Positions 1-64,000 of a stretch of DNA of 64,000 bases are shown here, one piece after another (within the stretch, counting starts at the first letter, position 1; every line of letters starts with the position of its first letter). This stretch comes from Myxococcota bacterium (lineage in GTDB: Bacteria; Myxococcota_A; UBA796; GCA-2862545). The position numbers were made by a program, and so were the translations under genes. The stretch lies in assembly GCA_039208735.1 (NCBI GenBank), contig JBCCQY010000028.1, positions 1 through 64,000 on the forward strand, written 5' to 3'. The notes below the pieces were generated by a model. It searched no databases and had not been told where the DNA came from. It was given only the letters and a program-made list of their open reading frames with translations.

Positions 1-1936
1 CCTCTGCCATCCAGGCCGGCCGCAACAACTCCTCGCTGATCGGGGTGAACGGGAGCCACTGAATGCCGTGGATGAACTCGGGACGGTTGCCGAAAAACGT
101 CGTGTACTCAGCTCGACGGTCGAAGAGGATGCCCACGACATGCTGGCTTGCGAAGGGCTCGGGGTAGATGGCGCTGCCACGTTCGATCTGCCAGTAGGTC
201 TGCGCCGCACGCATTTCGAGTCCGAGCATGAGCCGCCCGAGATCGCGGAGCCGATCGTCATCCTTGACCTCGCCCCACAGTGCGATCGCGTAGTAGGCGT
301 TGACCGCCTCGGACGTCGACTCGTGATTGCGATCGAAGTCGAAGAGGCCCGCCGCCCAACTGTGCCCCGTGTACCAATCTTTGCTTCGGGCGACCGTGTA
401 GTGTGGATCGGAGGGGGTGGGATTGGCGTAATCCCGCACGAGGTGGTCGACGGGGTCGCCCCAATCCGCAATCCAATCCCGGTCGCCCTCGGCCACCGCG
501 GCCGCCGCGTACACATGGTAGCCGTAATGGAAGTGATGGTCGTTGTAGTAGCCCTGTCCAAAGGCGGCCCCGGGGTTGTCGAGGCCCGATGCGACGACCA
601 CGCCTCCCCAAGTGGTGTCATAGACCAGCGGGTCGCTGTTCGTCCCATCGAGCCAGGGTTCGAGGGCTCCCCGCAAGTTTGTGCGGTATTGATCGGCCAG
701 TGAGGCTTCACCAAGTTCGTCGGCAATGAGCGCGAGCCGACCCAGCCGAGCCAGTTCCTTGCCTCCGAAGTACGGATCTTGACTCGGCACGCCAAGCCCC
801 GTGTCGCCCTGCAAAGCACTTCGAACGTCCTCGATGCGGTCGGGTGCGATGCCGGACGGCGCCCGAAAGCCAATGGTGCTCAGGGGTTCGACCATCGTCC
901 ATTCATCGCCCACGACCCCGACCATCTCGCCCCGAAGCGTCGGAAACGTCAGCCCAGGCTCCGTCACGCCGGTGAGCACCGGGGCATGGTGAGGCAATCG
1001 CATCATGAGCAGATCGCCAGTTCCCTCCGTGTCCCAATCAAAGACCAGGCGCGCTTCATCGCCCGTTGCGGTGGCCTCGACTGCCCCTCCCACCGGGATC
1101 CGTGACGCATGGGCATCGAGGACCGACGCCGTGTCAGGGGTGCTCACCGCGGCGCGAAGGCTTCCCGTAAAGGCGCCGCTCGCAAGAAGGGTATTGGCCG
1201 TCACATCAAGCGTGATCTCGGACGACGCGTAGATCACCCAAGTCTCATCACCAAGAGACAGCGAAAAGCGCGTATCGGTCACGATCTGCGGCACCGCCTG
1301 ACCGTTGACCGATTGAATGGCCCGACCGGTGATCACCACCGGCACATGCCCTGCGTACTGTGCAGTGACGTACGGCATGCCGCGCACGAGCGGAGTGGTC
1401 AGGGTGCTTCCGTCCGGGGCCGTCCATCGAAGCGTGACGGATAGAGAGTCATGGGCCACGACTTGGCGCGACCCTAACGGGCCCTGGGCCCCAAACGTCA
1501 GATCCGTCTCATAGGGCAGGGACACCACAACGTCGCTGGCCGTTGCGGTGTCGAACGAAACCTGCAAGCCCGGCGCATCCGCCCGCACTTGGTACGGCAT
1601 CGGGTAAACCACGGCCGTTCCGGCTCCGAGGACGAGCCGCTGCCACCAGGCGTTCGTGGGCAACGGGCCCTTTGAATCGGCCCACAAACCACCGGGGGCT
1701 TGGGGATGCGTGCGAGTGGGCCACGGTGGCGCCGTGGTCGACACCGGATCGCTCAACAAGCTCACGGCGGGGGCGGGGGTTCCGGTCTCGGTGGGGTCCA
1801 TCACCGTGTCGGTGCCGGTGCTCCCGGTACTCCCCGTTTCCACCGGCGGACTCGTCGGGGCGGGATCGTCGGGACAGCCGAACAAAGCCGCCGCAGTGAA
1901 CAGACAAAGGACAGAGCGAGCGAGAGTGGCGTTCAT
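1..1936 (-). CDS. Glycoside hydrolase family 81 endo-beta-1,3-glucanase, lipoprotein (runs off window start)
   Basis: Not in the ORF track. Manual minus-strand translation of segments from ATG 1936, in the same frame as the window-start segment, gives MNATLARSVLCLFTAAALFGC (lipobox), a P/T-rich linker and GH81-type motifs PLPTNAWW, FGQGYYNDHHFHYGYH, GHSWAAG...NHESTSEAVNAYY and EFIHGIQWLPFTP. Confidence 0.88.
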   Translation of the reverse strand, partial: MNATLARSVLCLFTAAALFGCPDDPAPTSPPVETGSTGSTGTDTVMDPTETGTPAPAVSLLSDPVSTTAPPWPTRTHPQAPGGLWADSKGPLPTNAWWQRLVLGAGTAVVYPMPYQVRADAPGLQVSFDTATASDVVVSLPYETDLTFGAQGPLGSRQVVAHDSLSVTLRWTAPDGSTLTTPLVRGMPYVTAQYAGHVPVVITGRAIQSVNGQAVPQIVTDTRFSLSLGDETWVIYASSEITLDVTANTLLASGAFTGSLRAAVSTPDTASVLDAHASRIPVGGAVEATATGDEARLVFDWDTEGTGDLLMMRLPHHAPVLTGVTEPGLTFPTLRGEMVGVVGDEWTMVEPLSTIGFRAPSGIAPDRIEDVRSALQGDTGLGVPSQDPYFGGKELARLGRLALIADELGEASLADQYRTNLRGALEPWLDGTNSDPLVYDTTWGGVVVASGLDNPGAAFGQGYYNDHHFHYGYHVYAAAAVAEGDRDWIADWGDPVDHLVRDYANPTPSDPHYTVARSKDWYTGHSWAAGLFDFDRNHESTSEAVNAYYAIALWGEVKDDDRLRDLGRLMLGLEMRAAQTYWQIERGSAIYPEPFASQHVVGILFDRRAEYTTFFGNRPEFIHGIQWLPFTPISEELLRPAWMAE

Positions 1937-2049
1937 GGAGGTCCTGGGTCCGACGGGAACCCGGGAGATAACGTTTGGCGCTGGTCCATGGCAGGCGTCG
2001 CGAGACCGCAGACCGGTTAGCCTCGCGTCGCGGAGTGGTGGAGGTCGAC

Positions 2050-2712
2050 GTGACGACGAGGCAACTCGGGTTCCTTTCGCTGTGGTTCGTGGCCTGCACT
2101 CCTGAGCCCCTCGATCCGTTTGGTCAAGCCATGGAGGTTGAGGAGACGGGTGTTCCGATGGTCGAGAACACCCCGTGCGGCCCGTGCGGTACCGGAACCG
2201 TCGACAGCACGGGTGCCTGCTTCGGCGCACTGGCCACGCCGGCGGAGAACCTGGTCGAGAACGCAGGTAGCATCGAAGCCTCCACCGTGTTCGACGACAA
2301 CCTCGACCTGTACGGGCCCGAACTCGCGCGCGACGGTGACCGTGGCACGTCGTGGTTCTCAGCCGGTCCCGTGGACAGCACCTCGGTCTTGACCTGGCGT
2401 TCGCCACGGGAGGACTGCCTCGTCGGGGTGCGGATTCTCAACAACCGCCAACACGAAAACACCGACTTTCAGGAGGGCTTCGGCTTTGGACAGGCCGTGG
2501 TCCGATTGTTTCGGGTAGGAGCTGCGATGCCCGCCTTCGAGACCACCGTCGACCTGTCCGCCACCCCCGATCCCGATGTCGAGATCGTGGTCGAGTCCTC
2601 CGACGGTGAGCCTGGGGTCTATGCCAACCGGCTCGAGATTGCGTTTTCGGGTCACGAAGACCCAACGTGTGGGGGTATCTCGGAGGTTGGCGTTTCCGCC
2701 CTCTTCGACTGA
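2050..2712 (+). CDS. Lipoprotein with discoidin/F5-8 type C-like (CBM32-like) domain
   Basis: GTG start after GGAGG; MTTRQLGFLSLWFVAC lipobox; ASTVF...YGPELARDGDRGTSWFS pattern typical of discoidin-like domains. Confidence 0.6.
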   Translation: MTTRQLGFLSLWFVACTPEPLDPFGQAMEVEETGVPMVENTPCGPCGTGTVDSTGACFGALATPAENLVENAGSIEASTVFDDNLDLYGPELARDGDRGTSWFSAGPVDSTSVLTWRSPREDCLVGVRILNNRQHENTDFQEGFGFGQAVVRLFRVGAAMPAFETTVDLSATPDPDVEIVVESSDGEPGVYANRLEIAFSGHEDPTCGGISEVGVSALFD

Positions 2713-2730
2713 CAGCCCGGGAGAGCGGTC

Positions 2731-4002
2731 ATGACGTTCGGCTTCCTCATTGCGGCAACCGCCTCGGGCGTCGAGCCTTGCTACGGCTGGACCTTTCCGA
2801 CCGTCGTCGAAGGCGACCGCGTGTCGGTCGAATACGACAAGGCCATCACAAACGAGACGATTGCCCAGCGCATTCTCGATGCGACGGAATCGGCTTGGAC
2901 GACGTACGAAGGCCTGGGGTTCTTGCCTCCGGTGGGAGCACCCGCGTTTTCGCTCGAAGCAGACCCCCTTGGGCGTGGGGGATTCGCGGTGACCGAGCTT
3001 TGCGATGGCATGCATCACGCCAAGCTCTTCGTCTACGAAGGCTCCCTCAACAACAAGAGCGGTCGTCCGGTCGCCGTGCATGAACTCTTCCACGCCGTGC
3101 AATACGCCTACGACCCCCAGATGCCCTACGTCGAGCACTTCGCGAGGTGGCCATGGTGGGCCGAGGGCACCGCCACGTGGGCCGAGGCCCAAGCCCAAGC
3201 CAATCCTCGCAGCCATCTCGGCGCCCTCGCCAACCACCTGGAACTCGGGCACCTCGCCCTCCACCAGGATGTCACGGCGTTGGTCGATCCACAGCGCTCT
3301 GACTTCCTCTACAGCACCGCAATGCTGGCGTTCACCCTCGAGGCCCGCGAGGGGGCCCGGGCCATCGCAGACACCTTCAACATCGCCGCTCAGACCCCAG
3401 GGGAGCGCGCCTGGTTTCCCGATGTGGTCGAGGACCTCGACATCGACTTCGATGCGTTGTGGGCGGATCATTTGCGTCGTTTGCCCACGGTCGACCACAC
3501 GTTTGGATCGGACCTGGGCGTGCGGCCTGACCCCGTCTCAACGATTCAGGAGGTTCCAGGAACGGCAGGGGCGGATCCTGACCGGCCTCCCCAGGGCCTA
3601 GGGTGGGCGATTCATCGGCTTCAGCCGAGCAACGTCGCCGAAGGCGATCCGATCGAGGTGTCGTTCACCGGAGCCTCGGACGCCCGTTGGCATGTCGTCG
3701 TGGTCACCGCCAACCGCATCCGAGCCGGTGCGTCCTCTACCCTGGCGTTCGATGCCCGCACCGACGGCGATGCGCCCATCACTCACACCCTGAACTACCA
3801 AAACCCTATGTGGATCGTGGTCTCGCCCGAGGCCGACGACACCGATGGCTTCGACTACACGGTCTCCCTCAAGGCGACCGCGGAAGGGCCGGCCGAGGCC
3901 TGTGGCTGCACCACGGGCCCCTCCGGAACGGCGTTCGGACTGCTTCTCATCGTCGGCGTTGTGGTTCGTCGCACGCCACATCGAGGCGCTCCCCATGGCT
4001 GA
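2731..4002 (+). CDS. Secreted zinc metallopeptidase-like protein with MYXO-CTERM-like tail
   Basis: HELFHAVQ (HExxH) followed by WWAEGTA; C-terminus CGCTTG...FGLLLIVGVVVRR. Confidence 0.7.
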   Translation: MTFGFLIAATASGVEPCYGWTFPTVVEGDRVSVEYDKAITNETIAQRILDATESAWTTYEGLGFLPPVGAPAFSLEADPLGRGGFAVTELCDGMHHAKLFVYEGSLNNKSGRPVAVHELFHAVQYAYDPQMPYVEHFARWPWWAEGTATWAEAQAQANPRSHLGALANHLELGHLALHQDVTALVDPQRSDFLYSTAMLAFTLEAREGARAIADTFNIAAQTPGERAWFPDVVEDLDIDFDALWADHLRRLPTVDHTFGSDLGVRPDPVSTIQEVPGTAGADPDRPPQGLGWAIHRLQPSNVAEGDPIEVSFTGASDARWHVVVVTANRIRAGASSTLAFDARTDGDAPITHTLNYQNPMWIVVSPEADDTDGFDYTVSLKATAEGPAEACGCTTGPSGTAFGLLLIVGVVVRRTPHRGAPHG

Positions 4003-4025
4003 AGCGACCACGTTACGCAGGCCCG

Positions 4026-5441
4026 ATGGACCTCCGACCCATCGACGATCCCGACGTTCTCGCCGGCTACCTCACGGACGCCAGCAACGTCCCTGGCCAC
4101 GCCGAAGGACTATTCCGTCCTCGGACCACCGAAGAGGTGGCCGACATCGTCCGACACTGCCAGCAGGCGGGCACTCCGCTCACGGTGACCGCAGCCCGCA
4201 CCTCGACCACGGCCGCGGCCGTCCCCCAGGGGGGGCTCCTCCTTTCCATGGAGGGATTGACCGAGCTGGGTCCAATCACCGAGACCCATGCAACGGCCCA
4301 AGCAGGACTTCGGCTCGGCGAATTCCAGACGGCCATCGAACAGACGGGACGGTTTTACCCACCCGACCCCACCTCCCGGCACGACTGCACGCTTGGCGCC
4401 TCCATCGCCTGCAACGCGAGTGGGGCCCGCAGCTTTCGCTACGGGGCTACGCGGAAGTGGGTCGAGGCCCTCACCGTGGTCCTGCCAACGGGGCTTGTAC
4501 GGCGCTTCACCCGAGGCGACCCGGTCCCCGTTGATTGGCCCATCCCCAAATGGCCGGTCCCACCCATCAAGACCTCGGCCGGCTACGAGCCTCCACGCGA
4601 CGCCGTAGACCTGTTCGTCGGCCAAGAGGGTACGCTGGGCATCATCACCGAGGCCACGGTTCGCCTCACGGACCTCCCCACCGACGTAGTGGGACTCGTG
4701 GCCTTCTTCGAAGATCGAGAATCTGTGGTGCGGTTCGTCGAGCATGCACGCGCTCACGCCAGGGCCAACGCAAAAGGCCCCCTGTCGCCTCGAGCCCTCG
4801 AATACCTCGACCAGCACTGCCTCGACTTCGTGCGACAAGCCGACGTGGAGGTGCCTCCAAACGCCCGCGCAGCGCTGTTTTGTGAGCAGGAAATCACGCT
4901 CGACGACACCGTCCATCTCGAAGCGTGGCTCGAGGCCCTCGCCGAGCACGATGCCTTGGTCGACGACACCCTGCTTGCGACCGACGAACCTTCGAGAGTT
5001 CGGCTCCATCGACTGCGTCACGCGATTCCCGCCGGCATCAACGAGCGCATCGTACGCAACGGGATGCCCAAGGTGGGCACCGATCTTGCGGTCCCCGACG
5101 ACGGGCTCTCCGCCATGATGGAGGCCTACGAAGCAAGCCCTATCGAGCATGTGTTGTTCGGCCACATTGGCGACAACCACCTCCACCTCAATCTGTTGCC
5201 CAAGACCAACGAGGAGCTGACGACCGCCCGCGCCTTCTACGATGACCTCGCGAAACAGGCGTTGTCACTTGGCGGGACGGTGAGCGCCGAGCACGGAATC
5301 GGCAAACTCAAGCGCCGCCAGTTGGCGTGGATGGTCGGACCCCACGTCATGGCGCAGTTCCGGGCCCTCAAGCAGCACCTTGATCCTGCCGAAGTCCTAG
5401 GACGAGGCAATGTGTTAGTCAGCCCGAACGAACAGGTGTAA
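4026..5441 (+). CDS. FAD-binding oxidoreductase (GlcD/D-lactate dehydrogenase-like)
   Basis: YPPDPTS, TLGASIACNASG, LFVGQEGTLGIITEAT, GHIGDNHLH and GTVSAEHGIG motifs; ATG 4026 is in the frame of ORF 3603..5441. Confidence 0.85.
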   Translation: MDLRPIDDPDVLAGYLTDASNVPGHAEGLFRPRTTEEVADIVRHCQQAGTPLTVTAARTSTTAAAVPQGGLLLSMEGLTELGPITETHATAQAGLRLGEFQTAIEQTGRFYPPDPTSRHDCTLGASIACNASGARSFRYGATRKWVEALTVVLPTGLVRRFTRGDPVPVDWPIPKWPVPPIKTSAGYEPPRDAVDLFVGQEGTLGIITEATVRLTDLPTDVVGLVAFFEDRESVVRFVEHARAHARANAKGPLSPRALEYLDQHCLDFVRQADVEVPPNARAALFCEQEITLDDTVHLEAWLEALAEHDALVDDTLLATDEPSRVRLHRLRHAIPAGINERIVRNGMPKVGTDLAVPDDGLSAMMEAYEASPIEHVLFGHIGDNHLHLNLLPKTNEELTTARAFYDDLAKQALSLGGTVSAEHGIGKLKRRQLAWMVGPHVMAQFRALKQHLDPAEVLGRGNVLVSPNEQV

Positions 5442-5461
5442 GGCACGAGGCCCCGCGTCCG

Positions 5462-6067
5462 TTGGAGCGATGGGTGAACGGAAAAGCTCCCCAGTCCCGC
5501 ACCAATGACGACCTCGTCCCTCTCCCGGAGGAACGCGTGGTGATCACGCGTCTGCAACAAGGTGACCGCGCAGCGTTCGCGACGCTCTACGAGTGGTATG
5601 GCGATCTCGTGTACCGCCAAGCCATCCTCCCTCGACTGCCCAATCCCGAACTCGCCGAAGACTGCCTTCGCGAAACGTTCCGGACGGCGCTCGAGAAAAT
5701 CGGGTCGTTCCGCATCGAGAACCGGTCCATCTTCTTTTGGCTTCGCCGCATCGCGATCAACAAAGCCATCGACATCCATCGCCGACGGCAGCGAGACCAG
5801 CGGCTGGCCGATGCGGTTCATCAAGAACCCGAGATGCGTCCGACCCCTGAGCGTCCCGACCGTCAGCTTGAAACCGAAGATGTACGACGACATGTCGAGC
5901 GGGCCCTCGAAAACATGAACGCGCGTTACGCGCGGGCGTTACGCCTCCGCCTCCTCGAAGACCGAAGTCGTGAGGAGTGTGCAGACGAAATGGGAGTGAC
6001 GGTCGGGAACTTCGACGTCATCCTGCACCGTGCCGCCAAGGCCTTTCGCAAGGTGTACGACGAATGA
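5462..6067 (+). CDS. ECF RNA polymerase sigma factor (sigma-70 family)
   Basis: GDRAAFATLY, AEDCLRETF, WLRRIAINKAID (region 2) and a C-terminal region-4 HTH. Confidence 0.88.
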   Translation: MERWVNGKAPQSRTNDDLVPLPEERVVITRLQQGDRAAFATLYEWYGDLVYRQAILPRLPNPELAEDCLRETFRTALEKIGSFRIENRSIFFWLRRIAINKAIDIHRRRQRDQRLADAVHQEPEMRPTPERPDRQLETEDVRRHVERALENMNARYARALRLRLLEDRSREECADEMGVTVGNFDVILHRAAKAFRKVYDE

Positions 6068-7317
6068 GCCACGACGAAGACCAGGCCAAGCAGCTTGCCC
6101 GGTTCTTGGAGTCGGGCTCCCACGATGATGCCGTCGGGATCGACGACGACGTGAAGCATGCCATCTTCGCGCTTCGACCTGACTTGGCGCCTGCACCCCG
6201 CGTCACCGTAGACAACATTCTCAGTTCGGTGACCCGCGGGCCGTTGGCTCCCGACGATCTGTCGGCCACACCTGCATCGCTTCGTTCGCGAGAAGGCGCC
6301 GAAGTCGTGATGTTTCCAGGGGCCGAGGAGTCTCCGGCGGCAGCCGACGATGCATCGACGGTCCACGGAGATGCGTCCCCCAAATCCAGCCCTCCCCGTC
6401 GCGGACGCTGGGCATGGCTCGGCGGCACCTCAGGGGTTGGCTTGGCGTTGGCGGCGGCTGCAACCTTGTTTCTCGTGAGCCGGCCGGTCATCGAGGAGGC
6501 GGTCGAGTCCCCGACGTCGGTGGCCAGCGCGCCTACCGAGGAGGCCGGCAAGAGAGAGGCGGAGTTCGAGCCCGTCGTCGAAGACAAACAGGCCGAACCC
6601 CAGGCCGCGGCCGAGACGAAGCGCCAGCGCGCGCCTGTCGTCCAGCGTACGCGAAAGGCCGTGCCCTCGGCTCCCGCGGCCGAACCTCAAACCTACAGCT
6701 ACGACGCGCTCGAATTGTCCGAAGCCGCTCCCGAAGAACTCGTGGCGCGACGTTCGGTCGAGCCTCAGCGCCCCACCACCCGCCAAGACCGGTACGTCCG
6801 GTCCGAAGACCTGTCGATCGGCAATGAAGCCAACGATGAGGGCGACGTGGCCATCCCCGAGGTCACCACGACGGCAGACGACAAGGCGTTGCCATCGACC
6901 GAACTCGACCGTCTCCGGGGCCTCGCACGGCCGAACGACCGGGTCCCCAACGCTTGGCGTGCCGATCTCACGCCGGCCCGACTCGCGAACGTCGACAGCG
7001 CGTTGGCGACCGCGGACACCGCACGCAAGGCCGGCGACCCGATTCGAGCCGCCGATGAGATCGCCGACCTGACGACCCGCCCACCCGCACGTGCCGCACA
7101 GCATCTCGCCGCCATTGCAGCCGCTGACTACCTCACAGGCAAGCGACCGGGGCAGGCCGAAGCCACCATCCGTCGCGCGCTCGCCCTTAGCCAAGCCAAC
7201 ACGCCCGAACGATCCCAATTGCTCTACCTTCTGGGCCTCACCCTCGAAGCCCGTGGAGAGGTGCAAGCCGCCACCGATGCCTTTGCCGAGGCCGAGAGAG
7301 CCAACGCGGGTCGGTGA
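6064..7317 (+). CDS. Putative anti-sigma factor: membrane protein with C-terminal TPR-like helices
   Basis: ATGA overlap with the sigma stop; single TM (GVGLALAAAATLFLV); low-complexity linker; helical repeats. Confidence 0.6.
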   Translation: MSHDEDQAKQLARFLESGSHDDAVGIDDDVKHAIFALRPDLAPAPRVTVDNILSSVTRGPLAPDDLSATPASLRSREGAEVVMFPGAEESPAAADDASTVHGDASPKSSPPRRGRWAWLGGTSGVGLALAAAATLFLVSRPVIEEAVESPTSVASAPTEEAGKREAEFEPVVEDKQAEPQAAAETKRQRAPVVQRTRKAVPSAPAAEPQTYSYDALELSEAAPEELVARRSVEPQRPTTRQDRYVRSEDLSIGNEANDEGDVAIPEVTTTADDKALPSTELDRLRGLARPNDRVPNAWRADLTPARLANVDSALATADTARKAGDPIRAADEIADLTTRPPARAAQHLAAIAAADYLTGKRPGQAEATIRRALALSQANTPERSQLLYLLGLTLEARGEVQAATDAFAEAERANAGR

Positions 7318-7350
7318 GCTTCGTGCGGATCGGTTGGTTACTACGCGGCC

Positions 7351-8196
7351 ATGCCGTTTCCACCTGCGATTGCGCGAATGTTGTCGTCAGCCATCGGGGG
7401 TGCAGAAGTTCGGGATCGGGCCGAACGCCTGCATTTTCGTGATGCGGGCCATGGCTACGACTCGTTCGGAATGCACCCCGACTTTGTCGCCATGGGCGAT
7501 GCGCTTACGGGGCCGCTGCATCGGCGCTACTTCCGCGTAAAGTCCTACGGGGTTGAGCATGTCCCCGCCGAAGGGTCCGCGATTCTGGCTGCCAACCATT
7601 CGGGGACGCTGCCCGTCGACGGGATGATGCTGTGGGCCGATGTCTTGCAAAAGACCGACCCTCCTCGAAACGCACGCGCGGTCGCCGACTACTTCGTGTC
7701 CACACTGCCGATCGTGAGCACGCTGTTCGCCCGATGCGGCGTGGTGACGGGCAGTCGGGGCAACGCTCGCGCCCTGCTCGAGGCGGGCGAGTTGCTCATC
7801 ATCTTCCCCGAAGGCACGCCGGGCATTGGCAAGCCGTTCTCCCACCGCTACCAACTCCAAGACTGGCGTGTAGGTCACTGCGAATTGGCCATCCGGCACC
7901 GTGCTCCCGTCGTGCCCGTCGCCATTGTCGGCGCTGAAGAGCAGATGCCCCAGGTGGCCCGCATTCCGCTGCCCAAGGTCTCGCCCGTACCCTACCTGCC
8001 GGTGCCAGCCACGCCCCTCCCGCTGCCGGTGCGCTACCACATCTACTATGGCGAGCCCCTGCGGTTTGATCAGGAGTACGAGCCTCGTGACGCCGACGAC
8101 CCCGACTTGGTGCGCAATGCGGCACTGCGGGTTCGCGATGCGGTCCAGGCCCTGATCAACCAAGGCCTCGAACAGCGCGAGGGCATCTTCCGATGA
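7351..8196 (+). CDS. Lysophospholipid acyltransferase family protein (PlsC-like)
   Basis: ANHSGTLPVDG and IFPEGTPG motifs. Confidence 0.85.
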   Translation: MPFPPAIARMLSSAIGGAEVRDRAERLHFRDAGHGYDSFGMHPDFVAMGDALTGPLHRRYFRVKSYGVEHVPAEGSAILAANHSGTLPVDGMMLWADVLQKTDPPRNARAVADYFVSTLPIVSTLFARCGVVTGSRGNARALLEAGELLIIFPEGTPGIGKPFSHRYQLQDWRVGHCELAIRHRAPVVPVAIVGAEEQMPQVARIPLPKVSPVPYLPVPATPLPLPVRYHIYYGEPLRFDQEYEPRDADDPDLVRNAALRVRDAVQALINQGLEQREGIFR

Positions 8197-9164
8197 TTTC
8201 GGTCCTCGTGACGGGCGCAACGACAGCCATCGGCGAGCGCCTGGTCCGTTCCTTGGTGGCCGACACTCGGGTCAAGCACGTGCTGGCCGTGGCCAAAGAA
8301 TCCGAGGAGCGGGCCCTTCCCTTTTCGCATGGCAAGCGGCTGACCTACCTTTCGGTAGACCTCGCGCGAGGTCGCAAGGTTCGAGAGCTGTTGTTTGGAC
8401 CGGCTCGGGACCTCGGCTGCGAAGTGGTCGTGCACCTCGACCAAGCGCGGTCCGCCCGAGCCCAAGGCAATCGGGTGCACCAACGGAACGTCGAGGCGCT
8501 TCGGTCCATCCTTTCGTTTGCCGACCGCCATCCCACCATTCGGCGGGTGGTCGTGCGCAGCTACGCCGTGGTCTACAAAGTCGCGATGCACTTGCCGGTG
8601 TTCGTCACCGAAGACCATCCTCTCAACCTGGAACCAGGAGCCCCTCAATACGTGCGTGACCGCGTCGAGGCCGACCTCACCGCGTGTGCTCGTATGGGCC
8701 TCATCAACGCCGAGATCGTGGTCCTTCGTTGTGCCGAGGCGTTGGGCCCAGGAACCGGTTCCCAGCTCTATGACTACCTCGATGCCTCGGTCGCCATCCG
8801 ACCCGCGGGCTTCGATCCGATGGTCAATGTGGCGACCGTGGCCGACATCGTTTCGGCCTTCGAGGCAGCCACGCACGGCAGCGGCGAGGGCGTGTTCAAC
8901 GTGCCCGGCTACGACACGCTGCCTCTGTCGGCCGCGGCGCGAAAGTGGGGCGTTACGGCCGTCCCTGCGCCTGGCCCCGCCGTTTCGATGCTCTACCGCG
9001 CCCGGAACCTCGTCAAGGGCTCGGAGTTCGACTACGGGCTAAATCGCCACAGCATGCATTACGGGCTGGTCCTGGACGGTACACGAGCGCGGGAAGTGCT
9101 TGGGTATGCGCCCCAGAATCCGGTAGACTGGCCCGTCGGGGGGCCTGTCCCGCAACGACCTTGA
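8193..9164 (+). CDS. NAD-dependent epimerase/dehydratase family protein
   Basis: N-terminal VLVTGATTAIG Rossmann motif; GVFNVPG; ATGA overlap with the acyltransferase. Confidence 0.8.
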   Translation: MISVLVTGATTAIGERLVRSLVADTRVKHVLAVAKESEERALPFSHGKRLTYLSVDLARGRKVRELLFGPARDLGCEVVVHLDQARSARAQGNRVHQRNVEALRSILSFADRHPTIRRVVVRSYAVVYKVAMHLPVFVTEDHPLNLEPGAPQYVRDRVEADLTACARMGLINAEIVVLRCAEALGPGTGSQLYDYLDASVAIRPAGFDPMVNVATVADIVSAFEAATHGSGEGVFNVPGYDTLPLSAAARKWGVTAVPAPGPAVSMLYRARNLVKGSEFDYGLNRHSMHYGLVLDGTRAREVLGYAPQNPVDWPVGGPVPQRP

Positions 9165-9171
9165 GGATGGC

Positions 9172-10371
9172 GTGGCGCGCTACGAGCGCATCGAAGGTAC
9201 AGCCCAGCGTTTCTGGGAAATCGAGATCGACGGGCGGCACGTCACCACCCGTTGGGGACGCCTCGGCCGGCATCCTCAGAGTCGAACCATCGAATGCCGT
9301 GACGAAACCACGGCCCAGCAACGGCGGGACACCCTCGTCCGACAGAAGCTCGCCAAGGGCTACGAACGGGTGGGAACGGAGCGCGGAGCCGAGCGGACGG
9401 GTCAGGGCAATCCTGAACTCGAGGCCGCCATCGCTCAGGATCCAGATGATCTCGATGCACGGCTCGTCTACGCCGACTGGTTGATGTCGCAAGACGCCAC
9501 GCTGGGCGAACTCATTGCGCTCGAGGTGCAACACGCCCGCACCGACGACGACGGACTCTTGAGCCGAATCGCACGATTGCGGGATCAATGTGCCGGTGAG
9601 GTCGCCGAACGACGCACGCTACGCTTGCGGTGGCGCTTGGGACTCATCCGAAGCGCAAGACTGTCGGTCATCGGCACGGGTTCGTCCCTCCTCGAACGCC
9701 TCTTTGCCCTTCCCGCAGCTCGAACGCTGACATCGATTCAACTCGAGACCCACCCCACCAAAAACCCAGCCCCTGATCGCATCGCGATGCTTCGGACCTT
9801 GGGCCGGCTGGCGGCCCCCCACCTGACCTCGGTGGCCCTAAAGCATCAGGGGCAAGAGGATGATGCCACCTTTGGGGACGCCGGAGCCTGGTGGACCGAT
9901 CTGCCCGCCTTCGACACCTTGCTTCTCTCGACGCGATCGGCGAGCCTGCCCCTCCCCACCGACCGCCTTAGGGTGTTCGGCTTTGACGCCCCCGCCGGGC
10001 CTTGGGACACCTCGTTGACCCAGCCCTGGCCGAACCTCGAGCACCTCGTGCTTGCCCGCACCTCGGTCCCGTTTGCCACCCACCTCCTCACGTCGCTCGT
10101 CGCTCCGGAACTGCACACGCTGGCCTTGCATCACCTCGATCTCGAATCGATCCCCTGGCGCCACATCCTGCGAGGGCCGGTGGGCGCGCGGCTACGAACC
10201 ATCGAATTGCTGGGTCTCGTTCCCTGGACGTTGCGAGGCGTGATGGACCGTCTGGGAGACCGGCTGCAGGTGCGATGGTGTGGAGGACGCGCCCCGCCTG
10301 CTGACGCCCGGCCCGAAGGCGCCCCGTGGCTGCAGATGGTCGTGAACCCACAGTATTCCGTTCCCTGGTAG
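9172..10371 (+). CDS. WGR domain + TIGR02996-like domain + LRR-like protein
   Basis: RFWEIE...TRWGRLG...KLAKGYE (WGR); LEAAIAQDPDDLDARLVYADWL...LGELIAL (TIGR02996-like); LxxLxL repeats. Confidence 0.8.
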   Translation: MARYERIEGTAQRFWEIEIDGRHVTTRWGRLGRHPQSRTIECRDETTAQQRRDTLVRQKLAKGYERVGTERGAERTGQGNPELEAAIAQDPDDLDARLVYADWLMSQDATLGELIALEVQHARTDDDGLLSRIARLRDQCAGEVAERRTLRLRWRLGLIRSARLSVIGTGSSLLERLFALPAARTLTSIQLETHPTKNPAPDRIAMLRTLGRLAAPHLTSVALKHQGQEDDATFGDAGAWWTDLPAFDTLLLSTRSASLPLPTDRLRVFGFDAPAGPWDTSLTQPWPNLEHLVLARTSVPFATHLLTSLVAPELHTLALHHLDLESIPWRHILRGPVGARLRTIELLGLVPWTLRGVMDRLGDRLQVRWCGGRAPPADARPEGAPWLQMVVNPQYSVPW

Positions 10372-10391
10372 CGCTTGTCGCGGAGGCCCCC

Positions 10392-11405
10392 ATGGCGAGT
10401 TGGTATGAGTGGCTCTTCGGCGTCGAAGAGTCGACCCGAGCCGTCCACCTTGGCTTCAAAGTCGAGGATGACACGCTCGTGGCCCCCAACGGACAGCGGT
10501 TCGGCATCGGACGCTTTTCCACGCCGTGTCTCAAAACGCTCCGCCAAACCGGTGAAGCCCAAGGGGCTAAGGGGCGTGTGCGCGTCAACCACGAAGTGAT
10601 CGGGGACGTTCTCGAACTCCATGCCCAACCCGAGAACGCAGGTGCCTTGTTTCAGGTCGCCTCCCAGCTCAACACGCTGGAGTTTCCTGGTCCCAACACG
10701 GTCCCCGAAGATGGCATCACCGGCTACGCCTCGGACCCTACTCAAGGACCGGCGTGTGCATTGGCAGCTGCCGCAGCCAGCGTCTACCGCAACGACTTCG
10801 TCCCTCTCGCGGGGGGCGTCGGCCAGCACCATGACACACAGATCGACCTGCTGTCAGATTTGGCCTTGCGCCTTGGTGAACCCGATGCCTATTTCACCGT
10901 GCGCAATGGCTACACCTTTTCGGACACCTCTCGCTTGAACCAACTTGCAAGACGGCTGCGCCAGGTCGGTCGCGAGGCCTGCCTCGACCAAATCCGCATT
11001 GGACTGCAAAGTCAGGTCGAGGTCACCTGGGCCCAGCGCTTCGTTCGACCCGAACGCCCCACCTTCGTCTCGCAAGCGTTCTGCAGCGCCATCTCGTGCG
11101 GCTATGTCGCCTCCGTGCCGCTCCAAGCGTGGACGCCACTCGCCACCCTCGTACTGGATGCCATGTACGAGGCCACCCTTTGGGCCACCATCCTCGACAA
11201 AGCGGAAGGACGAGGCAGCGGACGGGTGTGGTTGACCTTCGTGGGCGGAGGCGTGTTCGGCAACGAACCTGCCTGGATCGTCCATGCCATCCGCCGAGCC
11301 ATCGACCGGGTGCGGGGCTTCGCGATCGACATTCGCATCGCGCACTATGGCGAACTCCACCTTGGCTACGCCAATGCGATCGATCACCGAGGCACGGAAG
11401 GTTGA
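10392..11405 (+). CDS. Conserved hypothetical protein, possible macrodomain/PARG-like fold
   Basis: ATG after GGAGG; FQVASQLNTLE, YASDPTQGPACA and LTFVGGGVFGN motifs. Confidence 0.55.
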   Translation: MASWYEWLFGVEESTRAVHLGFKVEDDTLVAPNGQRFGIGRFSTPCLKTLRQTGEAQGAKGRVRVNHEVIGDVLELHAQPENAGALFQVASQLNTLEFPGPNTVPEDGITGYASDPTQGPACALAAAAASVYRNDFVPLAGGVGQHHDTQIDLLSDLALRLGEPDAYFTVRNGYTFSDTSRLNQLARRLRQVGREACLDQIRIGLQSQVEVTWAQRFVRPERPTFVSQAFCSAISCGYVASVPLQAWTPLATLVLDAMYEATLWATILDKAEGRGSGRVWLTFVGGGVFGNEPAWIVHAIRRAIDRVRGFAIDIRIAHYGELHLGYANAIDHRGTEG

Positions 11406-11430
11406 TCGCGTAAGCTTGGCTTACTCCTGA

Positions 11431-12198
11431 TCAATCCAGCTTCGCATCGAGCCTCACCCAGCGGTAGACCGCGCGTTCGATGCCCTCCTCATCGAGCCAA
11501 AGCCGCAGTTCGCCCAGAACGGGCGTCGCTTGCCAGCTGCGGACCCACACCGAGTCCTCATCGGTATACGGCCCGTAGCGAGCCCGAAACCCGCCGGCTT
11601 CGACGACGACGTCCACCCCGGGGAGCGCGAGAAGTTCCGGAACCTGCGTCCCCACCCGGTGCGCAAGCACGACCCGTAGGTCGACCTTGGCCAACTGGGG
11701 CAGCACGCGCCTCACCGCCGCCACCGCATCGGGCCCCGTTACGCCGGTGACGCCAACCGTGTGATCACCGGCCGAAAACGTCCGGAATGCAGGAAGGAAA
11801 TCGAGGTTCGCCGAGAGCCAGGGCAAGTCGGGCGTCGCTTCGACCCCGGGGCGCTCGGCCGCGGTGGCCAGAAGGCCATCAAACGGCGAGGCCTGCACCA
11901 TTGCAGCGTCGGTGTCGCGGGACGTGGAGGCGAGCAGACCACCTACGTTGAGCGTGAGGATCGGCGTGTTCGGCGTCCGACGTCGCATCGAACGAACGAC
12001 CGAGGCCATCCGATCGAGGCCCCCCAAAGGCTCGATCGAACAACCGCACGGCCCCACGATGCCCTCCTGCTCACTCGCGACGAGCAACACGACATCGGCA
12101 TCGTCGGACACCAGCCGACGGCGCAGAGGTCCCTCGTTCGCGATCTCGGTGGTGACCTGCGGGGCGGCAGCCGCCCAGGAAAGCAGCGACGGAAGCAT
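11431..12198 (-). CDS. UshA/5'-nucleotidase N-terminal-like (degenerate metallophosphoesterase) secreted protein
   Basis: GPCGC...GGLDRMAS, WLSANL and VGVTGV motifs; most canonical metal-ligand residues appear to be absent. Confidence 0.55.
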   Translation of the reverse strand: MLPSLLSWAAAAPQVTTEIANEGPLRRRLVSDDADVVLLVASEQEGIVGPCGCSIEPLGGLDRMASVVRSMRRRTPNTPILTLNVGGLLASTSRDTDAAMVQASPFDGLLATAAERPGVEATPDLPWLSANLDFLPAFRTFSAGDHTVGVTGVTGPDAVAAVRRVLPQLAKVDLRVVLAHRVGTQVPELLALPGVDVVVEAGGFRARYGPYTDEDSVWVRSWQATPVLGELRLWLDEEGIERAVYRWVRLDAKLD

Positions 12199-12238
12199 GC
12201 CTCGACCATAAGAGGAACGCATCGACCGTGGAGGATCG

Positions 12239-12847
12239 ATGGCCATCCTCAAAGTGGCCCGCATGGGCCATCCTGTCCTTCGGCTCGAGGCGCAGCCGGT
12301 GCGTCCCGAGGACATCGCAACGGCGGGATTCCAACGCTTTTGCAACGATCTGCTGGAAACGATGATCGAGTACGACGGGGCGGGCCTGGCCGCTCCACAG
12401 GTGCACGTCCCCCTACGGGTCGCGGTGCTCACACTCGACGGCGAAGACGAGCCGCGCTTCTTTGTCAATCCCGAGGTGACCCCACTTGGCGAAGGTACGG
12501 CTCGCACGTGGGAAGGTTGCCTGTCGGTGCCGGGGTTTCGGGGGCTCGTGGAGCGACCCGACAAGGTCCGGGTGCGGGCTTTGATGCGTGACGGCAGCGA
12601 GTACGACGAAGTTCTCGAGGGTTTTTCGGCCGTCGTCGTGCAGCACGAGTTCGACCACCTCGATGGGGTGCTGTACGTCGACCGCGTGCTGCCACGATCG
12701 CTTTTGTTCCTCGAGGAGTACCGCCGTTGGGGCCCCCCCGAGGAGTACGCCGAGGTCGAGGCCTACGAGGACGAAGAAGGATTTATCGATGATGACGACG
12801 ACGACGAGGAGGACACCGTGCCTTCCGCGTCGGTCACGGAGGCGTGA
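12239..12847 (+). CDS. def: Peptide deformylase with acidic C-terminal tail
   Basis: GAGLAAPQV, EGCLSV and QHEFDHLDG motifs. Confidence 0.95.
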   Translation: MAILKVARMGHPVLRLEAQPVRPEDIATAGFQRFCNDLLETMIEYDGAGLAAPQVHVPLRVAVLTLDGEDEPRFFVNPEVTPLGEGTARTWEGCLSVPGFRGLVERPDKVRVRALMRDGSEYDEVLEGFSAVVVQHEFDHLDGVLYVDRVLPRSLLFLEEYRRWGPPEEYAEVEAYEDEEGFIDDDDDDEEDTVPSASVTEA

Positions 12848-14148
12848 TGGGACTGCTTTCCTGGCTGTTTCCAACCCCTGAGGACCGGGTGGCCCGCGCC
12901 CGCCGGTTCTTCGAACAGAACCGTCCGGACGAGGCTCGCCTGGAGTTGCTCGGCGTCGACCACCCCGATGCGCAGGAATTGCTGGCCCGCGCACACCGGG
13001 AACTCGCGGTGGCCAACCTCGATGCCGCGGTGTCTTGGGCTCGGGCCGGCGACGACGATCGCGTGCGCATCCACCTTGAACTCGCGGACCAATTCCACGA
13101 AGGGGGCCTCGAAGAGCGCTTTCGAGAGGCCCGCCGTGAAATGCGAGAAATGCGAGAGGCCCGTCGCGCGGTGGAGGCCGATGCCCAGCGGGAAGCCCAA
13201 GCCCGTTTGTTCGACCTCGACGTGCCCGAACAATTCGACGACGGCACCGCGGGCCTGCTTCCCCACGCCGACGATCCGGAACGGGAAGAAGTGGAGCAGC
13301 GCATCGCGCTGTTGATCGAAAACTACCCCGACGCGCTCGAAGGAACGGTTCGCGATCTTGGCCCTGAGTTCATCACGGCGGTGCTCGAACTCGAGAACGG
13401 CAACCCTCAAGACGCACTGATGGGGCTGCTCGATCTGCCCGACAAGCAGCCTCTGGTGCAGTGGGAACGCGCCCGGGCCGCTCATGCCTTGGGCGATGCC
13501 TCCTCCGCGGCGACCGCCCTCCGCGCGTTCGCCAAGTTTGCCAAGGGACACCACCGCATCGGCAACACCCATTCCGGCACCTACCTGGCCCAGCTTTTGG
13601 CCGAATCGGGGGAGCTTGACGAGGCCCTCCGGGTGCTCCGCGACGTGCGACGCAAGGCCCCCCAAGAGGGTGGCGCCTTGTTTGCGCAGCTGCTGATGGT
13701 GACGGGCGAACTCGAGAAGGCCGAAACCGTGACGAAAGACCTTCTCAAGAAGTCGCCCAAGGCGATGCCGCTTTACGGTCTGCTCGCGCGCATTCGTTTG
13801 GCCGGCGACCACCGGGTCGAAGCGATGCGCGCCCTGGAAGCAGGTCTCGAAGCCACCCATTGTCCACCTGGAAAGTGCGGCTACCAGCCACCGGACCTCG
13901 ACGCGCACCGGCTGCTTGCCACGCTCTACCTCGAAGACGGCATCGAAACGCAACGAGCCCTTGAACTCTCTGCAACTGCGGCGAGCCTGGTCAACCGACC
14001 ATCGTGGGACGACATCTACCTGCGCGCCCTCGTAGCGAAAGCGACGCAGGAACCCGATGCGATGGCCCTGGCCGAGCGACTACTGCAGTCGACGCCCGAG
14101 GACGATCCGCGGCGTCCAAAGGTCCTTGCGCTGACGAGCGCGAGCTAG
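12847..14148 (+). CDS. Tetratricopeptide-repeat-like helical protein
   Basis: 434-aa Ala/Leu/Glu/Arg-rich ORF with repeated TPR-like helices; start overlaps the def stop. Confidence 0.6.
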   Translation: MGLLSWLFPTPEDRVARARRFFEQNRPDEARLELLGVDHPDAQELLARAHRELAVANLDAAVSWARAGDDDRVRIHLELADQFHEGGLEERFREARREMREMREARRAVEADAQREAQARLFDLDVPEQFDDGTAGLLPHADDPEREEVEQRIALLIENYPDALEGTVRDLGPEFITAVLELENGNPQDALMGLLDLPDKQPLVQWERARAAHALGDASSAATALRAFAKFAKGHHRIGNTHSGTYLAQLLAESGELDEALRVLRDVRRKAPQEGGALFAQLLMVTGELEKAETVTKDLLKKSPKAMPLYGLLARIRLAGDHRVEAMRALEAGLEATHCPPGKCGYQPPDLDAHRLLATLYLEDGIETQRALELSATAASLVNRPSWDDIYLRALVAKATQEPDAMALAERLLQSTPEDDPRRPKVLALTSAS

Positions 14149-14182
14149 CTGACTCGCGCAAGAGAAGCTTGCGCGAGTCTCA

Positions 14183-15613
14183 TCAACGGCCAACGCGAAA
14201 CCCAATCCCTCCGGTCACGGTGACCACGGGCTGCCCTTCCCACACGTCGGACTCCCGCTGACGGGAAGGCGCAAACCCGGCCCACCCCGAAGCCCGCACC
14301 TCGAAGCGCTCGGACAGGGCCCGCTGGAGGCGTGCGCCAACCCCCACATGGTAGGGAAACAGCACGCCTACGGTGCCTTGGAGCCACGATGTTCCGACGG
14401 CCACGTGCGGTACGGGACGTAGACGCACGGCCCGGTCGCCCGTGATGGCAACGGCAGGCGCCCCCAACGGTACGAACAAATCCACGCCAGCGCCGATCCA
14501 CACCGGTCCGACGGCGGTAGCCCCCTGCAGGTACCCCCCGGTGGTGATGGCATTCACCGCGGCAAACGTCGGGTCGACCTCGACAGGGTTCTGCAGGTAA
14601 AAGTCTTGGCTACCAAACCATCCGCCCAGCACCCCCGCGGAGATCATCCAGCGGGCGTCTTCGGTTCCTTCGGCGGGAGGCGCTGGCGGGGCAATGACCG
14701 ATGTAAGCACCCCCTCGCGAACTTCGAGCAACTCGACCCCGGATTCGGAGGGACGAGCCAGCCAGACCTCGCCCATCGCGTCGAGGAAAGGACGTAGATC
14801 ATCGGGAATCGCGTCGCCGGCTTGGAGGGTTCGTCCAAACTCGACCAACCGACCCGGGGCAAGGCTCGCCCTAAGTTCGGTCCGTTGGCCCGACTGCACA
14901 TTCGCGACGTAGCGCTCGATGACCACGCCTTGGCGCTGGACGTGGATCCAATGGCGCCCTGGGGCCAACGTGAGCTGCCCACCGGGAGCTGGCCCCGCCG
15001 GTCGCCCGTCCACGAACACCGTGTCGCGGGGGCCCAGTTCGGGCAACGCCACGAGTCCCGCCAGGCCCTCGGCAAACCGCGCACGTCGCTCTGCATAAGC
15101 GACCCGTTGCGGAGCCTCTGCCACGTCGTAAGCCGTAATCTCACGTTCCGGAGCGATGGCGTAGGCCTCGGCCCAGGGTCGTTCCACCGTGGTGCCAGCC
15201 ACCTCGACCCGCCAGGGCCCTGCGCTGGGCGCTTCGGCCAACCGGTCGCCGTAGAGCCGGTTCACCGCGAATCCTTGGTACGCCAAGGCAGTAAACAGCT
15301 GGCCACGCGCGACGTCATCCGGCACCAACGTCAACGCGCCGATCGCCGGCTCCAGAATCTGCAGGATCAACGTCTCGCCATCGAGCTGCGATTCGAACTT
15401 GCGCGCGGATTCCAACGCCGCCGCGAGGTCTTGCCAAGCGTCGGCATCGGCATCCGTGCGTGCGGTCGGGGCAGCGCGAAGCATCACGAGCGGCAAGTCG
15501 GGTCGCCCAACCTCGGACCGCAGCGCCACCTGTGCGACATCTCCCGGCCCCGGAGGCGCGATCCACACGACATCCGCGGCCCACGCAGTCAGGCTGAGTA
15601 CCGTCAGGAGCAT
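14183..15613 (-). CDS. Secreted protein with PEGA-like domain and C-terminal beta-strand-rich (possible outer-membrane) region
   Basis: ATG after GGAGGAG; VFVDGRP...LTLAPGRHWIHV (PEGA-like); amphipathic strands ending GGIGFRVGR. Confidence 0.55.
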   Translation of the reverse strand: MLLTVLSLTAWAADVVWIAPPGPGDVAQVALRSEVGRPDLPLVMLRAAPTARTDADADAWQDLAAALESARKFESQLDGETLILQILEPAIGALTLVPDDVARGQLFTALAYQGFAVNRLYGDRLAEAPSAGPWRVEVAGTTVERPWAEAYAIAPEREITAYDVAEAPQRVAYAERRARFAEGLAGLVALPELGPRDTVFVDGRPAGPAPGGQLTLAPGRHWIHVQRQGVVIERYVANVQSGQRTELRASLAPGRLVEFGRTLQAGDAIPDDLRPFLDAMGEVWLARPSESGVELLEVREGVLTSVIAPPAPPAEGTEDARWMISAGVLGGWFGSQDFYLQNPVEVDPTFAAVNAITTGGYLQGATAVGPVWIGAGVDLFVPLGAPAVAITGDRAVRLRPVPHVAVGTSWLQGTVGVLFPYHVGVGARLQRALSERFEVRASGWAGFAPSRQRESDVWEGQPVVTVTGGIGFRVGR

Positions 15614-17154
15614 GTCATCTCCTCCCCGTTGACTCGGCACGCGACGGTGCGTGGCGCAGTCACCTCGACCACGCTCTGGTAGTCGACGCCAAGGTAGTTC
15701 GCCCGGACCTCGCATGAACCTGCCGGAAAGCCCTCGATGCGCGCCGAAGAGGTCCCGCGAGCCTCGACGGTTCCACAGCCCACCCAGATCCCCGAGGCGT
15801 TCTTGAGCGTAAAGAGGGCTTTGCTGACCTCCACCGTCGGCTTGGACGGGCCCTTTGGACGAGGCCGGGGGGCGAGCTTGGGCGCCACGGGAGCAACGGA
15901 GGGCGTGGGTTTTGGCTGCACCGAGGTGGGTCCCACCTCCGACACGGGCGCAGGGGCAAACTCGAGCGACGTGCCCGGTGCCATGGCCTCCACGGCAGGG
16001 CGCTCGGAGGCCCCTCGCACCACGTCGAAGGTGATGAAACCCGCCACGGCAAACGCCACCAGACCCGCTCCCCCGACCAAGACCCCCAACAACGCCGCCA
16101 CCGCCGTCCATGAAGGAAGGCGCGCACCCGTGCTGGACAGGCCGCTGGGATCGAGCGAGTCCGACCGCAGCACCGTGGCCTCGTCACGCGAGCCCTCTTC
16201 GAGAACCCCCTCGGCGGTGTCGCCCACCTCGGCGGTGGAGGACCGCAAGCGAGGCACCACGCGGGCCGCGAACGCTTGCAGCGACTCGCCGGGCAACGAC
16301 GCCACCGCCCCAGCCCACGCTTTTGAGACCTCAGAGGCCGTGGGTCGTTCACCAGGCTCCGCCGACAACGTCTGAACCAAGGCCGAAAGCGCATCACTCC
16401 AGGCCGGCGGTGCGTCTGGAGGCGGCGTGAGCCGTGCGATGGCCTCGCTCACCAACGTCGCGTGTTGCTTGGGCAGGGCCGGCGTTCGGCCCAACGGTTC
16501 GCCACAAAGAAGTTCGTAAACCGTCGCCCCGAGCGCGTACACATCGCCCGCGGCGGTATCGCCCTGCCCCAAGATGCGTTCGGGCGCCATGTAGCGCTCC
16601 GTTCCTACCCATCCCACGCCCTTGGTCTGATGCTCCCGGCCCTCGAGCGAAAACCGAGCCACGCCAAAGTCAAGCACCTTGACCTCGGCTTCCGCGGTGA
16701 TGCGCACGTTCGACGGCTTGATGTCGCGGTGAACCACATTGAGGGGTTGACCATCCGAATCGGTCGCCGCACTCGCCGCCGCAAGGGCGCGCCCAATTCC
16801 CGCGCCAATGGCAAACGCGGCCGCCGGCGGAACCGGACCCTGGTGCGAAAGCACTTCGAGGTCGACGCCGGGAATGTGGTCCATCACAATGGCCCACCGC
16901 TGCCCCAACCGAACCAGATCGAGCACCGCCACGATGTTGCGGTGTTGAAGCTGGCCGAGGACCCGTGCTTCGTCGCGCATCCGAGTTTCTGCCTCGGTCT
17001 TCCGAGCCACGCTGCTATTGAGGACCTTGAGGGCCACCAGTCGGCGAAATCCGCCTTCAGACTCCTGTTCGGCGAGGTAAACGCGCCCAAAGGCTCCCTC
17101 GCCGAGAATCCGCTTGAGGTGGTAACGACGCCCTGAAGGTCGCGGAGAACTCAT
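15604..17154 (-). CDS. Hanks-type Ser/Thr protein kinase, membrane-anchored
   Basis: LGEGAFGRVY, VALK, HRDIKPSN, DFG, GTERYMAPE; TM segment and a Cys-containing external domain. Confidence 0.93.
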   Translation of the reverse strand: MSSPRPSGRRYHLKRILGEGAFGRVYLAEQESEGGFRRLVALKVLNSSVARKTEAETRMRDEARVLGQLQHRNIVAVLDLVRLGQRWAIVMDHIPGVDLEVLSHQGPVPPAAAFAIGAGIGRALAAASAATDSDGQPLNVVHRDIKPSNVRITAEAEVKVLDFGVARFSLEGREHQTKGVGWVGTERYMAPERILGQGDTAAGDVYALGATVYELLCGEPLGRTPALPKQHATLVSEAIARLTPPPDAPPAWSDALSALVQTLSAEPGERPTASEVSKAWAGAVASLPGESLQAFAARVVPRLRSSTAEVGDTAEGVLEEGSRDEATVLRSDSLDPSGLSSTGARLPSWTAVAALLGVLVGGAGLVAFAVAGFITFDVVRGASERPAVEAMAPGTSLEFAPAPVSEVGPTSVQPKPTPSVAPVAPKLAPRPRPKGPSKPTVEVSKALFTLKNASGIWVGCGTVEARGTSSARIEGFPAGSCEVRANYLGVDYQSVVEVTAPRTVACRVNGEEMTCS

Positions 17155-17582
17155 GGGCAGGTCACTCCATCCGGCGCTTCGAGGGTGACTTCGACCTGGG
17201 CCTCGGGGCCGAGCGGCAAGTGGTTGTTGGTGACCAAGCTGACCGAAAGCAACACGTTCGACCCATCCGAGAAGGATTCGCGGTCGTAGTCATCACACCA
17301 CGTGGCGGCACTACGGCAAAAGCCGCGTTCCAGACTTGGCCCTCCATGCCAATGCCCTTCGCCGTCTACGGGTTCACGGTCGTCTTCAGGGTCCACCAGC
17401 GTCAGTCCATCGATGTCAACCACGAGGATGGTCTCGATTTCGCAGTTGTCGTTGAGGGTCAGGGTCTGACCTTGCTCGGGAAACTTCACTTCGATGGCAG
17501 GGCCAGCATTGACGGTGATGGGATCGGGCGGAGCACAGGCCATCACGATGGACCCGATCAGCAACGCGACGCGAAACGACAT
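17151..17582 (-). CDS. Small lipoprotein with GEGHWH motif
   Basis: VALLIGSIVMAC lipobox; DGEGHWHGG; ATGA-type overlap with the kinase. Confidence 0.6.
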   Translation of the reverse strand: MSFRVALLIGSIVMACAPPDPITVNAGPAIEVKFPEQGQTLTLNDNCEIETILVVDIDGLTLVDPEDDREPVDGEGHWHGGPSLERGFCRSAATWCDDYDRESFSDGSNVLLSVSLVTNNHLPLGPEAQVEVTLEAPDGVTCP

Positions 17583-17648
17583 GACATCCTCTCTTCATCA
17601 GGGCGGACCGGGTTCGCCGCGATAGGCGTCCCGAAGGAGGCCGGACCG

Positions 17649-20207
17649 TTGGCTTACGACCATCAGACGATTGAGCCCAAGTGGCAAGCGTGGTGGGCCG
17701 ATCATGGCACGTTCCACGCGACCGAGGACCCGTCGAAACCAAAATTCTACGTGCTTTGCATGTTCCCCTACCCGAGCGGTTCGGGGCTCCATGTCGGGCA
17801 TCCCGAGAGCTACACCGCCGTAGACATCATGGCGCGGTTCAAGCGAATGCGGGGATTAAACGTTCTTAATCCGATTGGCTTCGACAGCTTTGGCCTTCCC
17901 GCAGAACGGGCTGCGCAGCGGGAAAATCGTCACCCTGCCGAAATCACGCGCGAAAACATCGCGTACTTTCGGCAGCAGATGCAGGCCCTTGGGTTTTCGT
18001 TCAACTGGGAACGCGAAGTCTCGACCCACACCGTCGAGTACTACCGCTGGACCCAGTGGATCTTCCTGAAGCTTCACGAGCAAGGCCTCGCCTATCTGGC
18101 CGAGGTTCCGGTGAACTGGTGCCCCGCTCAGGGGACGGTGTTGGCCAACGAAGAAGTCGTCGATGGGCGCTACGTCGAAACGGGCGACCCGGTCGAGCGG
18201 CGCCTCATGAAGCAATGGATGCTCAAGATCACGGTCTACGCCCAGCGGCTGCTCGATGATCTCGAAGGCCTGGATTGGCCGGCCGGCATTCTCAAGCAAC
18301 AGGCGGACTGGATTGGGCGCTCGGAAGGAGCCGAGGTGCGGTTTGAGGTCGCGGAGCACGACGATTCGTTCGTGGTCTACACCACCCGCCCAGACACCCT
18401 GTTTGGCGCCACCTACTGCGTGCTGGCCCCCGAGCATGGGCTCGTCGAATCGATCACCACCGACGCTCAACGGGCCGAAGTCGAAGCCTACGTCGAACAG
18501 GCCCGCAACCGGTCGGACATGGACCGTCAACTCGCCGCCGAAAAAGAGAAGACCGGGGTCTTCACGGGAGCCTACGCGGTGAACCCGGTCAACGGCGAAA
18601 AGGTCCCGATCTGGGTCGCCGACTACGTCCTGGTGACCTACGGCACCGGGGCCATCATGGCGGTGCCCGCTCACGATGAACGCGACCACGCGTTCGCCAA
18701 GAAGTTCGGCATCGAGATTCGCCCGGTCTACGACCCTGGCAACGACCATGACTTCAACGAGGCGGCGTGGCCGGGAGAAGGCAAAGCCGTAGGCTCGGGA
18801 GAATTCGACGGGCTCACCGTCGAGCAGTTCAAGCCCGCGATCCTCGATTGGCTCGAGAAGCACGACAAGGGCGAGCGAAAGATCAACTACAAGCTCCGGG
18901 ACTGGCTGTTCTCCCGGCAGCGGTATTGGGGCGAGCCCTTCCCCATCGTCCACCTCGACACGGGCGAAGTGGTGCCCCTGCCCTACGATGACCTACCGGT
19001 GACGCTTCCCCACGTCGATGCCTACCGACCCACCGAAGACGGCCGCCCTCCGCTGGCCCGCGCCGACGAGAGCTGGCTGCGCACCGAAGTGAACGGCCAG
19101 CCCGGTACCCGCGAGACCAACACGATGCCCCAGTGGGCGGGAAGTTGCTGGTACTACCTGCGCTACATGGACCCGCACAACACCGAGCTGCCCTTTTCGC
19201 AGGATGCGGTCAACTACTGGCAGAACGTCGACCTGTACATCGGTGGGGCCGAGCATGCCGTGCTGCACCTGCTCTACGCTCGGTTCTGGCACAAGGTGCT
19301 CTTCGATTGTGGCCTGGTGCCGACGAAAGAACCGTTCCAGCGGCTCTTCAACCAAGGGATGATCCAGTCGTACGCCTACCGCGAGGAAGCCGGTCGCTAC
19401 TACCATCCCGACCAGGTCGAGCAGCGCGCGGGCGAGCACGTCGAAATCCGGAGTGCTCACTCGGGTGAACCCGTCCAGACCGATTGGTTTACCGGCGAAG
19501 GCACGGCCGTCGAACAGACCCTCGGCAAGATGGGCAAGTCGCTCAACAACAGCGTCGACCCCCTCGATATCAGTCGGAAGTACGGCGCCGACACCCTGCG
19601 CATGTACGAGATGTTCATGGGGCCGCTCGAGCAGGCCAAACCATGGCAGACCAGCGGCTGCGAAGGCATTCACCGTTTCCTGTCTCGCGTTTGGCGTCTA
19701 TTCCTCGACGACGGTGATGGCGCCCGGAACTTTGGCGAGACCTCGGCTGAGGTCAAGCGTGCGTTGCACCTGGCCATTCGTGAAGCCACCGACGGCATCG
19801 AGGCGTTGAAACTCAATACGCCGATCAGCCGCATGATGGAGTTCGTGAACGCCTGCAAGGGCCAACTCCCTGCCGAGGCCGAGGCCCTCGACTTCCTGCG
19901 CATCTTGTCGCCGTTCGCTCCGCACATCGCCGAAGAACTCTGGGAAAAGCTCGGCCACACCACCTCGATCGCCCACGAGACGTGGCCCGAGGTCGACGAA
20001 CGTGCCCTCGTGCTCGACGAGGTCGAGATGGCGGTGCAAGTCAACGGGAAAGTCCGCGCGAAGATCAAGGTGCCCTCATCGGCCGACAAGGACGCCGTTT
20101 TGGCGTTGGCCAAGTCCGATGACAACGTGATTCGCTACCTGGACGGCAAGACGCTGAAGCGCGAGATCGTGGTGCCCGGCCGGCTCGTCAACCTCGTCGT
20201 GGGGTAG
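17649..20207 (+). CDS. leuS: Leucine--tRNA ligase
   Basis: MFPYPSGSGLHVGH (HIGH), LRDWLFSRQRYWG, KMGKS; TTG start after AAGGAGG. Confidence 0.97.
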   Translation: MAYDHQTIEPKWQAWWADHGTFHATEDPSKPKFYVLCMFPYPSGSGLHVGHPESYTAVDIMARFKRMRGLNVLNPIGFDSFGLPAERAAQRENRHPAEITRENIAYFRQQMQALGFSFNWEREVSTHTVEYYRWTQWIFLKLHEQGLAYLAEVPVNWCPAQGTVLANEEVVDGRYVETGDPVERRLMKQWMLKITVYAQRLLDDLEGLDWPAGILKQQADWIGRSEGAEVRFEVAEHDDSFVVYTTRPDTLFGATYCVLAPEHGLVESITTDAQRAEVEAYVEQARNRSDMDRQLAAEKEKTGVFTGAYAVNPVNGEKVPIWVADYVLVTYGTGAIMAVPAHDERDHAFAKKFGIEIRPVYDPGNDHDFNEAAWPGEGKAVGSGEFDGLTVEQFKPAILDWLEKHDKGERKINYKLRDWLFSRQRYWGEPFPIVHLDTGEVVPLPYDDLPVTLPHVDAYRPTEDGRPPLARADESWLRTEVNGQPGTRETNTMPQWAGSCWYYLRYMDPHNTELPFSQDAVNYWQNVDLYIGGAEHAVLHLLYARFWHKVLFDCGLVPTKEPFQRLFNQGMIQSYAYREEAGRYYHPDQVEQRAGEHVEIRSAHSGEPVQTDWFTGEGTAVEQTLGKMGKSLNNSVDPLDISRKYGADTLRMYEMFMGPLEQAKPWQTSGCEGIHRFLSRVWRLFLDDGDGARNFGETSAEVKRALHLAIREATDGIEALKLNTPISRMMEFVNACKGQLPAEAEALDFLRILSPFAPHIAEELWEKLGHTTSIAHETWPEVDERALVLDEVEMAVQVNGKVRAKIKVPSSADKDAVLALAKSDDNVIRYLDGKTLKREIVVPGRLVNLVVG

Positions 20208-20267
20208 CCGTCCTGCAACGCTGCTTGTATGCTGACGAGGTAGCACTCGCTTTTGTGAGGCAGGCCC

Positions 20268-22259
20268 GTGAAGCTCGAGATCGGCCAGGTCATCCACAAC
20301 TTCGTGATCGAGCGGGTGTTGGGGTCGGGCGGGACGGCCATCGTCTACCTCGTCCGCGACCGGCACGAGGGCTCCTACCATGCCCTCAAAGTGCTCACGG
20401 TCAGCTCCCCCGCCATTCGTGAACGGATGCGACGCGAGGGGGAGGTCCAATCGGCCCTCCACCACCCCAACATTGTGCCGGTGCGGGATGTCGTCGATCT
20501 CGAAGGCTCCCCCGCCCTGGTCATGGAGTACGTCGAGGGGCCATCGCTCGACGCTGCGTTGCGGCGTTACCGCCTGACCCTGACCGACGCTGAACTGTTG
20601 TTCGGCGGCATCCTGGCCGGCGTGCAGGCGGCTCACGAATCGGAGCTGGTGCACCGCGACCTGAAGCCAGCCAATGTGTTGCTCGCCAGCACCGTCGAAG
20701 GGTTCGTGCCCAAGGTGACGGACTTTGGGCTCGCCAAGATCATGATCGACATTCCCGGGCTCGCCCATACGCGCGCCGGGATTTCGATGGGCACCCCTTC
20801 CTACATGGCTCCCGAGCAGATCCGCGACGCCGGCAGCGTCGATCGGCGCGCCGACCTGTGGTCGTTGGGCTGCCTGTTGTACGAGTTGATGACCCGGCGA
20901 CGGGCGTTTCCCGGCGAAGAAGCCCTGGCGATTTACAACAACGTCGTCGACGCAACGTACATCCCCCCACGCGAATGGGTCCCCGAGCTGCCCGACCGGG
21001 TCCACGATGCCATCTTGGGCTGCCTTCAGCTGGACCCGAGCGATCGCATCCCCGATTGTTCTACGTTGCTCGACGTGCTTCAGGGCAAGCTCGAGTGGGA
21101 AACCCAAACTACGGTGCTCAAACGGCCCGCCTGGCTCCTCGAAGGCGACTCCACCGAAGACCCACTGCCCGGTCTTCCCGACCGCTTTTCGAACCAGGGA
21201 CCTGACGTTCCTCCGTTGGGCACCTCGGTTGGGGGCGAGCTTGTGCTCGAGTCCCCAGGGGAACCGGCGGAGGTCACCCTCCCGGTCATCCCCACCACCC
21301 AGATGGGCCTCGAGGCCTCCGATCTCATCACCGACGATGACATTGCTCCGCCCATCGCCGCAGTGGTTCAAGCCCAGACCACAGGGCACGACGAACGCCG
21401 AAGCGCCTTTGACGATGAAATTCCCACCGTTGCGGTACGTCTCGAACCCATTCCTACGGGCGAACTGCCCTCTCGAGCCCCTCGCAGCCGGGTGTCCTCC
21501 CAGCCCTTCGAACGGCCTCCATCACGGCGTGGCCCCCGCCTGCCCGTGCTCTTTGGGGCCACCGCCGCGATCGTCTTGCTGTCGGCGGTTGCGATTGGCG
21601 CGTCGGCCAGCGTGATCAACATGGTGCTGTCCGACGAGGCGCCCCAAGAAGTCAGCTCGGCCATCGTCGAACCCCCCCCGCCGCCCGCGTCACCGACCGT
21701 CGCCCCTAAACCCGCTCCCATCGGGGTGAAGCGCCCTACGCCAGAGCACGCCAATGCGGCGATGGTCACCACGAATCCGGCCCCTCCAAAGGCCAAGGCA
21801 ACGCCGAAGCCCCCCATTGCCACGCCGGCCCTCGAGTCCAAACCTGAGCCTCAACCTGTGGTCGCTCCTGCGCCACCGGTCGCGCCCGCTCCCCCGGCCC
21901 CTGAACCGCTGAGCGCCAAGGTCGCGCCCGTGCCAGAGCCTGAAAGCAACGGCATCGCGTCGATCGAAGGGGTTCAGGTGCGAGGGTCCATGCGCGTCGC
22001 ACAGGAGGCCGGCAGTGCCGAGCCTATCTCCCTTGAAGTTCGCTTTTTGTCCAACCCGTTGGCCGCCCTGGTGTTCGTCGATGGCCGTCCGGTCGGGCGC
22101 ACCCCCAAGAAGCTCGAGCTGACCCGTGGCACCTACGACATTCGAATGGAAAGTGGTGACGACGTAGGACGATTCTCGGTCGCCGTCGCTCCTGGCCAAA
22201 ACGCGATGTTCTGCTACAAGTTTGCCGACGGACAGCAGTACGACGGGCGTTGCCCCTGA
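20268..22259 (+). CDS. Hanks-type Ser/Thr protein kinase with TM, Pro-rich linker and C-terminal PEGA-like domain
   Basis: LGSGGTAIVY, HRDLKPANV, DFG, GTPSYMAPEQ; SNPLAALVFVDGRPVGRTP. Confidence 0.93.
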   Translation: MKLEIGQVIHNFVIERVLGSGGTAIVYLVRDRHEGSYHALKVLTVSSPAIRERMRREGEVQSALHHPNIVPVRDVVDLEGSPALVMEYVEGPSLDAALRRYRLTLTDAELLFGGILAGVQAAHESELVHRDLKPANVLLASTVEGFVPKVTDFGLAKIMIDIPGLAHTRAGISMGTPSYMAPEQIRDAGSVDRRADLWSLGCLLYELMTRRRAFPGEEALAIYNNVVDATYIPPREWVPELPDRVHDAILGCLQLDPSDRIPDCSTLLDVLQGKLEWETQTTVLKRPAWLLEGDSTEDPLPGLPDRFSNQGPDVPPLGTSVGGELVLESPGEPAEVTLPVIPTTQMGLEASDLITDDDIAPPIAAVVQAQTTGHDERRSAFDDEIPTVAVRLEPIPTGELPSRAPRSRVSSQPFERPPSRRGPRLPVLFGATAAIVLLSAVAIGASASVINMVLSDEAPQEVSSAIVEPPPPPASPTVAPKPAPIGVKRPTPEHANAAMVTTNPAPPKAKATPKPPIATPALESKPEPQPVVAPAPPVAPAPPAPEPLSAKVAPVPEPESNGIASIEGVQVRGSMRVAQEAGSAEPISLEVRFLSNPLAALVFVDGRPVGRTPKKLELTRGTYDIRMESGDDVGRFSVAVAPGQNAMFCYKFADGQQYDGRCP

Positions 22260-22288
22260 GGCGCAGAACGGGGTAAGACCGCTGGGCC

Positions 22289-23251
22289 ATGATGTTTTGG
22301 TTCTTCGTCGAAGCGGCCTTTGCCCAAGGATGCCCCGATATCTCCGGCCTCGTGAGGTCGGCATGGTCCGCCTACGAGATTGCCGAGCTTGACCAAGCGC
22401 GCAGCGCCTTGGCCGAGGCGGGTGACGCGCTGTCCTGTCAAAACAGCATCGTCCGTCGAGAGACGTTGCTCGACCTGTTTCGCCTCACCGCTCAGGTCGC
22501 GCTGACGCTCGAAAACGAGCCGCGAATGGTGGCGGCGCTCGAGCGCGCCGTGGCGGTGGATCCGCGGCCAGACGCGCGGCCAGGGGCGCCCTACTCGCCC
22601 GAACTGGTCGCAGAATGGGATGTCATCGCCAAACGCGCCCGCCAGACGCTTGTGCAGGTCGAGGTGACGGGCGTAGGGGTGGTGTATGTCGACGGCCGGC
22701 TCACCGACGCGCCAAACCCGCTGTTCGTCACCCGAGGCCTGCATCTCGTTCAAACGCCGCTGGCCCGGGGCTTTCGCTCCGAAGTCGTGCTGGTGTCCGG
22801 CGACTACGTCATCGCGACGCCTGGAGGGGCGTCCGGTGCGGTCCCTCCCACCTCCCCACCCAACATTGACGCCTTGCGCCCCGCTCCGATCACGCCGCCC
22901 CCCACCGTCAGAACCGAGCCAAACCGGAGCCGCCGACGCCGCGGCATCATCGCCGGCACGGCGGGCGCCTTTTTCGGCGCCGCGGCCGCATTCACGCTTG
23001 GGTCTGCGGCGATAAGCGAACGCTCGTTCCAAAACTCGTCCTACAACGGTCCTGTGGTGCCGTTCTACGAGATCGAACGCGGAGATCCGCGCTACGAAGA
23101 GGCCCGGCGCCGAATCATCGAGTTTGATGCCGGCAATATCAATCTGCTCTACGGCATCGGCTACGGCTCCGCCGTGCTCAGCGGAAGCCTCCTCACGGTG
23201 GCGTTGGCTCCGTCGAAGCGGGCTCGGGCGGTTCAGGCAACGACGCGTTGA
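22289..23251 (+). CDS. Secreted/membrane protein with helical N-domain and PEGA-like segment (kinase partner)
   Basis: Short signal MMFWFFVEAAFA; VYVDGRL...GLHLVQ; C-terminal hydrophobic segments; directly downstream of the kinase. Confidence 0.55.
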   Translation: MMFWFFVEAAFAQGCPDISGLVRSAWSAYEIAELDQARSALAEAGDALSCQNSIVRRETLLDLFRLTAQVALTLENEPRMVAALERAVAVDPRPDARPGAPYSPELVAEWDVIAKRARQTLVQVEVTGVGVVYVDGRLTDAPNPLFVTRGLHLVQTPLARGFRSEVVLVSGDYVIATPGGASGAVPPTSPPNIDALRPAPITPPPTVRTEPNRSRRRRGIIAGTAGAFFGAAAAFTLGSAAISERSFQNSSYNGPVVPFYEIERGDPRYEEARRRIIEFDAGNINLLYGIGYGSAVLSGSLLTVALAPSKRARAVQATTR

Positions 23252-23693
23252 CGGCCGCCGCAACCCACGTGGCGGCCTCCGGCTCGAGGTGCTCGAGCGT
23301 GCCCAAGATGCGCCCCCCGTGGCCTCGCAGCTCGAGCGTCGATCCGTCCGCTACGCAAGATTCGATCTGTTCCCAAGAAAACCGCTCTCCAGCCCAGGAC
23401 AGGCTGTGGGCTTCTCCTTGGACCTCGGCCGGAAAGAACGCCGCGCCGGCCGACAACGCATAGAGCAGTCCGCCAAACAGAATGCTGCCCCCGATGATGG
23501 GCGCATGGCTGCCTTCCGCCGAAGCCATCACTTGGGCGATCACAAACCCGACCAGCCCAAAGCCCACCATCACGGCAAAGGCCATCGCGAGGTTGAAGGC
23601 TGGAGCCGGACTTAGGCGCACGAAGAAGCCATCGTCGAGCGGGCGAACGACGAGGCCACGCGAAGGAGGAGGACCCGGATCGATGCGTGCCAT
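23193..23693 (-). CDS. Hypothetical two-TM membrane protein
   Basis: 166-aa ORF starting just downstream of flhB, with two hydrophobic helices. Confidence 0.55.
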   Translation of the reverse strand: MARIDPGPPPSRGLVVRPLDDGFFVRLSPAPAFNLAMAFAVMVGFGLVGFVIAQVMASAEGSHAPIIGGSILFGGLLYALSAGAAFFPAEVQGEAHSLSWAGERFSWEQIESCVADGSTLELRGHGGRILGTLEHLEPEAATWVAAAVNASLPEPPEPASTEPTPP

Positions 23694-23705
23694 GGCGCGT
23701 GCGTA

Positions 23706-24791
23706 TCACTCGGTTCGGGTGGTGTTTCGTTGCTGCCGACGGCGGAACACCACCGCAAGCACCTTCGCCACCGGCACGAACAAGTCGGTGGGCACCGCAT
23801 CCCCCACTTCACAACGCTTGTAGAGCGCCCGGGCGAGGGGTCGGTTTTGGATACGGGGTACCGCGGCCTTCCGGGCTTCGCTGCGGATGCGCGCCGCAAG
23901 ATGGTCGGCGCCCTTGCACAGCACCTTGGGCGCTTCGTCGTGGGCCCGGTCGTACTTGAGCGCGACCGCGAGGTGGGTGGGGTTGGTGACCACGACGTCG
24001 GCATCACGGACCGCATTGAGGCTGATGGCGAGCGCAATCTTTCGAGCGCGTTGACGACGAAATGCCTTGAACCGAGGATCTCCCTCTTGTTCCTTCTGGT
24101 CGTCCCGAAGTTCACGATCCGTTCGCTTGAGCTGCTCGAGCGTCCGCTGGTAGCTCGCGGCATAGTCGATAGCCGCGATGACGATGATGATCGGCGCCGC
24201 GGCCAAGACGGCCGACCAACCTAAGTCCACGAGCAGCTGAAGCAACTGGCCGACCGTCAGCGTCGCGGCCCGAGGCAATGCCGCGATCTTCGGCCACAAC
24301 GCGAGGAGGACGGTCGCACCAATCACCAAGATCTTCGCCACACCCTTGGCGAGCTCGAGCAAGGGGGTCCACGACAGATACGTCTGCTGAAACCCTGAAA
24401 CGACGTCGAGCCGCTCCCATTTCGGCTCCAACGCCTTGGGCGCCAGTTGCAGTCGCGACTGGGCAATGCTGGCCAGCGTCGAGGCAACAAGCGAGGCCGC
24501 CAACGGCACCGAAATGCTCAAAGCCAACAACACGAGCGCTTCATTCAGCAGCCCGTGCGCTCCGGTCAAGGTCAGGTTGTAGGGACCTTTGCCGTCGAAC
24601 CAGGTGACGGACGCCCGTACGAAGGCGTCGTGGACGGGGCCCGGGAACAACACCCACGCGGCCGCAGCCGAAATGACGACCGCCGCGGCATTGACGTCCG
24701 CCGACCGAGGCATTTGCCCCTTTTCAGCCGCCTCACGCCACTTCTTCTCACCGGGGTCGTGTTTCCGGTCACCCGCGTCCTCGTCGGCCAT
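23706..24791 (-). CDS. flhB: Flagellar export substrate-switch protein FlhB
   Basis: Four TM segments; EGDPRFK; VVVTNPTHLAVAL autocleavage motif; follows fliR. Confidence 0.92.
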   Translation of the reverse strand: MADEDAGDRKHDPGEKKWREAAEKGQMPRSADVNAAAVVISAAAAWVLFPGPVHDAFVRASVTWFDGKGPYNLTLTGAHGLLNEALVLLALSISVPLAASLVASTLASIAQSRLQLAPKALEPKWERLDVVSGFQQTYLSWTPLLELAKGVAKILVIGATVLLALWPKIAALPRAATLTVGQLLQLLVDLGWSAVLAAAPIIIVIAAIDYAASYQRTLEQLKRTDRELRDDQKEQEGDPRFKAFRRQRARKIALAISLNAVRDADVVVTNPTHLAVALKYDRAHDEAPKVLCKGADHLAARIRSEARKAAVPRIQNRPLARALYKRCEVGDAVPTDLFVPVAKVLAVVFRRRQQRNTTRTE

Positions 24792-25547
24792 CTACATCCC
24801 AAGCCAGCTTGGGAAGGCCGCGATGATCTTCTTCATCGCATCGGCATGGAGGGTGAGGATCCACGGGAGCGATAGCCAGAACAGCGTCATGCCACCGATC
24901 GTCGTCGCCGTGAGGCCGATGGAAAAGAAGACGTTCATGCGGGGGGCCAGCCGGGCGAGAATCGCCACGAGCACATTCACCACGAACACCATGGCCAACA
25001 TCGGCCCCGCGAGCTGCACTCCGAGCGTGAAGTGCCACCCCACCGTGGCGATGATGGCCTGTGGCAGGTCAGGAGACGGCGCAAGGTGACCCGGAGGCAC
25101 CTTGGTGAAGCTGTCAGCCAGCATCTGCAGGACATACAGGTGAAGGCCCATCCCCAAAAAGACCATGCCCGACAGCCACGATGCCACGGTACCCACCATC
25201 GTCGACGTTTGGACCTGCAAGGGGTCGAACATCGTGGCCATCGCGAGGCCCGTCTGCATGCTCATCAGTTCCGCAGCGAGCGACAACGACTGGAAAATCG
25301 CCCGAATGCCCAGCGTCGTCAGAAAGCCGTAGAGCACCTCCACCCCCACGAGCACGATGACCGCATCGAGGGTGGCGGGGGCGGCCGTGATGGGAAGCGT
25401 GGGCAAAATCAGTATCGTCACGCCGACGGTGACCAACACGATGGCCTGGCGGGGCGTGCCCAGCGTCGAGAAGATGGGCAGTCCCGCCACCACGGCCGCC
25501 AATCGGCTGAACGCGAGCACCAGGGTGAAGACGGCATCCGCCAGCAT
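24792..25547 (-). CDS. fliR: Flagellar export protein FliR
   Basis: Multi-TM; AAELMSMQTGLAMATMFDP; ARLAPRMNVF. Confidence 0.92.
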   Translation of the reverse strand: MLADAVFTLVLAFSRLAAVVAGLPIFSTLGTPRQAIVLVTVGVTILILPTLPITAAPATLDAVIVLVGVEVLYGFLTTLGIRAIFQSLSLAAELMSMQTGLAMATMFDPLQVQTSTMVGTVASWLSGMVFLGMGLHLYVLQMLADSFTKVPPGHLAPSPDLPQAIIATVGWHFTLGVQLAGPMLAMVFVVNVLVAILARLAPRMNVFFSIGLTATTIGGMTLFWLSLPWILTLHADAMKKIIAAFPSWLGM

Positions 25548-25550
25548 GGG

Positions 25551-25814
25551 TCAGCCGACAGGAATCGACAAGAACATTTGCTGAGCGAAGGTCACCGCGA
25601 CCTGGAGCATCCATCCGCCCGCTACGGCGACGACCAACATGGCAGCCAGAATCTTCGGAACGAAGACGAGGGTGACTTCCTGCACCTGGGTCACCGCCTG
25701 CAGCACGCTAATCACCGTACCAACCACCAAACTTGCAAGGAGCAGCGGTCCCGCCACGTAGAGCATGGCGAGCAATGCGGATTGTCCTAGGGCTACGGCC
25801 CCTTCGATGGTCAT
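25551..25814 (-). CDS. fliQ: Flagellar export protein FliQ
   Basis: SVLQAVTQVQEVTLVFVPKI motif; 87 aa. Confidence 0.95.
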   Translation of the reverse strand: MTIEGAVALGQSALLAMLYVAGPLLLASLVVGTVISVLQAVTQVQEVTLVFVPKILAAMLVVAVAGGWMLQVAVTFAQQMFLSIPVG

Positions 25815-26560
25815 CGAATGCCTCCCACCATGCCGGCAACAAGCAGCCCCCAGCCATCCATCAACACGAACACCAGCAGCTTGAAGGGCAGTGACACCAC
25901 GACGGGAGGCAACATCATCATGCCCATCCCAAGGAGGACGCTGGCCACCACGAGGTCAACCACGAGGAAGGGCAGGTAAACCTTCACGGCGATGGTGAAG
26001 GCGGTTCGCAGCTCCGACAGCACAAATCCGGTCACCACCACGGGCGTCGGAATGTCGTCGAGGGTCTCGGGACGTGCCTGTCGGGCGAGCTTCATGGCCG
26101 CAGCAAGGTCGTCTCGGGCCACATTCTTGAGCATGAACGACCGCATCGGACCCATCGCCTTGGGATAGCTCTCCTCGATCGACGCTTGCCCTGAAATGAA
26201 GGGATGAATCCCCTCAGACCACGCCTTCTGTGTCGTCGGCTGCATGACGGTCATCGTCAGCACGAGCGACAAGCCAATCAGCACCTGGTTCGGCGGAGAT
26301 TGCTGAAGGCCCAATGCCTGACGCAGCAGCGAAAACACGATGATGAATCGCGTGAACGGCGTCATGGCCAAGATGACCCCAGGCAACAGCGTCAACGCGG
26401 TGAGCGTGAGCACCAGCCGGACGCTCATCGAAGCCGCCTCGGGCGCCGCGTCGGAGGCGACGCCCACGAGCGCGTCCCCCACCGATGGCTCCGCGGCGTG
26501 CGCCGGTCCCGCGACCAGCCACACGGCGAGCATCAACCCTAAACATCGCAGTAACGGCAA
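25811..26560 (-). CDS. fliP: Flagellar export protein FliP
   Basis: FTRFIIVFSLLRQALGLQQSPPNQVL; GMMMLPPVVVSLPFKLLVFVLMDGW. Confidence 0.95.
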   Translation of the reverse strand: MPLLRCLGLMLAVWLVAGPAHAAEPSVGDALVGVASDAAPEAASMSVRLVLTLTALTLLPGVILAMTPFTRFIIVFSLLRQALGLQQSPPNQVLIGLSLVLTMTVMQPTTQKAWSEGIHPFISGQASIEESYPKAMGPMRSFMLKNVARDDLAAAMKLARQARPETLDDIPTPVVVTGFVLSELRTAFTIAVKVYLPFLVVDLVVASVLLGMGMMMLPPVVVSLPFKLLVFVLMDGWGLLVAGMVGGIR

Positions 26561-26621
26561 ACCCGCCCTCCGCGTCCACCATCGGTCGCCGGAGGCCTGC
26601 GTTGAGCCGCGGTCGCTCGCC

Positions 26622-26987
26622 TTAGTCGGCTAGATGCTCTTCCATATCGGCCAGGAGCTGACGAGCGGGGCCCGTACGATTGTTACGAATGCACTTCTTG
26701 TAGGCCTTCCAGAGGTCGGCGAGGAAGGTGTCTTCGGTGAGCCGATGTTCATCTGGGTTCGGGTCGGTCGTGGGCAAATCGACCCCCGCGATGCACCGAC
26801 GACTGTGAAGGTTCTTCACGGCCGAGAGGAACAGTCGAACCGCTTCAGGCTCACCTCGGCGCTCCAGCTCGAGAAAAGTCTGCCAAGCCACACTCTCGGG
26901 GAGCGTGCCATCGTCCGTTCGAATCACCCGAATCTGCCGGATGAGGTCCCTCGATGTGCTCGCATCATCGACCAGCGACCGGACCAT
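26622..26987 (-). CDS. Hypothetical protein immediately upstream of fliP
   Basis: 121-aa ORF with a GGAGG RBS and ordinary globular composition. Confidence 0.6.
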   Translation of the reverse strand: MVRSLVDDASTSRDLIRQIRVIRTDDGTLPESVAWQTFLELERRGEPEAVRLFLSAVKNLHSRRCIAGVDLPTTDPNPDEHRLTEDTFLADLWKAYKKCIRNNRTGPARQLLADMEEHLAD

Positions 26988-27093
26988 GAACCCTCCATTC
27001 TCTCGTTCACACGCCTATGGCTCCACTTTTGTGGTACGCCACCCCCGCGGGGCGGGTAAGTTAACACGTTGGGGTCCAAACCCCGGAGAGTCC

Positions 27094-28338
27094 GTGATTG
27101 CCTGGCTCCTCGCCTGTGGGCCCAAAGTCGACATCGGCCCCGTCCCCGTCGAAACGTGGGCCTCCCCGGCACCCGTGGTTCACGTAAACACTACGAATGA
27201 CCCCGACATTCACCTTCTGGCAATGGTGCGGGCAGGTTCGGGGTTCGACCCTATCGGAGAAGAAGGGTTGGCCTGGCTGGTCGCCCACGCTCTGCCCGCT
27301 CCCCTCGAGGTGAGCGTCGATACCGAATGGGTCACCGCACGCCTGCGATGTCCTCGTAGCGAAGCGTCTCGCTGCATCGCAACCTTCGCCGAGGCCGTTA
27401 CAACCCCTCGCTTCGAGGACTGGTCCACGCTGCAGCAGGCCGCCCTGACGCGCATCGAAACGCCCTCTTCGTTGGCCGACGAGGTCCTTCACGCCGTGCT
27501 GTTCGAGGGCCATCGCACCGGCCACCCGGGGGCCGGGCGCTCCGGCGTGGTGCCTTCGCTCACCCCCGAGCAGGGGCAATCATTCTTCGAACAGCATTAT
27601 CGTCGAGCAACCTTCGTGGCGGGAACGGCCGGAGCCGAAGCCGAAGCCTGGGCGGACGCCCTCGCCGAGGCCCTGCTCGTCATCCCCAGCGGCCCCCCAG
27701 CCGATGCGGCCTGGATTCGACCGCCGACCTTTGCGTCGCGCGGCCTGGTCGTGCTGCCCCCCCCGGTCGACGAAGCACCGACGGACGTTCGTGCCGGCCA
27801 AGTGCTGCGCCTCGCCCCCGACCATGCCGATTGGGTGGCTCTGCACGTGGGTGTCGCCGCCCTCGACGCGCGACTCAAGACGGCGCTAGGCCAACAGGCG
27901 TTCGCAACCCTCGACGCGGGGCCAGCCAACCCCAAGGACCCCACGCGCGTGCGTCGCACAGTGACGCTTCGGGTCGGCGCCAGCGCGATTGGAAACTCGC
28001 TTGAGATGTTGGACGTGCTCGTGTCGCAGGTGGAGCGATGGCACGAACAAGGCCTTGGGGACGCCGAGTTCACACGCATCCGAGACAATCTGCCGGCGGC
28101 GTGGACCCCTCAAACGACCGAACGTGCGCTGGCGGAAGCCGTGGCGGAACACGCCGCGGGTTGGCCGTTATGGCCTGTTTCGCCTTTGTCTTCGTTGTTG
28201 CGCGGGCAAGTCGATGGGGCCATCAAACGATGGGTGTCGCCCAACCGTTTTCAACATGTGATGGCCGGCAACCCGGAAGTCACCGATGAACGTTTCGGTG
28301 ACAATGTCGTCGAACTCCCCATGGACCCGTTTCGTTGA
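27094..28338 (+). CDS. M16 (insulinase)-like lipoprotein, probably catalytically inactive
   Basis: VRAGSGFDPIGEEGLAWL where M16 proteins carry HxxEH (absent here); FFEQHYRR; GTG start after GGAG gives MIAWLLAC. Confidence 0.65.
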   Translation: MIAWLLACGPKVDIGPVPVETWASPAPVVHVNTTNDPDIHLLAMVRAGSGFDPIGEEGLAWLVAHALPAPLEVSVDTEWVTARLRCPRSEASRCIATFAEAVTTPRFEDWSTLQQAALTRIETPSSLADEVLHAVLFEGHRTGHPGAGRSGVVPSLTPEQGQSFFEQHYRRATFVAGTAGAEAEAWADALAEALLVIPSGPPADAAWIRPPTFASRGLVVLPPPVDEAPTDVRAGQVLRLAPDHADWVALHVGVAALDARLKTALGQQAFATLDAGPANPKDPTRVRRTVTLRVGASAIGNSLEMLDVLVSQVERWHEQGLGDAEFTRIRDNLPAAWTPQTTERALAEAVAEHAAGWPLWPVSPLSSLLRGQVDGAIKRWVSPNRFQHVMAGNPEVTDERFGDNVVELPMDPFR

Positions 28339-28649
28339 TTGCACATTATTGCAAAATTCGCAAACTCGACCGAGCGACCCCGAGCAGGAGTCGGCTAATC
28401 TGACCGCGCCTTTTTTTGAGGCCCGAACGAAGTCGGCCGGGATCCCAGCCGGGCAGTATCCTGCAAACTCTCCGTGAAACGTCGATGGTGCGAAAAAGTC
28501 CCGGTGAGACGATACGCAACCGCAGGTCCGCCGGTTCGCGAGGCAATCGTTTACCCTATGCATTGCTGTCACAAAGCATCTCAGCACTGTCGTTCGCCAG
28601 GATGCGGCAGCAAGATCCTGTAAATGAACTCGCGTTGGTATTCACATAC

Positions 28650-28664
28650 TAGAACACCGTTCCA
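28650..28664. promoter_or_regulatory. Imperfect palindrome, candidate TetR operator
   Basis: TAGAAC-ACC-GTTCCA (one mismatch) about 35 bp upstream of the TetR start. Confidence 0.35.
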
Positions 28665-28699
28665 ATGACCCATCTGGCGAATCGAGGTACCCATGTCTC

Positions 28700-29302
28700 A
28701 TGCCTTCGTACCTCGACACTGACCCCCGACGTGACCGTATTCTCCAAGCCGCGCTTGTCCTCTGTCTGGAGCGCAATCCCGAGTCGGTGACCATCCAGCA
28801 GATACGCGGTCTTTCCGGCGCTTCTACCGGGAGTATTTATCACCACTTTCGCGACAAGCAGGGTCTGTTCTTTGAGTTGTTCCTGACCGCCACCCGCAAC
28901 TACCACGCGACGGTCCTTGAGGCGGTGGAGTTCGCGACGGGGCCGCGAGCGTTCGTGCGAGCCGTCGTCCGCTCCCACCTCGACTGGATGACCGAGCATA
29001 CGAGTTTGGCGAGGTTCATGCAGTCGGCTCGGCGTTCCGAACTGGTGCGAGGCGATGAGCCCGATGTCAAGGAGCAGCACCGCGACTTCGTCGATGCCGT
29101 CTGCCAGCATCTGGCCCCGTGGGTCGACGCCGAACAGATTCGTCGACTGCCGTGCGACATGACGATGGCGGTCATGCTGGGTCCCATGGAGCACTACACG
29201 GCGGAATGGCTCATGGGCCGGACGCTGACCGAACCTAGCCAGGCGTTCGGCTTGCTGTCTGAGGCAGCCTGGGAAGCGCTGCGCGTCGTTCCTTCGATTT
29301 AG
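28700..29302 (+). CDS. TetR/AcrR family transcriptional regulator
   Basis: RILQAAL...TIQQIRGLSGASTGSIYHHFRDKQGLF HTH. Confidence 0.92.
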   Translation: MPSYLDTDPRRDRILQAALVLCLERNPESVTIQQIRGLSGASTGSIYHHFRDKQGLFFELFLTATRNYHATVLEAVEFATGPRAFVRAVVRSHLDWMTEHTSLARFMQSARRSELVRGDEPDVKEQHRDFVDAVCQHLAPWVDAEQIRRLPCDMTMAVMLGPMEHYTAEWLMGRTLTEPSQAFGLLSEAAWEALRVVPSI

Positions 29303-29471
29303 GCTATTCGGAGAGCCTGCCAATTTTGGTATTCTGAACTTAATTTTTGACAATCTGTCCCACTGATTCGCACACGCGAAGCGAGCAGGTGGGATAGTTT
29401 GTGCGGAACTGCGGTGGTCACCTTCACCAGCATCCGGCACCTTGAGGACAGAACCAAGTCCTGGAGGCGCC

Positions 29472-30653
29472 ATGGATGCGACGCCGAGGCGGCGAGCCGT
29501 CCCCATCGAGGTCCCGTCCCCTCGCTACGTCGTGTGGGAACTCACGCTGCGCTGTGACCTCGCTTGTCGCCATTGTGGGTCTCGCGCCGGAGGAGCCCGT
29601 GAACGCGAACTCTCCCTGGCCGAGTGCCGCGACGTGGTCGACGAGCTGGTCGCCCTCGGTACGCGCGAAGTCGTGTTCATCGGGGGAGAGGCGTATCTGC
29701 ACCCTCACTGGCTCGGGGTGGTTGAACATGCCGCGGCACAGGGCCTCCGTTGTCTAATGACGACCGGCGGACGCCGATTCACGCCCGCGCTTGCCGAACG
29801 TGCGGCCGCGGCCGGTTTGGCCCAGATCAGCGTCTCCATCGACGGATTAGAGGCGACACACGACCATCTTCGGGCGATTCCGGGTAGCTTTCAGGCCGCG
29901 CTCGACACCCTCCGAAACGCGCGGGCGGCGGGAATTGGCATTACCGCCAACACCCAATTCAATCGGCTGAATCTGCCCGAACTCGAAGAGCTCGCCGACG
30001 TTCTGCTCGATGCCGGTGTTGAAGCGTGGCAAACCCAGATCACAGGTCCTATGGGACGCGCCGCGGACGGTCGGGACTGGCTTTTGCAGCCCTATGACCT
30101 GTTGGACCTCGTGCCTCGCCTGGCCGCGGTCGCACGACGCGCCAAGGACCGGGGCTGTCGGATTGTGGCCGGAAACAACCTTGGCTATTTCGGACCTTAC
30201 GAGTCGGACCTTCGCGCAGGTGGCTACTTTCAGGGCTGCGTGGCCGGGCGCTACGTGCTGGGTATCGAGTCGAACGGCGACATCAAAGGGTGTCCCTCCC
30301 TTCCGAGTGCGCCGTATGTCGGAGGCAACGTCCGCCACCGACCCCTCGCCCAGATCTGGGCCGAGTCCGAACGACTTTCCTTCACTCGGGACAATCGAAA
30401 ATCCGAGCTGTGGGGCCACTGTGCGACGTGCCACTACGCCGAGGTCTGCCAAGGCGGCTGCAGTTGGACCGCCCATACCTTGCTGGGGCGTCGCGGAAAC
30501 ATGCCGTACTGCTACCACCGCGCTGAGCAACTGAAGGCACGCGGCCTTCGCGAACGCGTCCGTCAGGTGGAACGCAGCGAACGGCGACCTTTTGATTTTG
30601 GACGCTTCGAGCTTTGTGAAGAGCCATGGGAGGATGGACATGTGGAAGTGTGA
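29472..30653 (+). CDS. Radical SAM/SPASM domain peptide/protein maturase
   Basis: VWELTLRCDLACRHC (CxxxCxxC), GGEAY, SISIDG-like segment; SPASM GCVAG...GDIKGC...CATC...CQGGC...C. Confidence 0.92.
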   Translation: MDATPRRRAVPIEVPSPRYVVWELTLRCDLACRHCGSRAGGARERELSLAECRDVVDELVALGTREVVFIGGEAYLHPHWLGVVEHAAAQGLRCLMTTGGRRFTPALAERAAAAGLAQISVSIDGLEATHDHLRAIPGSFQAALDTLRNARAAGIGITANTQFNRLNLPELEELADVLLDAGVEAWQTQITGPMGRAADGRDWLLQPYDLLDLVPRLAAVARRAKDRGCRIVAGNNLGYFGPYESDLRAGGYFQGCVAGRYVLGIESNGDIKGCPSLPSAPYVGGNVRHRPLAQIWAESERLSFTRDNRKSELWGHCATCHYAEVCQGGCSWTAHTLLGRRGNMPYCYHRAEQLKARGLRERVRQVERSERRPFDFGRFELCEEPWEDGHVEV

Positions 30654-31398
30654 GACGTGTGAGCGGCATGTGCTGCCGGTGGTGCAGGTGTGCCCCTTCT
30701 GCACGACGCTGCGGGTCGCAAGTTGGTCTACCGCAGTCGTGACGCCGATCGTGCTGTCCGCGTGCTACGGCGCCCCCCCGTGCGCCGACGACCAAGTGAC
30801 CGACCAGGACAACGATGGCTTCGTCGTGCCGCTCCCCAACCAAGCCTGTTGGCCGGCTGGTGAACCCGACTGCGACGATACCGACGCCACCGTGAATCCT
30901 GGCGCAGCAGAGATCTGCGGCGACGGCATCGACAACAACTGCGATGGCATCGAAGCCGACCCCTCTCAAATCGAAGTCTGCAATGGGCTGGACGACGACT
31001 GCGATGGAGACATCGATGAAGACGACGCCTGCAACTTCAGCGACACGGGGACCGACACCGGCCCGGATGGCCCCTCCACCGCGGCGGCCTCCATCTCCAT
31101 CGACTGGTCGAACGGCCTCACCACGTGCAGCGATGCGGGGGTTCAAACACTGACCATCGCCCTCCGTACGCAGGTCGATCAGCCGGCTTCCGTAAGCCAG
31201 GACGTCGCCTGTGCCGAGACGGTGATCGTGGAAGGGCTGCCCGAAGGAGCGTGGCTCATCGATGCCAAGGGTGAAGCGACCGATGGCCTGCGAACGTGGC
31301 AGAGCGCCTCACGAGTCATCAGCCTGACGCCCGACGAAACCGAATCTACGGGCCTCGAACTGACCTGCAGCGCCGAGGACCCCACCCACTGCGGGTGA
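30640..31398 (+). CDS. Lipoprotein with CxxC...CPFC leader, C-Y-G-A-P-P motif and MopE-related Cys/Asp repeats
   Basis: MWKCETCERHV...CPFC...IVLSACYGAPPC; DCDDTDATVNPGAAEICGDGIDNNCDG; EVCNGLDDDCDG; overlaps the rSAM stop by 14 bp. Confidence 0.75.
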   Translation: MWKCETCERHVLPVVQVCPFCTTLRVASWSTAVVTPIVLSACYGAPPCADDQVTDQDNDGFVVPLPNQACWPAGEPDCDDTDATVNPGAAEICGDGIDNNCDGIEADPSQIEVCNGLDDDCDGDIDEDDACNFSDTGTDTGPDGPSTAAASISIDWSNGLTTCSDAGVQTLTIALRTQVDQPASVSQDVACAETVIVEGLPEGAWLIDAKGEATDGLRTWQSASRVISLTPDETESTGLELTCSAEDPTHCG

Positions 31399-31528
31399 AA
31401 CGCTGGCCCCCGCCGGGTGAACCCCAGATGAAATCCAGCATCTCGGCCCCAAATTCGCGATCGATGGGGCCGGGATTCAGCTTGCTCACGGGCCCTCCTC
31501 CTCCATAGGCAGAGGCTACGGAGGAACC

Positions 31529-32053
31529 ATGTGGATGCTGTTGTGGAGCGCGCTCGGCTGTGGACTGGCGACGTCCCAAGATCTCTGGCTTGACGTTCAG
31601 ATCAAGGAGTCCCCCCAAATCGACGTTCACCTTCCGGCGAACTGGATGCTCGACGCAGAAGAGCCGCTCACCATCGAGACCCCAGACGGCTCCATCGACC
31701 TTCGGGACGAAGCGCGGCAGCTCAACCAGAGTCCGGTCCGAGGGTCCCGGTCCTGGACGCTCGATGAACGCACAAAGCTCACCCTCCGCGAATTGAAGCC
31801 CGGAAAGGCCAAGGCGGAACGCATTCGCGTGGGTGCCTCGGGCCCTCGTGGCTTCGGGCTGGGCATTGGTGTGCCCCTCAACCCCAACAAACTCGGTCCG
31901 GTCCGCACCGCGTTCGATGCCAACCTGGACGTTCATGGGCTCGAGGTGGACTACGGCACTGCGTTTTGCGAACAGCTCGCGCGTTCGGCGCCCACCACCC
32001 TGTTGAAGGTCACGGGTGGCAAGGGGGGCGGCTTCACCGTGGCCACCGAGTAG
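31529..32053 (+). CDS. Hypothetical lipoprotein
   Basis: GGAGG RBS; MWMLLWSALGC. Confidence 0.6.
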   Translation: MWMLLWSALGCGLATSQDLWLDVQIKESPQIDVHLPANWMLDAEEPLTIETPDGSIDLRDEARQLNQSPVRGSRSWTLDERTKLTLRELKPGKAKAERIRVGASGPRGFGLGIGVPLNPNKLGPVRTAFDANLDVHGLEVDYGTAFCEQLARSAPTTLLKVTGGKGGGFTVATE

Positions 32054-32131
32054 CCATCGCGAAGGGGCCACGAAGGAACCACGAAGCGGCCGGTCCGACG
32101 CAGCGCTTATCCCTCTGACATTGGAGGGAAC

Positions 32132-32953
32132 ATGAAAACCGCTCGACTCGCTACGGTTGTTCCGCTGGCCTTATTCGCGAACGCCTGCACCACGCAGGCG
32201 GTCGATGACACCATCAACTTCTCGTTCGACATCGAAATCGAGGACGTCGATTTCAACTGTGTTGAAAACGACAGTGACGTCATCGAAGACAAGGAACGGT
32301 CCATTGGCTTCACCACCACAAGCAACTACGCCTCGTTGGAATGGTGCAGGGTCGGAGGCTACTATCGAGGACCCGTCCTGAGCTTCCAGGAACTGAACGA
32401 CTCGATTCCGGGGGGCGTGCGCGAGTTCCTGTGGACGGACGTGAACGTCGTGCTCAACAGCTTCGACGTGAACATCTCCAACGTCGACACCGTCGTTCAG
32501 GGTTCGTACTTCCTGATGGGCGCCGAAACGGGCACGGAATCCGACATCCCCACCATCGAAAACGATGAATACGGCTACGACGGAGGCCTTGCCATTCCAA
32601 GCCGCCTCGCCGTCCGGTCCCGCGACGGCGCCGCAGGCACCTTGTTCGCCGCCTACACCCCGAATGCCGGTCTTTCCAAGCCCATTGCGTTGGACACCTT
32701 GGTCTCGCTGGTCGGGGGCCAGCTCACCACCGAAGTGGCGGATTCGCGCAACCTCGCCGACGTCTTCAACGCGGCCTACGCAAGCGGCGATGAAGATCTG
32801 TACGTGTTTGGGTCAGGCGTACTCGAAGTCCCCAAGACCTCGCTTCCCAAGACGCCAGGCGACATCACGATTGGGGTGGACATGACCCTCGAGTACCAGG
32901 CCAACGCCAAGATCAACCTGATCGGCGCGGCGCAGTCCCTCAACGACGAGTAG
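32132..32953 (+). CDS. Hypothetical acidic lipoprotein
   Basis: GGAGG RBS; MKTARLATVVPLALFANAC lipobox; strong GC3 codon bias. Confidence 0.7.
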   Translation: MKTARLATVVPLALFANACTTQAVDDTINFSFDIEIEDVDFNCVENDSDVIEDKERSIGFTTTSNYASLEWCRVGGYYRGPVLSFQELNDSIPGGVREFLWTDVNVVLNSFDVNISNVDTVVQGSYFLMGAETGTESDIPTIENDEYGYDGGLAIPSRLAVRSRDGAAGTLFAAYTPNAGLSKPIALDTLVSLVGGQLTTEVADSRNLADVFNAAYASGDEDLYVFGSGVLEVPKTSLPKTPGDITIGVDMTLEYQANAKINLIGAAQSLNDE

Positions 32954-32998
32954 CGAGGCCCCCGGCTCGGTTACAGCCTCACGACCACGGAGGTCACG

Positions 32999-33481
32999 AT
33001 GGATCTAATCGAGCAGCTTGCCAGCACCCTCGGCGTTGACGCAAAGGCCGCACAGGCGGTCGCCGGGGCAGTCCTCGGCGCCACCCGCGAGCAGGTTCCC
33101 GATGAGGAGACCGCCAAGCTCGACGAGGCGGTGCCCGAGATTGGAGATTGGTCGTCCACCGCTGAAGAGATGCTGAAGGCTGCCTCGGGTGACGGGGGCG
33201 GCGGCCTGTTTGGCACGCTTGCACGCATGGCGGGCACCGGGGCAGGCAACGAAATCCTTGGCGCGGTACTCGGCGAAGAAGCCCAAGATACCGCACAGAT
33301 CGTGGCGCTCTTTCAGTCGCTGGGACTCAAGACGGAGCATGCCAGCATGGCCGCTCCCGTCGTGCTCGACTTCCTCGTCGACCGAGTGGGCAAGGAGTGG
33401 ACCGACCGCATCCTCGACGGAGCCCCCATGCTCATGAAGTTCGTCCAGTCGCAGACCACGGATCAGCCTGACAACGGGTGA
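32999..33481 (+). CDS. DUF2780-like small helical protein
   Basis: MDLIEQLASTLGV...AQAVAGAVL; Gly-rich middle segment. Confidence 0.5.
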   Translation: MDLIEQLASTLGVDAKAAQAVAGAVLGATREQVPDEETAKLDEAVPEIGDWSSTAEEMLKAASGDGGGGLFGTLARMAGTGAGNEILGAVLGEEAQDTAQIVALFQSLGLKTEHASMAAPVVLDFLVDRVGKEWTDRILDGAPMLMKFVQSQTTDQPDNG

Positions 33482-34323
33482 GCCCGAAACCACTCGACCA
33501 GGTAGTCCACAAACGCGCGTAGCTTCCGAGGCAGGGGGCGGAGCGGCGGGTACATCGCAAAGACGGCGAAGGCCTGCTCCGTGTCAGCGGGACCGGTGCG
33601 TACCAGCCTTCCTTCGAGTACATCGGTCCTCGCCAAAAACTCTGGCAGAAACCCTAGCCCCAACCCTTGACGCACCATGGCCCGCACGACCAGCATGTCA
33701 TCGGTCCGAAACACGGTGGTGCCGTCTTCGGGCGAAGGTCCTACCCACCGGATGAAGGCGTGCGAGGACGCCTCGTCGGAGCGCCGGAATCGGCCGAACC
33801 GCTGCAGATAGCCAGGTGTCGCGTACAGACCGCCGGAAGCGGAAGCCAAGCGACGGGCCCGAAGCGGGGAATCCGGGAGCGGCTCGAGGGTGACCCGCAA
33901 GGCCACATCGAGGCCCTCGGCCACCAAATCGTGCGACTGACTCGACGCATGAACCACCAGCGACACTCGCGGATACCGCCTTGCAAAGCCGGCGAAGGCT
34001 TCCGCACAGGCCTCGATGGCCAAGTCGTGCGGCACCGTCACGCGGAGTTCGCCGGTGGGCTCATCCCGTTGCTCGGGAACCTCCACGATGGCTCGGTCGA
34101 TGGCGGCGAGCGGCGCCGCCACCCGGGCATAAAAGGCTTCTCCCGCACTCGAGAGGACCACCCGGCGCGTGGTCCGGTGCAAAAGTTGCACCCCGAGTTG
34201 CTCCTCGAGCTTGGCGACCCGACGGCTCACCGACGATCGGGGCAAGCCCAAAGACGCGGAAGCAGCAGTAAATCCACCACGATCCGCTACCTCTACGAAG
34301 ACGCGCACCAACTCGAGATCCAT
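33463..34323 (-). CDS. LysR family transcriptional regulator
   Basis: FVEVADRGGFTAAS...SSVSRRVAKLEEQLGVQLLHRTTR; divergent from the dioxygenase. Confidence 0.93.
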   Translation of the reverse strand: MDLELVRVFVEVADRGGFTAASASLGLPRSSVSRRVAKLEEQLGVQLLHRTTRRVVLSSAGEAFYARVAAPLAAIDRAIVEVPEQRDEPTGELRVTVPHDLAIEACAEAFAGFARRYPRVSLVVHASSQSHDLVAEGLDVALRVTLEPLPDSPLRARRLASASGGLYATPGYLQRFGRFRRSDEASSHAFIRWVGPSPEDGTTVFRTDDMLVVRAMVRQGLGLGFLPEFLARTDVLEGRLVRTGPADTEQAFAVFAMYPPLRPLPRKLRAFVDYLVEWFRAHPLSG

Positions 34324-34413
34324 TCGTGCTTCCACGGCACGAGTCCTGTAGCAACTGCAGCTCTGGTGCCCTGTCAACACGATGCTAGATCAAGGACCTG
34401 ACTTGGAGGCCCC

Positions 34414-35220
34414 GTGTCTGCTCCCACCCGCATGCCGGTCGTGTTCCTGCCCCACGGCGGAGGTCCCTACTCCTACGTCGATTTGGGCCGACCGAAGGAG
34501 GAGGTCGACGCGCTCGCCGGCTACTGGCGAACGATTGGCCCTTCATTGCCCCAGCCCCCACGTGCAGCCCTCGTTGTCTCCGCGCATTGGGAGCAGCCTG
34601 TTCCCACCGTGATGACCTCGCCGAAGCCACCTCTGCTGTTCGACTACTACGGCTTTCCGCCGGCTTCGTACGAGCTGTCCTGGCCCGCACCGGGGTCTGC
34701 CGACCTCGCTCAGCGGGTTCAGGAACTGCTCCGTGCGGCCGACATCCCGAGCGCAACCGACGCCGCGCGCGGCTTTGACCACGGCACGTTCGTTCCGATG
34801 GGTCGCGTGTTTCCTCAGGCGGACGTGCCCACGATCCAGCTCTCGCTGCGCGAAAGCCTCGACCCTGCCGAGCACTTGGCGTTGGGTAAGGCCCTCACCC
34901 CGTTGCGGGATGAGGGCGTTCTCATCGTGGGCAGCGGCATGAGCTACCACAACATGCGCGGCTTCTTCAAAGGCGAAGGATCGAGCGCAGATGCCCGATT
35001 CGATGCCTGGCTACACGAAACGGTTCGGGCCGACCGCGCCACTAGAGATGCCGCACTCCTGAACTGGGCCCACGCGCCCGCTGCGCGCGAGGCGCATCCC
35101 CGTGAGGAACACCTTCTGCCACTCATGGTCGTCGCGGGAGCGGCCGGTGATGACGCAGCAAACGTGCCGTTCCACGGGCGCGTGTTCGGCAAACTCGTAT
35201 CGGCGGTTCATTTCGGCTGA
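34414..35220 (+). CDS. Class III extradiol ring-cleavage dioxygenase (LigB/DODA/YgiD-like)
   Basis: FLPHGGGP, VSAHW, DYYGFP, RGFDHG, GSGMSYHN, HPREEHLLPL. Confidence 0.9.
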   Translation: MSAPTRMPVVFLPHGGGPYSYVDLGRPKEEVDALAGYWRTIGPSLPQPPRAALVVSAHWEQPVPTVMTSPKPPLLFDYYGFPPASYELSWPAPGSADLAQRVQELLRAADIPSATDAARGFDHGTFVPMGRVFPQADVPTIQLSLRESLDPAEHLALGKALTPLRDEGVLIVGSGMSYHNMRGFFKGEGSSADARFDAWLHETVRADRATRDAALLNWAHAPAAREAHPREEHLLPLMVVAGAAGDDAANVPFHGRVFGKLVSAVHFG

Positions 35221-35234
35221 CGTACAATCCACCC

Positions 35235-35954
35235 ATGGTGGACATCGACACAGTCCTGTGGGACACCCTAGAAGACCGGCGCCTGTCGCGTAGCGAGCGA
35301 CGTGCGCTCACCGAGTTGCTGGCGGACCAGCGACCTTCTGAGCTAGCCCTGTGGCGCCACCGCGCCTTCGAGCAAGCCCGCCGTGTCCTCGAGCTGGGTC
35401 AGCCGTCGGCCAACGAGGTCCGACAGGTGGTGGACTGGCTCGAGGAGGTCATTCGAACCATTGCCCACGCCGAACGGCCCCCCGAATCGCCGCGCATGGC
35501 GGAGTCGTTCTTCAGCCCCGGCAAGCGGCCGCTTCACCGCATCACGGGGCTCCTCGAAGCCTCCACCAGTGCCGTCGACATCTGTGTGTTCACGATCACC
35601 GATGACCGCATCGCGGATGTCATCGTCGATACCCACCAGCGTGGGGTCGCGGTCCGCGTGGTCTCGGACGGGCGCAAGGCGGCGGACCTGGGGTCGGACG
35701 TATGCGACCTGCGAAGCATGGGCATCGAGGTCCGTATGGACCATTCTGAGGCCCACATGCACCACAAGTTCGCCGTGTTCGACGACCGGGTGTTGCTCAC
35801 AGGGTCCTACAATTGGACGCGCGCCGCAGCTCGGGAAAACCAAGAGAACGTCTTGGTCACCGATGACTGGCGGCTCACCGAGGCCTACCGGGTGGAGTTC
35901 GAGCGGTTGTGGCGGAGCCTCGAAGGCACCGAGACCGACATCTGCCCGACGTAG
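35235..35954 (+). CDS. Single-HKD phospholipase D family protein (Nuc/MitoPLD-like)
   Basis: HMHHKFAVFD...TGSYNWT...NQEN. Confidence 0.88.
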   Translation: MVDIDTVLWDTLEDRRLSRSERRALTELLADQRPSELALWRHRAFEQARRVLELGQPSANEVRQVVDWLEEVIRTIAHAERPPESPRMAESFFSPGKRPLHRITGLLEASTSAVDICVFTITDDRIADVIVDTHQRGVAVRVVSDGRKAADLGSDVCDLRSMGIEVRMDHSEAHMHHKFAVFDDRVLLTGSYNWTRAAARENQENVLVTDDWRLTEAYRVEFERLWRSLEGTETDICPT

Positions 35955-36911
35955 TCAGGTGACTTCCACTTGGCGGACCCGCAAACGCACAAAGCCCCTG
36001 CGCTTTTCGAGGCACCAAGGGTCGAGACTCGCCCCCCGGAGCTCGGCGCGGATGTTGTGGAGCAACGCCTTGAGTTTGCGCGGTCCCTCATGGCGCGCCG
36101 AGCGACCCCACACGGCCACCCGCACCGACTCGTTGGAACGCCAACCGGGGTCCGTGACCCGCTTGTTGAAGTCGTCGCGCAAGGCTTCGGCGAGGAAGTA
36201 GATCATCGCCACCCGATTGTCAGCGGTCAACGTATGCGATCGACCGGTATCGAGGCAGCGAAAGCGTGCCCAAGGCCCTCGGTCGGGGTCGAAGGCCGTC
36301 TCCACCACGTAGGGATGGCTCGTGTCCTCGTCGGTAGCGGTGGGCAACCAGCCCGCTTCCGCCTCAACAAGACGCAGCTCCACGCCTCCGATGGTGAACG
36401 TCTCCCCAGGCTTGAGGGGCTGGTCTTCATCGTTGATGCCGAGCCAGACTTCGCCGTCAGGATGCGCGATCAGCACCCCTGACACGCCCGACCCTTCGGG
36501 GATGCGTAGATCGGCGTTGGGGTCGTCGCCAATCAAGGTGTGCGATTGTCGTAGGGGAAAGCGAACGCCCGAGCTGACGTCTTCGACCGACATGGAGCGA
36601 AAGGTCTTGGGTTCTCGGGGATCCGCTACCTCAAAGGTGAGTTCCACCTCTTCGATCTGCAGCCTGGTTCCGATCTGCCACTCGGTAGGGTCGGTGATGG
36701 GCTGGCCGTCGAGGCGAGTGCCGTTGCGGCTTCCGAGGTCCTTCACGAAGACCTTGCCTTCGTTCTCCCATACGAGCGCGTGATTCCATGAAACGCGATC
36801 GATGGTGAGAACAAGGTCGTTGTCGGGGCCCCGCCCGATAGCGACCTGGCCTTCGAGAGGGACTGCTTGCTTTGGCCCGGATGCGGGATGGACGAGGAGT
36901 TCAAGTGCCAT
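35955..36911 (-). CDS. FHA domain protein with possible C-terminal winged helix
   Basis: IGRGPDNDL...VSWNHA...DLGSRNGT; C-terminal AVWG...LHNIRAELR...KRRGFVRL. Confidence 0.8.
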   Translation of the reverse strand: MALELLVHPASGPKQAVPLEGQVAIGRGPDNDLVLTIDRVSWNHALVWENEGKVFVKDLGSRNGTRLDGQPITDPTEWQIGTRLQIEEVELTFEVADPREPKTFRSMSVEDVSSGVRFPLRQSHTLIGDDPNADLRIPEGSGVSGVLIAHPDGEVWLGINDEDQPLKPGETFTIGGVELRLVEAEAGWLPTATDEDTSHPYVVETAFDPDRGPWARFRCLDTGRSHTLTADNRVAMIYFLAEALRDDFNKRVTDPGWRSNESVRVAVWGRSARHEGPRKLKALLHNIRAELRGASLDPWCLEKRRGFVRLRVRQVEVT

Positions 36912-36971
36912 ACGGCCAACGAATCGGATCGGGAAGTCGATTCCGATAGACCTGGGCGCAAATTTTTGCGT

Positions 36972-38270
36972 TCAGCGAGCCGTGGACAATGTCCATCCCT
37001 GTGTGATGAGCGCAGGTGCATCCATCGCGCCCCACCGGTCGGTGTCATTGCAGACCTCGACCAGCTTGCCCAGCACCTCGGTGAGCTGTCCCGCGATGCG
37101 GACGTGCCGCATGGACCCCACCGCCTTGTTGGCCTCCATGACCTCGCCATGGACCACCAACGAGGCCTCTCCGGTCGCCAGATCCACGCCGGAGCAGTCC
37201 GGGAGATCGTCGACGCGAAACGAGGGACCTTGCAATTCGGCGAGCAACGCATTGACCGACCGCGTGCCGGACTTCAGCACCAGGTTGCTTGGACCGAGTT
37301 CGCCATTCATGAGATGGCCCGAAGGTCGTACGGAATGGGTCCGTGCTTCGGCGACGGTCACGAACCGGCCGTCGAGGCGACCGTCCCGCAACAGCGTCAA
37401 GGCGACAGGCGAAACCCCTCGGTCATCGAAGGCCCGCGTCGTCAATCCACCGGCGAGCAGACCATCGTCCACCAGGTGGAGCCGAGGGTCCAACGCTTGC
37501 CCTGGCGTGAGGAAGAACGCGCCCTCGGCGATGCGGGCGGCGGTGAAGCCGGGCCCGAGATGCGTGAACAACTGCGCCGTAGCTCGAGGGGTCAGCACGA
37601 CCCGGACGGGACCCTCGGGCAGCCCTTCACCGGGCTGCCGTACCACCCGAGCCCGCCGCGCGAGAAACTCGCCCAAGGGCAGGGTAGCAACTGACGAAAA
37701 TCGCCGCGAGGCAATCCGCTCGTTCAAGACGAAGTCCCCGTCAGGTGCGGTCGCGGTCGCGCTGCCCTGCACCACGAAGCGCGTGCCTGTCTCTTGCAGC
37801 GCAACGCCCCGACTGCTGGCAAACCTGCGGGTCACCTGCTCATCGCGGTAGGAGAAGGAGCCAGGCTCGAGTTCATCGGCGGCGAGCACCGACTGTCGGG
37901 CCGACTTGAGCACATCGGCGCGATGCGTCTCGCTGATGTTGGCCCGACGCGGGTCGAAGATGCCTAGCCCACCGATTTCGCGATCCTGACGCTGGACCGG
38001 TCCATCTTGCGGCGGTCCCGACTCCGCGTTGGCCAGCGCACGCTCAACGACGGCATCGTAAGCATCGGGCGCCCCCGTTGCCGTTCCCGACCGGTCGCCA
38101 TCCAACCAGACCTGGACCGTCAGGGCCTGCGAGGCGCCCGTGGAGTGGACGACCTCGTCACGCTCGAGGACCGCCGTATGCTCTTCGATCAAGGTGAGGC
38201 GTAGCTCTGCTCCCAGAACGCCGCGCGGGCGTAGGTCGGAAGCGCGGTTCGTCAGCTCGGTCAGCTCCAT
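36972..38270 (-). CDS. TldD/PmbA family protein (PmbA-like)
   Basis: DDGLLAGGLTTRAFDDRGV...LLRDGRL, PSNLVL, GVDLATGEAS; no HExxxH. Confidence 0.8.
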   Translation of the reverse strand: MELTELTNRASDLRPRGVLGAELRLTLIEEHTAVLERDEVVHSTGASQALTVQVWLDGDRSGTATGAPDAYDAVVERALANAESGPPQDGPVQRQDREIGGLGIFDPRRANISETHRADVLKSARQSVLAADELEPGSFSYRDEQVTRRFASSRGVALQETGTRFVVQGSATATAPDGDFVLNERIASRRFSSVATLPLGEFLARRARVVRQPGEGLPEGPVRVVLTPRATAQLFTHLGPGFTAARIAEGAFFLTPGQALDPRLHLVDDGLLAGGLTTRAFDDRGVSPVALTLLRDGRLDGRFVTVAEARTHSVRPSGHLMNGELGPSNLVLKSGTRSVNALLAELQGPSFRVDDLPDCSGVDLATGEASLVVHGEVMEANKAVGSMRHVRIAGQLTEVLGKLVEVCNDTDRWGAMDAPALITQGWTLSTAR

Positions 38271-38577
38271 GGCTCCTCGGGGGTCTCGTCCCGACGATAG
38301 CCGGCCCGTAGGCACGGCGTCGCGTTTCCAAGAATCCGATGGCCACGGGGGAGGCGCGGGCGCGCCGCGGAGCGTTGTTTTGCCCGCCCCCGATCCTGAT
38401 GCGAGTTCTCTCGCGGAGCAATCCGCCACTATACCAGATCCTAGCAAGCCCGGTCAGCCCTCGACCCTCTGGAAACGAGACGACCGACAACTTCCCAGGG
38501 ACTTTCGCCCTCTGCTAAAGGGGGGGCGCGGGGCATCCCCACCCTCCGGGGATCCCGACCGTTGACAGGAGCGTGTT

Positions 38578-41500
38578 GTGCTTAGTTCAGCGAGCACGGA
38601 GTCGAAAAACCAAATCCGTTCCAGCCTTTCTCGATGGACCGGATCCCTCCCCGACTCGGAACGCAGTCTGTTCGACCAGTTCGTCGACGAGACCCTCAAC
38701 CGTTTGCGCGGGCCGTTCCTCGCGCACCATCCGCCAACGCAAGTGCTGGTCTACCTCGAAGAGGCCTTCCGGTTCGTTCGCGGGCGGGTTCCGGGCCAGA
38801 CCCGGGTCGACATCCGGCCCCGCCAGGCCAAGGGCGTCGCGGTGCTGGTTGCGATGGACGATCAGCCCTTCATCGTAGACACGATCCGGCTGTTCCTAAG
38901 GTCGAACCTTGCCGATTACTGGGGCGGCTTCAACCTGGTGTATTCCGCGAATCGGGATGCCGAGGGCCGCCTCGTCGGGGTGGGCCAGCCAGGGGGGCGC
39001 CTCGAGTCGTTGACGATGTTGGAGGCGGATAGTGGCCGACTCGTCGATGACCTTGATCTGTCCCGCCGTACGCTCCAGACGAACCTCGAGCACGGCCAGG
39101 CAATGGTCCAGGACTTCAAGGCGATGACCCGGGCGGTCGAGCGGACCCTCGACAAGTTCGAGCTGATGGCTGACCGCCAACCCGACCGGGCTGAAGCGCT
39201 GCGCGAGACCGCCGCCTTCCTGAAGTGGCTCATGTCCGAGAACTTCGTGTTCATGGGTCTCGACACCAACGCGGGCGAGCCGCTTGGCATCCAGCGATTG
39301 CCTGGGCCCTACCACAACACGCAGGCCGGCGACTGGCCGGTTCCGCACTTCCCCGGAACCGTCTTCGTGCGCAAGGGGCCCATCGAATCGCCGGTTCACC
39401 GGGCCGGACGAATCGACGAAATCTTCATCTCCATCGGACAAGAAGCGATGGAGCAGCAAGAGGTGCAGCTCTTCATCCGCGGCATGTTCACGTACCGCGC
39501 CGTCACGCAGCCTTCGCGCAACGTCCCCATCCTCCGCAAGGTGCTAGGCGAAATCTTGGTCGAGCAGTCGTCCGAGCCCGGCTCCTTCCGCTACAAGGGC
39601 ATCGCGAACGTCTTCGATAGCTTGCCCACCGAGTTCCTGTTCACCGCGAACAAGCAAGCCATCGCCGAGATGGTCGACCTGGTGTTCGAGGCCGAGCAGC
39701 AGCAGGAAGTGGGCGTTACCTTCATCATGAACACGCCCGAAAGTGCGTTTTGCCTCGTGGCCATGCCCAAGTCGCAGTTCGGTGATGAGTTGAGGCGCGA
39801 ACTCGAGCGCGAAATCATCGCCACCACCCATGCGACGTACAGCGACCACGGCCTGTTCATCGGACGCTATGAAACCGTCCTGCTGCACTACTACCTCACG
39901 GGCGTGACCTACCCCGGTGATGCCGCAGTTCAGCGGCTGACCGAACGCATCCGCCAACTCGCCACGCCGTGGCTGGCCCGCATTTGGGTGTCGCTGGCCG
40001 AGCGCTTCGGCGAGCAACGCGCCGACCGCCTTGCCGATACCTACGGTCGCGCCTTTCCGCCCGAGTGGATTCGCACGATTCCGGTCGAGCGCACGGTTCG
40101 CGACATCGAGATGCTCGAGCAGCTCTCCGGCGGCGCCTCGGTCAGCGCGGATGTCTTCGAACTCGATGGTGAGGTGTTCCTCCGCATCTACCAGACTGCG
40201 AACATCGTGTTGTCGCAGCTCCTGCCCGTGCTGTCGAACTTTGGCCTGCGGGTCCTCGATGCCCAGGCCACGCCGGTGACCAGCCGGGGTGGCAAGCTCC
40301 ACATCGACACCTTCCGCCTCCCTGGCGACCGGCCGGTGCTCTTGCGTCGCGCGGGTCGGCTGACCGAAGCCATCACCCACGTTCTCGAAGGGCAGCAGTC
40401 CAACGACCGCCTGAACGGCCTTGTGCTCTCCGCTGGGCTTTCATGGACCCAGGTCGATGTTGTGCGAGCGTATGCTCGCTACAGCCGACAATTGCAAATC
40501 AAGGTGTCGCTTCAACGCATGACCGACATCTTGCTTGGGAATCCTGAACTCGTCTGCGCATGCATGGACCTCTTCCACGTCCGGTTCGACCCGGATCTGC
40601 CGGGCAACCGAACGGCGGCCATCGAGCATGCCGATGAAGTCCTGCGCGACCTCATCCGGCTGATCGTGGCCCACGATGAAGACCTCGTCTTCTCCGCCCT
40701 GCGGGCCCTCATTAAGGCCACGGTGCGTACGAACGCGTACCGCACCGACCGTCCGCACCACTACCTGTCGCTGAAGTTCCGGGGCCGCGACGTCCGCATG
40801 ATGGGCAAGCACCCACCCATGTACGAGATCTACGTCCACAGCCGCGACGTTGAAGGCGTGCACCTCCGTTTTGGTGAAATCGCTCGCGGCGGCCTCCGCT
40901 GGTCGGACCGCGACGACTTCCGCACCGAGGTGCTCGGGCTCGTCACGACGCAACAGGTCAAGAACGTCGTCATCGTTCCCACCGGATCCAAGGGTGGTTT
41001 CTTCCTCAAGAATGCACCCAAGGACTGGGGCGAGCGCCGCAAGATGGCGGATCAGCAATACCAAACCTTCATCCGTGGGTTGCTCGACGTCACCGACAAC
41101 ATCGTCGAGGGACAGCAGGTGGCCCATCCTCGGGTGGTCGTCCACGACGATGACGGGGCGTACCTCGTCGTGGCCGCCGACAAAGGCACCTCGCACCTGT
41201 CCGACGTCGCCAACCGCATCTCCGAGTCGTACGGCTACTGGCTCGGCGACGCCTTCGCCTCGGGCGGCTCCAACGGCTACGACCACAAGAAGGTCGGCAT
41301 CACGGCTCGCGGCGCTTGGGTCCTCGTCCGACGTCACTTCGCCGAGCGAGGGATCAACCCCTATGCCGAGCCGGTCACCGTGATTGGCATCGGCGACATG
41401 GGCGGTGATGTGTTCGGCAACGGGCTTCTCGAAAGCCCACACCTGCGACTCCTTGCCGCGTTTAACCATGCTCACATCTTCCTCGACCCCGATCCCGACA

Positions 41501-43254
41501 CGGCGCGGAGCTACGAGGAGCGCAAGCGCCTGTTCGCCACCCAAGGCGGCTGGGACAAGTACGACACCTCGATTCTGTCGCCCGGAGGCGGCGTGTTCGA
41601 ACGCCGCGCCAAGAGCATCGAACTGTCGCCAACCCTTCAGACGATGCTGAACCTCGAAGCGGAACAGGCCGAGCCCGAGGAAGTGATTCGAGCCATTCTC
41701 AAGATGGACGTCGACCTTCTTTGGAACGGTGGGATCGGGACCTTCGTGAAGGCGACGAGCGAGTCGCACGCCATGGTCGACGACCGCAGCAACAACGCAC
41801 TGCGCATCGACGCCTCCGAACTCCAGGCGAACATCGTGGGCGAGGGCGGCAACCTCGGGTTGTCGCAACGCGCACGGATCGAAGCTGCATTGAACGGGAC
41901 GCGGCTCAACACCGATGCCATCGACAACTCGGGTGGCGTCGACATGTCGGACCGCGAGGTCAACCTCAAGGTGTTGCTCAATCGGGTGGTGGCCCGTGGC
42001 GAGCTGACCGTCGAACAGCGCAACCAGCTCCTCGAACAGATGACCGATGAGGTTGCGACCCTCGTGTTGGCCGACAACGATGCGCAAGGCCGCCAATTGT
42101 CGCGCGACATCCTTCGGTCTCGCGACGATATCTTCGGCTTTGGTCGTGCTATCGCGTTTGTCGAGCAGGTCTTCGATCGCCCCCGCACGCACCTGCAACT
42201 GCCCGACGAAAAGGAACTCGAGCGACGGGCGGCCAATGGCCTTGGACTGACGCGGCCCGAACTCGCGGTGCTCTCGGCTTGGGTGAAGATTTACGTTGCG
42301 CAGGAGCTTCGCGAGCACGCCGAGCGTCTGCCCGGGTTCCGTCAGCTGCTCCACAGCTACTTCCCGGCTCATATTCAGCAGGCCTACCCGCAAGACATCG
42401 ACCAACACCTGTTGGCCACGTCGATCGCAACGACCGTCGCGACCACCCGCATGGTCGCCGACGCTGGCGCGGCCTTTTTCCCGATGGTGATCGAGTCGAC
42501 GGGCGCGTCGGTGCCCATGATCGCCGAGGCCTACCTCAAGGCCCAGCGTCTGGCTCAGACCGAAGAAATCCGCGGGACCCTCGAAGAGCTGCGAGACAGC
42601 GTGAAGCTCGGGGCGTTGTACAACGCTTGGGTCGAGGTCGAAGCCGGCGTACGCGAGGTTGCCCTGTACTGGCTGTCGGCGCAGGGTCGCATTCCCGACG
42701 ACGCGTTGCTGGGCGAGATGAAGGATGCGGCGGGCCAGGTCTACGAGTTGCAGGCGTCGTCGGTCCTCGAGGCCAACGCAGAAGCGGTAGGGAAGCTGCT
42801 GGCCTCGGACATCCCCGAGCCCGTGGCAAGTCGCGTCATGCGGGCCCGCTACCTCAACATCGCCCTCACGGTCTGGGCAGAGGCCCGACGGGCCGGTGCC
42901 GCCTTCGATGTGACGGCAGTACAGCACCTCGCGATTGGGCGGGCGTCGCGCTTGCAAGAGGTCTTGGACGACCTGGCTCAGCGGCCGGCGGCGGGACGAT
43001 GGGAACCTGTTGCGCTCCGCATTCTCCAGGCCCGTTTCCACGCGTTGCTTCAGCAATTGGTTTCTCGGTGCACCATCGACTCCGAGTCACGCTCCGTCGA
43101 TCTCCTAGAGACGGAGCTTGCGTCGGGCGTGCTTTCCAATGTGCGCGCGCAGGTCGATGCGATGTGGACCCCGGGTCGAAACCCTACTGTTGCATCGCTC
43201 CTCGTGCTTGAAGAGCGGGTCAATTCCGCCATCTCGCGGATTGGTGAAGGGTGA
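38578..43254 (+). CDS. Large NAD-specific glutamate dehydrogenase
   Basis: DDQPFIVDT, ARGGLRWSDR, VKNVVIVPTGSKGG, YLVVAADKGT, AFASGGSNGYDHK, GIGDMGGDVFGNG; 1558 aa. Confidence 0.95.
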   Translation: MLSSASTESKNQIRSSLSRWTGSLPDSERSLFDQFVDETLNRLRGPFLAHHPPTQVLVYLEEAFRFVRGRVPGQTRVDIRPRQAKGVAVLVAMDDQPFIVDTIRLFLRSNLADYWGGFNLVYSANRDAEGRLVGVGQPGGRLESLTMLEADSGRLVDDLDLSRRTLQTNLEHGQAMVQDFKAMTRAVERTLDKFELMADRQPDRAEALRETAAFLKWLMSENFVFMGLDTNAGEPLGIQRLPGPYHNTQAGDWPVPHFPGTVFVRKGPIESPVHRAGRIDEIFISIGQEAMEQQEVQLFIRGMFTYRAVTQPSRNVPILRKVLGEILVEQSSEPGSFRYKGIANVFDSLPTEFLFTANKQAIAEMVDLVFEAEQQQEVGVTFIMNTPESAFCLVAMPKSQFGDELRRELEREIIATTHATYSDHGLFIGRYETVLLHYYLTGVTYPGDAAVQRLTERIRQLATPWLARIWVSLAERFGEQRADRLADTYGRAFPPEWIRTIPVERTVRDIEMLEQLSGGASVSADVFELDGEVFLRIYQTANIVLSQLLPVLSNFGLRVLDAQATPVTSRGGKLHIDTFRLPGDRPVLLRRAGRLTEAITHVLEGQQSNDRLNGLVLSAGLSWTQVDVVRAYARYSRQLQIKVSLQRMTDILLGNPELVCACMDLFHVRFDPDLPGNRTAAIEHADEVLRDLIRLIVAHDEDLVFSALRALIKATVRTNAYRTDRPHHYLSLKFRGRDVRMMGKHPPMYEIYVHSRDVEGVHLRFGEIARGGLRWSDRDDFRTEVLGLVTTQQVKNVVIVPTGSKGGFFLKNAPKDWGERRKMADQQYQTFIRGLLDVTDNIVEGQQVAHPRVVVHDDDGAYLVVAADKGTSHLSDVANRISESYGYWLGDAFASGGSNGYDHKKVGITARGAWVLVRRHFAERGINPYAEPVTVIGIGDMGGDVFGNGLLESPHLRLLAAFNHAHIFLDPDPDTARSYEERKRLFATQGGWDKYDTSILSPGGGVFERRAKSIELSPTLQTMLNLEAEQAEPEEVIRAILKMDVDLLWNGGIGTFVKATSESHAMVDDRSNNALRIDASELQANIVGEGGNLGLSQRARIEAALNGTRLNTDAIDNSGGVDMSDREVNLKVLLNRVVARGELTVEQRNQLLEQMTDEVATLVLADNDAQGRQLSRDILRSRDDIFGFGRAIAFVEQVFDRPRTHLQLPDEKELERRAANGLGLTRPELAVLSAWVKIYVAQELREHAERLPGFRQLLHSYFPAHIQQAYPQDIDQHLLATSIATTVATTRMVADAGAAFFPMVIESTGASVPMIAEAYLKAQRLAQTEEIRGTLEELRDSVKLGALYNAWVEVEAGVREVALYWLSAQGRIPDDALLGEMKDAAGQVYELQASSVLEANAEAVGKLLASDIPEPVASRVMRARYLNIALTVWAEARRAGAAFDVTAVQHLAIGRASRLQEVLDDLAQRPAAGRWEPVALRILQARFHALLQQLVSRCTIDSESRSVDLLETELASGVLSNVRAQVDAMWTPGRNPTVASLLVLEERVNSAISRIGEG

Positions 43255-43826
43255 GTCGACTTGCGTTCGTGCGTCATGGCCAATCGTTGGCCAACGCACG
43301 ACGTGTTCACGCGGGCCAAAGCGATGATGATCTATCCCCGCTTGGCATCATCCAGGCTCGTCGCCTGGCCGCGACCCTCGAGGGCTGGACCATCGACCGC
43401 CTCGTGAGTTCGGACCTCAAGCGGGCCGTTCACACGGCGCAGCTGGCCTGGCCGCACGCGACACCACGGCTCGAGACCTACGCCGCCTTGCGCGAACGCG
43501 ACATTGGCGAGTGGGAAGGCATCGCCCGAGATTCACCCATCAAGGGACGTCATCCGAACCGGCTCCTCACCTGGGACGAGGGCCCGCCTGGGGGCGAGAG
43601 TCTTCACCAACTCGCAACCCGGGTGATGAAGTGGTTCATCGAGCACGATGATGGTTCGCGCATGCTCATCGTCGTGCATGGGGGCGTCATTCGATGCATT
43701 CTCGGCTTGCTCGATGACCTGCCCTACGAACACATCGGTGCGTTGAAGATCGCCAATGTGCAGGTCGAGCGGCGCGACGTTTCTCCGGAACGCTGGAGCC
43801 AGCTCGCAACCCGCCTCCGCGTCTAG
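43251..43826 (+). CDS. Histidine phosphatase family protein
   Basis: VRHGQS, SSDLKRA, LRERDIGEWEG, VVHGGVI. Confidence 0.9.
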   Translation: MSRLAFVRHGQSLANARRVHAGQSDDDLSPLGIIQARRLAATLEGWTIDRLVSSDLKRAVHTAQLAWPHATPRLETYAALRERDIGEWEGIARDSPIKGRHPNRLLTWDEGPPGGESLHQLATRVMKWFIEHDDGSRMLIVVHGGVIRCILGLLDDLPYEHIGALKIANVQVERRDVSPERWSQLATRLRV

Positions 43827-44434
43827 GGGTTCCAGCCTTTACCGGGTCGGATGGCCTGGCCCAGTTCGGCCGACGCGGTTTCTCCGAGCACGTCATCGAG
43901 CTGACGACCGAGGTTCACGACGTAGGCCTCTCCGTCGAGCTTGGCTTCCCGAACCGAGATCTCCCCCTCATCGAGCGACTGCTTCAGTTCCACCGTGTAG
44001 TACAGGCTCTCCACCAACATGTCGTGGGCTTCCTTCAGGGCGGCATCGGACAACCCATGCCGCTCGACGACGCGCTCGAGTTCCACCAGCGTGCCCTCGG
44101 AGGCCTGCTCCACCCACTTGTCGGTCGCTTCCTGCTTTTTCACTGCCTCACGGGTCTCGAGAAGCTCCTCGACGGTCGACCCGACGAGGGCCTCCACGTC
44201 GCCCTCTGCCATCCCTTCCGGCGCCGAGGCCGCCACTGCGGCCGCGACGGCCGCCCGAAGCTCCTGCTGCTCGGCGGACGAACGTGACAAGCGTTGCGCT
44301 TGGCTTGCCACCGCCTCCGCCGGTGCCCCTCGAACCTCAGCTTCAAGGCTTGCGATCTGGCGCTGCTGGAGAACCATCCCGATCGTTAGTAGCACGAGTG
44401 CGGCAGCATAAATCCCACCCCAAACCTTCGACAT
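43823..44434 (-). CDS. Hypothetical membrane-anchored coiled-coil protein
   Basis: AAGGAGG RBS; N-terminal TM followed by Glu/Ala-rich helices. Confidence 0.65.
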   Translation of the reverse strand: MSKVWGGIYAAALVLLTIGMVLQQRQIASLEAEVRGAPAEAVASQAQRLSRSSAEQQELRAAVAAAVAASAPEGMAEGDVEALVGSTVEELLETREAVKKQEATDKWVEQASEGTLVELERVVERHGLSDAALKEAHDMLVESLYYTVELKQSLDEGEISVREAKLDGEAYVVNLGRQLDDVLGETASAELGQAIRPGKGWNP

Positions 44435-44572
44435 GCGTCCTCCTTGGTGCCGAAGGCAGGGTAGCGCTTGGCGAACCCTCGACCAGCCCAGCAAGTCGAC
44501 ACACACGCCAAATGTCGGTGTTTTCCCTTGGGGATCGGTCTTGGTAAGGAAACGTGGCCAGCGCGCGAGACC

Positions 44573-45013
44573 CTATCGCGAGAGCGTCGGCCGCTCGCGG
44601 ACGTGGGAGGCCGCCAATCCCTCCTCATCGGCCAATCGCAGCACGTAGGTCTCTCGGATCACCCGTTCCATCTCATAGGTCGCACCATCCGCGGTCTCGA
44701 TCGACCATCCTTCGCCCAAAAACGGCGCTCGGCTCTCTCGGGGGGTGCTCACTTTCAGGAACGCACCGGACTGGCGGTCCTGAAACCAGTACACCCCGGC
44801 TTGGGCGTGGTGCATGCTGAACACATAGGCATCAAAGGTGCCCCGCTCGGTGTGCAAGGCCAACTGCAAGGCATCACATGGCCGAACGGCTCGGCGTGCA
44901 AGGCACGGATCGGCCACACTCGCCTCGACTCCTGCGTCTTCTAGGGCATCCGTGGCATCACTCGAAACGGGAGCAGCAACCGCTGTAAGCGCCAACCCAA
45001 CCAACGAAACCAT
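44573..45013 (-). CDS. Hypothetical secreted protein
   Basis: GGAGG RBS; MVSLVGLALTAVA signal. Confidence 0.5.
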   Translation of the reverse strand: MVSLVGLALTAVAAPVSSDATDALEDAGVEASVADPCLARRAVRPCDALQLALHTERGTFDAYVFSMHHAQAGVYWFQDRQSGAFLKVSTPRESRAPFLGEGWSIETADGATYEMERVIRETYVLRLADEEGLAASHVRERPTLSR

Positions 45014-45110
45014 CTGGGAACCTCCGCAACATCGGATGGTTCCCTCGTCGGGCTTGAAACACTCGCGTTCGACGGCAGAAGGGCTGAGTGCAACGACGAT
45101 GCAACCGGGC

Positions 45111-48100
45111 CTAGGAGCGTCGGCGACGCCCCATCAACAGGCCAAACGCCAACATTCCCAGAGGCCAAGAGGCGCCAAACCCTCCAGTGGAACATCCACC
45201 ATCCACATCCGGCGCAGACCCCCGTTCAGGCAGGTCGTTGGGCTCGCCGTCAGGGTCGCTGGGGTCGTCGGGCTCCTCGACCACAAGGTCCTCGTCGTCA
45301 CAATCCTGGTCGACGCCGTCGTTGGGAACCTCAATGCCCTCGGGATTGACGTCCGGATCCGCATCATCGCAGTCTCCGGGCTCGGTCACCGTGCCGTCGG
45401 GCGGGTCACACGCCTCGACCGCTTCACTCCCAAATCCATCGCCGTCCGCGTCGATGTAGAACGTCTGCGCATCGACTGCATCGTCATCGATCGCGTCGTT
45501 GCAATCCTGGTCGATACCGTCACACACCTCGGTCGCGCCGGGGAACACGCCATCGGCGCCATCGTCACAGTCCGACAGGCCCGTGGGTTCAACCGCGTTG
45601 GGGGGCAAGTCGCAGGCCATCACCTCGTTCGCGGCATCACCAAACCCATCGCCATCGACATCCAGCCAAAAGGCCTGCTCGCCGATGGCTCCAGCCTCTT
45701 CCGCGACCGCATCGCAGTCCTCATCCACGTTGGCGGCGTCGCAGACTTCGTCGGCTCCAGGATGGATGTCGTTGCGCAGGTCGTTGCAGTCCCCATCGAT
45801 GTCCACGTGACCGGCGGGGGCCACACACGCCCTCAAGTTTTGGCTCGCGTTGCCATACCCGTCGTTGTCGGCATCGACGTACCAGACCTGGGCATCGACG
45901 GACTGCGGAGGGTCGACCACGGCGTCGCAATCGTCATCGATCTGGTTGCACACCTCAGCTGCATTCGGGTTCACCGCCATCGAACCGTCGTTGCAGTCAC
46001 CGGCTACCGCCACGAAGCCCGTCGGGGCGACACAGGCCCGCTCGGTCGTGCCAAGGTCGCCAAACCCATCGCCGTCCGCATCGCGGAACCACTGCGGAGC
46101 GCCCTGCGACGTCGGCGGATCGACCACGGTGTCGCAGTCATCATCGATCTGGTTGCACAACTCGTCCGCACCTGGATTGATCGCGGTCACCCCGTCGTTG
46201 CAGTCCGTTCCGTCGGCCACCGTTCCGGTCGGGGCGATGCACGCCTGGGTGGAGGACTGGGGGTCACCGTAGCCATCGTTGTCGGCGTCGGTGTACCAGG
46301 TCGGAAGGTCGACGGGGTTTTCGTCGACGTCCCCGTTGCAGTTGTCGTCGATGGTGTTGCAGCGCTCGTCGGCGTCAGGATTCACATCGCGGTTGGTGTC
46401 GTCGCAGTCCGTTGCATCGGGCACCGCATCGTCGGGTGCAGTGCAGGCCAAGGTCTCAGACCCCGGGTCGCCAAATCCGTCCCCGTCAAGATCGGCGTAG
46501 TAGGGCGTCAAGCCTGGGGTGCCCGGATCGTCGATGACCCCGTTGCAATCGTCGTCGAGGCCATTGCAGGTCTCGGCCGCGCCTGGAAACACGGTGGCCA
46601 GGCTGTCGTCGCAATCCCCGTCGCAGGTCGTGACCCCATCCTGGTCGAGGTCGGAACACGGCCCACCGTTGGGCACCGCTTCCCACGCGTACAGCCGCAG
46701 GTCCGAAAACGTCGCAAACGCATCGACGAGGACCTGGTAGGTCCCGACCCCGGAGGGGTCGAAGGTGCAGCTCTCGCGACTTGTCGGTGAGACCGAGCGG
46801 CAGTCGTAGGTCGTGGTGGTCGGCGTGGTTCCGAGCGAGACGTACAGATCGGCATCGCCGTTATCGCCCACGAGCATGAACCGCACCGCAACCGCATTGG
46901 GGTCCGGGGTGAAGTTGAAGAAGCCCTGCTGGCCCGCGGTCAGTGCGAGCGGCCCCACATCGTCGAACAGCGCATAGGCCGGCGTTCCTGACACATCGAC
47001 AAGATCCCAGCCATCGGACACGGCGAGCACTTCGGCCCCGGGTCCGAACAGATCGAGCGCCGCTTGCTGTGTGGCCGTCCGAGCCTCGGCGAAGGTCGTT
47101 CGTGGGGTCATGTAGGCGGCCAACGCCTGATACCAAATGTCGCCGGCCTCTTCGATGTTCAACGAAGGGTCCGCCACCCACTCGACGAACGCCCGATTCG
47201 CGATGCCCGACGTCTGGTGAACGTCGAGGTTGGCGTTGTAGTTGAGGTAGCTGTCGATGCTCGTGCCCACCGAGGTAGGGTTCGCCATGTTGCGGAAGAC
47301 ACCACCGAGGTCTTCGCCTACAAACCACGTGTTGTTCGTGACGACCCAACCGTCGTTCCAAGCCTCAATGACCGCCGCCATGATGTCGGAAGTCGCTTCG
47401 TTGAGGCCCCCAGACTCTTCGGCGTACACGAGATCTGCCGTCGAATCCGTCACCGCATGGGTGAACTCATGGGCCACCACGTCGAGCGACTGCGAGAAGG
47501 GAGCGAGACTCGAGTTGCCCGAATCGCCGTAGCCAAGGATCGTTCCGTCCCAAAAGGCGTTGGTAAAGTTCGGACCGATGTCGACCACCGAAATGACGGT
47601 AGCGCCTGCGTCATCAAAGCTGTCGCGCTGCTGGAAGGAGTCGTAGTAATCCCAGGCCGTCCCTACAAAGTCGTGAGCATCGTCAACCGATGCGTCACCG
47701 ATGGGCGGCGTGAGTTCGGCTCGGTCAGGGACTTTGGCAATCGAGCTGGAACTGTTCGCGTCGTAGGTCTCTCGGTTCCGGGCCGTCTGTAGGTCGTCGT
47801 AGGCAAGCACCACGCGGCCGGACTGCGCATCGACAAAGGCCACGGGCAACCCCGGGTCCGCCGAAGCAAGATCGCGGAGGCCCACCCGCCAGGCCAAGTG
47901 GTCCACGCCCCGTTGACGCAGCACATGCAACGCAACCTCGGCCACGTCGGCGTCACCGCGCTGGGCATGTTCGCGAGCCCGCCGGATGGCTTCGTCCTCG
48001 GTCAACATGGGTTGGACGTCGAGCGTGAGTCCGTGCAGCAGTCGATCGGTGAAGTGCACGGGCGTTCCGTCGGACGGTACGTGCACCACCATCTGGCCAC

Positions 48101-48368
48101 CCAGCACCGGAATCCCGCGGTGACGCTGATCGAGTCGAATGTGCGCGGTGCCCTGACGATCCAAGAACGTGCGTCGCGCCTCGACTTCGTCAATGTCGTC
48201 GAGCCAGCGGCCATTGGCGAGATGGTCTCTGGCGATCGCCTCGACCTGAATGCGAACATCGGCCGCGGTTGCGTCGAAGCGAGGCGTCTTGTCGAGGCGT
48301 TCCTCGGCGCAGCCCCAAAGTGTGGAGAAGGCCAAGGAAACGACGACCAATGACGGCGAATGACGCAC
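45111..48368 (-). CDS. M4 (thermolysin-like) metallopeptidase with propeptide, PPC domain, MopE-related repeats and MYXO-CTERM-like tail
   Basis: NAFWDG, VVAHEFTHAV, GGLNEATSD, VHQTSGIAN; GDADLYV (PPC); C-terminus GGCSTGG...LAFGLLMGRRRRS. Confidence 0.92.
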   Translation of the reverse strand: MRHSPSLVVVSLAFSTLWGCAEERLDKTPRFDATAADVRIQVEAIARDHLANGRWLDDIDEVEARRTFLDRQGTAHIRLDQRHRGIPVLGGQMVVHVPSDGTPVHFTDRLLHGLTLDVQPMLTEDEAIRRAREHAQRGDADVAEVALHVLRQRGVDHLAWRVGLRDLASADPGLPVAFVDAQSGRVVLAYDDLQTARNRETYDANSSSSIAKVPDRAELTPPIGDASVDDAHDFVGTAWDYYDSFQQRDSFDDAGATVISVVDIGPNFTNAFWDGTILGYGDSGNSSLAPFSQSLDVVAHEFTHAVTDSTADLVYAEESGGLNEATSDIMAAVIEAWNDGWVVTNNTWFVGEDLGGVFRNMANPTSVGTSIDSYLNYNANLDVHQTSGIANRAFVEWVADPSLNIEEAGDIWYQALAAYMTPRTTFAEARTATQQAALDLFGPGAEVLAVSDGWDLVDVSGTPAYALFDDVGPLALTAGQQGFFNFTPDPNAVAVRFMLVGDNGDADLYVSLGTTPTTTTYDCRSVSPTSRESCTFDPSGVGTYQVLVDAFATFSDLRLYAWEAVPNGGPCSDLDQDGVTTCDGDCDDSLATVFPGAAETCNGLDDDCNGVIDDPGTPGLTPYYADLDGDGFGDPGSETLACTAPDDAVPDATDCDDTNRDVNPDADERCNTIDDNCNGDVDENPVDLPTWYTDADNDGYGDPQSSTQACIAPTGTVADGTDCNDGVTAINPGADELCNQIDDDCDTVVDPPTSQGAPQWFRDADGDGFGDLGTTERACVAPTGFVAVAGDCNDGSMAVNPNAAEVCNQIDDDCDAVVDPPQSVDAQVWYVDADNDGYGNASQNLRACVAPAGHVDIDGDCNDLRNDIHPGADEVCDAANVDEDCDAVAEEAGAIGEQAFWLDVDGDGFGDAANEVMACDLPPNAVEPTGLSDCDDGADGVFPGATEVCDGIDQDCNDAIDDDAVDAQTFYIDADGDGFGSEAVEACDPPDGTVTEPGDCDDADPDVNPEGIEVPNDGVDQDCDDEDLVVEEPDDPSDPDGEPNDLPERGSAPDVDGGCSTGGFGASWPLGMLAFGLLMGRRRRS
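45290..46655 (-). repeat. About 7 tandem Cys/Asp-rich MopE-related protein repeats (approximate limits)
   Basis: Recurring (W/Y/F)xxDxDxDG(F/Y)G...DC(D/N)D...(N/H/F)PxAxExCxxxDxDC units. Confidence 0.85.
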
Positions 48369-48394
48369 GGGCCCTCCTGATGCGAGCCGGCATC

Positions 48395-49651
48395 TTATTC
48401 CTGGACCCGGTCCTCCGCTGGTCTCACGTCGGAAACCCCGATGACGCCTGCCTCTACAAGGCGATCGATGGCGGCCCGATCGAGGGCTAACTCGTCGGCC
48501 AGTACGGACTGGGTGTGCTCTCCCAGTCGGGGAGCCGGTCGAAACGGAGGCGGATCGGGCATACTCGACAACTTCACGGGATTACCTGGCTGTCGCGACC
48601 GCGTACCGTCGGGTCCGGGAACGTCGACGACCATGTGCCGAGCCATCGTCTGGACGTCGGTCAACGCTTCGTCCACTCCGAACACCGGTGCACACGGCAC
48701 CCGCTCGGCGACCAGTCGATCGACCCACACATCACGAGGTTGCTCGAGAAACCGAGCCCGCAACACGTCATCGATCGCCGCTCGATGCTGCTCGCGGCCC
48801 GCTGCCGTCCGGTACTCGGGACGGTCCAGCTCTTGAAACCCGGTCGCGGCGAGAAACCGCGGCCACATCGGGTCGAAGATGACCGCGACCACAAGCCAAC
48901 CGTCGGCGGTTGGGTAGGCGTCATAGGGCACGTGGACGGGATGAGCGTTGCCCCGCGGCCCTGGCACTTCTCCCGACAGCGTATGCATCGTGGCAATGTA
49001 GTTGAGCAGCGAAAGCTGCGTGTCGTGCATCGCCAGGTCGACATGTTGGCCTTCGCCGGTGCGATCGCGCGCGCGCAATGCGGCGAGCAGGCCAATCACC
49101 ACCATGAGGCCGCTCGAGAGATCACCGATCGGCAGGCCCGCGCGTAGTGGCACCCCACCCGGTTCCCCAGTGAGGCTCATGCCGCCTCCCATGGCCTGGG
49201 CCACGGCGTCGAACACCACTTGATGGCGACGGGGTCCCGTGGCCCCAAAGCCCGAAATCGCGGCGGTGACGAGACGCGGATTGTGGCCGATCAAATCGGC
49301 ATGGCGTAGTCGCAGCCGCTCGGTGACCTCGACCGAGAAGTTCGACAGCACCACGTCGGTCTTGGCCACCAGACCCTCGAAGAGGCGTCGTCCGGCTTCG
49401 GACTTGAGGTCGAGCGCCACACTGCGCTTGTTTCGATTCAGCGTGGCGAAGTAGGCCCCGAGGCCGTCGACGGTGTAGCGCGGATCGTGCGCCAGGAGCC
49501 GTCGCGTGGGGTCACCCGTCACGGGCTCAACCTTGATGACGTCGGCCCCAAGGTCGGCCAGCAGCTGTGCGGCATACGGTCCGGCGAGCATCTGGCACAA
49601 ATCCAGCACCCGTACATCAGAAAGCGCACCTTGCATCAAAAGAACTGCCAT
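48395..49651 (-). CDS. CoA-transferase family III (CaiB/BaiF)
   Basis: VRVLDL...AGPYAAQLLADLGADVIKVE, NRNKRSVALDLK, APRLGEHT. Confidence 0.93.
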   Translation of the reverse strand: MAVLLMQGALSDVRVLDLCQMLAGPYAAQLLADLGADVIKVEPVTGDPTRRLLAHDPRYTVDGLGAYFATLNRNKRSVALDLKSEAGRRLFEGLVAKTDVVLSNFSVEVTERLRLRHADLIGHNPRLVTAAISGFGATGPRRHQVVFDAVAQAMGGGMSLTGEPGGVPLRAGLPIGDLSSGLMVVIGLLAALRARDRTGEGQHVDLAMHDTQLSLLNYIATMHTLSGEVPGPRGNAHPVHVPYDAYPTADGWLVVAVIFDPMWPRFLAATGFQELDRPEYRTAAGREQHRAAIDDVLRARFLEQPRDVWVDRLVAERVPCAPVFGVDEALTDVQTMARHMVVDVPGPDGTRSRQPGNPVKLSSMPDPPPFRPAPRLGEHTQSVLADELALDRAAIDRLVEAGVIGVSDVRPAEDRVQE

Positions 49652-50922
49652 GGCCGAACCTCTTCACCGTCCGCCAGTCGGCGGGCGATTCGCGAGGCAT
49701 CAACGGCGTACACGAGGTTGAGAATGCCGCACAGCGCGCACGTCACGACCCAAACCGCGAGACACGCCGCCGCCTTGGCGTTTTGCCCGTTGTAGAGCTG
49801 GCCCAGACCTGGCACGAGGAACGAGGCGAGCCCTGCGACCCAGGGCCTCGGCGCTTCGGTGACCGCCATTTCGGGATCCAAGCCCTCGAAGGACGTCGAC
49901 AATCGGTGCCCTTCGATCGAAAAGACCCCAATGTGGTCGTGGCGGGTGCCAAACACCACCTGCTCGCCATCGGGCGTGAACGCCAGGTCCTCGATCCATG
50001 CCAGCACCTCCCCTCGGGGGAGCACCTGCTCTGGTCGTAGGGTGGCCGCATCGTAGAGGGCCAGCGCACCATCGGGCAGATTGACGGCGATGCGGGTGCC
50101 ATCCGGTGAAAACCGAGGCCGAGGCTCGAACGCAAGCGTCGTACCGCCGGCCCGCACCCCGTCGTGGGCGAAGGGTGGTCCCGACGCAACGTCGGAGCCG
50201 TCGGCCAGATGAAGCACACGGAGACCACGCCGTGACGCATCGGGCTCGCTGGGTTCACCGAGGGGTCGCGTCGGGGTGAGCCGGCGCCAGGGTCCGCCTT
50301 CGGTCCCCACAGGAGCGGTGACCACGACTCGGGTGCCGTCGTTCGAAACCTCGGGAGCGGCCACAGGTCCCTCGAGGGTTCGATCCCACAACAGTCTTCC
50401 GGTGTCGATTTCGATGGATCGCAGGTGCGCGCCCTGGGCCAGGACGAGCTGGCCAGCCCGACGGGCCACCCGAAACCCGCCAAACGGGTCGGACCCTCGT
50501 GGTTCGTACAGAACGGCGAGGCGCTCGCCAGTGGTGGCATCGAGCAGGTGCACCCCCGCGTGGGTCATGGCGACGGCGAGCCGACCGTCATCCACCCATG
50601 CCACCGCCACGGGCGTGGCCGGCACCTCGACTTCGCACACGAGGGGAGCCGCCCCCGTGTCACGCACCACCACGGTGCGCTGGCGCGTCGCGATGGCCAA
50701 TCGCCGGCCATCGGGGGCCATGGCGACGGCTGCCGCATCGTGGCTACGACCCGGAAGGCCCACCGGCACGCTGCCCACCGACGCAGCCACCATCACCGTG
50801 TTCTGCACCAGCACAAGCACCGAACCCGACGGATGCACCTCGACATGTCGCACGCGAGGCAACCGCATCGCGAACGGCAAGCTCGACAGCGTCTCGTACG
50901 AGGCGGCCAAACGGTGCTCCAA
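49636..50922 (-). CDS. WD40/beta-propeller protein with C-terminal small membrane domain
   Basis: Repeats such as APDGRRLA, FSPDGTRIA and FTPDGEQV; C-terminal SFLVPGLGQLYNGQ + TM. Confidence 0.7.
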   Translation of the reverse strand: MEHRLAASYETLSSLPFAMRLPRVRHVEVHPSGSVLVLVQNTVMVAASVGSVPVGLPGRSHDAAAVAMAPDGRRLAIATRQRTVVVRDTGAAPLVCEVEVPATPVAVAWVDDGRLAVAMTHAGVHLLDATTGERLAVLYEPRGSDPFGGFRVARRAGQLVLAQGAHLRSIEIDTGRLLWDRTLEGPVAAPEVSNDGTRVVVTAPVGTEGGPWRRLTPTRPLGEPSEPDASRRGLRVLHLADGSDVASGPPFAHDGVRAGGTTLAFEPRPRFSPDGTRIAVNLPDGALALYDAATLRPEQVLPRGEVLAWIEDLAFTPDGEQVVFGTRHDHIGVFSIEGHRLSTSFEGLDPEMAVTEAPRPWVAGLASFLVPGLGQLYNGQNAKAAACLAVWVVTCALCGILNLVYAVDASRIARRLADGEEVRPWQFF

Positions 50923-51029
50923 GACAAGAATGCGAGCATAACGACTCGCTCCCCCAGGGGCTTGGCGAGGGTCTCACCACGGCTCAAGCCCGGGTCCCAG
51001 GTGACCGATGCACGCCATGGAGGGCAACC

Positions 51030-51794
51030 ATGGACTTCAGTACCGCCGGCGGTTTCGCGGCGTGCTTCGGACTCATCGCCATCGGCATCATCTTGGGTGG
51101 CGCGGGCTTTGGCGCCTACATCGACCCCCCATCCGTCGCGATCGTTATCGGCGGAACGATCGGTGCCGTCATGATTGGATTTCCCTTGGCGGACATCATG
51201 AATGCGCTGAAAGCCTTGCGCATTGCCTTCATGCCGCCCAGTCACGACATGAAGTCGACCGTGAAGCAGCTCGAGGAGCTGTCGCAGCGGGCACGCCGAG
51301 AAGGCCTGCTTTCGCTGGAAGAAGCCGCTGAGGCAGCCGAGGACGACTTCTTGCGTCGCGGCCTGCAAATGATGGTCGACGGTCATGAACCGGCCGCCAT
51401 TGAGTCCGTGTTGTTCGGTGAGATCGATAAGCTCGAAAGCCGTCACAAGGTGAGCATCAACTGCTGGGACTCCCTCGGCGCTTACGGTCCTGCAATGGGA
51501 CTTATCGGGACGCTGATCGGTCTTGTGCAGATGCTCCAAAGCATGTCGGACCCCTCCACGATTGGTCCTGCCATGGCCGTGGCCCTCCTCACCACGTTCT
51601 ACGGCGCCATCATCGGCAATGTCGTGGGGATTCCGACCGCCAACAAGCTCAAGCAGCGGTCGGCCGAAGAGATGGCCCACATGGAACTCATCGCCCAAGG
51701 TCTCATCTCGATCCTGGGTGGCGAGAATCCGCGGTTCATGGTCGAACGCCTCAACTCCACGCTGCCCCCGAATCAGCGTGAAGAGGCAGCCTGA
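51030..51794 (+). CDS. motA: Flagellar stator A subunit (MotA/PomA)
   Basis: ARREGLLSLE, PAMGLIGTLIGL, GPAMAVALLTTFYG. Confidence 0.93.
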   Translation: MDFSTAGGFAACFGLIAIGIILGGAGFGAYIDPPSVAIVIGGTIGAVMIGFPLADIMNALKALRIAFMPPSHDMKSTVKQLEELSQRARREGLLSLEEAAEAAEDDFLRRGLQMMVDGHEPAAIESVLFGEIDKLESRHKVSINCWDSLGAYGPAMGLIGTLIGLVQMLQSMSDPSTIGPAMAVALLTTFYGAIIGNVVGIPTANKLKQRSAEEMAHMELIAQGLISILGGENPRFMVERLNSTLPPNQREEAA

Positions 51795-52513
51795 TGGGGC
51801 GCCGAGCGAAATGCGATGAGTGCAAGCCAGGTCTTCCGGCCTGGATGGGCACCTATTCCGACCTCGTGACCCTGATGATGGCCTTCTTCGTCATGCTCGT
51901 GGCGATGGCCAACTTCGAGGACACCAAGCGAATCGAAGCGGTGGTGGAGTCGATCCACACCGCGCTTGGGATGCGCGGCTTCGACAGCAAGATGGTTGCC
52001 GTCAGCAAGAAGCTTCAATTCACCGAGTCGGTGCGCCGCGACCAAACCGTGGAGCCCGTCGTCGCCAAGCTGCGCCAGGCCATGGCCAAGCACATGTCGG
52101 ACGACTTCGTGCGAATGGTGGAGCAGAAGAAAGAGCTGCGCATCAAGCTGAACGGTCGGGTGTTCTTCCAACCTGGCTCCGCCTTGTTGCACCCAAGTTC
52201 GTATGCGATCCTTGCCGACCTCGGTTCGGCGCTGAAGGATGAGAAGGTCCTCCTTCGGGTCGAGGGCTATGCCGATGAGTCTGGCAACGAAGAGGCCAAC
52301 TGGAGCCTCTCCGGTCAACGGGCGCTCGCCGTCGTGCTTGCGCTACGCGAAAAGGGTCCGATCAAGGGCAAGTACCTTGAGGCGGTGGCCCATGGTTCGT
52401 TCCACCCCGGCGCCAAGGAGCCCGAAAGCTCCGATTGGGCCCGCCGGGTCGACATTGTGCTTTCGACGGATGATCTAGCGGGCGCGCGGGCCGCGGGCCG
52501 CTTCATGGAGTGA
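51794..52513 (+). CDS. motB: Flagellar stator B subunit (MotB/PomB)
   Basis: PGLPAWMGTYSDLVTL with the conserved Asp; OmpA-like NWSLSGQRA...RRVDIV. Confidence 0.92.
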   Translation: MGRRAKCDECKPGLPAWMGTYSDLVTLMMAFFVMLVAMANFEDTKRIEAVVESIHTALGMRGFDSKMVAVSKKLQFTESVRRDQTVEPVVAKLRQAMAKHMSDDFVRMVEQKKELRIKLNGRVFFQPGSALLHPSSYAILADLGSALKDEKVLLRVEGYADESGNEEANWSLSGQRALAVVLALREKGPIKGKYLEAVAHGSFHPGAKEPESSDWARRVDIVLSTDDLAGARAAGRFME

Positions 52514-53010
52514 GCGTGGACGACGAAGACGACGAGTACATCGTCCAATCCGGCGGGGGCGGCAACATGATGATGACGCTCATCGTGGGCGTCGTTGGCT
52601 TCCTGCTGGGTGCAGGAGCCGGATTTGGCGGGGCGATGTTCCTCGCCGAAGAGCCAGAGTGTGAGACCGAAGCCGAAGGGGAGATGGCCGAACTCGGTCC
52701 GCAAGCGGACGAGCGTGTCATGCATTCGCTCGGCCGGTTCACCGTGAACCTACGGGGTACCGGCGGCGGCCGTGTGTTGCGAATGGAAGTCCAGGTGGAA
52801 ATCGACGGGACGCAGCAGGAGATGGTCGAAGCCAAGACCCCCTTGCTGCGAGACGCGGTGCTCACCCTTGCCTCGGACTACACCTTCGGCGACCTCGAAG
52901 GGCTCGACGGCAAGATGCGGTTCCGCGACGAGCTGCTGGCCAGACTCAACTCTGCGTTGTCGGTCTCCGGGATCCGGCGAATCTACTTCACTGAATTCGT
53001 GGTGCAATAG
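52510..53010 (+). CDS. fliL: Flagellar basal-body-associated protein FliL
   Basis: N-terminal TM; FTVNL; LRDAVL; IYFTEFVVQ C-terminus. Confidence 0.92.
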   Translation: MSVDDEDDEYIVQSGGGGNMMMTLIVGVVGFLLGAGAGFGGAMFLAEEPECETEAEGEMAELGPQADERVMHSLGRFTVNLRGTGGGRVLRMEVQVEIDGTQQEMVEAKTPLLRDAVLTLASDYTFGDLEGLDGKMRFRDELLARLNSALSVSGIRRIYFTEFVVQ

Positions 53011-53892
53011 GTGTCTCGCGATCAGCTGCTTTCCAGGCCCGATCGGGCCGCCCTCGGTCTTGTTGCAGACCTCTTCGACGCCGCGACGCTGCACCTGCGG
53101 ACCTCCATGGTGAAGCGATGCGGCGGTGAAGTTGCCGTGCGACCGGAGCAGCCGATCGTGCGTCATCTCAACGATCTGCTCCACCCTCCTGCGGATCAAC
53201 CCATGGGCGCCACCGCTCCCTTCACCCTGGTTCCTCACCAGGTGAGGGGGCTCATCACACTCGATGTTCCGCTGGTTCAACGCCTCGTTGGCTTGTTTCT
53301 TGGGGAAAACCCTGATCAAGAGACGGAAACCAGCGCGGCGCGGCGCCTGACGCGGGTGGATATGCAGATGGCACGGTGGATCTGCCAAGACATCGCCGAC
53401 TCGATGGTCGCGGCTTGCAAGATGCCAGATCCCCCGCGAGCCGAGGTCGGTGAGGTCTACTCCAATCCTCGTTCGGTCCGCGCGCTGCCGCAGTCGCCCT
53501 CGGTCATCGAAGTCGAGGTCGAACTCGGGCCCGAAGCCAACCCTTTTGGACGTGCCGCCGTGGTCCTTCCCGCGCAAGCGAACGGCGTGCTGTGGCCCGA
53601 GCGCCGACAGTCTGGCCAAATCCGGTCGCCCCTCACCGACGAAGGGGTGGACCGTGTGCGCAGCGTCCCCGTCTCGGTCGTGGCGAGCATCCATCGCCAA
53701 CGGGTCCCGATGCGAGAGCTACGCGAATTCAAGGTTGGCGACGTCATCGAGATGGGCAGCGTGCGAAACGTCCTCGTCCACGCGAAAGGTCGCGCCATTT
53801 TGAACGGGGAAGCGGGCGACCAAGATGGACACCGCTGCATTCGAGTCGTCGGGCGGATTGGACCTCAAGGGGACTCCACACCGAACCGATGA
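53011..53892 (+). CDS. fliM: Flagellar motor switch protein FliM (divergent)
   Basis: Lies between fliL and fliN; LFLGE...RRLTRVD middle domain; C-terminal SpoA-like KVGDVIEM. Confidence 0.7.
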   Translation: MSRDQLLSRPDRAALGLVADLFDAATLHLRTSMVKRCGGEVAVRPEQPIVRHLNDLLHPPADQPMGATAPFTLVPHQVRGLITLDVPLVQRLVGLFLGENPDQETETSAARRLTRVDMQMARWICQDIADSMVAACKMPDPPRAEVGEVYSNPRSVRALPQSPSVIEVEVELGPEANPFGRAAVVLPAQANGVLWPERRQSGQIRSPLTDEGVDRVRSVPVSVVASIHRQRVPMRELREFKVGDVIEMGSVRNVLVHAKGRAILNGEAGDQDGHRCIRVVGRIGPQGDSTPNR

Positions 53893-53911
53893 AGCCGACA
53901 GGAGTGAAACC

Positions 53912-54184
53912 ATGAGCGGTGATCCGACTTTCCTGTTCGAAATCCCCGTTGAGCTGGTCGTGGAACTCGGTCGCACTGAGCTGACCGTGGGCGAACTGGC
54001 TGAACTCGGCCAGGACGACATCGTCAAGCTCGACTGCCTGGCGGGCCAGCCTCTCGACATCGTGGCTGGCGGACGGCTCTTTGGCCGAGGAGAGGTCGTC
54101 ATCGAGGAAGACCGGGTGGGGGTTCGCATCACCGAACTCATCGGTCAGGCCTCGGCGTCCCACGTCCTGGCGGAGGCCGGGTGA
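53912..54184 (+). CDS. fliN: Flagellar motor switch protein FliN
   Basis: IPVELVVELGRT...GEVVIEEDRVGVRITE (SpoA domain). Confidence 0.9.
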   Translation: MSGDPTFLFEIPVELVVELGRTELTVGELAELGQDDIVKLDCLAGQPLDIVAGGRLFGRGEVVIEEDRVGVRITELIGQASASHVLAEAG

Positions 54185-54837
54185 TCGTTGGGGGGCTCAT
54201 CGTTGCCCTCGCGAATGCGCAGCCCGTTCCTGACGAAGTACAGGAGCTGCCCCGTTCGGAGGTAGAGCGATTGCTAGGACCCGAACCGGCAGGCCCTCCC
54301 GCCGAGCTGGCCCCGCGTCCCGTGATCGACACCTTCAGCTGGTGGCCGTTTGTATTGGTTGGCTTGGGGGCGGGTGCCCTGTGGTGGATTCGACGCCGCA
54401 TTGAACAGGGCCCGGCCAAAGACACGGGATCGGAGCTTCGCGTCGTGGGCCGAGCAGACTTGAGCGGTCAATCGGCCCTTGCGGTGGTTGAAGTCCGCGA
54501 TCGAAGTGGTTCATGGCGCCGCCTGGTCATTGGTACGGGCGATGGGACGCCCCAACTCGTCGCCGACCTCGGAGAACCGCAGTTCGGCTTCCTCGGTGAG
54601 GACGAAGACTCCACCGTGCAGGAGCTGGGATTCGTACCCCCCTCTCCGAAGGCTTCGGTCGAGGACTTGCCGAGCGATTTCGCACCTTACGAACCGCTCC
54701 CCTCACCGAGCGAGGCGGGCTTGCCCCCTCTTCCCGCGGATCCGAAGTCAGGCCGCGCTCTCGTGCACGAGGTCCTTGGCGAGCGTCGACGAAAGCCTCG
54801 ATCCAGACGGTCCACCTCGTTCCAGACCTTTGCGTGA
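54181..54837 (+). CDS. fliO: FliO-like flagellar protein
   Basis: TM followed by LRVVGRADLSGQSALAVVEV...LVIG; follows fliN. Confidence 0.65.
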   Translation: MIVGGLIVALANAQPVPDEVQELPRSEVERLLGPEPAGPPAELAPRPVIDTFSWWPFVLVGLGAGALWWIRRRIEQGPAKDTGSELRVVGRADLSGQSALAVVEVRDRSGSWRRLVIGTGDGTPQLVADLGEPQFGFLGEDEDSTVQELGFVPPSPKASVEDLPSDFAPYEPLPSPSEAGLPPLPADPKSGRALVHEVLGERRRKPRSRRSTSFQTFA

Positions 54838-54900
54838 GCGTAACCGTCGTGTGTTGAGGGTGACGTTCCGGCTCGCTATTGTTGCGCGAAAGGAGGGCCG

Positions 54901-55074
54901 ATGCGCCCCGTGCTCAACTTCTGGTCGAAAGAGGACGGCGCTACCGCGATCGAGTACGCAGTCCTCGCATCCTTCGTGGTACTCGCGGCGATGGCCGGCT
55001 TCGTGGCCTTTGGGAACAGCGCTAACACCCTGTTCACCAACATTTCGTCCCACTTCGCGGGCACCGCGCCCTAA
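54901..55074 (+). CDS. Flp family type IVb pilin (57 aa)
   Basis: Not in the ORF track. MRPVLNFWSKEDG/ATAIEYAVLASFVVLAAMAGF...; AAAGGAGG RBS; G|xxxxEY Flp motif. Confidence 0.9.
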   Translation: MRPVLNFWSKEDGATAIEYAVLASFVVLAAMAGFVAFGNSANTLFTNISSHFAGTAP

Positions 55075-55194
55075 GCGGCGGAACACCACTGCACTCCGTT
55101 GTATCCGCAGAGTAACCTCACCAATCCTACAATCACCTAAGAGATGATTGGATCAGTGGGTCGGCGGTACCGTCGCGAGCAGTGGAGTTGATGA

Positions 55195-55356
55195 ATGCGC
55201 AGCGTCCGAGCCTTCCTTCGTGAAGAAGGAGGTAGTACCGCTATTGAATACGGCATGATCGCGTCCCTCGTCATTCTCGTCGCCATGGCTGCGATGTACC
55301 AGGTGGGTGACCGCACGGTGGCGATGTGGAACAACATCGCCGCGCACATCCGCTAA
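55195..55356 (+). CDS. Flp family type IVb pilin (53 aa)
   Basis: Not in the ORF track. MRSVRAFLREEGG/STAIEYGMIASLVILVAMAAM...WNNIAAHIR. Confidence 0.9.
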   Translation: MRSVRAFLREEGGSTAIEYGMIASLVILVAMAAMYQVGDRTVAMWNNIAAHIR

Positions 55357-55367
55357 GGCGCTCGAAC

Positions 55368-57107
55368 CTACATCCGCTCCACCGCTTCGATCCCGAGAAG
55401 GCCAAGGCCCGTCTCGAGCGCTTTCGCAACCCCGAACGCCAAGGCGAGGCGACGCGCCTTCACGGACTCCGGCACCCCTTTCAGCACGGGGCACTGGTTC
55501 CACCAGGGCCCCACCGCTCCTGCGAGCGCTTCGAGGTGATCCGCCAACAGGTTGGGGCGGCAGCTTTCGACGGCCAGCTGGACGACTTCGGGCGTGCGAT
55601 TCGCGAGCACCACCAAGGTGCGCTCCGTCTCGTGCTCGATGGCCGGGGGGACGCTCGGGACCTGCCCCTCGAGTTCAGCATTGCGCAGCAAGCTCTTCAG
55701 GCGTGCATGCGCATACTCGAGGTAGACCGCAGACCCTGAGTCGAGCGCAAGCGCGCGGTCCCAAGCGAAATTGATGTCGGACTGCGGGTTCTGGGACAGG
55801 TCGAAGTACTTGATGGTCCCCACCCCCACCTTGCGCGCGACCTCCTTGCGCTCGTCCTCCGACAAAAACCCCTGTTCGTCACGCTCCTCGACAACCTTCA
55901 GCGTGCGGCGTTCCGCCTCATCGAGCAGATCGACGAGGTTGATGACATTGCCCGATCGCGAGCTCGCCGCGGCCCCCTCAATGCGCAGGGTGCCAAACCA
56001 AACGTGCTGTTGGTCGACGTTGCCAAATCCCATCTTTCGAGCTGCGGCGAAGACCTGACGAAAGTGCAGCTGCTGGCGCCCATCCGTCAAGATGAGAATC
56101 CGATCCGCGTTGTGGTGGGTCGCACGGTAGCGCACCGTCGCAAGGTCGGTGGTCCCATAGAGAGCCGCGCCGTCGGCCTTCCGGATGAGCATGGGTTGCT
56201 TCGCGAGGCCCTTGCCGTCCTCGGGCATGAACTCAATGATCACGGCACCGTCGCTTTCCGTCGCGATGCCTTGAGCGAGCAAATCATCGACCAGCGGCTT
56301 CAGCTCATCGGCGTAGGCACTCTCTCCACGAATTTCGTCAAACGCGACACCGAGACGCTCGTAGACCTGATTGAACTCGGCCATAGAGACATCGACGAAT
56401 TGCTGCCAGAGGGCAACGGTCTCGGGCTCACGGTTCTGGAGCTTCACCGTTTCCGACCGAGCCGTCTCCATGAAGCGCTCGTCGTTCTTCGCCGCGTCGC
56501 CTGACCACTCATACAGACGCTGCAATTCACCAACGGGATCGGCTGCGTAGGCGTCCTCATCGCGCTCCCGGTGCCAGGCCGTGATGAGCTTGCCGAAGGG
56601 GGTTCCCCAATCGCCGAGGTGGTTATCGGCGATCACCGTCCACCCGAGCCAGCGATGCATGCGATCGAGGGCGTTGCCAATGATGGTGGACCGCAAGTGC
56701 CCGATATGCATGCGCTTTGCGATGTTCGGGCTGGAGTAGTCCATGACCACGGTGCGCCCTTGGCCCGCATCGGGTGGTCCGAAGCGTTCATCGCGCATGC
56801 GCGCATCGAGCTGCCCCGCAAGCCACTCCGGCTCGAGGGTGAAGTTGATGAATCCGGGCCCGGCAATCGCCACCGAGGCCACCGCAGGCTCGTCGGGCAA
56901 CGCCGCCACGATCTGTTCTGCCACCCCTCGAGGACCTGGACCCTCCCGGCCGAGCTTCTTGCCAAGTCGGAGCGCGAAGTTGGACTGATAGTCGCCGTGC
57001 GACGCATCCCGCGTCGCGACGCAAGGGTCGACGGTCTCATCTTCGTGCCCGATGGCCCTGACCGCCTGCTCTACGAGGGCGGTGAGGTACTCGGCAATGG
57101 TCTGCAT
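55368..57107 (-). CDS. argS: Arginine--tRNA ligase
   Basis: DYSSPNIAKRMHIGHLRSTIIG, NHLGDWG, YLEYAHARL, VERM C-terminus. Confidence 0.96.
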   Translation of the reverse strand: MQTIAEYLTALVEQAVRAIGHEDETVDPCVATRDASHGDYQSNFALRLGKKLGREGPGPRGVAEQIVAALPDEPAVASVAIAGPGFINFTLEPEWLAGQLDARMRDERFGPPDAGQGRTVVMDYSSPNIAKRMHIGHLRSTIIGNALDRMHRWLGWTVIADNHLGDWGTPFGKLITAWHRERDEDAYAADPVGELQRLYEWSGDAAKNDERFMETARSETVKLQNREPETVALWQQFVDVSMAEFNQVYERLGVAFDEIRGESAYADELKPLVDDLLAQGIATESDGAVIIEFMPEDGKGLAKQPMLIRKADGAALYGTTDLATVRYRATHHNADRILILTDGRQQLHFRQVFAAARKMGFGNVDQQHVWFGTLRIEGAAASSRSGNVINLVDLLDEAERRTLKVVEERDEQGFLSEDERKEVARKVGVGTIKYFDLSQNPQSDINFAWDRALALDSGSAVYLEYAHARLKSLLRNAELEGQVPSVPPAIEHETERTLVVLANRTPEVVQLAVESCRPNLLADHLEALAGAVGPWWNQCPVLKGVPESVKARRLALAFGVAKALETGLGLLGIEAVERM

Positions 57108-57161
57108 TTGGGGCCTCCTGCCAAGTCCCTAAGGCGGGCCAGGCAGGAGGTCACGCAGCCA

Positions 57162-57794
57162 TCAGGCCTTGGATGCGGGAATCGTTCGCAGGTAAGGCTT
57201 GATGGCCTTGAACTCTCCAAACCGGCGCGTGGCCTCTTCGTTCGACACGCTCGGCGCGATGATCACGTCGTCCCCTTCCTTCCAGGCGGCCGGGGTTGCG
57301 AGCTGCTTTTCGGCGGTCAGCTGCAACGAGTCAATCACGCGCAGCAGCTCATCGAAATTGCGTCCGGTGCTCGCCGGGTACGTCAGGGTGAGCTTGACCT
57401 TCTTGTCAGGGCCCACCACGAAGACCGACCGCACGGTCAGCGTGTTGTCGGCGTTCGGATGGATCATGTCGTACAGGTCCGCGACCTTGCGGTCCGGGTC
57501 CCCAATCAAGGGGAAGTTCAAGGCGGTGCCTTGGGTCTCTTCGATGTCCTTGGCCCACGCTTGGTGGTCACTCACCCCGTCCACGGACAGGCCAATGACC
57601 TTGACGTGGCGCTTGTCCCACTCGGGCTTGAGGGCGGCCGCCCGGCCAAGCTCGGTGGTGCACACGGGCGTAAAGTCCTTGGGATGGCTGAACAGCACGC
57701 CCCAAGAATCCCCGAGCCATTCGTGGAACGACACGGTGCCTTCGGTGGTCTCGACGGTAAAGTCAGGGGCGGTATCGCCCAGTCGAATTGCCAT
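57162..57794 (-). CDS. 1-Cys peroxiredoxin (Prx6 type)
   Basis: LFSHPKDFTPVCTTELG; YPASTGRNFDE. Confidence 0.95.
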   Translation of the reverse strand: MAIRLGDTAPDFTVETTEGTVSFHEWLGDSWGVLFSHPKDFTPVCTTELGRAAALKPEWDKRHVKVIGLSVDGVSDHQAWAKDIEETQGTALNFPLIGDPDRKVADLYDMIHPNADNTLTVRSVFVVGPDKKVKLTLTYPASTGRNFDELLRVIDSLQLTAEKQLATPAAWKEGDDVIIAPSVSNEEATRRFGEFKAIKPYLRTIPASKA

Positions 57795-57868
57795 TGGTGT
57801 TCTGCTCCTCGCAATGAGAGGTGTTGGATACGTACCGAGGGCGTCGCCAGATTGGCGGAAGGAGTGTC

Positions 57869-58912
57869 GTGACACGTCAGGGAGTGATTGTGCTCGGAGC
57901 GACCGGGATGGTCGGCCAGCGCCTCGTCAGCTTGCTCCACAGCCACCCCTGGTTCGAGGTGGCCGCGTTGACTGCCTCGGAGCGGTCGGCGGGCAAAACC
58001 TACGCGGAAGCCTGTGCCTGGCGCCTTCCCGGCGAACCCTGGGCGGGCCTCGGAGATCGCAAGATTCTACCGACGGACCCGGCACTTGTGGCTCAGGCTG
58101 CGGCCGGGCCCACCATCGCGTTGTCCGCGCTCGACACCGCACCCGCTCGGGAACTGGAAGTCGCGTTCGCCGAGGCGGGATTTCACGTGGTGAGCAACGC
58201 CAGCGCCTACCGCATGGATGCGCGGGTCCCGCTCGTCATTCCCGAGATCAACGCGGACCACCTGGCCCTGCTCGAACACCAACCGTGGGCGGGCTCCCTC
58301 GTCACGAACCCCAACTGCACTGCCATGCCGGTCGCGATGACCTTGGCTCCGCTGCACCGCTCGTTTGGCATCGAGGCCGTGACCGTAGCCAGCTACCAGG
58401 CGGTTTCCGGCGCGGGCTACCCGGGCGAATCTGCGTTCGACATGGCCGACAACGTCCACCCCCATCCGGGCAACGAAGAGGACAAGCTCACCCAAGAGCC
58501 CCAGCGCATCCTCGGTGCCTATGCCAACCCTGAAGTAACGCCCGCCGATTTTGTCGTGTCGGCGCGGTGCGTCCGGGTTCCCACGTCGGACGGCCACCTC
58601 GTGGCCATGCACGTCCGCACCAAGACCGCCTGCTCCCCCGAGCAAGCCATCGAGACGCTCGAAGCCTTCGACCCCGGGCTCGAGTTGCCCAGCGCCCCGC
58701 ATCCCGTGCTTGTCCATCGCCCCTTTCGCGATCGCCCACAGCCGCGGCTCGACCGTGACAACGGCGGGGGTATGGCTGCGACGTTTGGCCGGGTGGAAGC
58801 TTGCCCGGTGATGGGCCTAAAGCTCTACGCCCTGGCCCACAACACGCTTCGAGGTGCCGCCGGGGCGGCCCTGCTCAACGCCGAGCTGTTGAAGGCGACG
58901 GGGCGGGCGTAA
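57869..58912 (+). CDS. asd: Aspartate-semialdehyde dehydrogenase (archaeal/fungal-like subtype)
   Basis: [40 protein letters not shown]. Confidence 0.92.
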
Positions 58913-58946
58913 ACAGATACCCTTCGGGGCAAACTCGGAGGGCTTG

Positions 58947-59990
58947 ATGTGGATGTGGTGGCTTGTGGCCTGTGTTTCGCTGCCCGAACAGCAGGCGGAA
59001 TACCTGCGTGGCGCCTATTTCAACTGGAATGGCTTCAACCACCGCGTATCTGCCGTGCAATTCGCGGCCAATGAAGGGCAAGCCGAAATGGTGGTCATCG
59101 GCGGCACGTCCACCACCCTGACTCCGGCCGACCTCGATGATGGCTGCGACCCCGGCATCTGCCTCGAGTTTCCGTTTATCGACAACTCGGTGGCCCGCTT
59201 GGGCTGGGGCCGCCTGACCTCTGACACCGTCGCGCTTGGCACAGGGTCGGTCGAGTTTGACGTCCCCCGAGCGGGCGCGTCCAGCACCCTCGACATTGAA
59301 CTCGACGGGGTTCCGGGTGGCGAAGTGACGGCCATTCTGACGGGGTTCGGGCTCAACACCGACCGTCCGTTGGCGGGCGAGGCGGCCTGCTACCGCCCCG
59401 AGTACGGCTGGCACCCTCGGCGCATCGCGCTTAGCATCGACGACGTCACGGTCAGCGGCAAAACGGCCACGGTGGCCGTGAGGGCTGCGTTCGAGGCCGG
59501 CGCCACCTTCGAGGCCGAACGCGTCTGCATCGATGAGGTGTTTGAGCGCGCGGTGGCCGCCATGCGTCTGGACGTGCTGGTCTTGGCCGGAGTGGACGTG
59601 GTCACCGCCCAGACCATCACTGCGGCCGCCGACTATCCCTTCGGCGACCAGGTGAATCCCAAGCCCCAAGAAGAAGCCGAACCCACGCCCCTCAGCAACG
59701 TCGCGCCGGTGAATGGGTGGCAATCGGTCGACTTCGCATTCGATGCCGGCGACGGCCGCGGCGCCTACCTCCGAAGTTTCGGCTTCGAGATTACCGAGGC
59801 GGGGGCCGCAGGCATCGCGACCAATTTCTCTCCGGGAACCCAGCTTTCTGGCATGTCCTACACCTTCGAAGGGACCGTCCTCGCCATCGAGGCGGACGGT
59901 GCGGTGCAGACCGGAACGGTAGCCGTTGAGGAACTCCCTGCCGAACTCGATGGCGACGACAACCCAGAGGTCCAGACCTTCCCACTTTGA
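58947..59990 (+). CDS. Hypothetical lipoprotein
   Basis: GGAGG RBS; MWMWWLVAC; beta-rich acidic body. Confidence 0.65.
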   Translation: MWMWWLVACVSLPEQQAEYLRGAYFNWNGFNHRVSAVQFAANEGQAEMVVIGGTSTTLTPADLDDGCDPGICLEFPFIDNSVARLGWGRLTSDTVALGTGSVEFDVPRAGASSTLDIELDGVPGGEVTAILTGFGLNTDRPLAGEAACYRPEYGWHPRRIALSIDDVTVSGKTATVAVRAAFEAGATFEAERVCIDEVFERAVAAMRLDVLVLAGVDVVTAQTITAAADYPFGDQVNPKPQEEAEPTPLSNVAPVNGWQSVDFAFDAGDGRGAYLRSFGFEITEAGAAGIATNFSPGTQLSGMSYTFEGTVLAIEADGAVQTGTVAVEELPAELDGDDNPEVQTFPL

Positions 59991-60056
59991 GCCAGCCGGT
60001 CAACGTCTCCTCGCCTCCCTGGAACGGCTGATGTAAGGGAATGCCACCCCCTGGAA

Positions 60057-61247
60057 ATGGAGCGTGGCATGGCGGGAGATGACGACAAGGGCAGCGGTGG
60101 AAATCCTGGCATGCCTCCCGGGATGCCTCCCATGCCTGGGATGCCCCAGATGCCCGGAATGCCCATGCCCGGAATGCCGCAGATGCCCGGCCAAATGCCT
60201 GGGATGCCCCAGATGCCCGGCCAAATGCCTGGGATGCCCCAGATGGGGATGGGACAAATGGGCGGCGGCAATCCCATGATGCAGATGATGCAGATGATGC
60301 AAATGATGATGGGGGGAGCGGCAGCCCCCATGGTCGACCCCTCGGCAATGCCGTTTGCGATGAGCGCGCCCGTTCCCGACCAGGATCAAGGGCTCGATTC
60401 CGACATCATCCGTCCGGCGACGTTCGATGAATTGGTGCGCGAGCAAGAACCTCTGCCGACGGGATCGATCCTCGATCAACTCTGCCTTTCGGCCGACGGT
60501 GCAACAGCGTTGGGTGGCATTCCCAAGGGATGCACCATGGCGTTTGTGGGTCCTCCCGGCAAGGGCAAGACGCGGACGGCGCTTGCGGCCCTCGCGCGGA
60601 CCGCTCAATCGGGCATGAAGGTCGCGTTCGTCGTCGCCGAAGAAGGCTTCCACACCGAAAGCGGGAGTGGGCGCGACGACCTTTGCTCGCGGCTCACCAA
60701 GATCGGCGGGGCCGTCACGGGACTCGACGAAACGGCATTCCGCGAACAGGTGCTCGACAACCTCTACGTGCTCGAGTCGCAGTACCACAAAGGTCAGACC
60801 TGGGACGACTTCATCGCGCGGTACCGCTACCTCGTCGAGAAGGCGGAAATCGACTTCGTGGTCATCGACTCGCTGAACATGCTCGACCCAACCAAGCACC
60901 GCACGGCCGACAACCTCTCCGCCCTCAAGACCTACAACCACGAAAAGGGTGTGACCTGCCTTTGCATCGGGCAGATCAAGGACACGGGCCTTCCGGTGGG
61001 CGGCGAAGCCCTCATGCACACCGCCGACGCCGTGTTTCTCATCGAACAGCTCTCGCTCGGCAGCAAGGACATGGCCGCCCTGTGGGGAGGAGCCTACCGC
61101 GACAAGATCGATGTCATCCGCGCCGTGAAGTCGGTGACCACGCCCACGTTCCCTCATTTGGCCCGCGTCGAGCAGGCCGCGGACACCGGCGCACTGGTCG
61201 TGCATGAAGCACAGCCGGCCGACTTTGCGCTGCCCGAGCTGCCCTGA
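60057..61247 (+). CDS. KaiC-like/RecA-superfamily ATPase with Met/Pro/Gly/Gln low-complexity N-terminus
   Basis: PTGSILDQL...LGGIPKG, Walker A GPPGKGKT, VAEE, Walker B VVIDSL, MHTADAVF, IRAVKS; alternative start at 60069. Confidence 0.85.
   Translation: MERGMAGDDDKGSGGNPGMPPGMPPMPGMPQMPGMPMPGMPQMPGQMPGMPQMPGQMPGMPQMGMGQMGGGNPMMQMMQMMQMMMGGAAAPMVDPSAMPFAMSAPVPDQDQGLDSDIIRPATFDELVREQEPLPTGSILDQLCLSADGATALGGIPKGCTMAFVGPPGKGKTRTALAALARTAQSGMKVAFVVAEEGFHTESGSGRDDLCSRLTKIGGAVTGLDETAFREQVLDNLYVLESQYHKGQTWDDFIARYRYLVEKAEIDFVVIDSLNMLDPTKHRTADNLSALKTYNHEKGVTCLCIGQIKDTGLPVGGEALMHTADAVFLIEQLSLGSKDMAALWGGAYRDKIDVIRAVKSVTTPTFPHLARVEQAADTGALVVHEAQPADFALPELP
60110..60311 (+). repeat. Coding tandem repeats: MPG/MPQ tripeptides, an exact 2x30 bp unit at 60181-60240 and ATGATGCAG 9-mers
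   Basis: AGATGCCCGGCCAAATGCCTGGGATGCCCC occurs twice in tandem; MMQMMQMMQMMM. Confidence 0.9.
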
Positions 61248-63175
61248 TGCACTTCGTCGACACCGACGACCTCCGCAGCTGGCTCGCCGCGGACGACCAT
61301 CTTCGCGACTACACCACCGGCATCGGGCGCAACGCGTTGTCCGACCGGTTCATGGAGCGCGAGCTGGGGCTGCCCCTCCACCTTGCCTTCGTGATGCGCC
61401 GCCTCGTCGCTGAAGATCCCGCGGCCACCATGGAGCGACTGTCCTCCATCCCGTTTTACAGCCTCTGCAAAGCGTTGTTCCTTCCCTTGTCCGGCATGTC
61501 GCCCGACAAGGCAGGCGCCGTGTTTGGGCTGGCCACTCCCGCCCCGCCTCGGGCGGCAGAACGCGAGGTTCTGCTCGGCGAGTTTCTAAGCAAGGACGTC
61601 GGTCTCGACCTTGTTCAGAAACTGTCGTGCATCTTGGGGGATCCGTTTCGCGGCAAGCCGGCCACCCTCAAGCGCGACTCGCTCATCACGTTGTTGCTGT
61701 CGATGCAGCTCACAACGCGACGTCAGCTCCTGGATCGACTCACCGTCGTCGGCGATGTCGCGGTTCTTTTTGCGGAGTCCCGGTCCGAGCCGGTCGGCAA
61801 CAAGACGTTGACCGCGGCCGAGGTGCTCGAGACCTTGCGCACCCTCGCCCAACCGGGGGTCGGCCGAACGTTGAAGTTCTCGCTGCTTCGATCGGTGGTG
61901 GAGCGATGCAGTAAGCTCGAAGCCTACTTCCTCGCCAAACTGGTGCTCAAGAAAGCGGGGTTTGGCTTCGACTACCAAGGCCCCCTGCTCGCACGCTCCC
62001 TTGCCGAGCACTTCGGCGCCGCGCCCGAAGCCGTCGCCCACGCCATGGCGCTCACCGACGCATTTCAGGTCGTGGACCGGTTGGCGCGGGAAGGTTCTGC
62101 CGGCCTGCAAGCGATTCAACTGCAACCCCTCGTCCCAGTCCGCCCGGCCTTGGCCACCGGATCGAGCGACGCCATCAAGCAGTTTCCCGTCTGGGTGGAG
62201 CGCAAGTACGACGGCATCCGCTTCATGCTCCACAAGTCGACCGACGCACAAGGGGCGGTGCTTTGTGGGGCCTACACAAGAACGCGTCGGGACTGGCTCG
62301 AGTTGGTGCCAGGCCTTGCGGCGAGCATTCGAGCGTTTCCCGCCCGCACCGCGATCGTGGATGGGGAACTGTATGGAGTGGTCGCGGGGAATTACGGAGC
62401 CCGCCCCGCAACCGTTTACGAGCTGTACGCGGTGCTACAGGGCGAAGCCAAGCCCCTGCAGATCAAGTTCGCTGCGTTCGACCTGCTTTACGTCGAGGGG
62501 CGTGACCTCACCGGCATGCCGTGGAACCAACGACGCCAGTTTCTACAGACCCTGCTCGGCCCCATGCAGCACTTCCCGCTGATGGTGCCCATGCAGCTTG
62601 CCGAAGGCCAGTACGCCCAGGGCAAGGACGATGTGAATCGGCTCTACGGCCACTTTCGAAGCCAGGGCTACGAAGGCATCATTGCGAAAGATCCACAAGG
62701 CCCCTACCGACTCGCCCAGCGCGACCCGACCTGGACCAAACGGAAGCCCGCCATCACCCTCGATCTGGTTCTGCTCGCGGCGGTGTTCGCCGTGACCGAG
62801 AAGAAGACGGCGGGGGTGTTTGGGTCGTATGTGATTGGCGCCCGCACGGCCGATGGTGGCTTCGTCGATGTGGGCGACGTCGCGGGGGTCGACGTGCAAC
62901 GCGACCGCCAACTGCAGGCCGAAATCATGCGCGAAGGGTTGATCACGGGCCAGCGCGTTGAGCGCAAGAGCATGTCGGGAGCGCGTCCCGGCATGGAGCT
63001 TAGGCCCCACATCGTCGTCACGGTGCGATTCGAGGGCATCGTCAAGGACTCGACCACCCAAGAACTCAAACTCCGAGATCCGAAGCTCGTCCACATTCGA
63101 AGCGACAAAAGCGCATTCGAAGCCGACTCGGTCAAGACGATCGAGACTCTTTGGATCCGACAGAACATGGGCTGA
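61247..63175 (+). CDS. ATP-dependent DNA ligase with long N-terminal (DNA-binding-like) domain
   Basis: Motifs ERKYDGIR, IVDGELY, FAAFDLLY, YEGIIAKD, WTKRK; OB-fold LDLVLL...LRDPKLVHIRSDK. Confidence 0.92.
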   Translation: MHFVDTDDLRSWLAADDHLRDYTTGIGRNALSDRFMERELGLPLHLAFVMRRLVAEDPAATMERLSSIPFYSLCKALFLPLSGMSPDKAGAVFGLATPAPPRAAEREVLLGEFLSKDVGLDLVQKLSCILGDPFRGKPATLKRDSLITLLLSMQLTTRRQLLDRLTVVGDVAVLFAESRSEPVGNKTLTAAEVLETLRTLAQPGVGRTLKFSLLRSVVERCSKLEAYFLAKLVLKKAGFGFDYQGPLLARSLAEHFGAAPEAVAHAMALTDAFQVVDRLAREGSAGLQAIQLQPLVPVRPALATGSSDAIKQFPVWVERKYDGIRFMLHKSTDAQGAVLCGAYTRTRRDWLELVPGLAASIRAFPARTAIVDGELYGVVAGNYGARPATVYELYAVLQGEAKPLQIKFAAFDLLYVEGRDLTGMPWNQRRQFLQTLLGPMQHFPLMVPMQLAEGQYAQGKDDVNRLYGHFRSQGYEGIIAKDPQGPYRLAQRDPTWTKRKPAITLDLVLLAAVFAVTEKKTAGVFGSYVIGARTADGGFVDVGDVAGVDVQRDRQLQAEIMREGLITGQRVERKSMSGARPGMELRPHIVVTVRFEGIVKDSTTQELKLRDPKLVHIRSDKSAFEADSVKTIETLWIRQNMG

Positions 63176-63786
63176 TGATGTTGTTGGAAGGTGACTTTGA
63201 GGATGAGACCTTCGAAGATTTGGAAGCGTCCGGCGTCACCATCGAACGGGCCATCTACGAGCGTTGTCGGTTCGTGGGCTGCGCCTTCGAGGAGCTGGCG
63301 TTCTCGGATTCTCGTTTTGTAGACTGCAGTTTCGAGCGGTGCAACCTGGTTGGGGTTCGCTTTGTCGACACCCTCTTGCAAGGCGTCGCCTTCGAAGGCG
63401 GGCGCGCCATGGGCCTCGACTTCACCCAGACGCGCAAGCTGTCCTTGTCGCTGCGGTTTACCGACGCCAAGGTCGATCTGTCGAATTTCGCAGGGTTGCC
63501 GTTGCGCGGAACGCGTTTTGAGGACTGTAGCCTTCGCGACGTCATCTTCGACGACTGCGATCTCCGTGAGTCGGTGTTTAAGGGCTCGGACCTTGCCGGA
63601 GCGGTGTTCCGGCATGTCAAACTCGCGCGGGCGGACCTTCGCAAGACCCGCAGCGCGCTCATCGACGTGGCCACGTGTTCGTTAGGGGAAACCCAGATCG
63701 ACGTGGACACTGCGTTGGCGGCGCTTCGCGACGTAGGGCTGCACTGTGCCTCCCTCGAAGAGATGTTTGGCCAACGAGACGCGTAA
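63175..63786 (+). CDS. Pentapeptide repeat protein (Qnr/MfpA-like)
   Basis: Repeated CRFVG/CAFEE/SRFVD/CSFER/CDLRE/ADLRK units; TGATG overlap with the ligase. Confidence 0.9.
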   Translation: MMLLEGDFEDETFEDLEASGVTIERAIYERCRFVGCAFEELAFSDSRFVDCSFERCNLVGVRFVDTLLQGVAFEGGRAMGLDFTQTRKLSLSLRFTDAKVDLSNFAGLPLRGTRFEDCSLRDVIFDDCDLRESVFKGSDLAGAVFRHVKLARADLRKTRSALIDVATCSLGETQIDVDTALAALRDVGLHCASLEEMFGQRDA

Positions 63787-63847
63787 ACACAGCGGATGAC
63801 CAACGTAGCCGGGTAGGCTAAATCGCTCGATGAGCGTGGGAGCAGGC

Positions 63848-64000
63848 ATGCAAAGGCATTGGCTCGGGATGATGGGATTGGCGGTCATGGGATGCGGCGA
63901 CCCGTTTCCTCCCATCGACAACACGATCACCCTCGACGACACGAGCCCCGACGAGACGGGCACCACCATACCCATCGACACGACGCCTACCGCCGAGACC
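63848..64000 (+). CDS. Lipoprotein (partial, runs off window end)
   Basis: MQRHWLGMMGLAVMGC followed by a D/T/P-rich linker. Confidence 0.6.
   Translation, partial: MQRHWLGMMGLAVMGCGDPFPPIDNTITLDDTSPDETGTTIPIDTTPTAET

Follow-up and report, generated by a model that had tools for sequence, protein, structure and literature searches.

Can a radical SAM enzyme alter the very residue by which a lipoprotein is tied to the membrane? The question is raised by two genes in a 64,000-nucleotide stretch of a Myxococcota genome, hereafter the window, in which a radical SAM/SPASM gene is followed by a gene whose product carries Cys-Tyr-Gly at a lipoprotein-type signal. The original prediction, made from the letters of the window alone, took the first gene for a splicease, an enzyme that excises tyramine at X-Tyr-Gly motifs, and the lipobox Cys of the second for the modified residue X. 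Its account of the layout is borne out, both ORFs lying on the plus strand with an overlap of 14 bp. Our sequence comparisons further show the pair to be real and conserved: a splicease-like enzyme stands beside a predicted substrate of lipoprotein type, in which the anchor Cys is the first residue of the predicted splice site.

The gene pair and its enzyme family

From its N terminus, the partner protein reads as zinc ribbon, helix, LSA-C-Y-G, acidic repeats and beta-sandwich, and Cys42-Tyr43-Gly44 is its sole Tyr-Gly (Table 1). Pfam recognises Radical_SAM and SPASM in the enzyme and two PF11617 (MopE-type) stretches in the partner, in agreement with the MopE-related repeats originally read after the CYG; the partner has no other Pfam match and none in NCBIfam. 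No signal peptide was seen in the enzyme, nor has it a fused zinc ribbon, and no separate Y protein gene or Nif11 leader was seen at the pair. Sigma-70 promoter and terminator scans gave no match.

Table 1. Coordinates of the gene pair in the window and of zinc ribbons fused to plasmid-encoded enzymes.
Feature	Position	Strand	Basis or remark
Radical SAM/SPASM gene, splicease-like, 393 aa	29472..30653	+	ORF, GGAGG before ATG, family profiles
CxxxCxxC radical SAM cluster motif (C28, C32, C35)	29553..29576	+	Conserved columns
SPASM region, seven conserved Cys (256, 274, 317, 320, 326, 330, 347)	30237..30512	+	Pfam, alignment
Predicted substrate, 252 aa	30640..31398	+	ORF, GGAGG before ATG
Zinc-ribbon leader CxxCxRH..CPFC (aa 4-21)	30649..30702	+	Likely enzyme-docking module
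Lipoprotein-type signal: Arg, uncharged stretch, lipobox L39-S40-A41-C42	30703..30765	+	Own pattern
Cys42-Tyr43-Gly44 (TGC-TAC-GGC), predicted splice site, X = lipobox Cys	30763..30771	+	
Acidic Cys-paired repeats, PF11617, best stretch aa 77-104	30781..31032	+	Low-confidence model
C-terminal beta-sandwich, aa 148-245, pLDDT about 91	31081..31374	+	Predicted model
Fused ribbon, Azospirillum plasmid enzyme	L147 aa 444-470		C-terminal
Fused ribbon, Aureibacter plasmid enzyme	L148 aa 426-447		C-terminal
Fused ribbon, Tropicibacter plasmid enzyme	L150 aa 14-41		N-terminal

In the genome, of 9.4 Mb at 92.7% completeness and 6.2% contamination, a single close copy of the enzyme and a single leader-pattern match are present. 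A search for other CxxC-RHV-CPFC proteins, proposed along with the original prediction, returned the window gene as the single match in the 9.4 Mb, and regex, profile and ribbon-model scans of this genome found no substrate beyond it; the next-best ribbon match (C38, 25 bits) lies at the end of an unrelated protein without Tyr-Gly. The pair is thus more than a chance neighbourhood, since the leader pattern is unique in the genome, Tyr follows the lipobox Cys in 1/151 ordinary lipoproteins predicted there with our own pattern, and the pairing recurs in relatives.

Around the pair, a TetR-family regulator gene (28700-29302, +) shares the enzyme's strand and lies 170 bp upstream of it. An M16-peptidase-like ORF (26905-28338, +) and a TldD/PmbA-like ORF (36972-38447, -) were recognised nearby by eye, and neither was seen within the recurring two-gene unit. 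Two downstream ORFs (31529-32053 and 32132-32953, +) begin like lipoproteins and match nothing in Pfam or NCBIfam, and four adjacent ORFs at 23706-26560 (-) read by eye like the flagellar export genes flhB, fliR, fliQ and fliP.

Among NCBIfam profiles, the enzyme scores best with TIGR04103 (461.8 bits, below the cut-off of 725) and TIGR03913 (413.1 bits, below the cut-off of 591.75), the latter covered to position 395 of 477; the C-terminal extension of TIGR03913 members is absent. The next families are far lower, with TIGR04133 at 158.2, AhbD at 156.6, NirJ2 at 152.7 and PqqE at 98 bits, which leaves a gap of more than 250 bits. Scoring against three profiles had been proposed, and two of them, TIGR04103 and TIGR03913, indeed came out best, yet under their cut-offs, while TIGR04133 was weak. 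The suggested link to TIGR04133/TIGR04134 has to be given up: the TIGR04133 cut-off is 425 bits, and a TIGR04134 profile search of the genome gave no match while a Bacteroides control scored. Assignment to heme or PqqE enzymes was likewise rejected, the AhbD, NirJ2 and PqqE scores being far below those of the splicease families.

The enzyme is 45-50% identical to annotated splicease-family plasmid references, with 49.6% for an annotated Nostoc member. The myxococcote enzymes and the references agree in 87 conserved columns, among which are the ten cluster Cys (three radical SAM, seven SPASM), and in the tree these references, which are annotated family members rather than characterised PlpX or RhaX, fall within the same ingroup as the window enzyme, with the ingroup backbone open. 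As originally expected, profile scores and trees both group the enzyme with the splicease families and not in NirJ/AhbC/D or PqqE clades. A sequence search for a solved splicease structure found none, the best matches being BlsE, SkfB and PqqE. By sequence kinship, then, the enzyme is splicease-like and a member of neither curated family (TIGR04103, TIGR03913). Its clade also has residues of its own, Gly192 (Val in the other clade and the references), Phe69 and Thr97, and with such substitutions the chemistry may differ.

Recurrence in relatives and two types of precursor

Among 15 loci drawn from a genome collection, ten have an adjoining gene for ribbon, helix and L[AS]AC-YG, two have a ribbon precursor with C-terminal PYGAPP and three have no precursor. 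Across 151 genomes of the order, the enzyme (E<=1e-60) is found in 88 and a leader match in 68, and 67 of these 68 are among the 88. Examination of 100 further regions, a part of those around the order-level matches, was added to this survey. Two precursor types can be told apart: in the fused type, Tyr directly follows the lipobox Cys; the spaced type, often arrayed, has the ribbon, a textbook signal (e.g., ALVAC-GDKD) and a downstream xYG[VI][PA].

In a quick tree of the enzymes alone (108 rows, with matches shorter than 300 residues and duplicates dropped), the window enzyme falls in a clade of 37 rows (SH-aLRT 95), of which 34 have a fused precursor as neighbour, none a spaced one and three no adjacent precursor; the genomes of these three (G094, G126, G121) carry a fused-type gene elsewhere. 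All five rows of a second small clade have a fused neighbour, and the main spaced clade (50 rows, support 100) has none. A thinned tree agrees with the 108-row tree; the backbone is open, and the fused type may have had one or two origins. Tyr-Gly could have turned out unconserved in the genes beside homologs; instead, locus survey and enzyme tree agree in showing Cys-Tyr-Gly conserved there, as the original prediction had it. Neither a peptidase nor a transporter gene was found in the recurring pair in the loci inspected.

Hand-made lists for the 151 order genomes give a precursor in 46/46 genomes with a fused-type enzyme (five partial) and a fused-type enzyme in 46/52 genomes with a precursor. 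The other six gave no fused-type enzyme with the query used; three of them are 91-96% complete, and two of those three (G008, G027), together with G117, hold only a more distant enzyme. In many genomes the dedicated fused-type enzyme clade coexists with the spaced-type clade. At the level of the phylum, the leader profile matches 30 of 301 genomes; outside the order the fused CYG is present, as are Cys-Ala-Tyr-Gly and Cys-Ala-Lys-Tyr-Gly (spacers of 1 and 2). Of the top 150 cluster representatives, 133 were parsed, and in 129 of these Tyr-Gly follows the first Cys; the remaining representatives are 16 tandem generic ribbons and one unparsed. Because CYG went into building the profile, this count is circular and speaks to breadth only.

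Several individual loci deserve mention. Arrays reach 14 spaced-type precursors per enzyme (L132, G015:C128; L130, G039:C333; L133, G073:C197), and several arrayed precursors end their signal in LLGADD, with no Cys, so that lipidated and non-lipidated export forms would coexist. Variant sites occur in L056, L084, L111 and P0237, as Cys-Tyr-Ala beside intact enzymes and as Cys-His-Gly (L111 being an orphan copy), and are natural probes of the Tyr-Gly rule. P0152, P0155 and P0156 (one named Nannocystales) have both a lipobox-CYG and a downstream KYGAPP site. Finally, L001, L004, L011 and L013-L015 are titled Enterobacteriaceae, Enterobacterales, Alphaproteobacteria or Proteobacteria; their enzymes are nested among Myxococcota, so these assemblies are likely mislabelled, and some of the enzymes are identical to order-level Myxococcota ones.

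Partner homologs differ in their tails and in length (about 80 to 280 aa), which leaves the first 45-50 residues as the conserved unit. In the window protein, the AlphaFold model is of low confidence for residues 1-145, and the beta-sandwich that follows is weakly like pilin/adhesin domains (best E 2.5e-4) and is found only in some close homologs.

The N-terminus of the partner is a zinc-ribbon module, a point passed over by the original prediction, and this module is shared with the spaced clade, in which Tyr-Gly lies downstream of the lipobox; the leaders of the spaced type show a weak match to the C-terminal end of TIGR03913 (E 0.0046). By a ribbon profile, 3/4 splicease-like plasmid references carry the module as a fusion (21-31 bits), and the Nostoc type I enzyme does not, a likeness to be read with the caveat that such ribbons are generic and that the unrelated one in the window's genome scores 25 bits. 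In a pattern scan of 118 distinct enzymes, only those three have an in-frame ribbon, and two plasmid enzymes beside DUF1843 peptides have a C-terminal ribbon matching that of the precursor. That the ribbon belongs to the substrate in this pair and to the enzyme in other systems fits a docking or activating module, and the zinc-ribbon leader is likely a docking module for the enzyme. The helix of PlpY or of the RhaA leader is described as working when fused to the enzyme (PMC11414181).

The cysteine as lipid anchor and splice site

Does the Cys of Cys-Tyr-Gly look like a lipid anchor? The lipobox consensus is given in PMC12462473; we scored a pattern of our own (a basic residue, then an uncharged stretch, then [LVI][ASTVI][GAS]C) in 172 distinct leaders. 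These comprise 64 fused (Tyr after Cys, or at least 45 bits), 89 spaced and 19 set aside with no parsed Cys, most of which end their signal without Cys, some being incomplete or outside the filter. The fused leaders have a lipobox in 53/64 by the strict and 64/64 by the relaxed pattern (LSAC in the window), Leu at -3 in 63/64, net positive charge before the lipobox in 62/64, and Ala before the Cys in all 64 (29/29 after thinning). Hydropathy over the 15 residues before the Cys is 1.64 in the fused (n=64) and 1.49 in the spaced leaders, against 1.53 in ordinary predicted lipoproteins (n=151); the window's own h-region is modest, at 1.33 with a Pro. Departures from CYG among the 64 are Gly to Ala in two and Tyr to His in one, a Tyr count that is partly circular because the class is defined by Tyr or bit score. 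In the window partner the zinc ribbon precedes the signal, the Cys being residue 42. The host genome has four Lgt-family, two LspA and two Lnt proteins over cut-off. Lipobox pattern, hydropathy and charge together uphold the original placement of this Cys in a lipoprotein-type signal.

In the spaced precursors, Tyr-Gly stands 3 to 125 residues downstream of the lipobox Cys, which is thus retained regardless of Tyr-Gly. Residue -1 of their lipoboxes is Gly (52) or Ala (37); before X in their splice-like sites it is Pro (36) or Ala (31) and never Gly (n=86), and X is Cys in 0/116. The Leu at -3 and Cys at X of the fused type fit a lipobox, not the spaced splice sites. Since Ala is the only residue common in both the lipobox (Gly/Ala) and the splice site (Pro/Ala), this pattern suggests that both constraints act on one site in the fused type. 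The conserved Ala and Leu may also reflect shared ancestry rather than live double selection, kin not being independent.

Predicted maturation, alternatives and known systems

Some modification at Cys-Tyr-Gly is very probable on comparative grounds, and tyramine excision there is probable. The full route that we favour, cytoplasmic excision and then lipidation of the resulting keto-beta-cysteine, which would put lipid and ketoamide on one residue, is tentative, and we give it a little less than an even chance. The zinc ribbon would dock the unfolded precursor on the cytoplasmic enzyme, and, if family chemistry applies, loss of C8H9NO would turn Cys42-Tyr43-Gly44 into Cys-CO-CO-Gly. After post-translational export, Lgt would add diacylglycerol to the thiol, LspA would cut Ala41|Cys42, a bond expected to be intact after splicing, and Lnt would acylate the amine, yielding a membrane-anchored protein that starts with lipidated alpha-keto-beta-cysteine. 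Lipidation is feasible because the change made by splicing is on the C-terminal side of the Cys, with thiol and Ala|Cys bond left in place, and DAG-RiPPs are a precedent for cytoplasmic modification followed by lipidation (PMC13056109). More speculatively, a variable acidic stalk would carry the ketoamide, which would act near the membrane as an electrophile, either inhibiting proteases or offering a site of attachment. A wider and still more tentative reading is that the dedicated splicease clade makes an S-diacylglyceryl, N-acyl alpha-keto-beta-cysteine anchor as an electrophilic warhead, perhaps releasable by beta-elimination, with the ribbon as a mobile docking module. In the literature as far as it was accessible, verified splice sites are MYG, LYG and an engineered GYG, and X is Cys in none of these.

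Of the alternatives, the one that survives best, which we regard as unlikely, is that CYG is spliced but the keto-beta-cysteine is not (stably) lipidated, Lgt/LspA being blocked or the thiol or thioether eliminated, in which case splicing would work as a switch by which the anchor is held back or let go. The spliced residue is reported to have an unstable configuration at what had been the alpha-carbon and to enolise (PMC10533398), an instability that could hinder Lgt/LspA; the spliced Cys could then lose its sulfur substituent, beta-sulfur elimination from such a ketone being conceivable on chemical grounds. The same question is left open for peptides whose lipobox Cys a thiolactone may use up (PMC13056109), and a dedicated enzyme clade alongside the spaced-type clade in many genomes would suit a switch. 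However, the published reaction implies that lipobox and Ala|Cys bond would be untouched by splicing, the signal features equal those of ordinary lipoproteins, and the acidic Cys-paired cargo looks extracytoplasmic.

Other chemistry at Cys-Tyr-Gly, such as cross-linking of Cys to Tyr or a cut that is not re-ligated, with the neighbouring thiol intercepting the radical, we consider improbable. It would accommodate the invariant Cys adjoining Tyr, the separate clade with its Gly192, Phe69 and Thr97, a Gly that is not absolutely kept and scores below the family cut-offs, but it sits poorly with the 87 columns common to spaced-type and annotated splicease-family enzymes, with the continuum of spacers (0, 1, 2, 3 and more) and with lipobox-CYG and downstream KYGAPP occurring together in P0152, P0155 and P0156. 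Less probable again is a pre-Cys helix that is only an enzyme-binding leader, a signal-peptide relic, with a soluble, lipid-free spliced product: Leu -3 and Cys at X match a lipobox rather than spaced splice sites, the n-region is net positive in nearly every fused leader, and the recurring pair has no peptidase or transporter gene in the loci inspected, although leader helices are described as splicease activators (PMC11414181) and Pro is found within the last 12 leader residues in 23/64 fused vs 11/89 spaced leaders. Least likely by far, and largely refuted, is that the enzyme belongs to a TIGR04133 rSAM/lipoprotein system or to heme/PQQ biosynthesis beside an unrelated lipoprotein, since its weak scores (158, 157, 153 and 98 bits) stand against the gap of more than 250 bits to the splicease families, the absence of TIGR04134 from the genome with a positive control, and the strict pairing with Cys-Tyr precursors.

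To our knowledge, bacterial lipoproteins are all taken to share one fixed anchor, the triacylated alpha-cysteine. Should Lgt, LspA and Lnt accept a beta-keto Cys, this essential pathway would have a wider substrate range than is known, and excision followed by lipidation, if true, would supply a ketoamide displayed naturally on the membrane, as well as a short, genetically encoded tag for placing a chemical handle on a lipid anchor. The 2022 survey of spliceotide types I-V by Scott et al. in Chem reportedly found spliceases common in myxobacterial genomes. It may already list zinc-ribbon or CYG precursors, which caps our claim to novelty; our literature search, whose coverage ended short of that survey, turned up no publication in which spliceases and lipoproteins are connected. 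Spliceases have been published, and so have lipoprotein-RiPP hybrids; what appears new is their overlap on one residue, of which we found no case in the literature searched. A 2023 review (PMC9811515), in its accessible text, calls the final spliceotide products in native hosts unknown; on that point, a defined maturation route, testable in E. coli, is predicted here. Types II, III and V of spliceotides also exist (PMC11414181 supplement).

The window pair resembles the type I spliceotides PlpXY/PlpA and PcpXY/PcpA (TIGR04103, IPR026482) in its best-scoring family, in the adjacent X-Tyr-Gly precursor and in the small residue before X found at the verified PlpA3 and PcpA sites. Unlike them, it is under the cut-off, no Nif11 leader or Y protein gene was seen at the pair, and its precursor has a zinc ribbon and a lipoprotein-type signal with Cys as X. 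It shares the two-gene format with the Y-less spliceotides RhaXA, RcsXA and RasXA, and it is akin to the GDL-associated maturases of TIGR03913 (413 bits) but has no GDL/DUF1843 peptide, no C-terminal extension on the enzyme and its ribbon on the substrate; unlike in both these groups, the predicted substrate has 252 aa and carries a signal for export. As in TIGR04133/TIGR04134, a radical SAM/SPASM gene stands beside a putative lipoprotein, but the score is 158 vs 425 bits and TIGR04134 is unmatched. The DAG-RiPPs (DybA, NedA; PMC13056109) likewise combine a cytoplasmic maturase with a lipobox precursor and a predicted Lgt/LspA/Lnt route; the words "splice", "ketoamide" and "radical" are absent from the main text of that paper. 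In these systems, as described there, an MNIO is the maturase, and the motif that is modified is separate from the anchor Cys, whereas in the window pair the predicted radical SAM site coincides with the anchor residue.

Follow-up and report, generated by a model that had tools for sequence, protein, structure and literature searches.

A conserved bacterial gene pair encoding a RecA/KaiC-fold ATPase and an ATP-dependent DNA ligase

A single-domain ATPase of the RecA/KaiC fold and a three-domain ATP-dependent DNA ligase form a conserved unit of two genes, not three. The genes are adjacent, they co-occur across genomes, and the catalytic motifs of both proteins are intact. On balance, the ATPase probably binds the DNA-binding domain (DBD) of the ligase and loads or activates this one enzyme under nucleotide control, as part of an accessory pathway of DNA repair. 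A preliminary description of the locus, made from the sequence alone, had proposed a DNA-repair or DNA-protection module that also included a pentapeptide-repeat protein. The pair survives as the core of that proposal, being conserved, co-inherited, predicted to interact and without a described match; the pentapeptide-repeat protein does not belong to it.

Gene layout and domain content

The window, i.e. the whole stretch of DNA that was analysed, comprises 64,000 nt of a Myxococcota contig. The three open reading frames (Table 1) are joined by TGATG overlaps at 61245-61249 (ATPase/ligase) and 63173-63177 (ligase/pentapeptide), which bears out the layout first reported. The ATPase more likely starts at the ATG at 60069, judging from a GGAG that precedes it by 6 nt; the protein annotated in the database is 392 aa long. 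A sigma-70 promoter scan of the locus gave no site. The absences originally reported near the genes were also borne out: no Ku was found in the entire assembly (92.7% complete), the domain search of the locus proteins gave no LigD Pol/PE domains, Lhr-like matches lie on other contigs and below the cut-off, and no KaiB-like gene is among the recurring neighbours of family loci.

Table 1. Coordinates of genes and protein features in the window
Feature	Position	Strand	Remarks
ATPase gene (P0001)	60057..61247	+	396 aa; single-domain RecA/KaiC-fold ATPase; core member
Low-complexity N-terminus of ATPase, Met/Pro/Gly/Gln-rich, ending in conserved Met-rich segment (NPMMQMMQMMQMMM)	60069..60317	+	alignment and composition
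N-terminal arm of ATPase, aa 103-126 (GLDSDIIRP), predicted main ligase contact	60363..60434	+	complex model
Walker A of ATPase, GPPGKGKT	60549..60572	+	K171 in 140/140 rows
Walker B of ATPase, FVVIDS	60855..60872	+	D271 in 140/140 rows
K358-S-V360 of ATPase, lysine kept, arginine-finger position not Arg	61128..61136	+	alignment
Ligase gene (P0002)	61247..63175	+	642 aa; core member; ATP-dependent ligase of LigB/archaeal type with DBD, NTase and OB domains
Extra ~65-aa helical N-terminal domain of ligase	61247..61441	+	solved ligases align only from residue ~66
Ligase DBD, most predicted ATPase contacts (aa 62-220)	61442..62116	+	complex model and alignments
Catalytic lysine K320 of ligase, motif I (KYDG)	62204..62206	+	118/118 rows
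Motif VI of ligase, R-D-P-K, replacing archaeal R-F-P-R	63074..63085	+	alignment to archaeal ligases
Pentapeptide-repeat gene	63175..63786	+	203 aa counted from first ATG; AlbG/MfpA-like; translationally coupled here, not conserved member

A single RecA/KaiC domain (PF06745, E 4e-10) makes up the ATPase core, and LDQL and LGGIP are separated by the insertion that had been recognised at the outset. The AF2 model of its core (pLDDT 92.8) is best matched by PH0284 (Z 23.8, rmsd 2.8, 216 residues aligned) and the C1 domain of KaiC (Z 23.8). RecA fold, Walker A, catalytic Glu and Walker B, which define P-loop proteins of the RecA/KaiC superfamily, are all present; the catalytic EE lies upstream of Walker B at aa 195-196, and both glutamates occur in 140/140 rows. 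At the position of K358, lysine is found in 137/140 rows and the next-but-one position is V in 128/140, so that K-[SC]-[VI] is seen in 79 of the 80 loci surveyed; the sister clade of the family has C-R or N-R where the ATPase has S-V. The L1/L2 DNA-binding loops look short in the alignment when compared with those of RecA, and DNA binding by the ATPase is thus not assured.

Classification with NCBIfam models brought the ATPase to no family cut-off. It scores 14 bits against circadian KaiC (cut-off 408), having one domain rather than two tandem KaiC domains, 22.9 against TIGR03878 thermo_KaiC_2 (cut-off 232; a control member scores 424), 34.6 against RadB (172), 17.6 against RadA-Sms (403) and 32.9 against RecA (325). 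The nearest full-length NCBIfam alignment is that of TIGR03878, over aa 150-349.

Ahead of the core, the ATPase carries a Met/Pro/Gly/Gln-rich region of about 100 aa, absent from the preliminary description, which ends in a conserved Met-rich helix. The Met-rich motif is found in 111 of the 119 homologues scored. The stretch that precedes the arm has a median length of 81 aa and a composition of 24% Met, 16% Pro and 14% Gly.

Judged by its sequence, the ligase is a LigB/archaeal-type three-domain enzyme with intact catalytic motifs. PF04675, PF01068 and PF04679 (DNA_ligase_A_N, _M and _C) all exceed their cut-offs, giving the DBD, nucleotidyltransferase (NTase) and OB domains and agreeing with the domain content first proposed, and the AF2 model (pLDDT 88.6) matches solved ligases over aa 66-641. 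Residues K320, D322, G323, E374, F411, D412, E476, K481 and K500 of motifs I, III, IIIa, IV and V are present in 118/118 rows. The ligase nevertheless stays below all NCBIfam cut-offs (TIGR04120, 75 against 400), and alignment to archaeal ligases finds no QKSFF-type PCNA motif in its DBD. The extra N-terminal domain has no Pfam or NCBIfam match, and a structure atlas gave no usable match for aa 1-130. A fused TIGR03879 partner domain seemed plausible by eye for this N-terminus but is not supported: six ligase N-termini gave no match, and profile comparison with TIGR03879 returned probabilities of 0.6-1.4%, with 4 of 100 shuffles equally high.

In motif VI, R610, P612 and R618 are invariant, and position 611, the place of the nick-aligning Phe, is Phe in none of 118 rows (D in 93, G in 13, S in 11 and E in 1); the RPxPF segment reads RPA[TS]VY. 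These changes bear on an unlikely alternative, in which the ligase would seal a non-standard substrate (an RNA-DNA junction, or mismatched or bridged ends) after annealing or alignment of its ends by the ATPase, in Ku-independent end-joining or annealing. Human LIG1 F872A is described as efficient on a 5'-ribonucleotide nick (PMC11418127), the RadB-like Sak4 as annealing single strands (PMC5928155), and Ku is rare in the genomes checked (see below). The equivalence of D611 and LIG1 F872, however, is deduced from the motif, a further study (bioRxiv 10.1101/2024.11.07.622578) reports lower efficiency of F872 mutants on mismatches, and no end-processing enzyme accompanies the pair.

Distribution and co-inheritance

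A neighbourhood survey covered 80 loci of the ATPase family in GTDB (Myxococcota, Planctomycetota, Acidobacteriota and Eremiobacterota/Xenobia). At 42 of them the orthologous ligase follows the ATPase on the same strand, and 35 of the 41 junctions scored overlap or are at most 30 nt long; the linkage noticed at the single locus recurs in other genomes. About half of the loci, mostly from Planctomycetota, are unlinked to a ligase, which counts against the loader reading. Of the remaining 38 ATPase genomes, 35 encode the orthologous ligase elsewhere; the three with none found, a further point against, are draft assemblies. Three phylum samples together cover 683 genomes. Both genes are present in 15 of these and the ATPase never occurs alone, and the ligase had no match in the 668 sampled genomes that lack the ATPase. 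The first sample has the ATPase in 7/251 genomes: the N-terminal half of the ligase was found in six, and in the last one a shortened ligase adjoins the ATPase; the second and third have both genes in 5/251 and 3/181. The pair thus occurs in 2-3% of sampled genomes per phylum, and its cultured carriers include Minicystis rosea and Ca. Uabimicrobium.

Trees built from 65 ATPase/ligase pairs are concordant (r 0.88): of 27 supported splits among the ATPases, 23 recur in the ligase tree, as is expected of any two co-inherited genes. In genome G202, an internal deletion in the ligase DBD coincides with a D-to-N change in Walker B of the ATPase, which counts in favour of the loader reading. Archaeal homologues exist under the names Thorarchaeota and Promethearchaeota; a metagenome scan for archaeal pairing gave one locus, which was spurious, and the single viral locus of the sister clade has no ligase within 6 kb.

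No third gene is conserved across the 80 ATPase loci and 30 ligase loci, and their conserved neighbours include neither nuclease nor polymerase nor helicase, a point against the loader reading. A small gene lies upstream in four Myxococcota loci, but a search of this genome did not find it; in six or seven related loci the pair has PolX and SbcCD at its sides, which are on other contigs here. LigA is encoded in 6/6 genomes checked, Ku in 1/6, and PCNA was found in none of five. The presence of LigA and the general absence of Ku make accessory repair likely: the ligase is likely accessory rather than replicative, and without need of Ku.

The sparse distribution bears on another reading, in which the pair is a horizontally spread conflict module that closes the nicks left by nucleases of phage or host, as defence in cells and counter-defence in phage. 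One tailed-phage contig carries the same pair, joined by a GTGA overlap, the ligase tree intermixes Planctomycetota with Myxococcota, and toxin-antitoxin-like genes lie beside or between the pair genes at a few loci (L090, L116 and L117). We nonetheless hold this to be decidedly improbable. PADLOC 2.0 assigned no family to the four proteins submitted, most neighbours are housekeeping or unrelated genes, ATPase searches of plasmid and named-phage collections gave no match, IMG/VR gave a single record, and viral scans with other queries gave nothing. Moreover, identity across phyla is 61-88% and the genes persist once separated, unlike fast-evolving defence genes.

The pentapeptide-repeat protein

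The third open reading frame does encode pentapeptide repeats (PF13599, E 5e-26), and through it the locus had been tentatively tied to topoisomerase-induced breaks. A joint role of the three proteins in repairing or preventing such breaks now seems most improbable. All three genes show translational coupling at this locus and come close to it in one genome of the same genus, and the third protein resembles AlbG/McbG-like and MfpA proteins in sequence, but its scores are far under the cut-offs of MfpA (61.7 bits against 360) and Qnr (48.2 against 240). Its gene is adjacent in 1 of the 80 loci, and among 40 relatives it and the ATPase are distributed independently, 7/9 genomes with a pentapeptide homologue lacking the ATPase and 6/8 ATPase genomes lacking a pentapeptide homologue. 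We therefore rejected it as a module member; it is a local neighbour only, and the link to topoisomerase-induced breaks is not supported.

Predicted complex and proposed function

Modelling of the ATPase with the ligase predicts that they bind (ipSAE 0.68; best of three controls 0.00), the mark that was passed being reached by 116 of 157 solved pairs and 2 of 215 mismatched pairs. The model runs share at least 62% of contacts, with partner pLDDT of at least 75. The ATPase is predicted to dock through its arm, in which G112, L113, R119 and P120 are conserved at 88-99%, and through a surface near aa 250-257, 282-296 and 321-322, onto aa 40-220 of the ligase. Mean conservation is no higher at the predicted interface than elsewhere in the proteins (0.68 against 0.64 for the ligase; 0.72 against 0.75 for the ATPase), and the ATPase of G202 is still 71% identical though its ligase lacks most of the interface; both points count against the loader reading.

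In the RecA family, the arm and the H321 face normally touch the neighbouring subunit. A ligase docked there would thus either close off a short ATPase oligomer at one end or keep the ATPase monomeric, a view that fits the loss of the arginine finger with the lysine kept. Ligase aa 178-189 align with KQKSFFSQPLT of the P. furiosus ligase, described as its PCNA contact (PMC13136779), and the modelled dock would overlap this DBD loop. If so, the ATPase would take the place of the clamp, PCNA being absent from these bacteria, and ATP binding or turnover would put the ligase on, or free it from, a nick or gap end. On this reading the ATPase would load or regulate the ligase. The account of LigB-type ligases as autonomous nick sealers in PMC7470946 counts against this, since such enzymes would have no obvious need of a loader.

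The same docking could also serve a KaiC-type signalling switch that never touches DNA and keeps the ligase inactive or stable off DNA until its release by a shift in nucleotide or stress state, which we consider rather unlikely. The modelled position on the DBD could block clamp closure, the L1/L2 loops are short, the nearest alignment and structures (TIGR03878; PH0284, KaiC C1 and Sso2452) are KaiC-like, and a true TIGR03878 member is joined to a small regulatory partner by a like gene overlap. However, at the KaiC phosphosite positions the ATPase has M320/H321 instead of Ser/Thr, and at the K-x-R finger K-S-V; no sensor recurs among the neighbours any more than a KaiB-like gene does, and no relationship could be detected between the N-terminus of the ligase and the TIGR03879 domain.

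The loader or activator reading can be taken further, to a clamp-free ligation machine in bacteria and phage, in which an oligomer face becomes a ligase dock replacing PCNA, and ATP is spent on bringing the ligase, whose nick-reading motif is altered, to DNA ends of a non-standard kind. Such a machine would add a fifth class to the bacterial ATP-dependent ligase pathways LigB, LigC, LigD and LigE, a proposal that we regard as possible but doubtful. Few targets are known for the single-domain KaiC-like ATPases, and the pair supplies one branch of them with a concrete partner. Both proteins are soluble, an interface has been predicted and some carriers are in culture, which makes the question directly testable. 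Our literature search found no description of the ATPase-ligase pair, although Makarova et al. 2017 (mBio), on KaiC-like ATPases, may list these neighbourhoods.

Comparison with known systems

The best sequence and structure matches of the ligase are LigB and the archaeal and eukaryotic Lig1-type ligases (P. furiosus 2cfm, T. gammatolerans 9dfa and human LIG1), with which it shares the DBD-NTase-OB order and intact motifs I, III, IIIa, IV and V; like LigB, it is likely accessory to LigA. It differs in its low identity to them (22-25%), sub-threshold NCBIfam scores, extra 65-aa N-terminal domain, missing QKSFF motif, RDPK in motif VI and RecA-fold partner. The LigB-Lhr-MPE-exonuclease cluster, as described in PMC7470946, likewise combines an accessory three-domain ligase with an ATP-using partner, which there is an SF2 helicase and here a RecA/KaiC-fold ATPase; no Lhr, MPE or exonuclease recurs beside the pair in the surveyed loci. 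From the LigD/Ku system of NHEJ the pair is set apart by the lack of PE/Pol domains in the ligase and the rarity of Ku.

The ATPase shares with TIGR03878/TIGR03879 and the archaeal KaiC-like ATPases (PH0284, Sso2452/aRadC and FlaH) a single RecA-fold domain, the insertion before LGGIP and the EE after strand 2. Its Z scores with PH0284 and Sso2452 are 22-24, and a sister clade at 30% identity reaches 86-117 bits against TIGR03878. Unlike that family, it lacks the arginine finger, has a Met-rich N-terminus and is partnered by a ligase rather than a TIGR03879 domain. RAD51 paralogues (BCDX2) and archaeal RadB share the RecA fold (Z 18-21; RadB model E 2e-8), but the ATPase reaches only 35 bits of the 172 required for RadB and has no HhH N-terminal domain, and our literature searches found no RAD51 paralogue described with a ligase partner. 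A trans 'lysine finger' is described for RAD51 paralogues (PMC7614784), and the retained lysine of the ATPase could act alike.

In the archaeal ligase-PCNA complex, too, a partner sits on the ligase DBD near the same loop, a position that is predicted for the ATPase; its fold is unrelated to PCNA, and its forming a ring or encircling DNA is hypothetical. PMC7470946 divides bacterial accessory ATP-dependent ligases into four classes, the three-domain ones working without a scaffold. A three-domain ligase that is co-inherited with a RecA-fold ATPase and predicted to bind it falls outside this four-class, scaffold-free scheme.

The locus and its setting

The three ORFs and their two TGATG stop/start junctions were confirmed where the preliminary description had placed them, and their domain types are as it claimed: Pfam KaiC/RecA in the ATPase, DNA_ligase_A_N/M/C in the ligase and pentapeptide repeats in the third product. 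HMM classification of the ATPase, which it had proposed, gave Pfam KaiC/RecA and no NCBIfam family, the NCBIfam cut-offs being reached by none of the three proteins. The ATPase probably starts at 60069. The locus has the same GC content as the remainder of the window, and its closest homologues carry Myxococcota labels.

Ku, first reported as missing nearby, was not found in the entire assembly (92.7% complete). LigA and three further ATP-ligase-domain matches are present; read from their sequences, two of the three appear to be a LigC-like gene and a LigB-like gene truncated where its contig ends. The fourth ligase-like gene in the genome is a 416-aa frame with a weak, divergent ATP-ligase-domain match (E 3e-7).

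Upstream, a flagellar cluster is followed by ArgRS, peroxiredoxin and asd, an ordinary housekeeping context. Between asd and the ATPase lies a 348-aa ORF with a lipoprotein-like N-terminus and only a sub-threshold Pfam match. Since it is missing from all 80 related loci (the best 80 of 92 ATPase relatives), and asd lies immediately 5' of the ATPase in a same-genus locus (L031), it looks like a recent insertion.

Coordinates of the features discussed
Feature	Sequence	Position	Strand
Flagellar motor/switch cluster (MotA, MotB, FliL, FliM-, FliN-, FliO-like, by reading)	window	51008-54837	+
348-aa ORF	window	58944-59990	+
ATPase (396 aa)	window	60057-61247	+
TGATG junction	window	61245-61249	
Ligase (642 aa)	window	61247-63175	+
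TGATG junction	window	63173-63177	
Pentapeptide gene	window	63175-63786	+
Fourth ligase-like gene	L029 (G000:C83)	36331-36801	
Small upstream gene	L061	7420-7662	
Small upstream gene	L066	225-473	
Small upstream gene	L076	7391-7660	
Small upstream gene	L090	4699-4950	
Genes between ATPase and ligase	L090	6174-7909	
Genes between ATPase and ligase	L054	3033-4264	
Genes between ATPase and ligase	L069	2061-2342	
UvrD/PD-(D/E)XK gene	L051	8910-12119	
UvrD/PD-(D/E)XK gene	L053	1060-3918	
Shortened ATPase match	L110 (G078)	8025-8669	
Frameshifted ligase	L135 (G078)	1492-3349	
ATPase and shortened ligase	L144 (G202:C52)	6770-9165	
Viral pair and flanks	L149 (IMG/VR, G304)	1252-9758	
Viral sister-clade ATPase	L168 (IMG/VR, 107 kb)	5992-6984	

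A conserved pair of genes

A genome scan with the ATPase gave 92 relatives, of which the best 80 (61-88% identity) were kept; their titles name Myxococcota, Planctomycetota, Acidobacteriota and Eremiobacterota/Xenobia, and some submitter labels look wrong. The neighbourhood survey suggested at the outset bore out ligase adjacency, the ligase lying downstream on the same strand at 42 of these best 80 loci. Among the 41 junctions scored (ligase match threshold E 1e-20), 15 overlap, 20 are at 0-30 nt, two at 31-150 nt and four exceed 150 nt, one of the four being an artefact of the look-back limit and three reflecting inserted genes. The 38 loci without an adjoining ligase have an orthologue elsewhere in 35 genomes (E 8e-112 or better); of the other three genomes, one has only a weak ligase match and two have none, and a profile search of two of the three agreed. 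Clustering of neighbours found no third conserved member. The conserved unit is two genes, the ATPase and the ligase, and it is a real module.

Co-occurrence points the same way. Across 40 relatives, the ATPase is found in eight, and the orthologous ligase in seven of these and in 0/32 of the others. Both genes occupy the same five of 251 genomes around G050 (Planctomycetota by locus title) and the same three of 181 around G046 (Acidobacteriota). In the phylum of the genome under study (251 genomes, that genome included), the ATPase occurs in seven and the ligase, queried by its N-terminal half only, in six; the seventh genome, G202, has an adjoining ligase without most of its DNA-binding domain (DBD). 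Pooled, both genes occur in 15/683 genomes, with a ligase match in 0/668 lacking the ATPase, in samples that each include a centre genome picked for having the ATPase and whose related genomes are not independent. Trees of 65 ATPase-ligase pairs, leaving out those with a truncated or frameshifted member, correlate at r 0.88 (0/1000 permutations as high) and share 23/27 and 28/35 supported splits; shared descent alone can give such agreement.

The pentapeptide protein is similar to AlbG/McbG-like and MfpA structures, and its scores fall far under NCBIfam family cut-offs. Its proposed membership of the module did not hold: the gene is downstream at 1/80 loci (best 80 of 92), and of the 9/40 relatives with homologues only two have the ATPase, and in just one is the gene next to the ligase. 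This third gene is a local addition, and the original reading, in which all three genes act together at topoisomerase-induced breaks, now seems to us scarcely credible.

Several neighbours were recorded in passing. The genes inserted between ATPase and ligase comprise a pair made up of an AAA_21 ATPase and DUF4276, three unknown small ORFs and an HTH gene. Directly upstream of the ATPase at four Myxococcota loci is a small 80-90-aa gene (motif VSEKGAxSVYGMGRFPVTLY, no Pfam match), not found in the genome under study. PolX-PHP lies upstream, with SbcC/SbcD nearby on the opposite strand, at six to seven related loci (L034, L035, L036, L037, L040, L044, L075); in the genome under study these genes are on other contigs. 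Two close Planctomycetota loci with unlinked ligases have an AddA-like UvrD/PD-(D/E)XK gene directly 3' of the ATPase. In assembly G078, an ATPase match without its first ~70 core residues and a frameshifted ligase reflect either decay or assembly error.

The ATPase

The ATPase model (pLDDT 92.8) matches PH0284 and KaiC C1 (Z 23.8), Sso2452 (22.1), RadA/Sms (21.5) and RAD51 paralogues (20-21). An off-DNA switch of KaiC type is in our judgement unlikely. The Walker A Lys, EE pair, Walker B Asp and Q306 are kept in 140/140 aligned homologues, and a Met-rich segment lies N-terminal to the core in 111/119. The last core strand ends K-[SC]-V, without Arg, at 79/80 loci (best 80 of 92); by analogy with the lysine acting in trans in RAD51 paralogues (PMC7614784, as far as available), the kept lysine could do likewise.

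A search of 1.84 billion representatives yielded 127 relatives. A middle group (34-53% identity, one named Thorarchaeota) has the same K-S ending, and a sister group (24-29%, one named Promethearchaeota) ends C-R, several of its proteins being extended at the N-terminus by what resembles a winged helix. TIGR03878 (thermo_KaiC_2) scores best for the sister group, yet under cut-off. A quick tree, with long-branch warnings, joins our family to the middle group (support 90), apart from the sister group, which falls with a true TIGR03878 member (100).

A predicted complex and its possible role

The complex prediction proposed at the outset, run with the ligase and ATPase aa 72-396, supported a direct contact: scores were 0.68, 0.68 and 0.66, and the best of three controls gave 0.00. 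The score mark is reached by 116/157 solved and 2/215 mismatched pairs, counts that apply only approximately to our own alignments. At least 62% of contacts recur between runs, partner pLDDT is at least 75, and to our knowledge no solved RecA-fold/ligase complex exists for the model to copy. The ATPase arm (aa 103-126) and aa 250-257, 282-296 and 321-322 are placed on ligase aa 40-220. The contacted stretch takes in aa 180-192, the part aligned with the QKSFF loop of archaeal ligases. Many contact residues are near-invariant; the predicted interface is on average not more conserved than the rest.

In G202, the ligase (469 aa) lacks most of the DBD internally and lies beside an ATPase with Asn at the Walker B Asp position, which is Asp in 78/80 loci (best 80 of 92; two not parsed). 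This single case cuts both ways, the ATPase being kept without its predicted dock but carrying the Walker B Asn, and could represent joint decay of both genes.

Both enzymes are intact, co-inherited and usually coupled, and are predicted to bind directly. In the genomes tested, LigA is present in 6/6, Ku in 1/6 and PCNA in 0/5, from which we infer that the ligase is accessory and has neither of the known scaffolds, a role that the ATPase probably fills. In RecA anatomy, the neighbouring subunit is contacted through the arm and the face of position H321; the ligase would hence cap this face, and ATP turnover may load or release it. We lean towards this combined reading, with the ATPase as scaffold, as somewhat probable. 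End joining of special substrates, partly compatible with it, is distinctly unlikely.

The pair, joined by a GTGA overlap, also occurs in one IMG/VR record (L149); tape-measure-like, YqaJ/RecT-like and primase-helicase-like genes (by reading) beside it make a tailed phage likely. On this contig the pair lies between an AAA ATPase/phrog_20456 cluster and an SNF2-like helicase, and the ligase is diverged in its OB domain and has G at the motif VI position. Another viral contig encodes a sister-clade KaiC-like ATPase with its C-R finger kept and TROVE-like and ThiF-like genes near (by reading); no ligase was found within 6 kb. PADLOC had no match for the pair, and a conflict module is in our view very improbable.

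Comparison with known ligase systems

The ligase comes nearest to archaeal replicative ligases (E 8e-30 to 2cfm; E 5e-55 by profile). Over aa 66-641 its structure matches theirs and that of human LIG1, and all catalytic residues are conserved. It differs in an added 65-aa N-terminal domain, in motif VI, which reads R-D-P-K (Phe in 0/118 aligned homologues), and in lacking the QKSFF motif that contacts PCNA in P. furiosus (PMC13136779, in the portion available).

No description of the pair was found in the literature searched; the supplements of Makarova et al. 2017 may bear on novelty. In the available part of a bacterial-ligase review (PMC7470946), the words 'RecA' and 'ATPase' do not occur, and none of the systems covered there (LigB-Lhr, LigC, LigD-Ku and LigE) matches the pairing. 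The folds of both parts are already known; the ATPase-ligase module is a new variant among accessory ligase systems.
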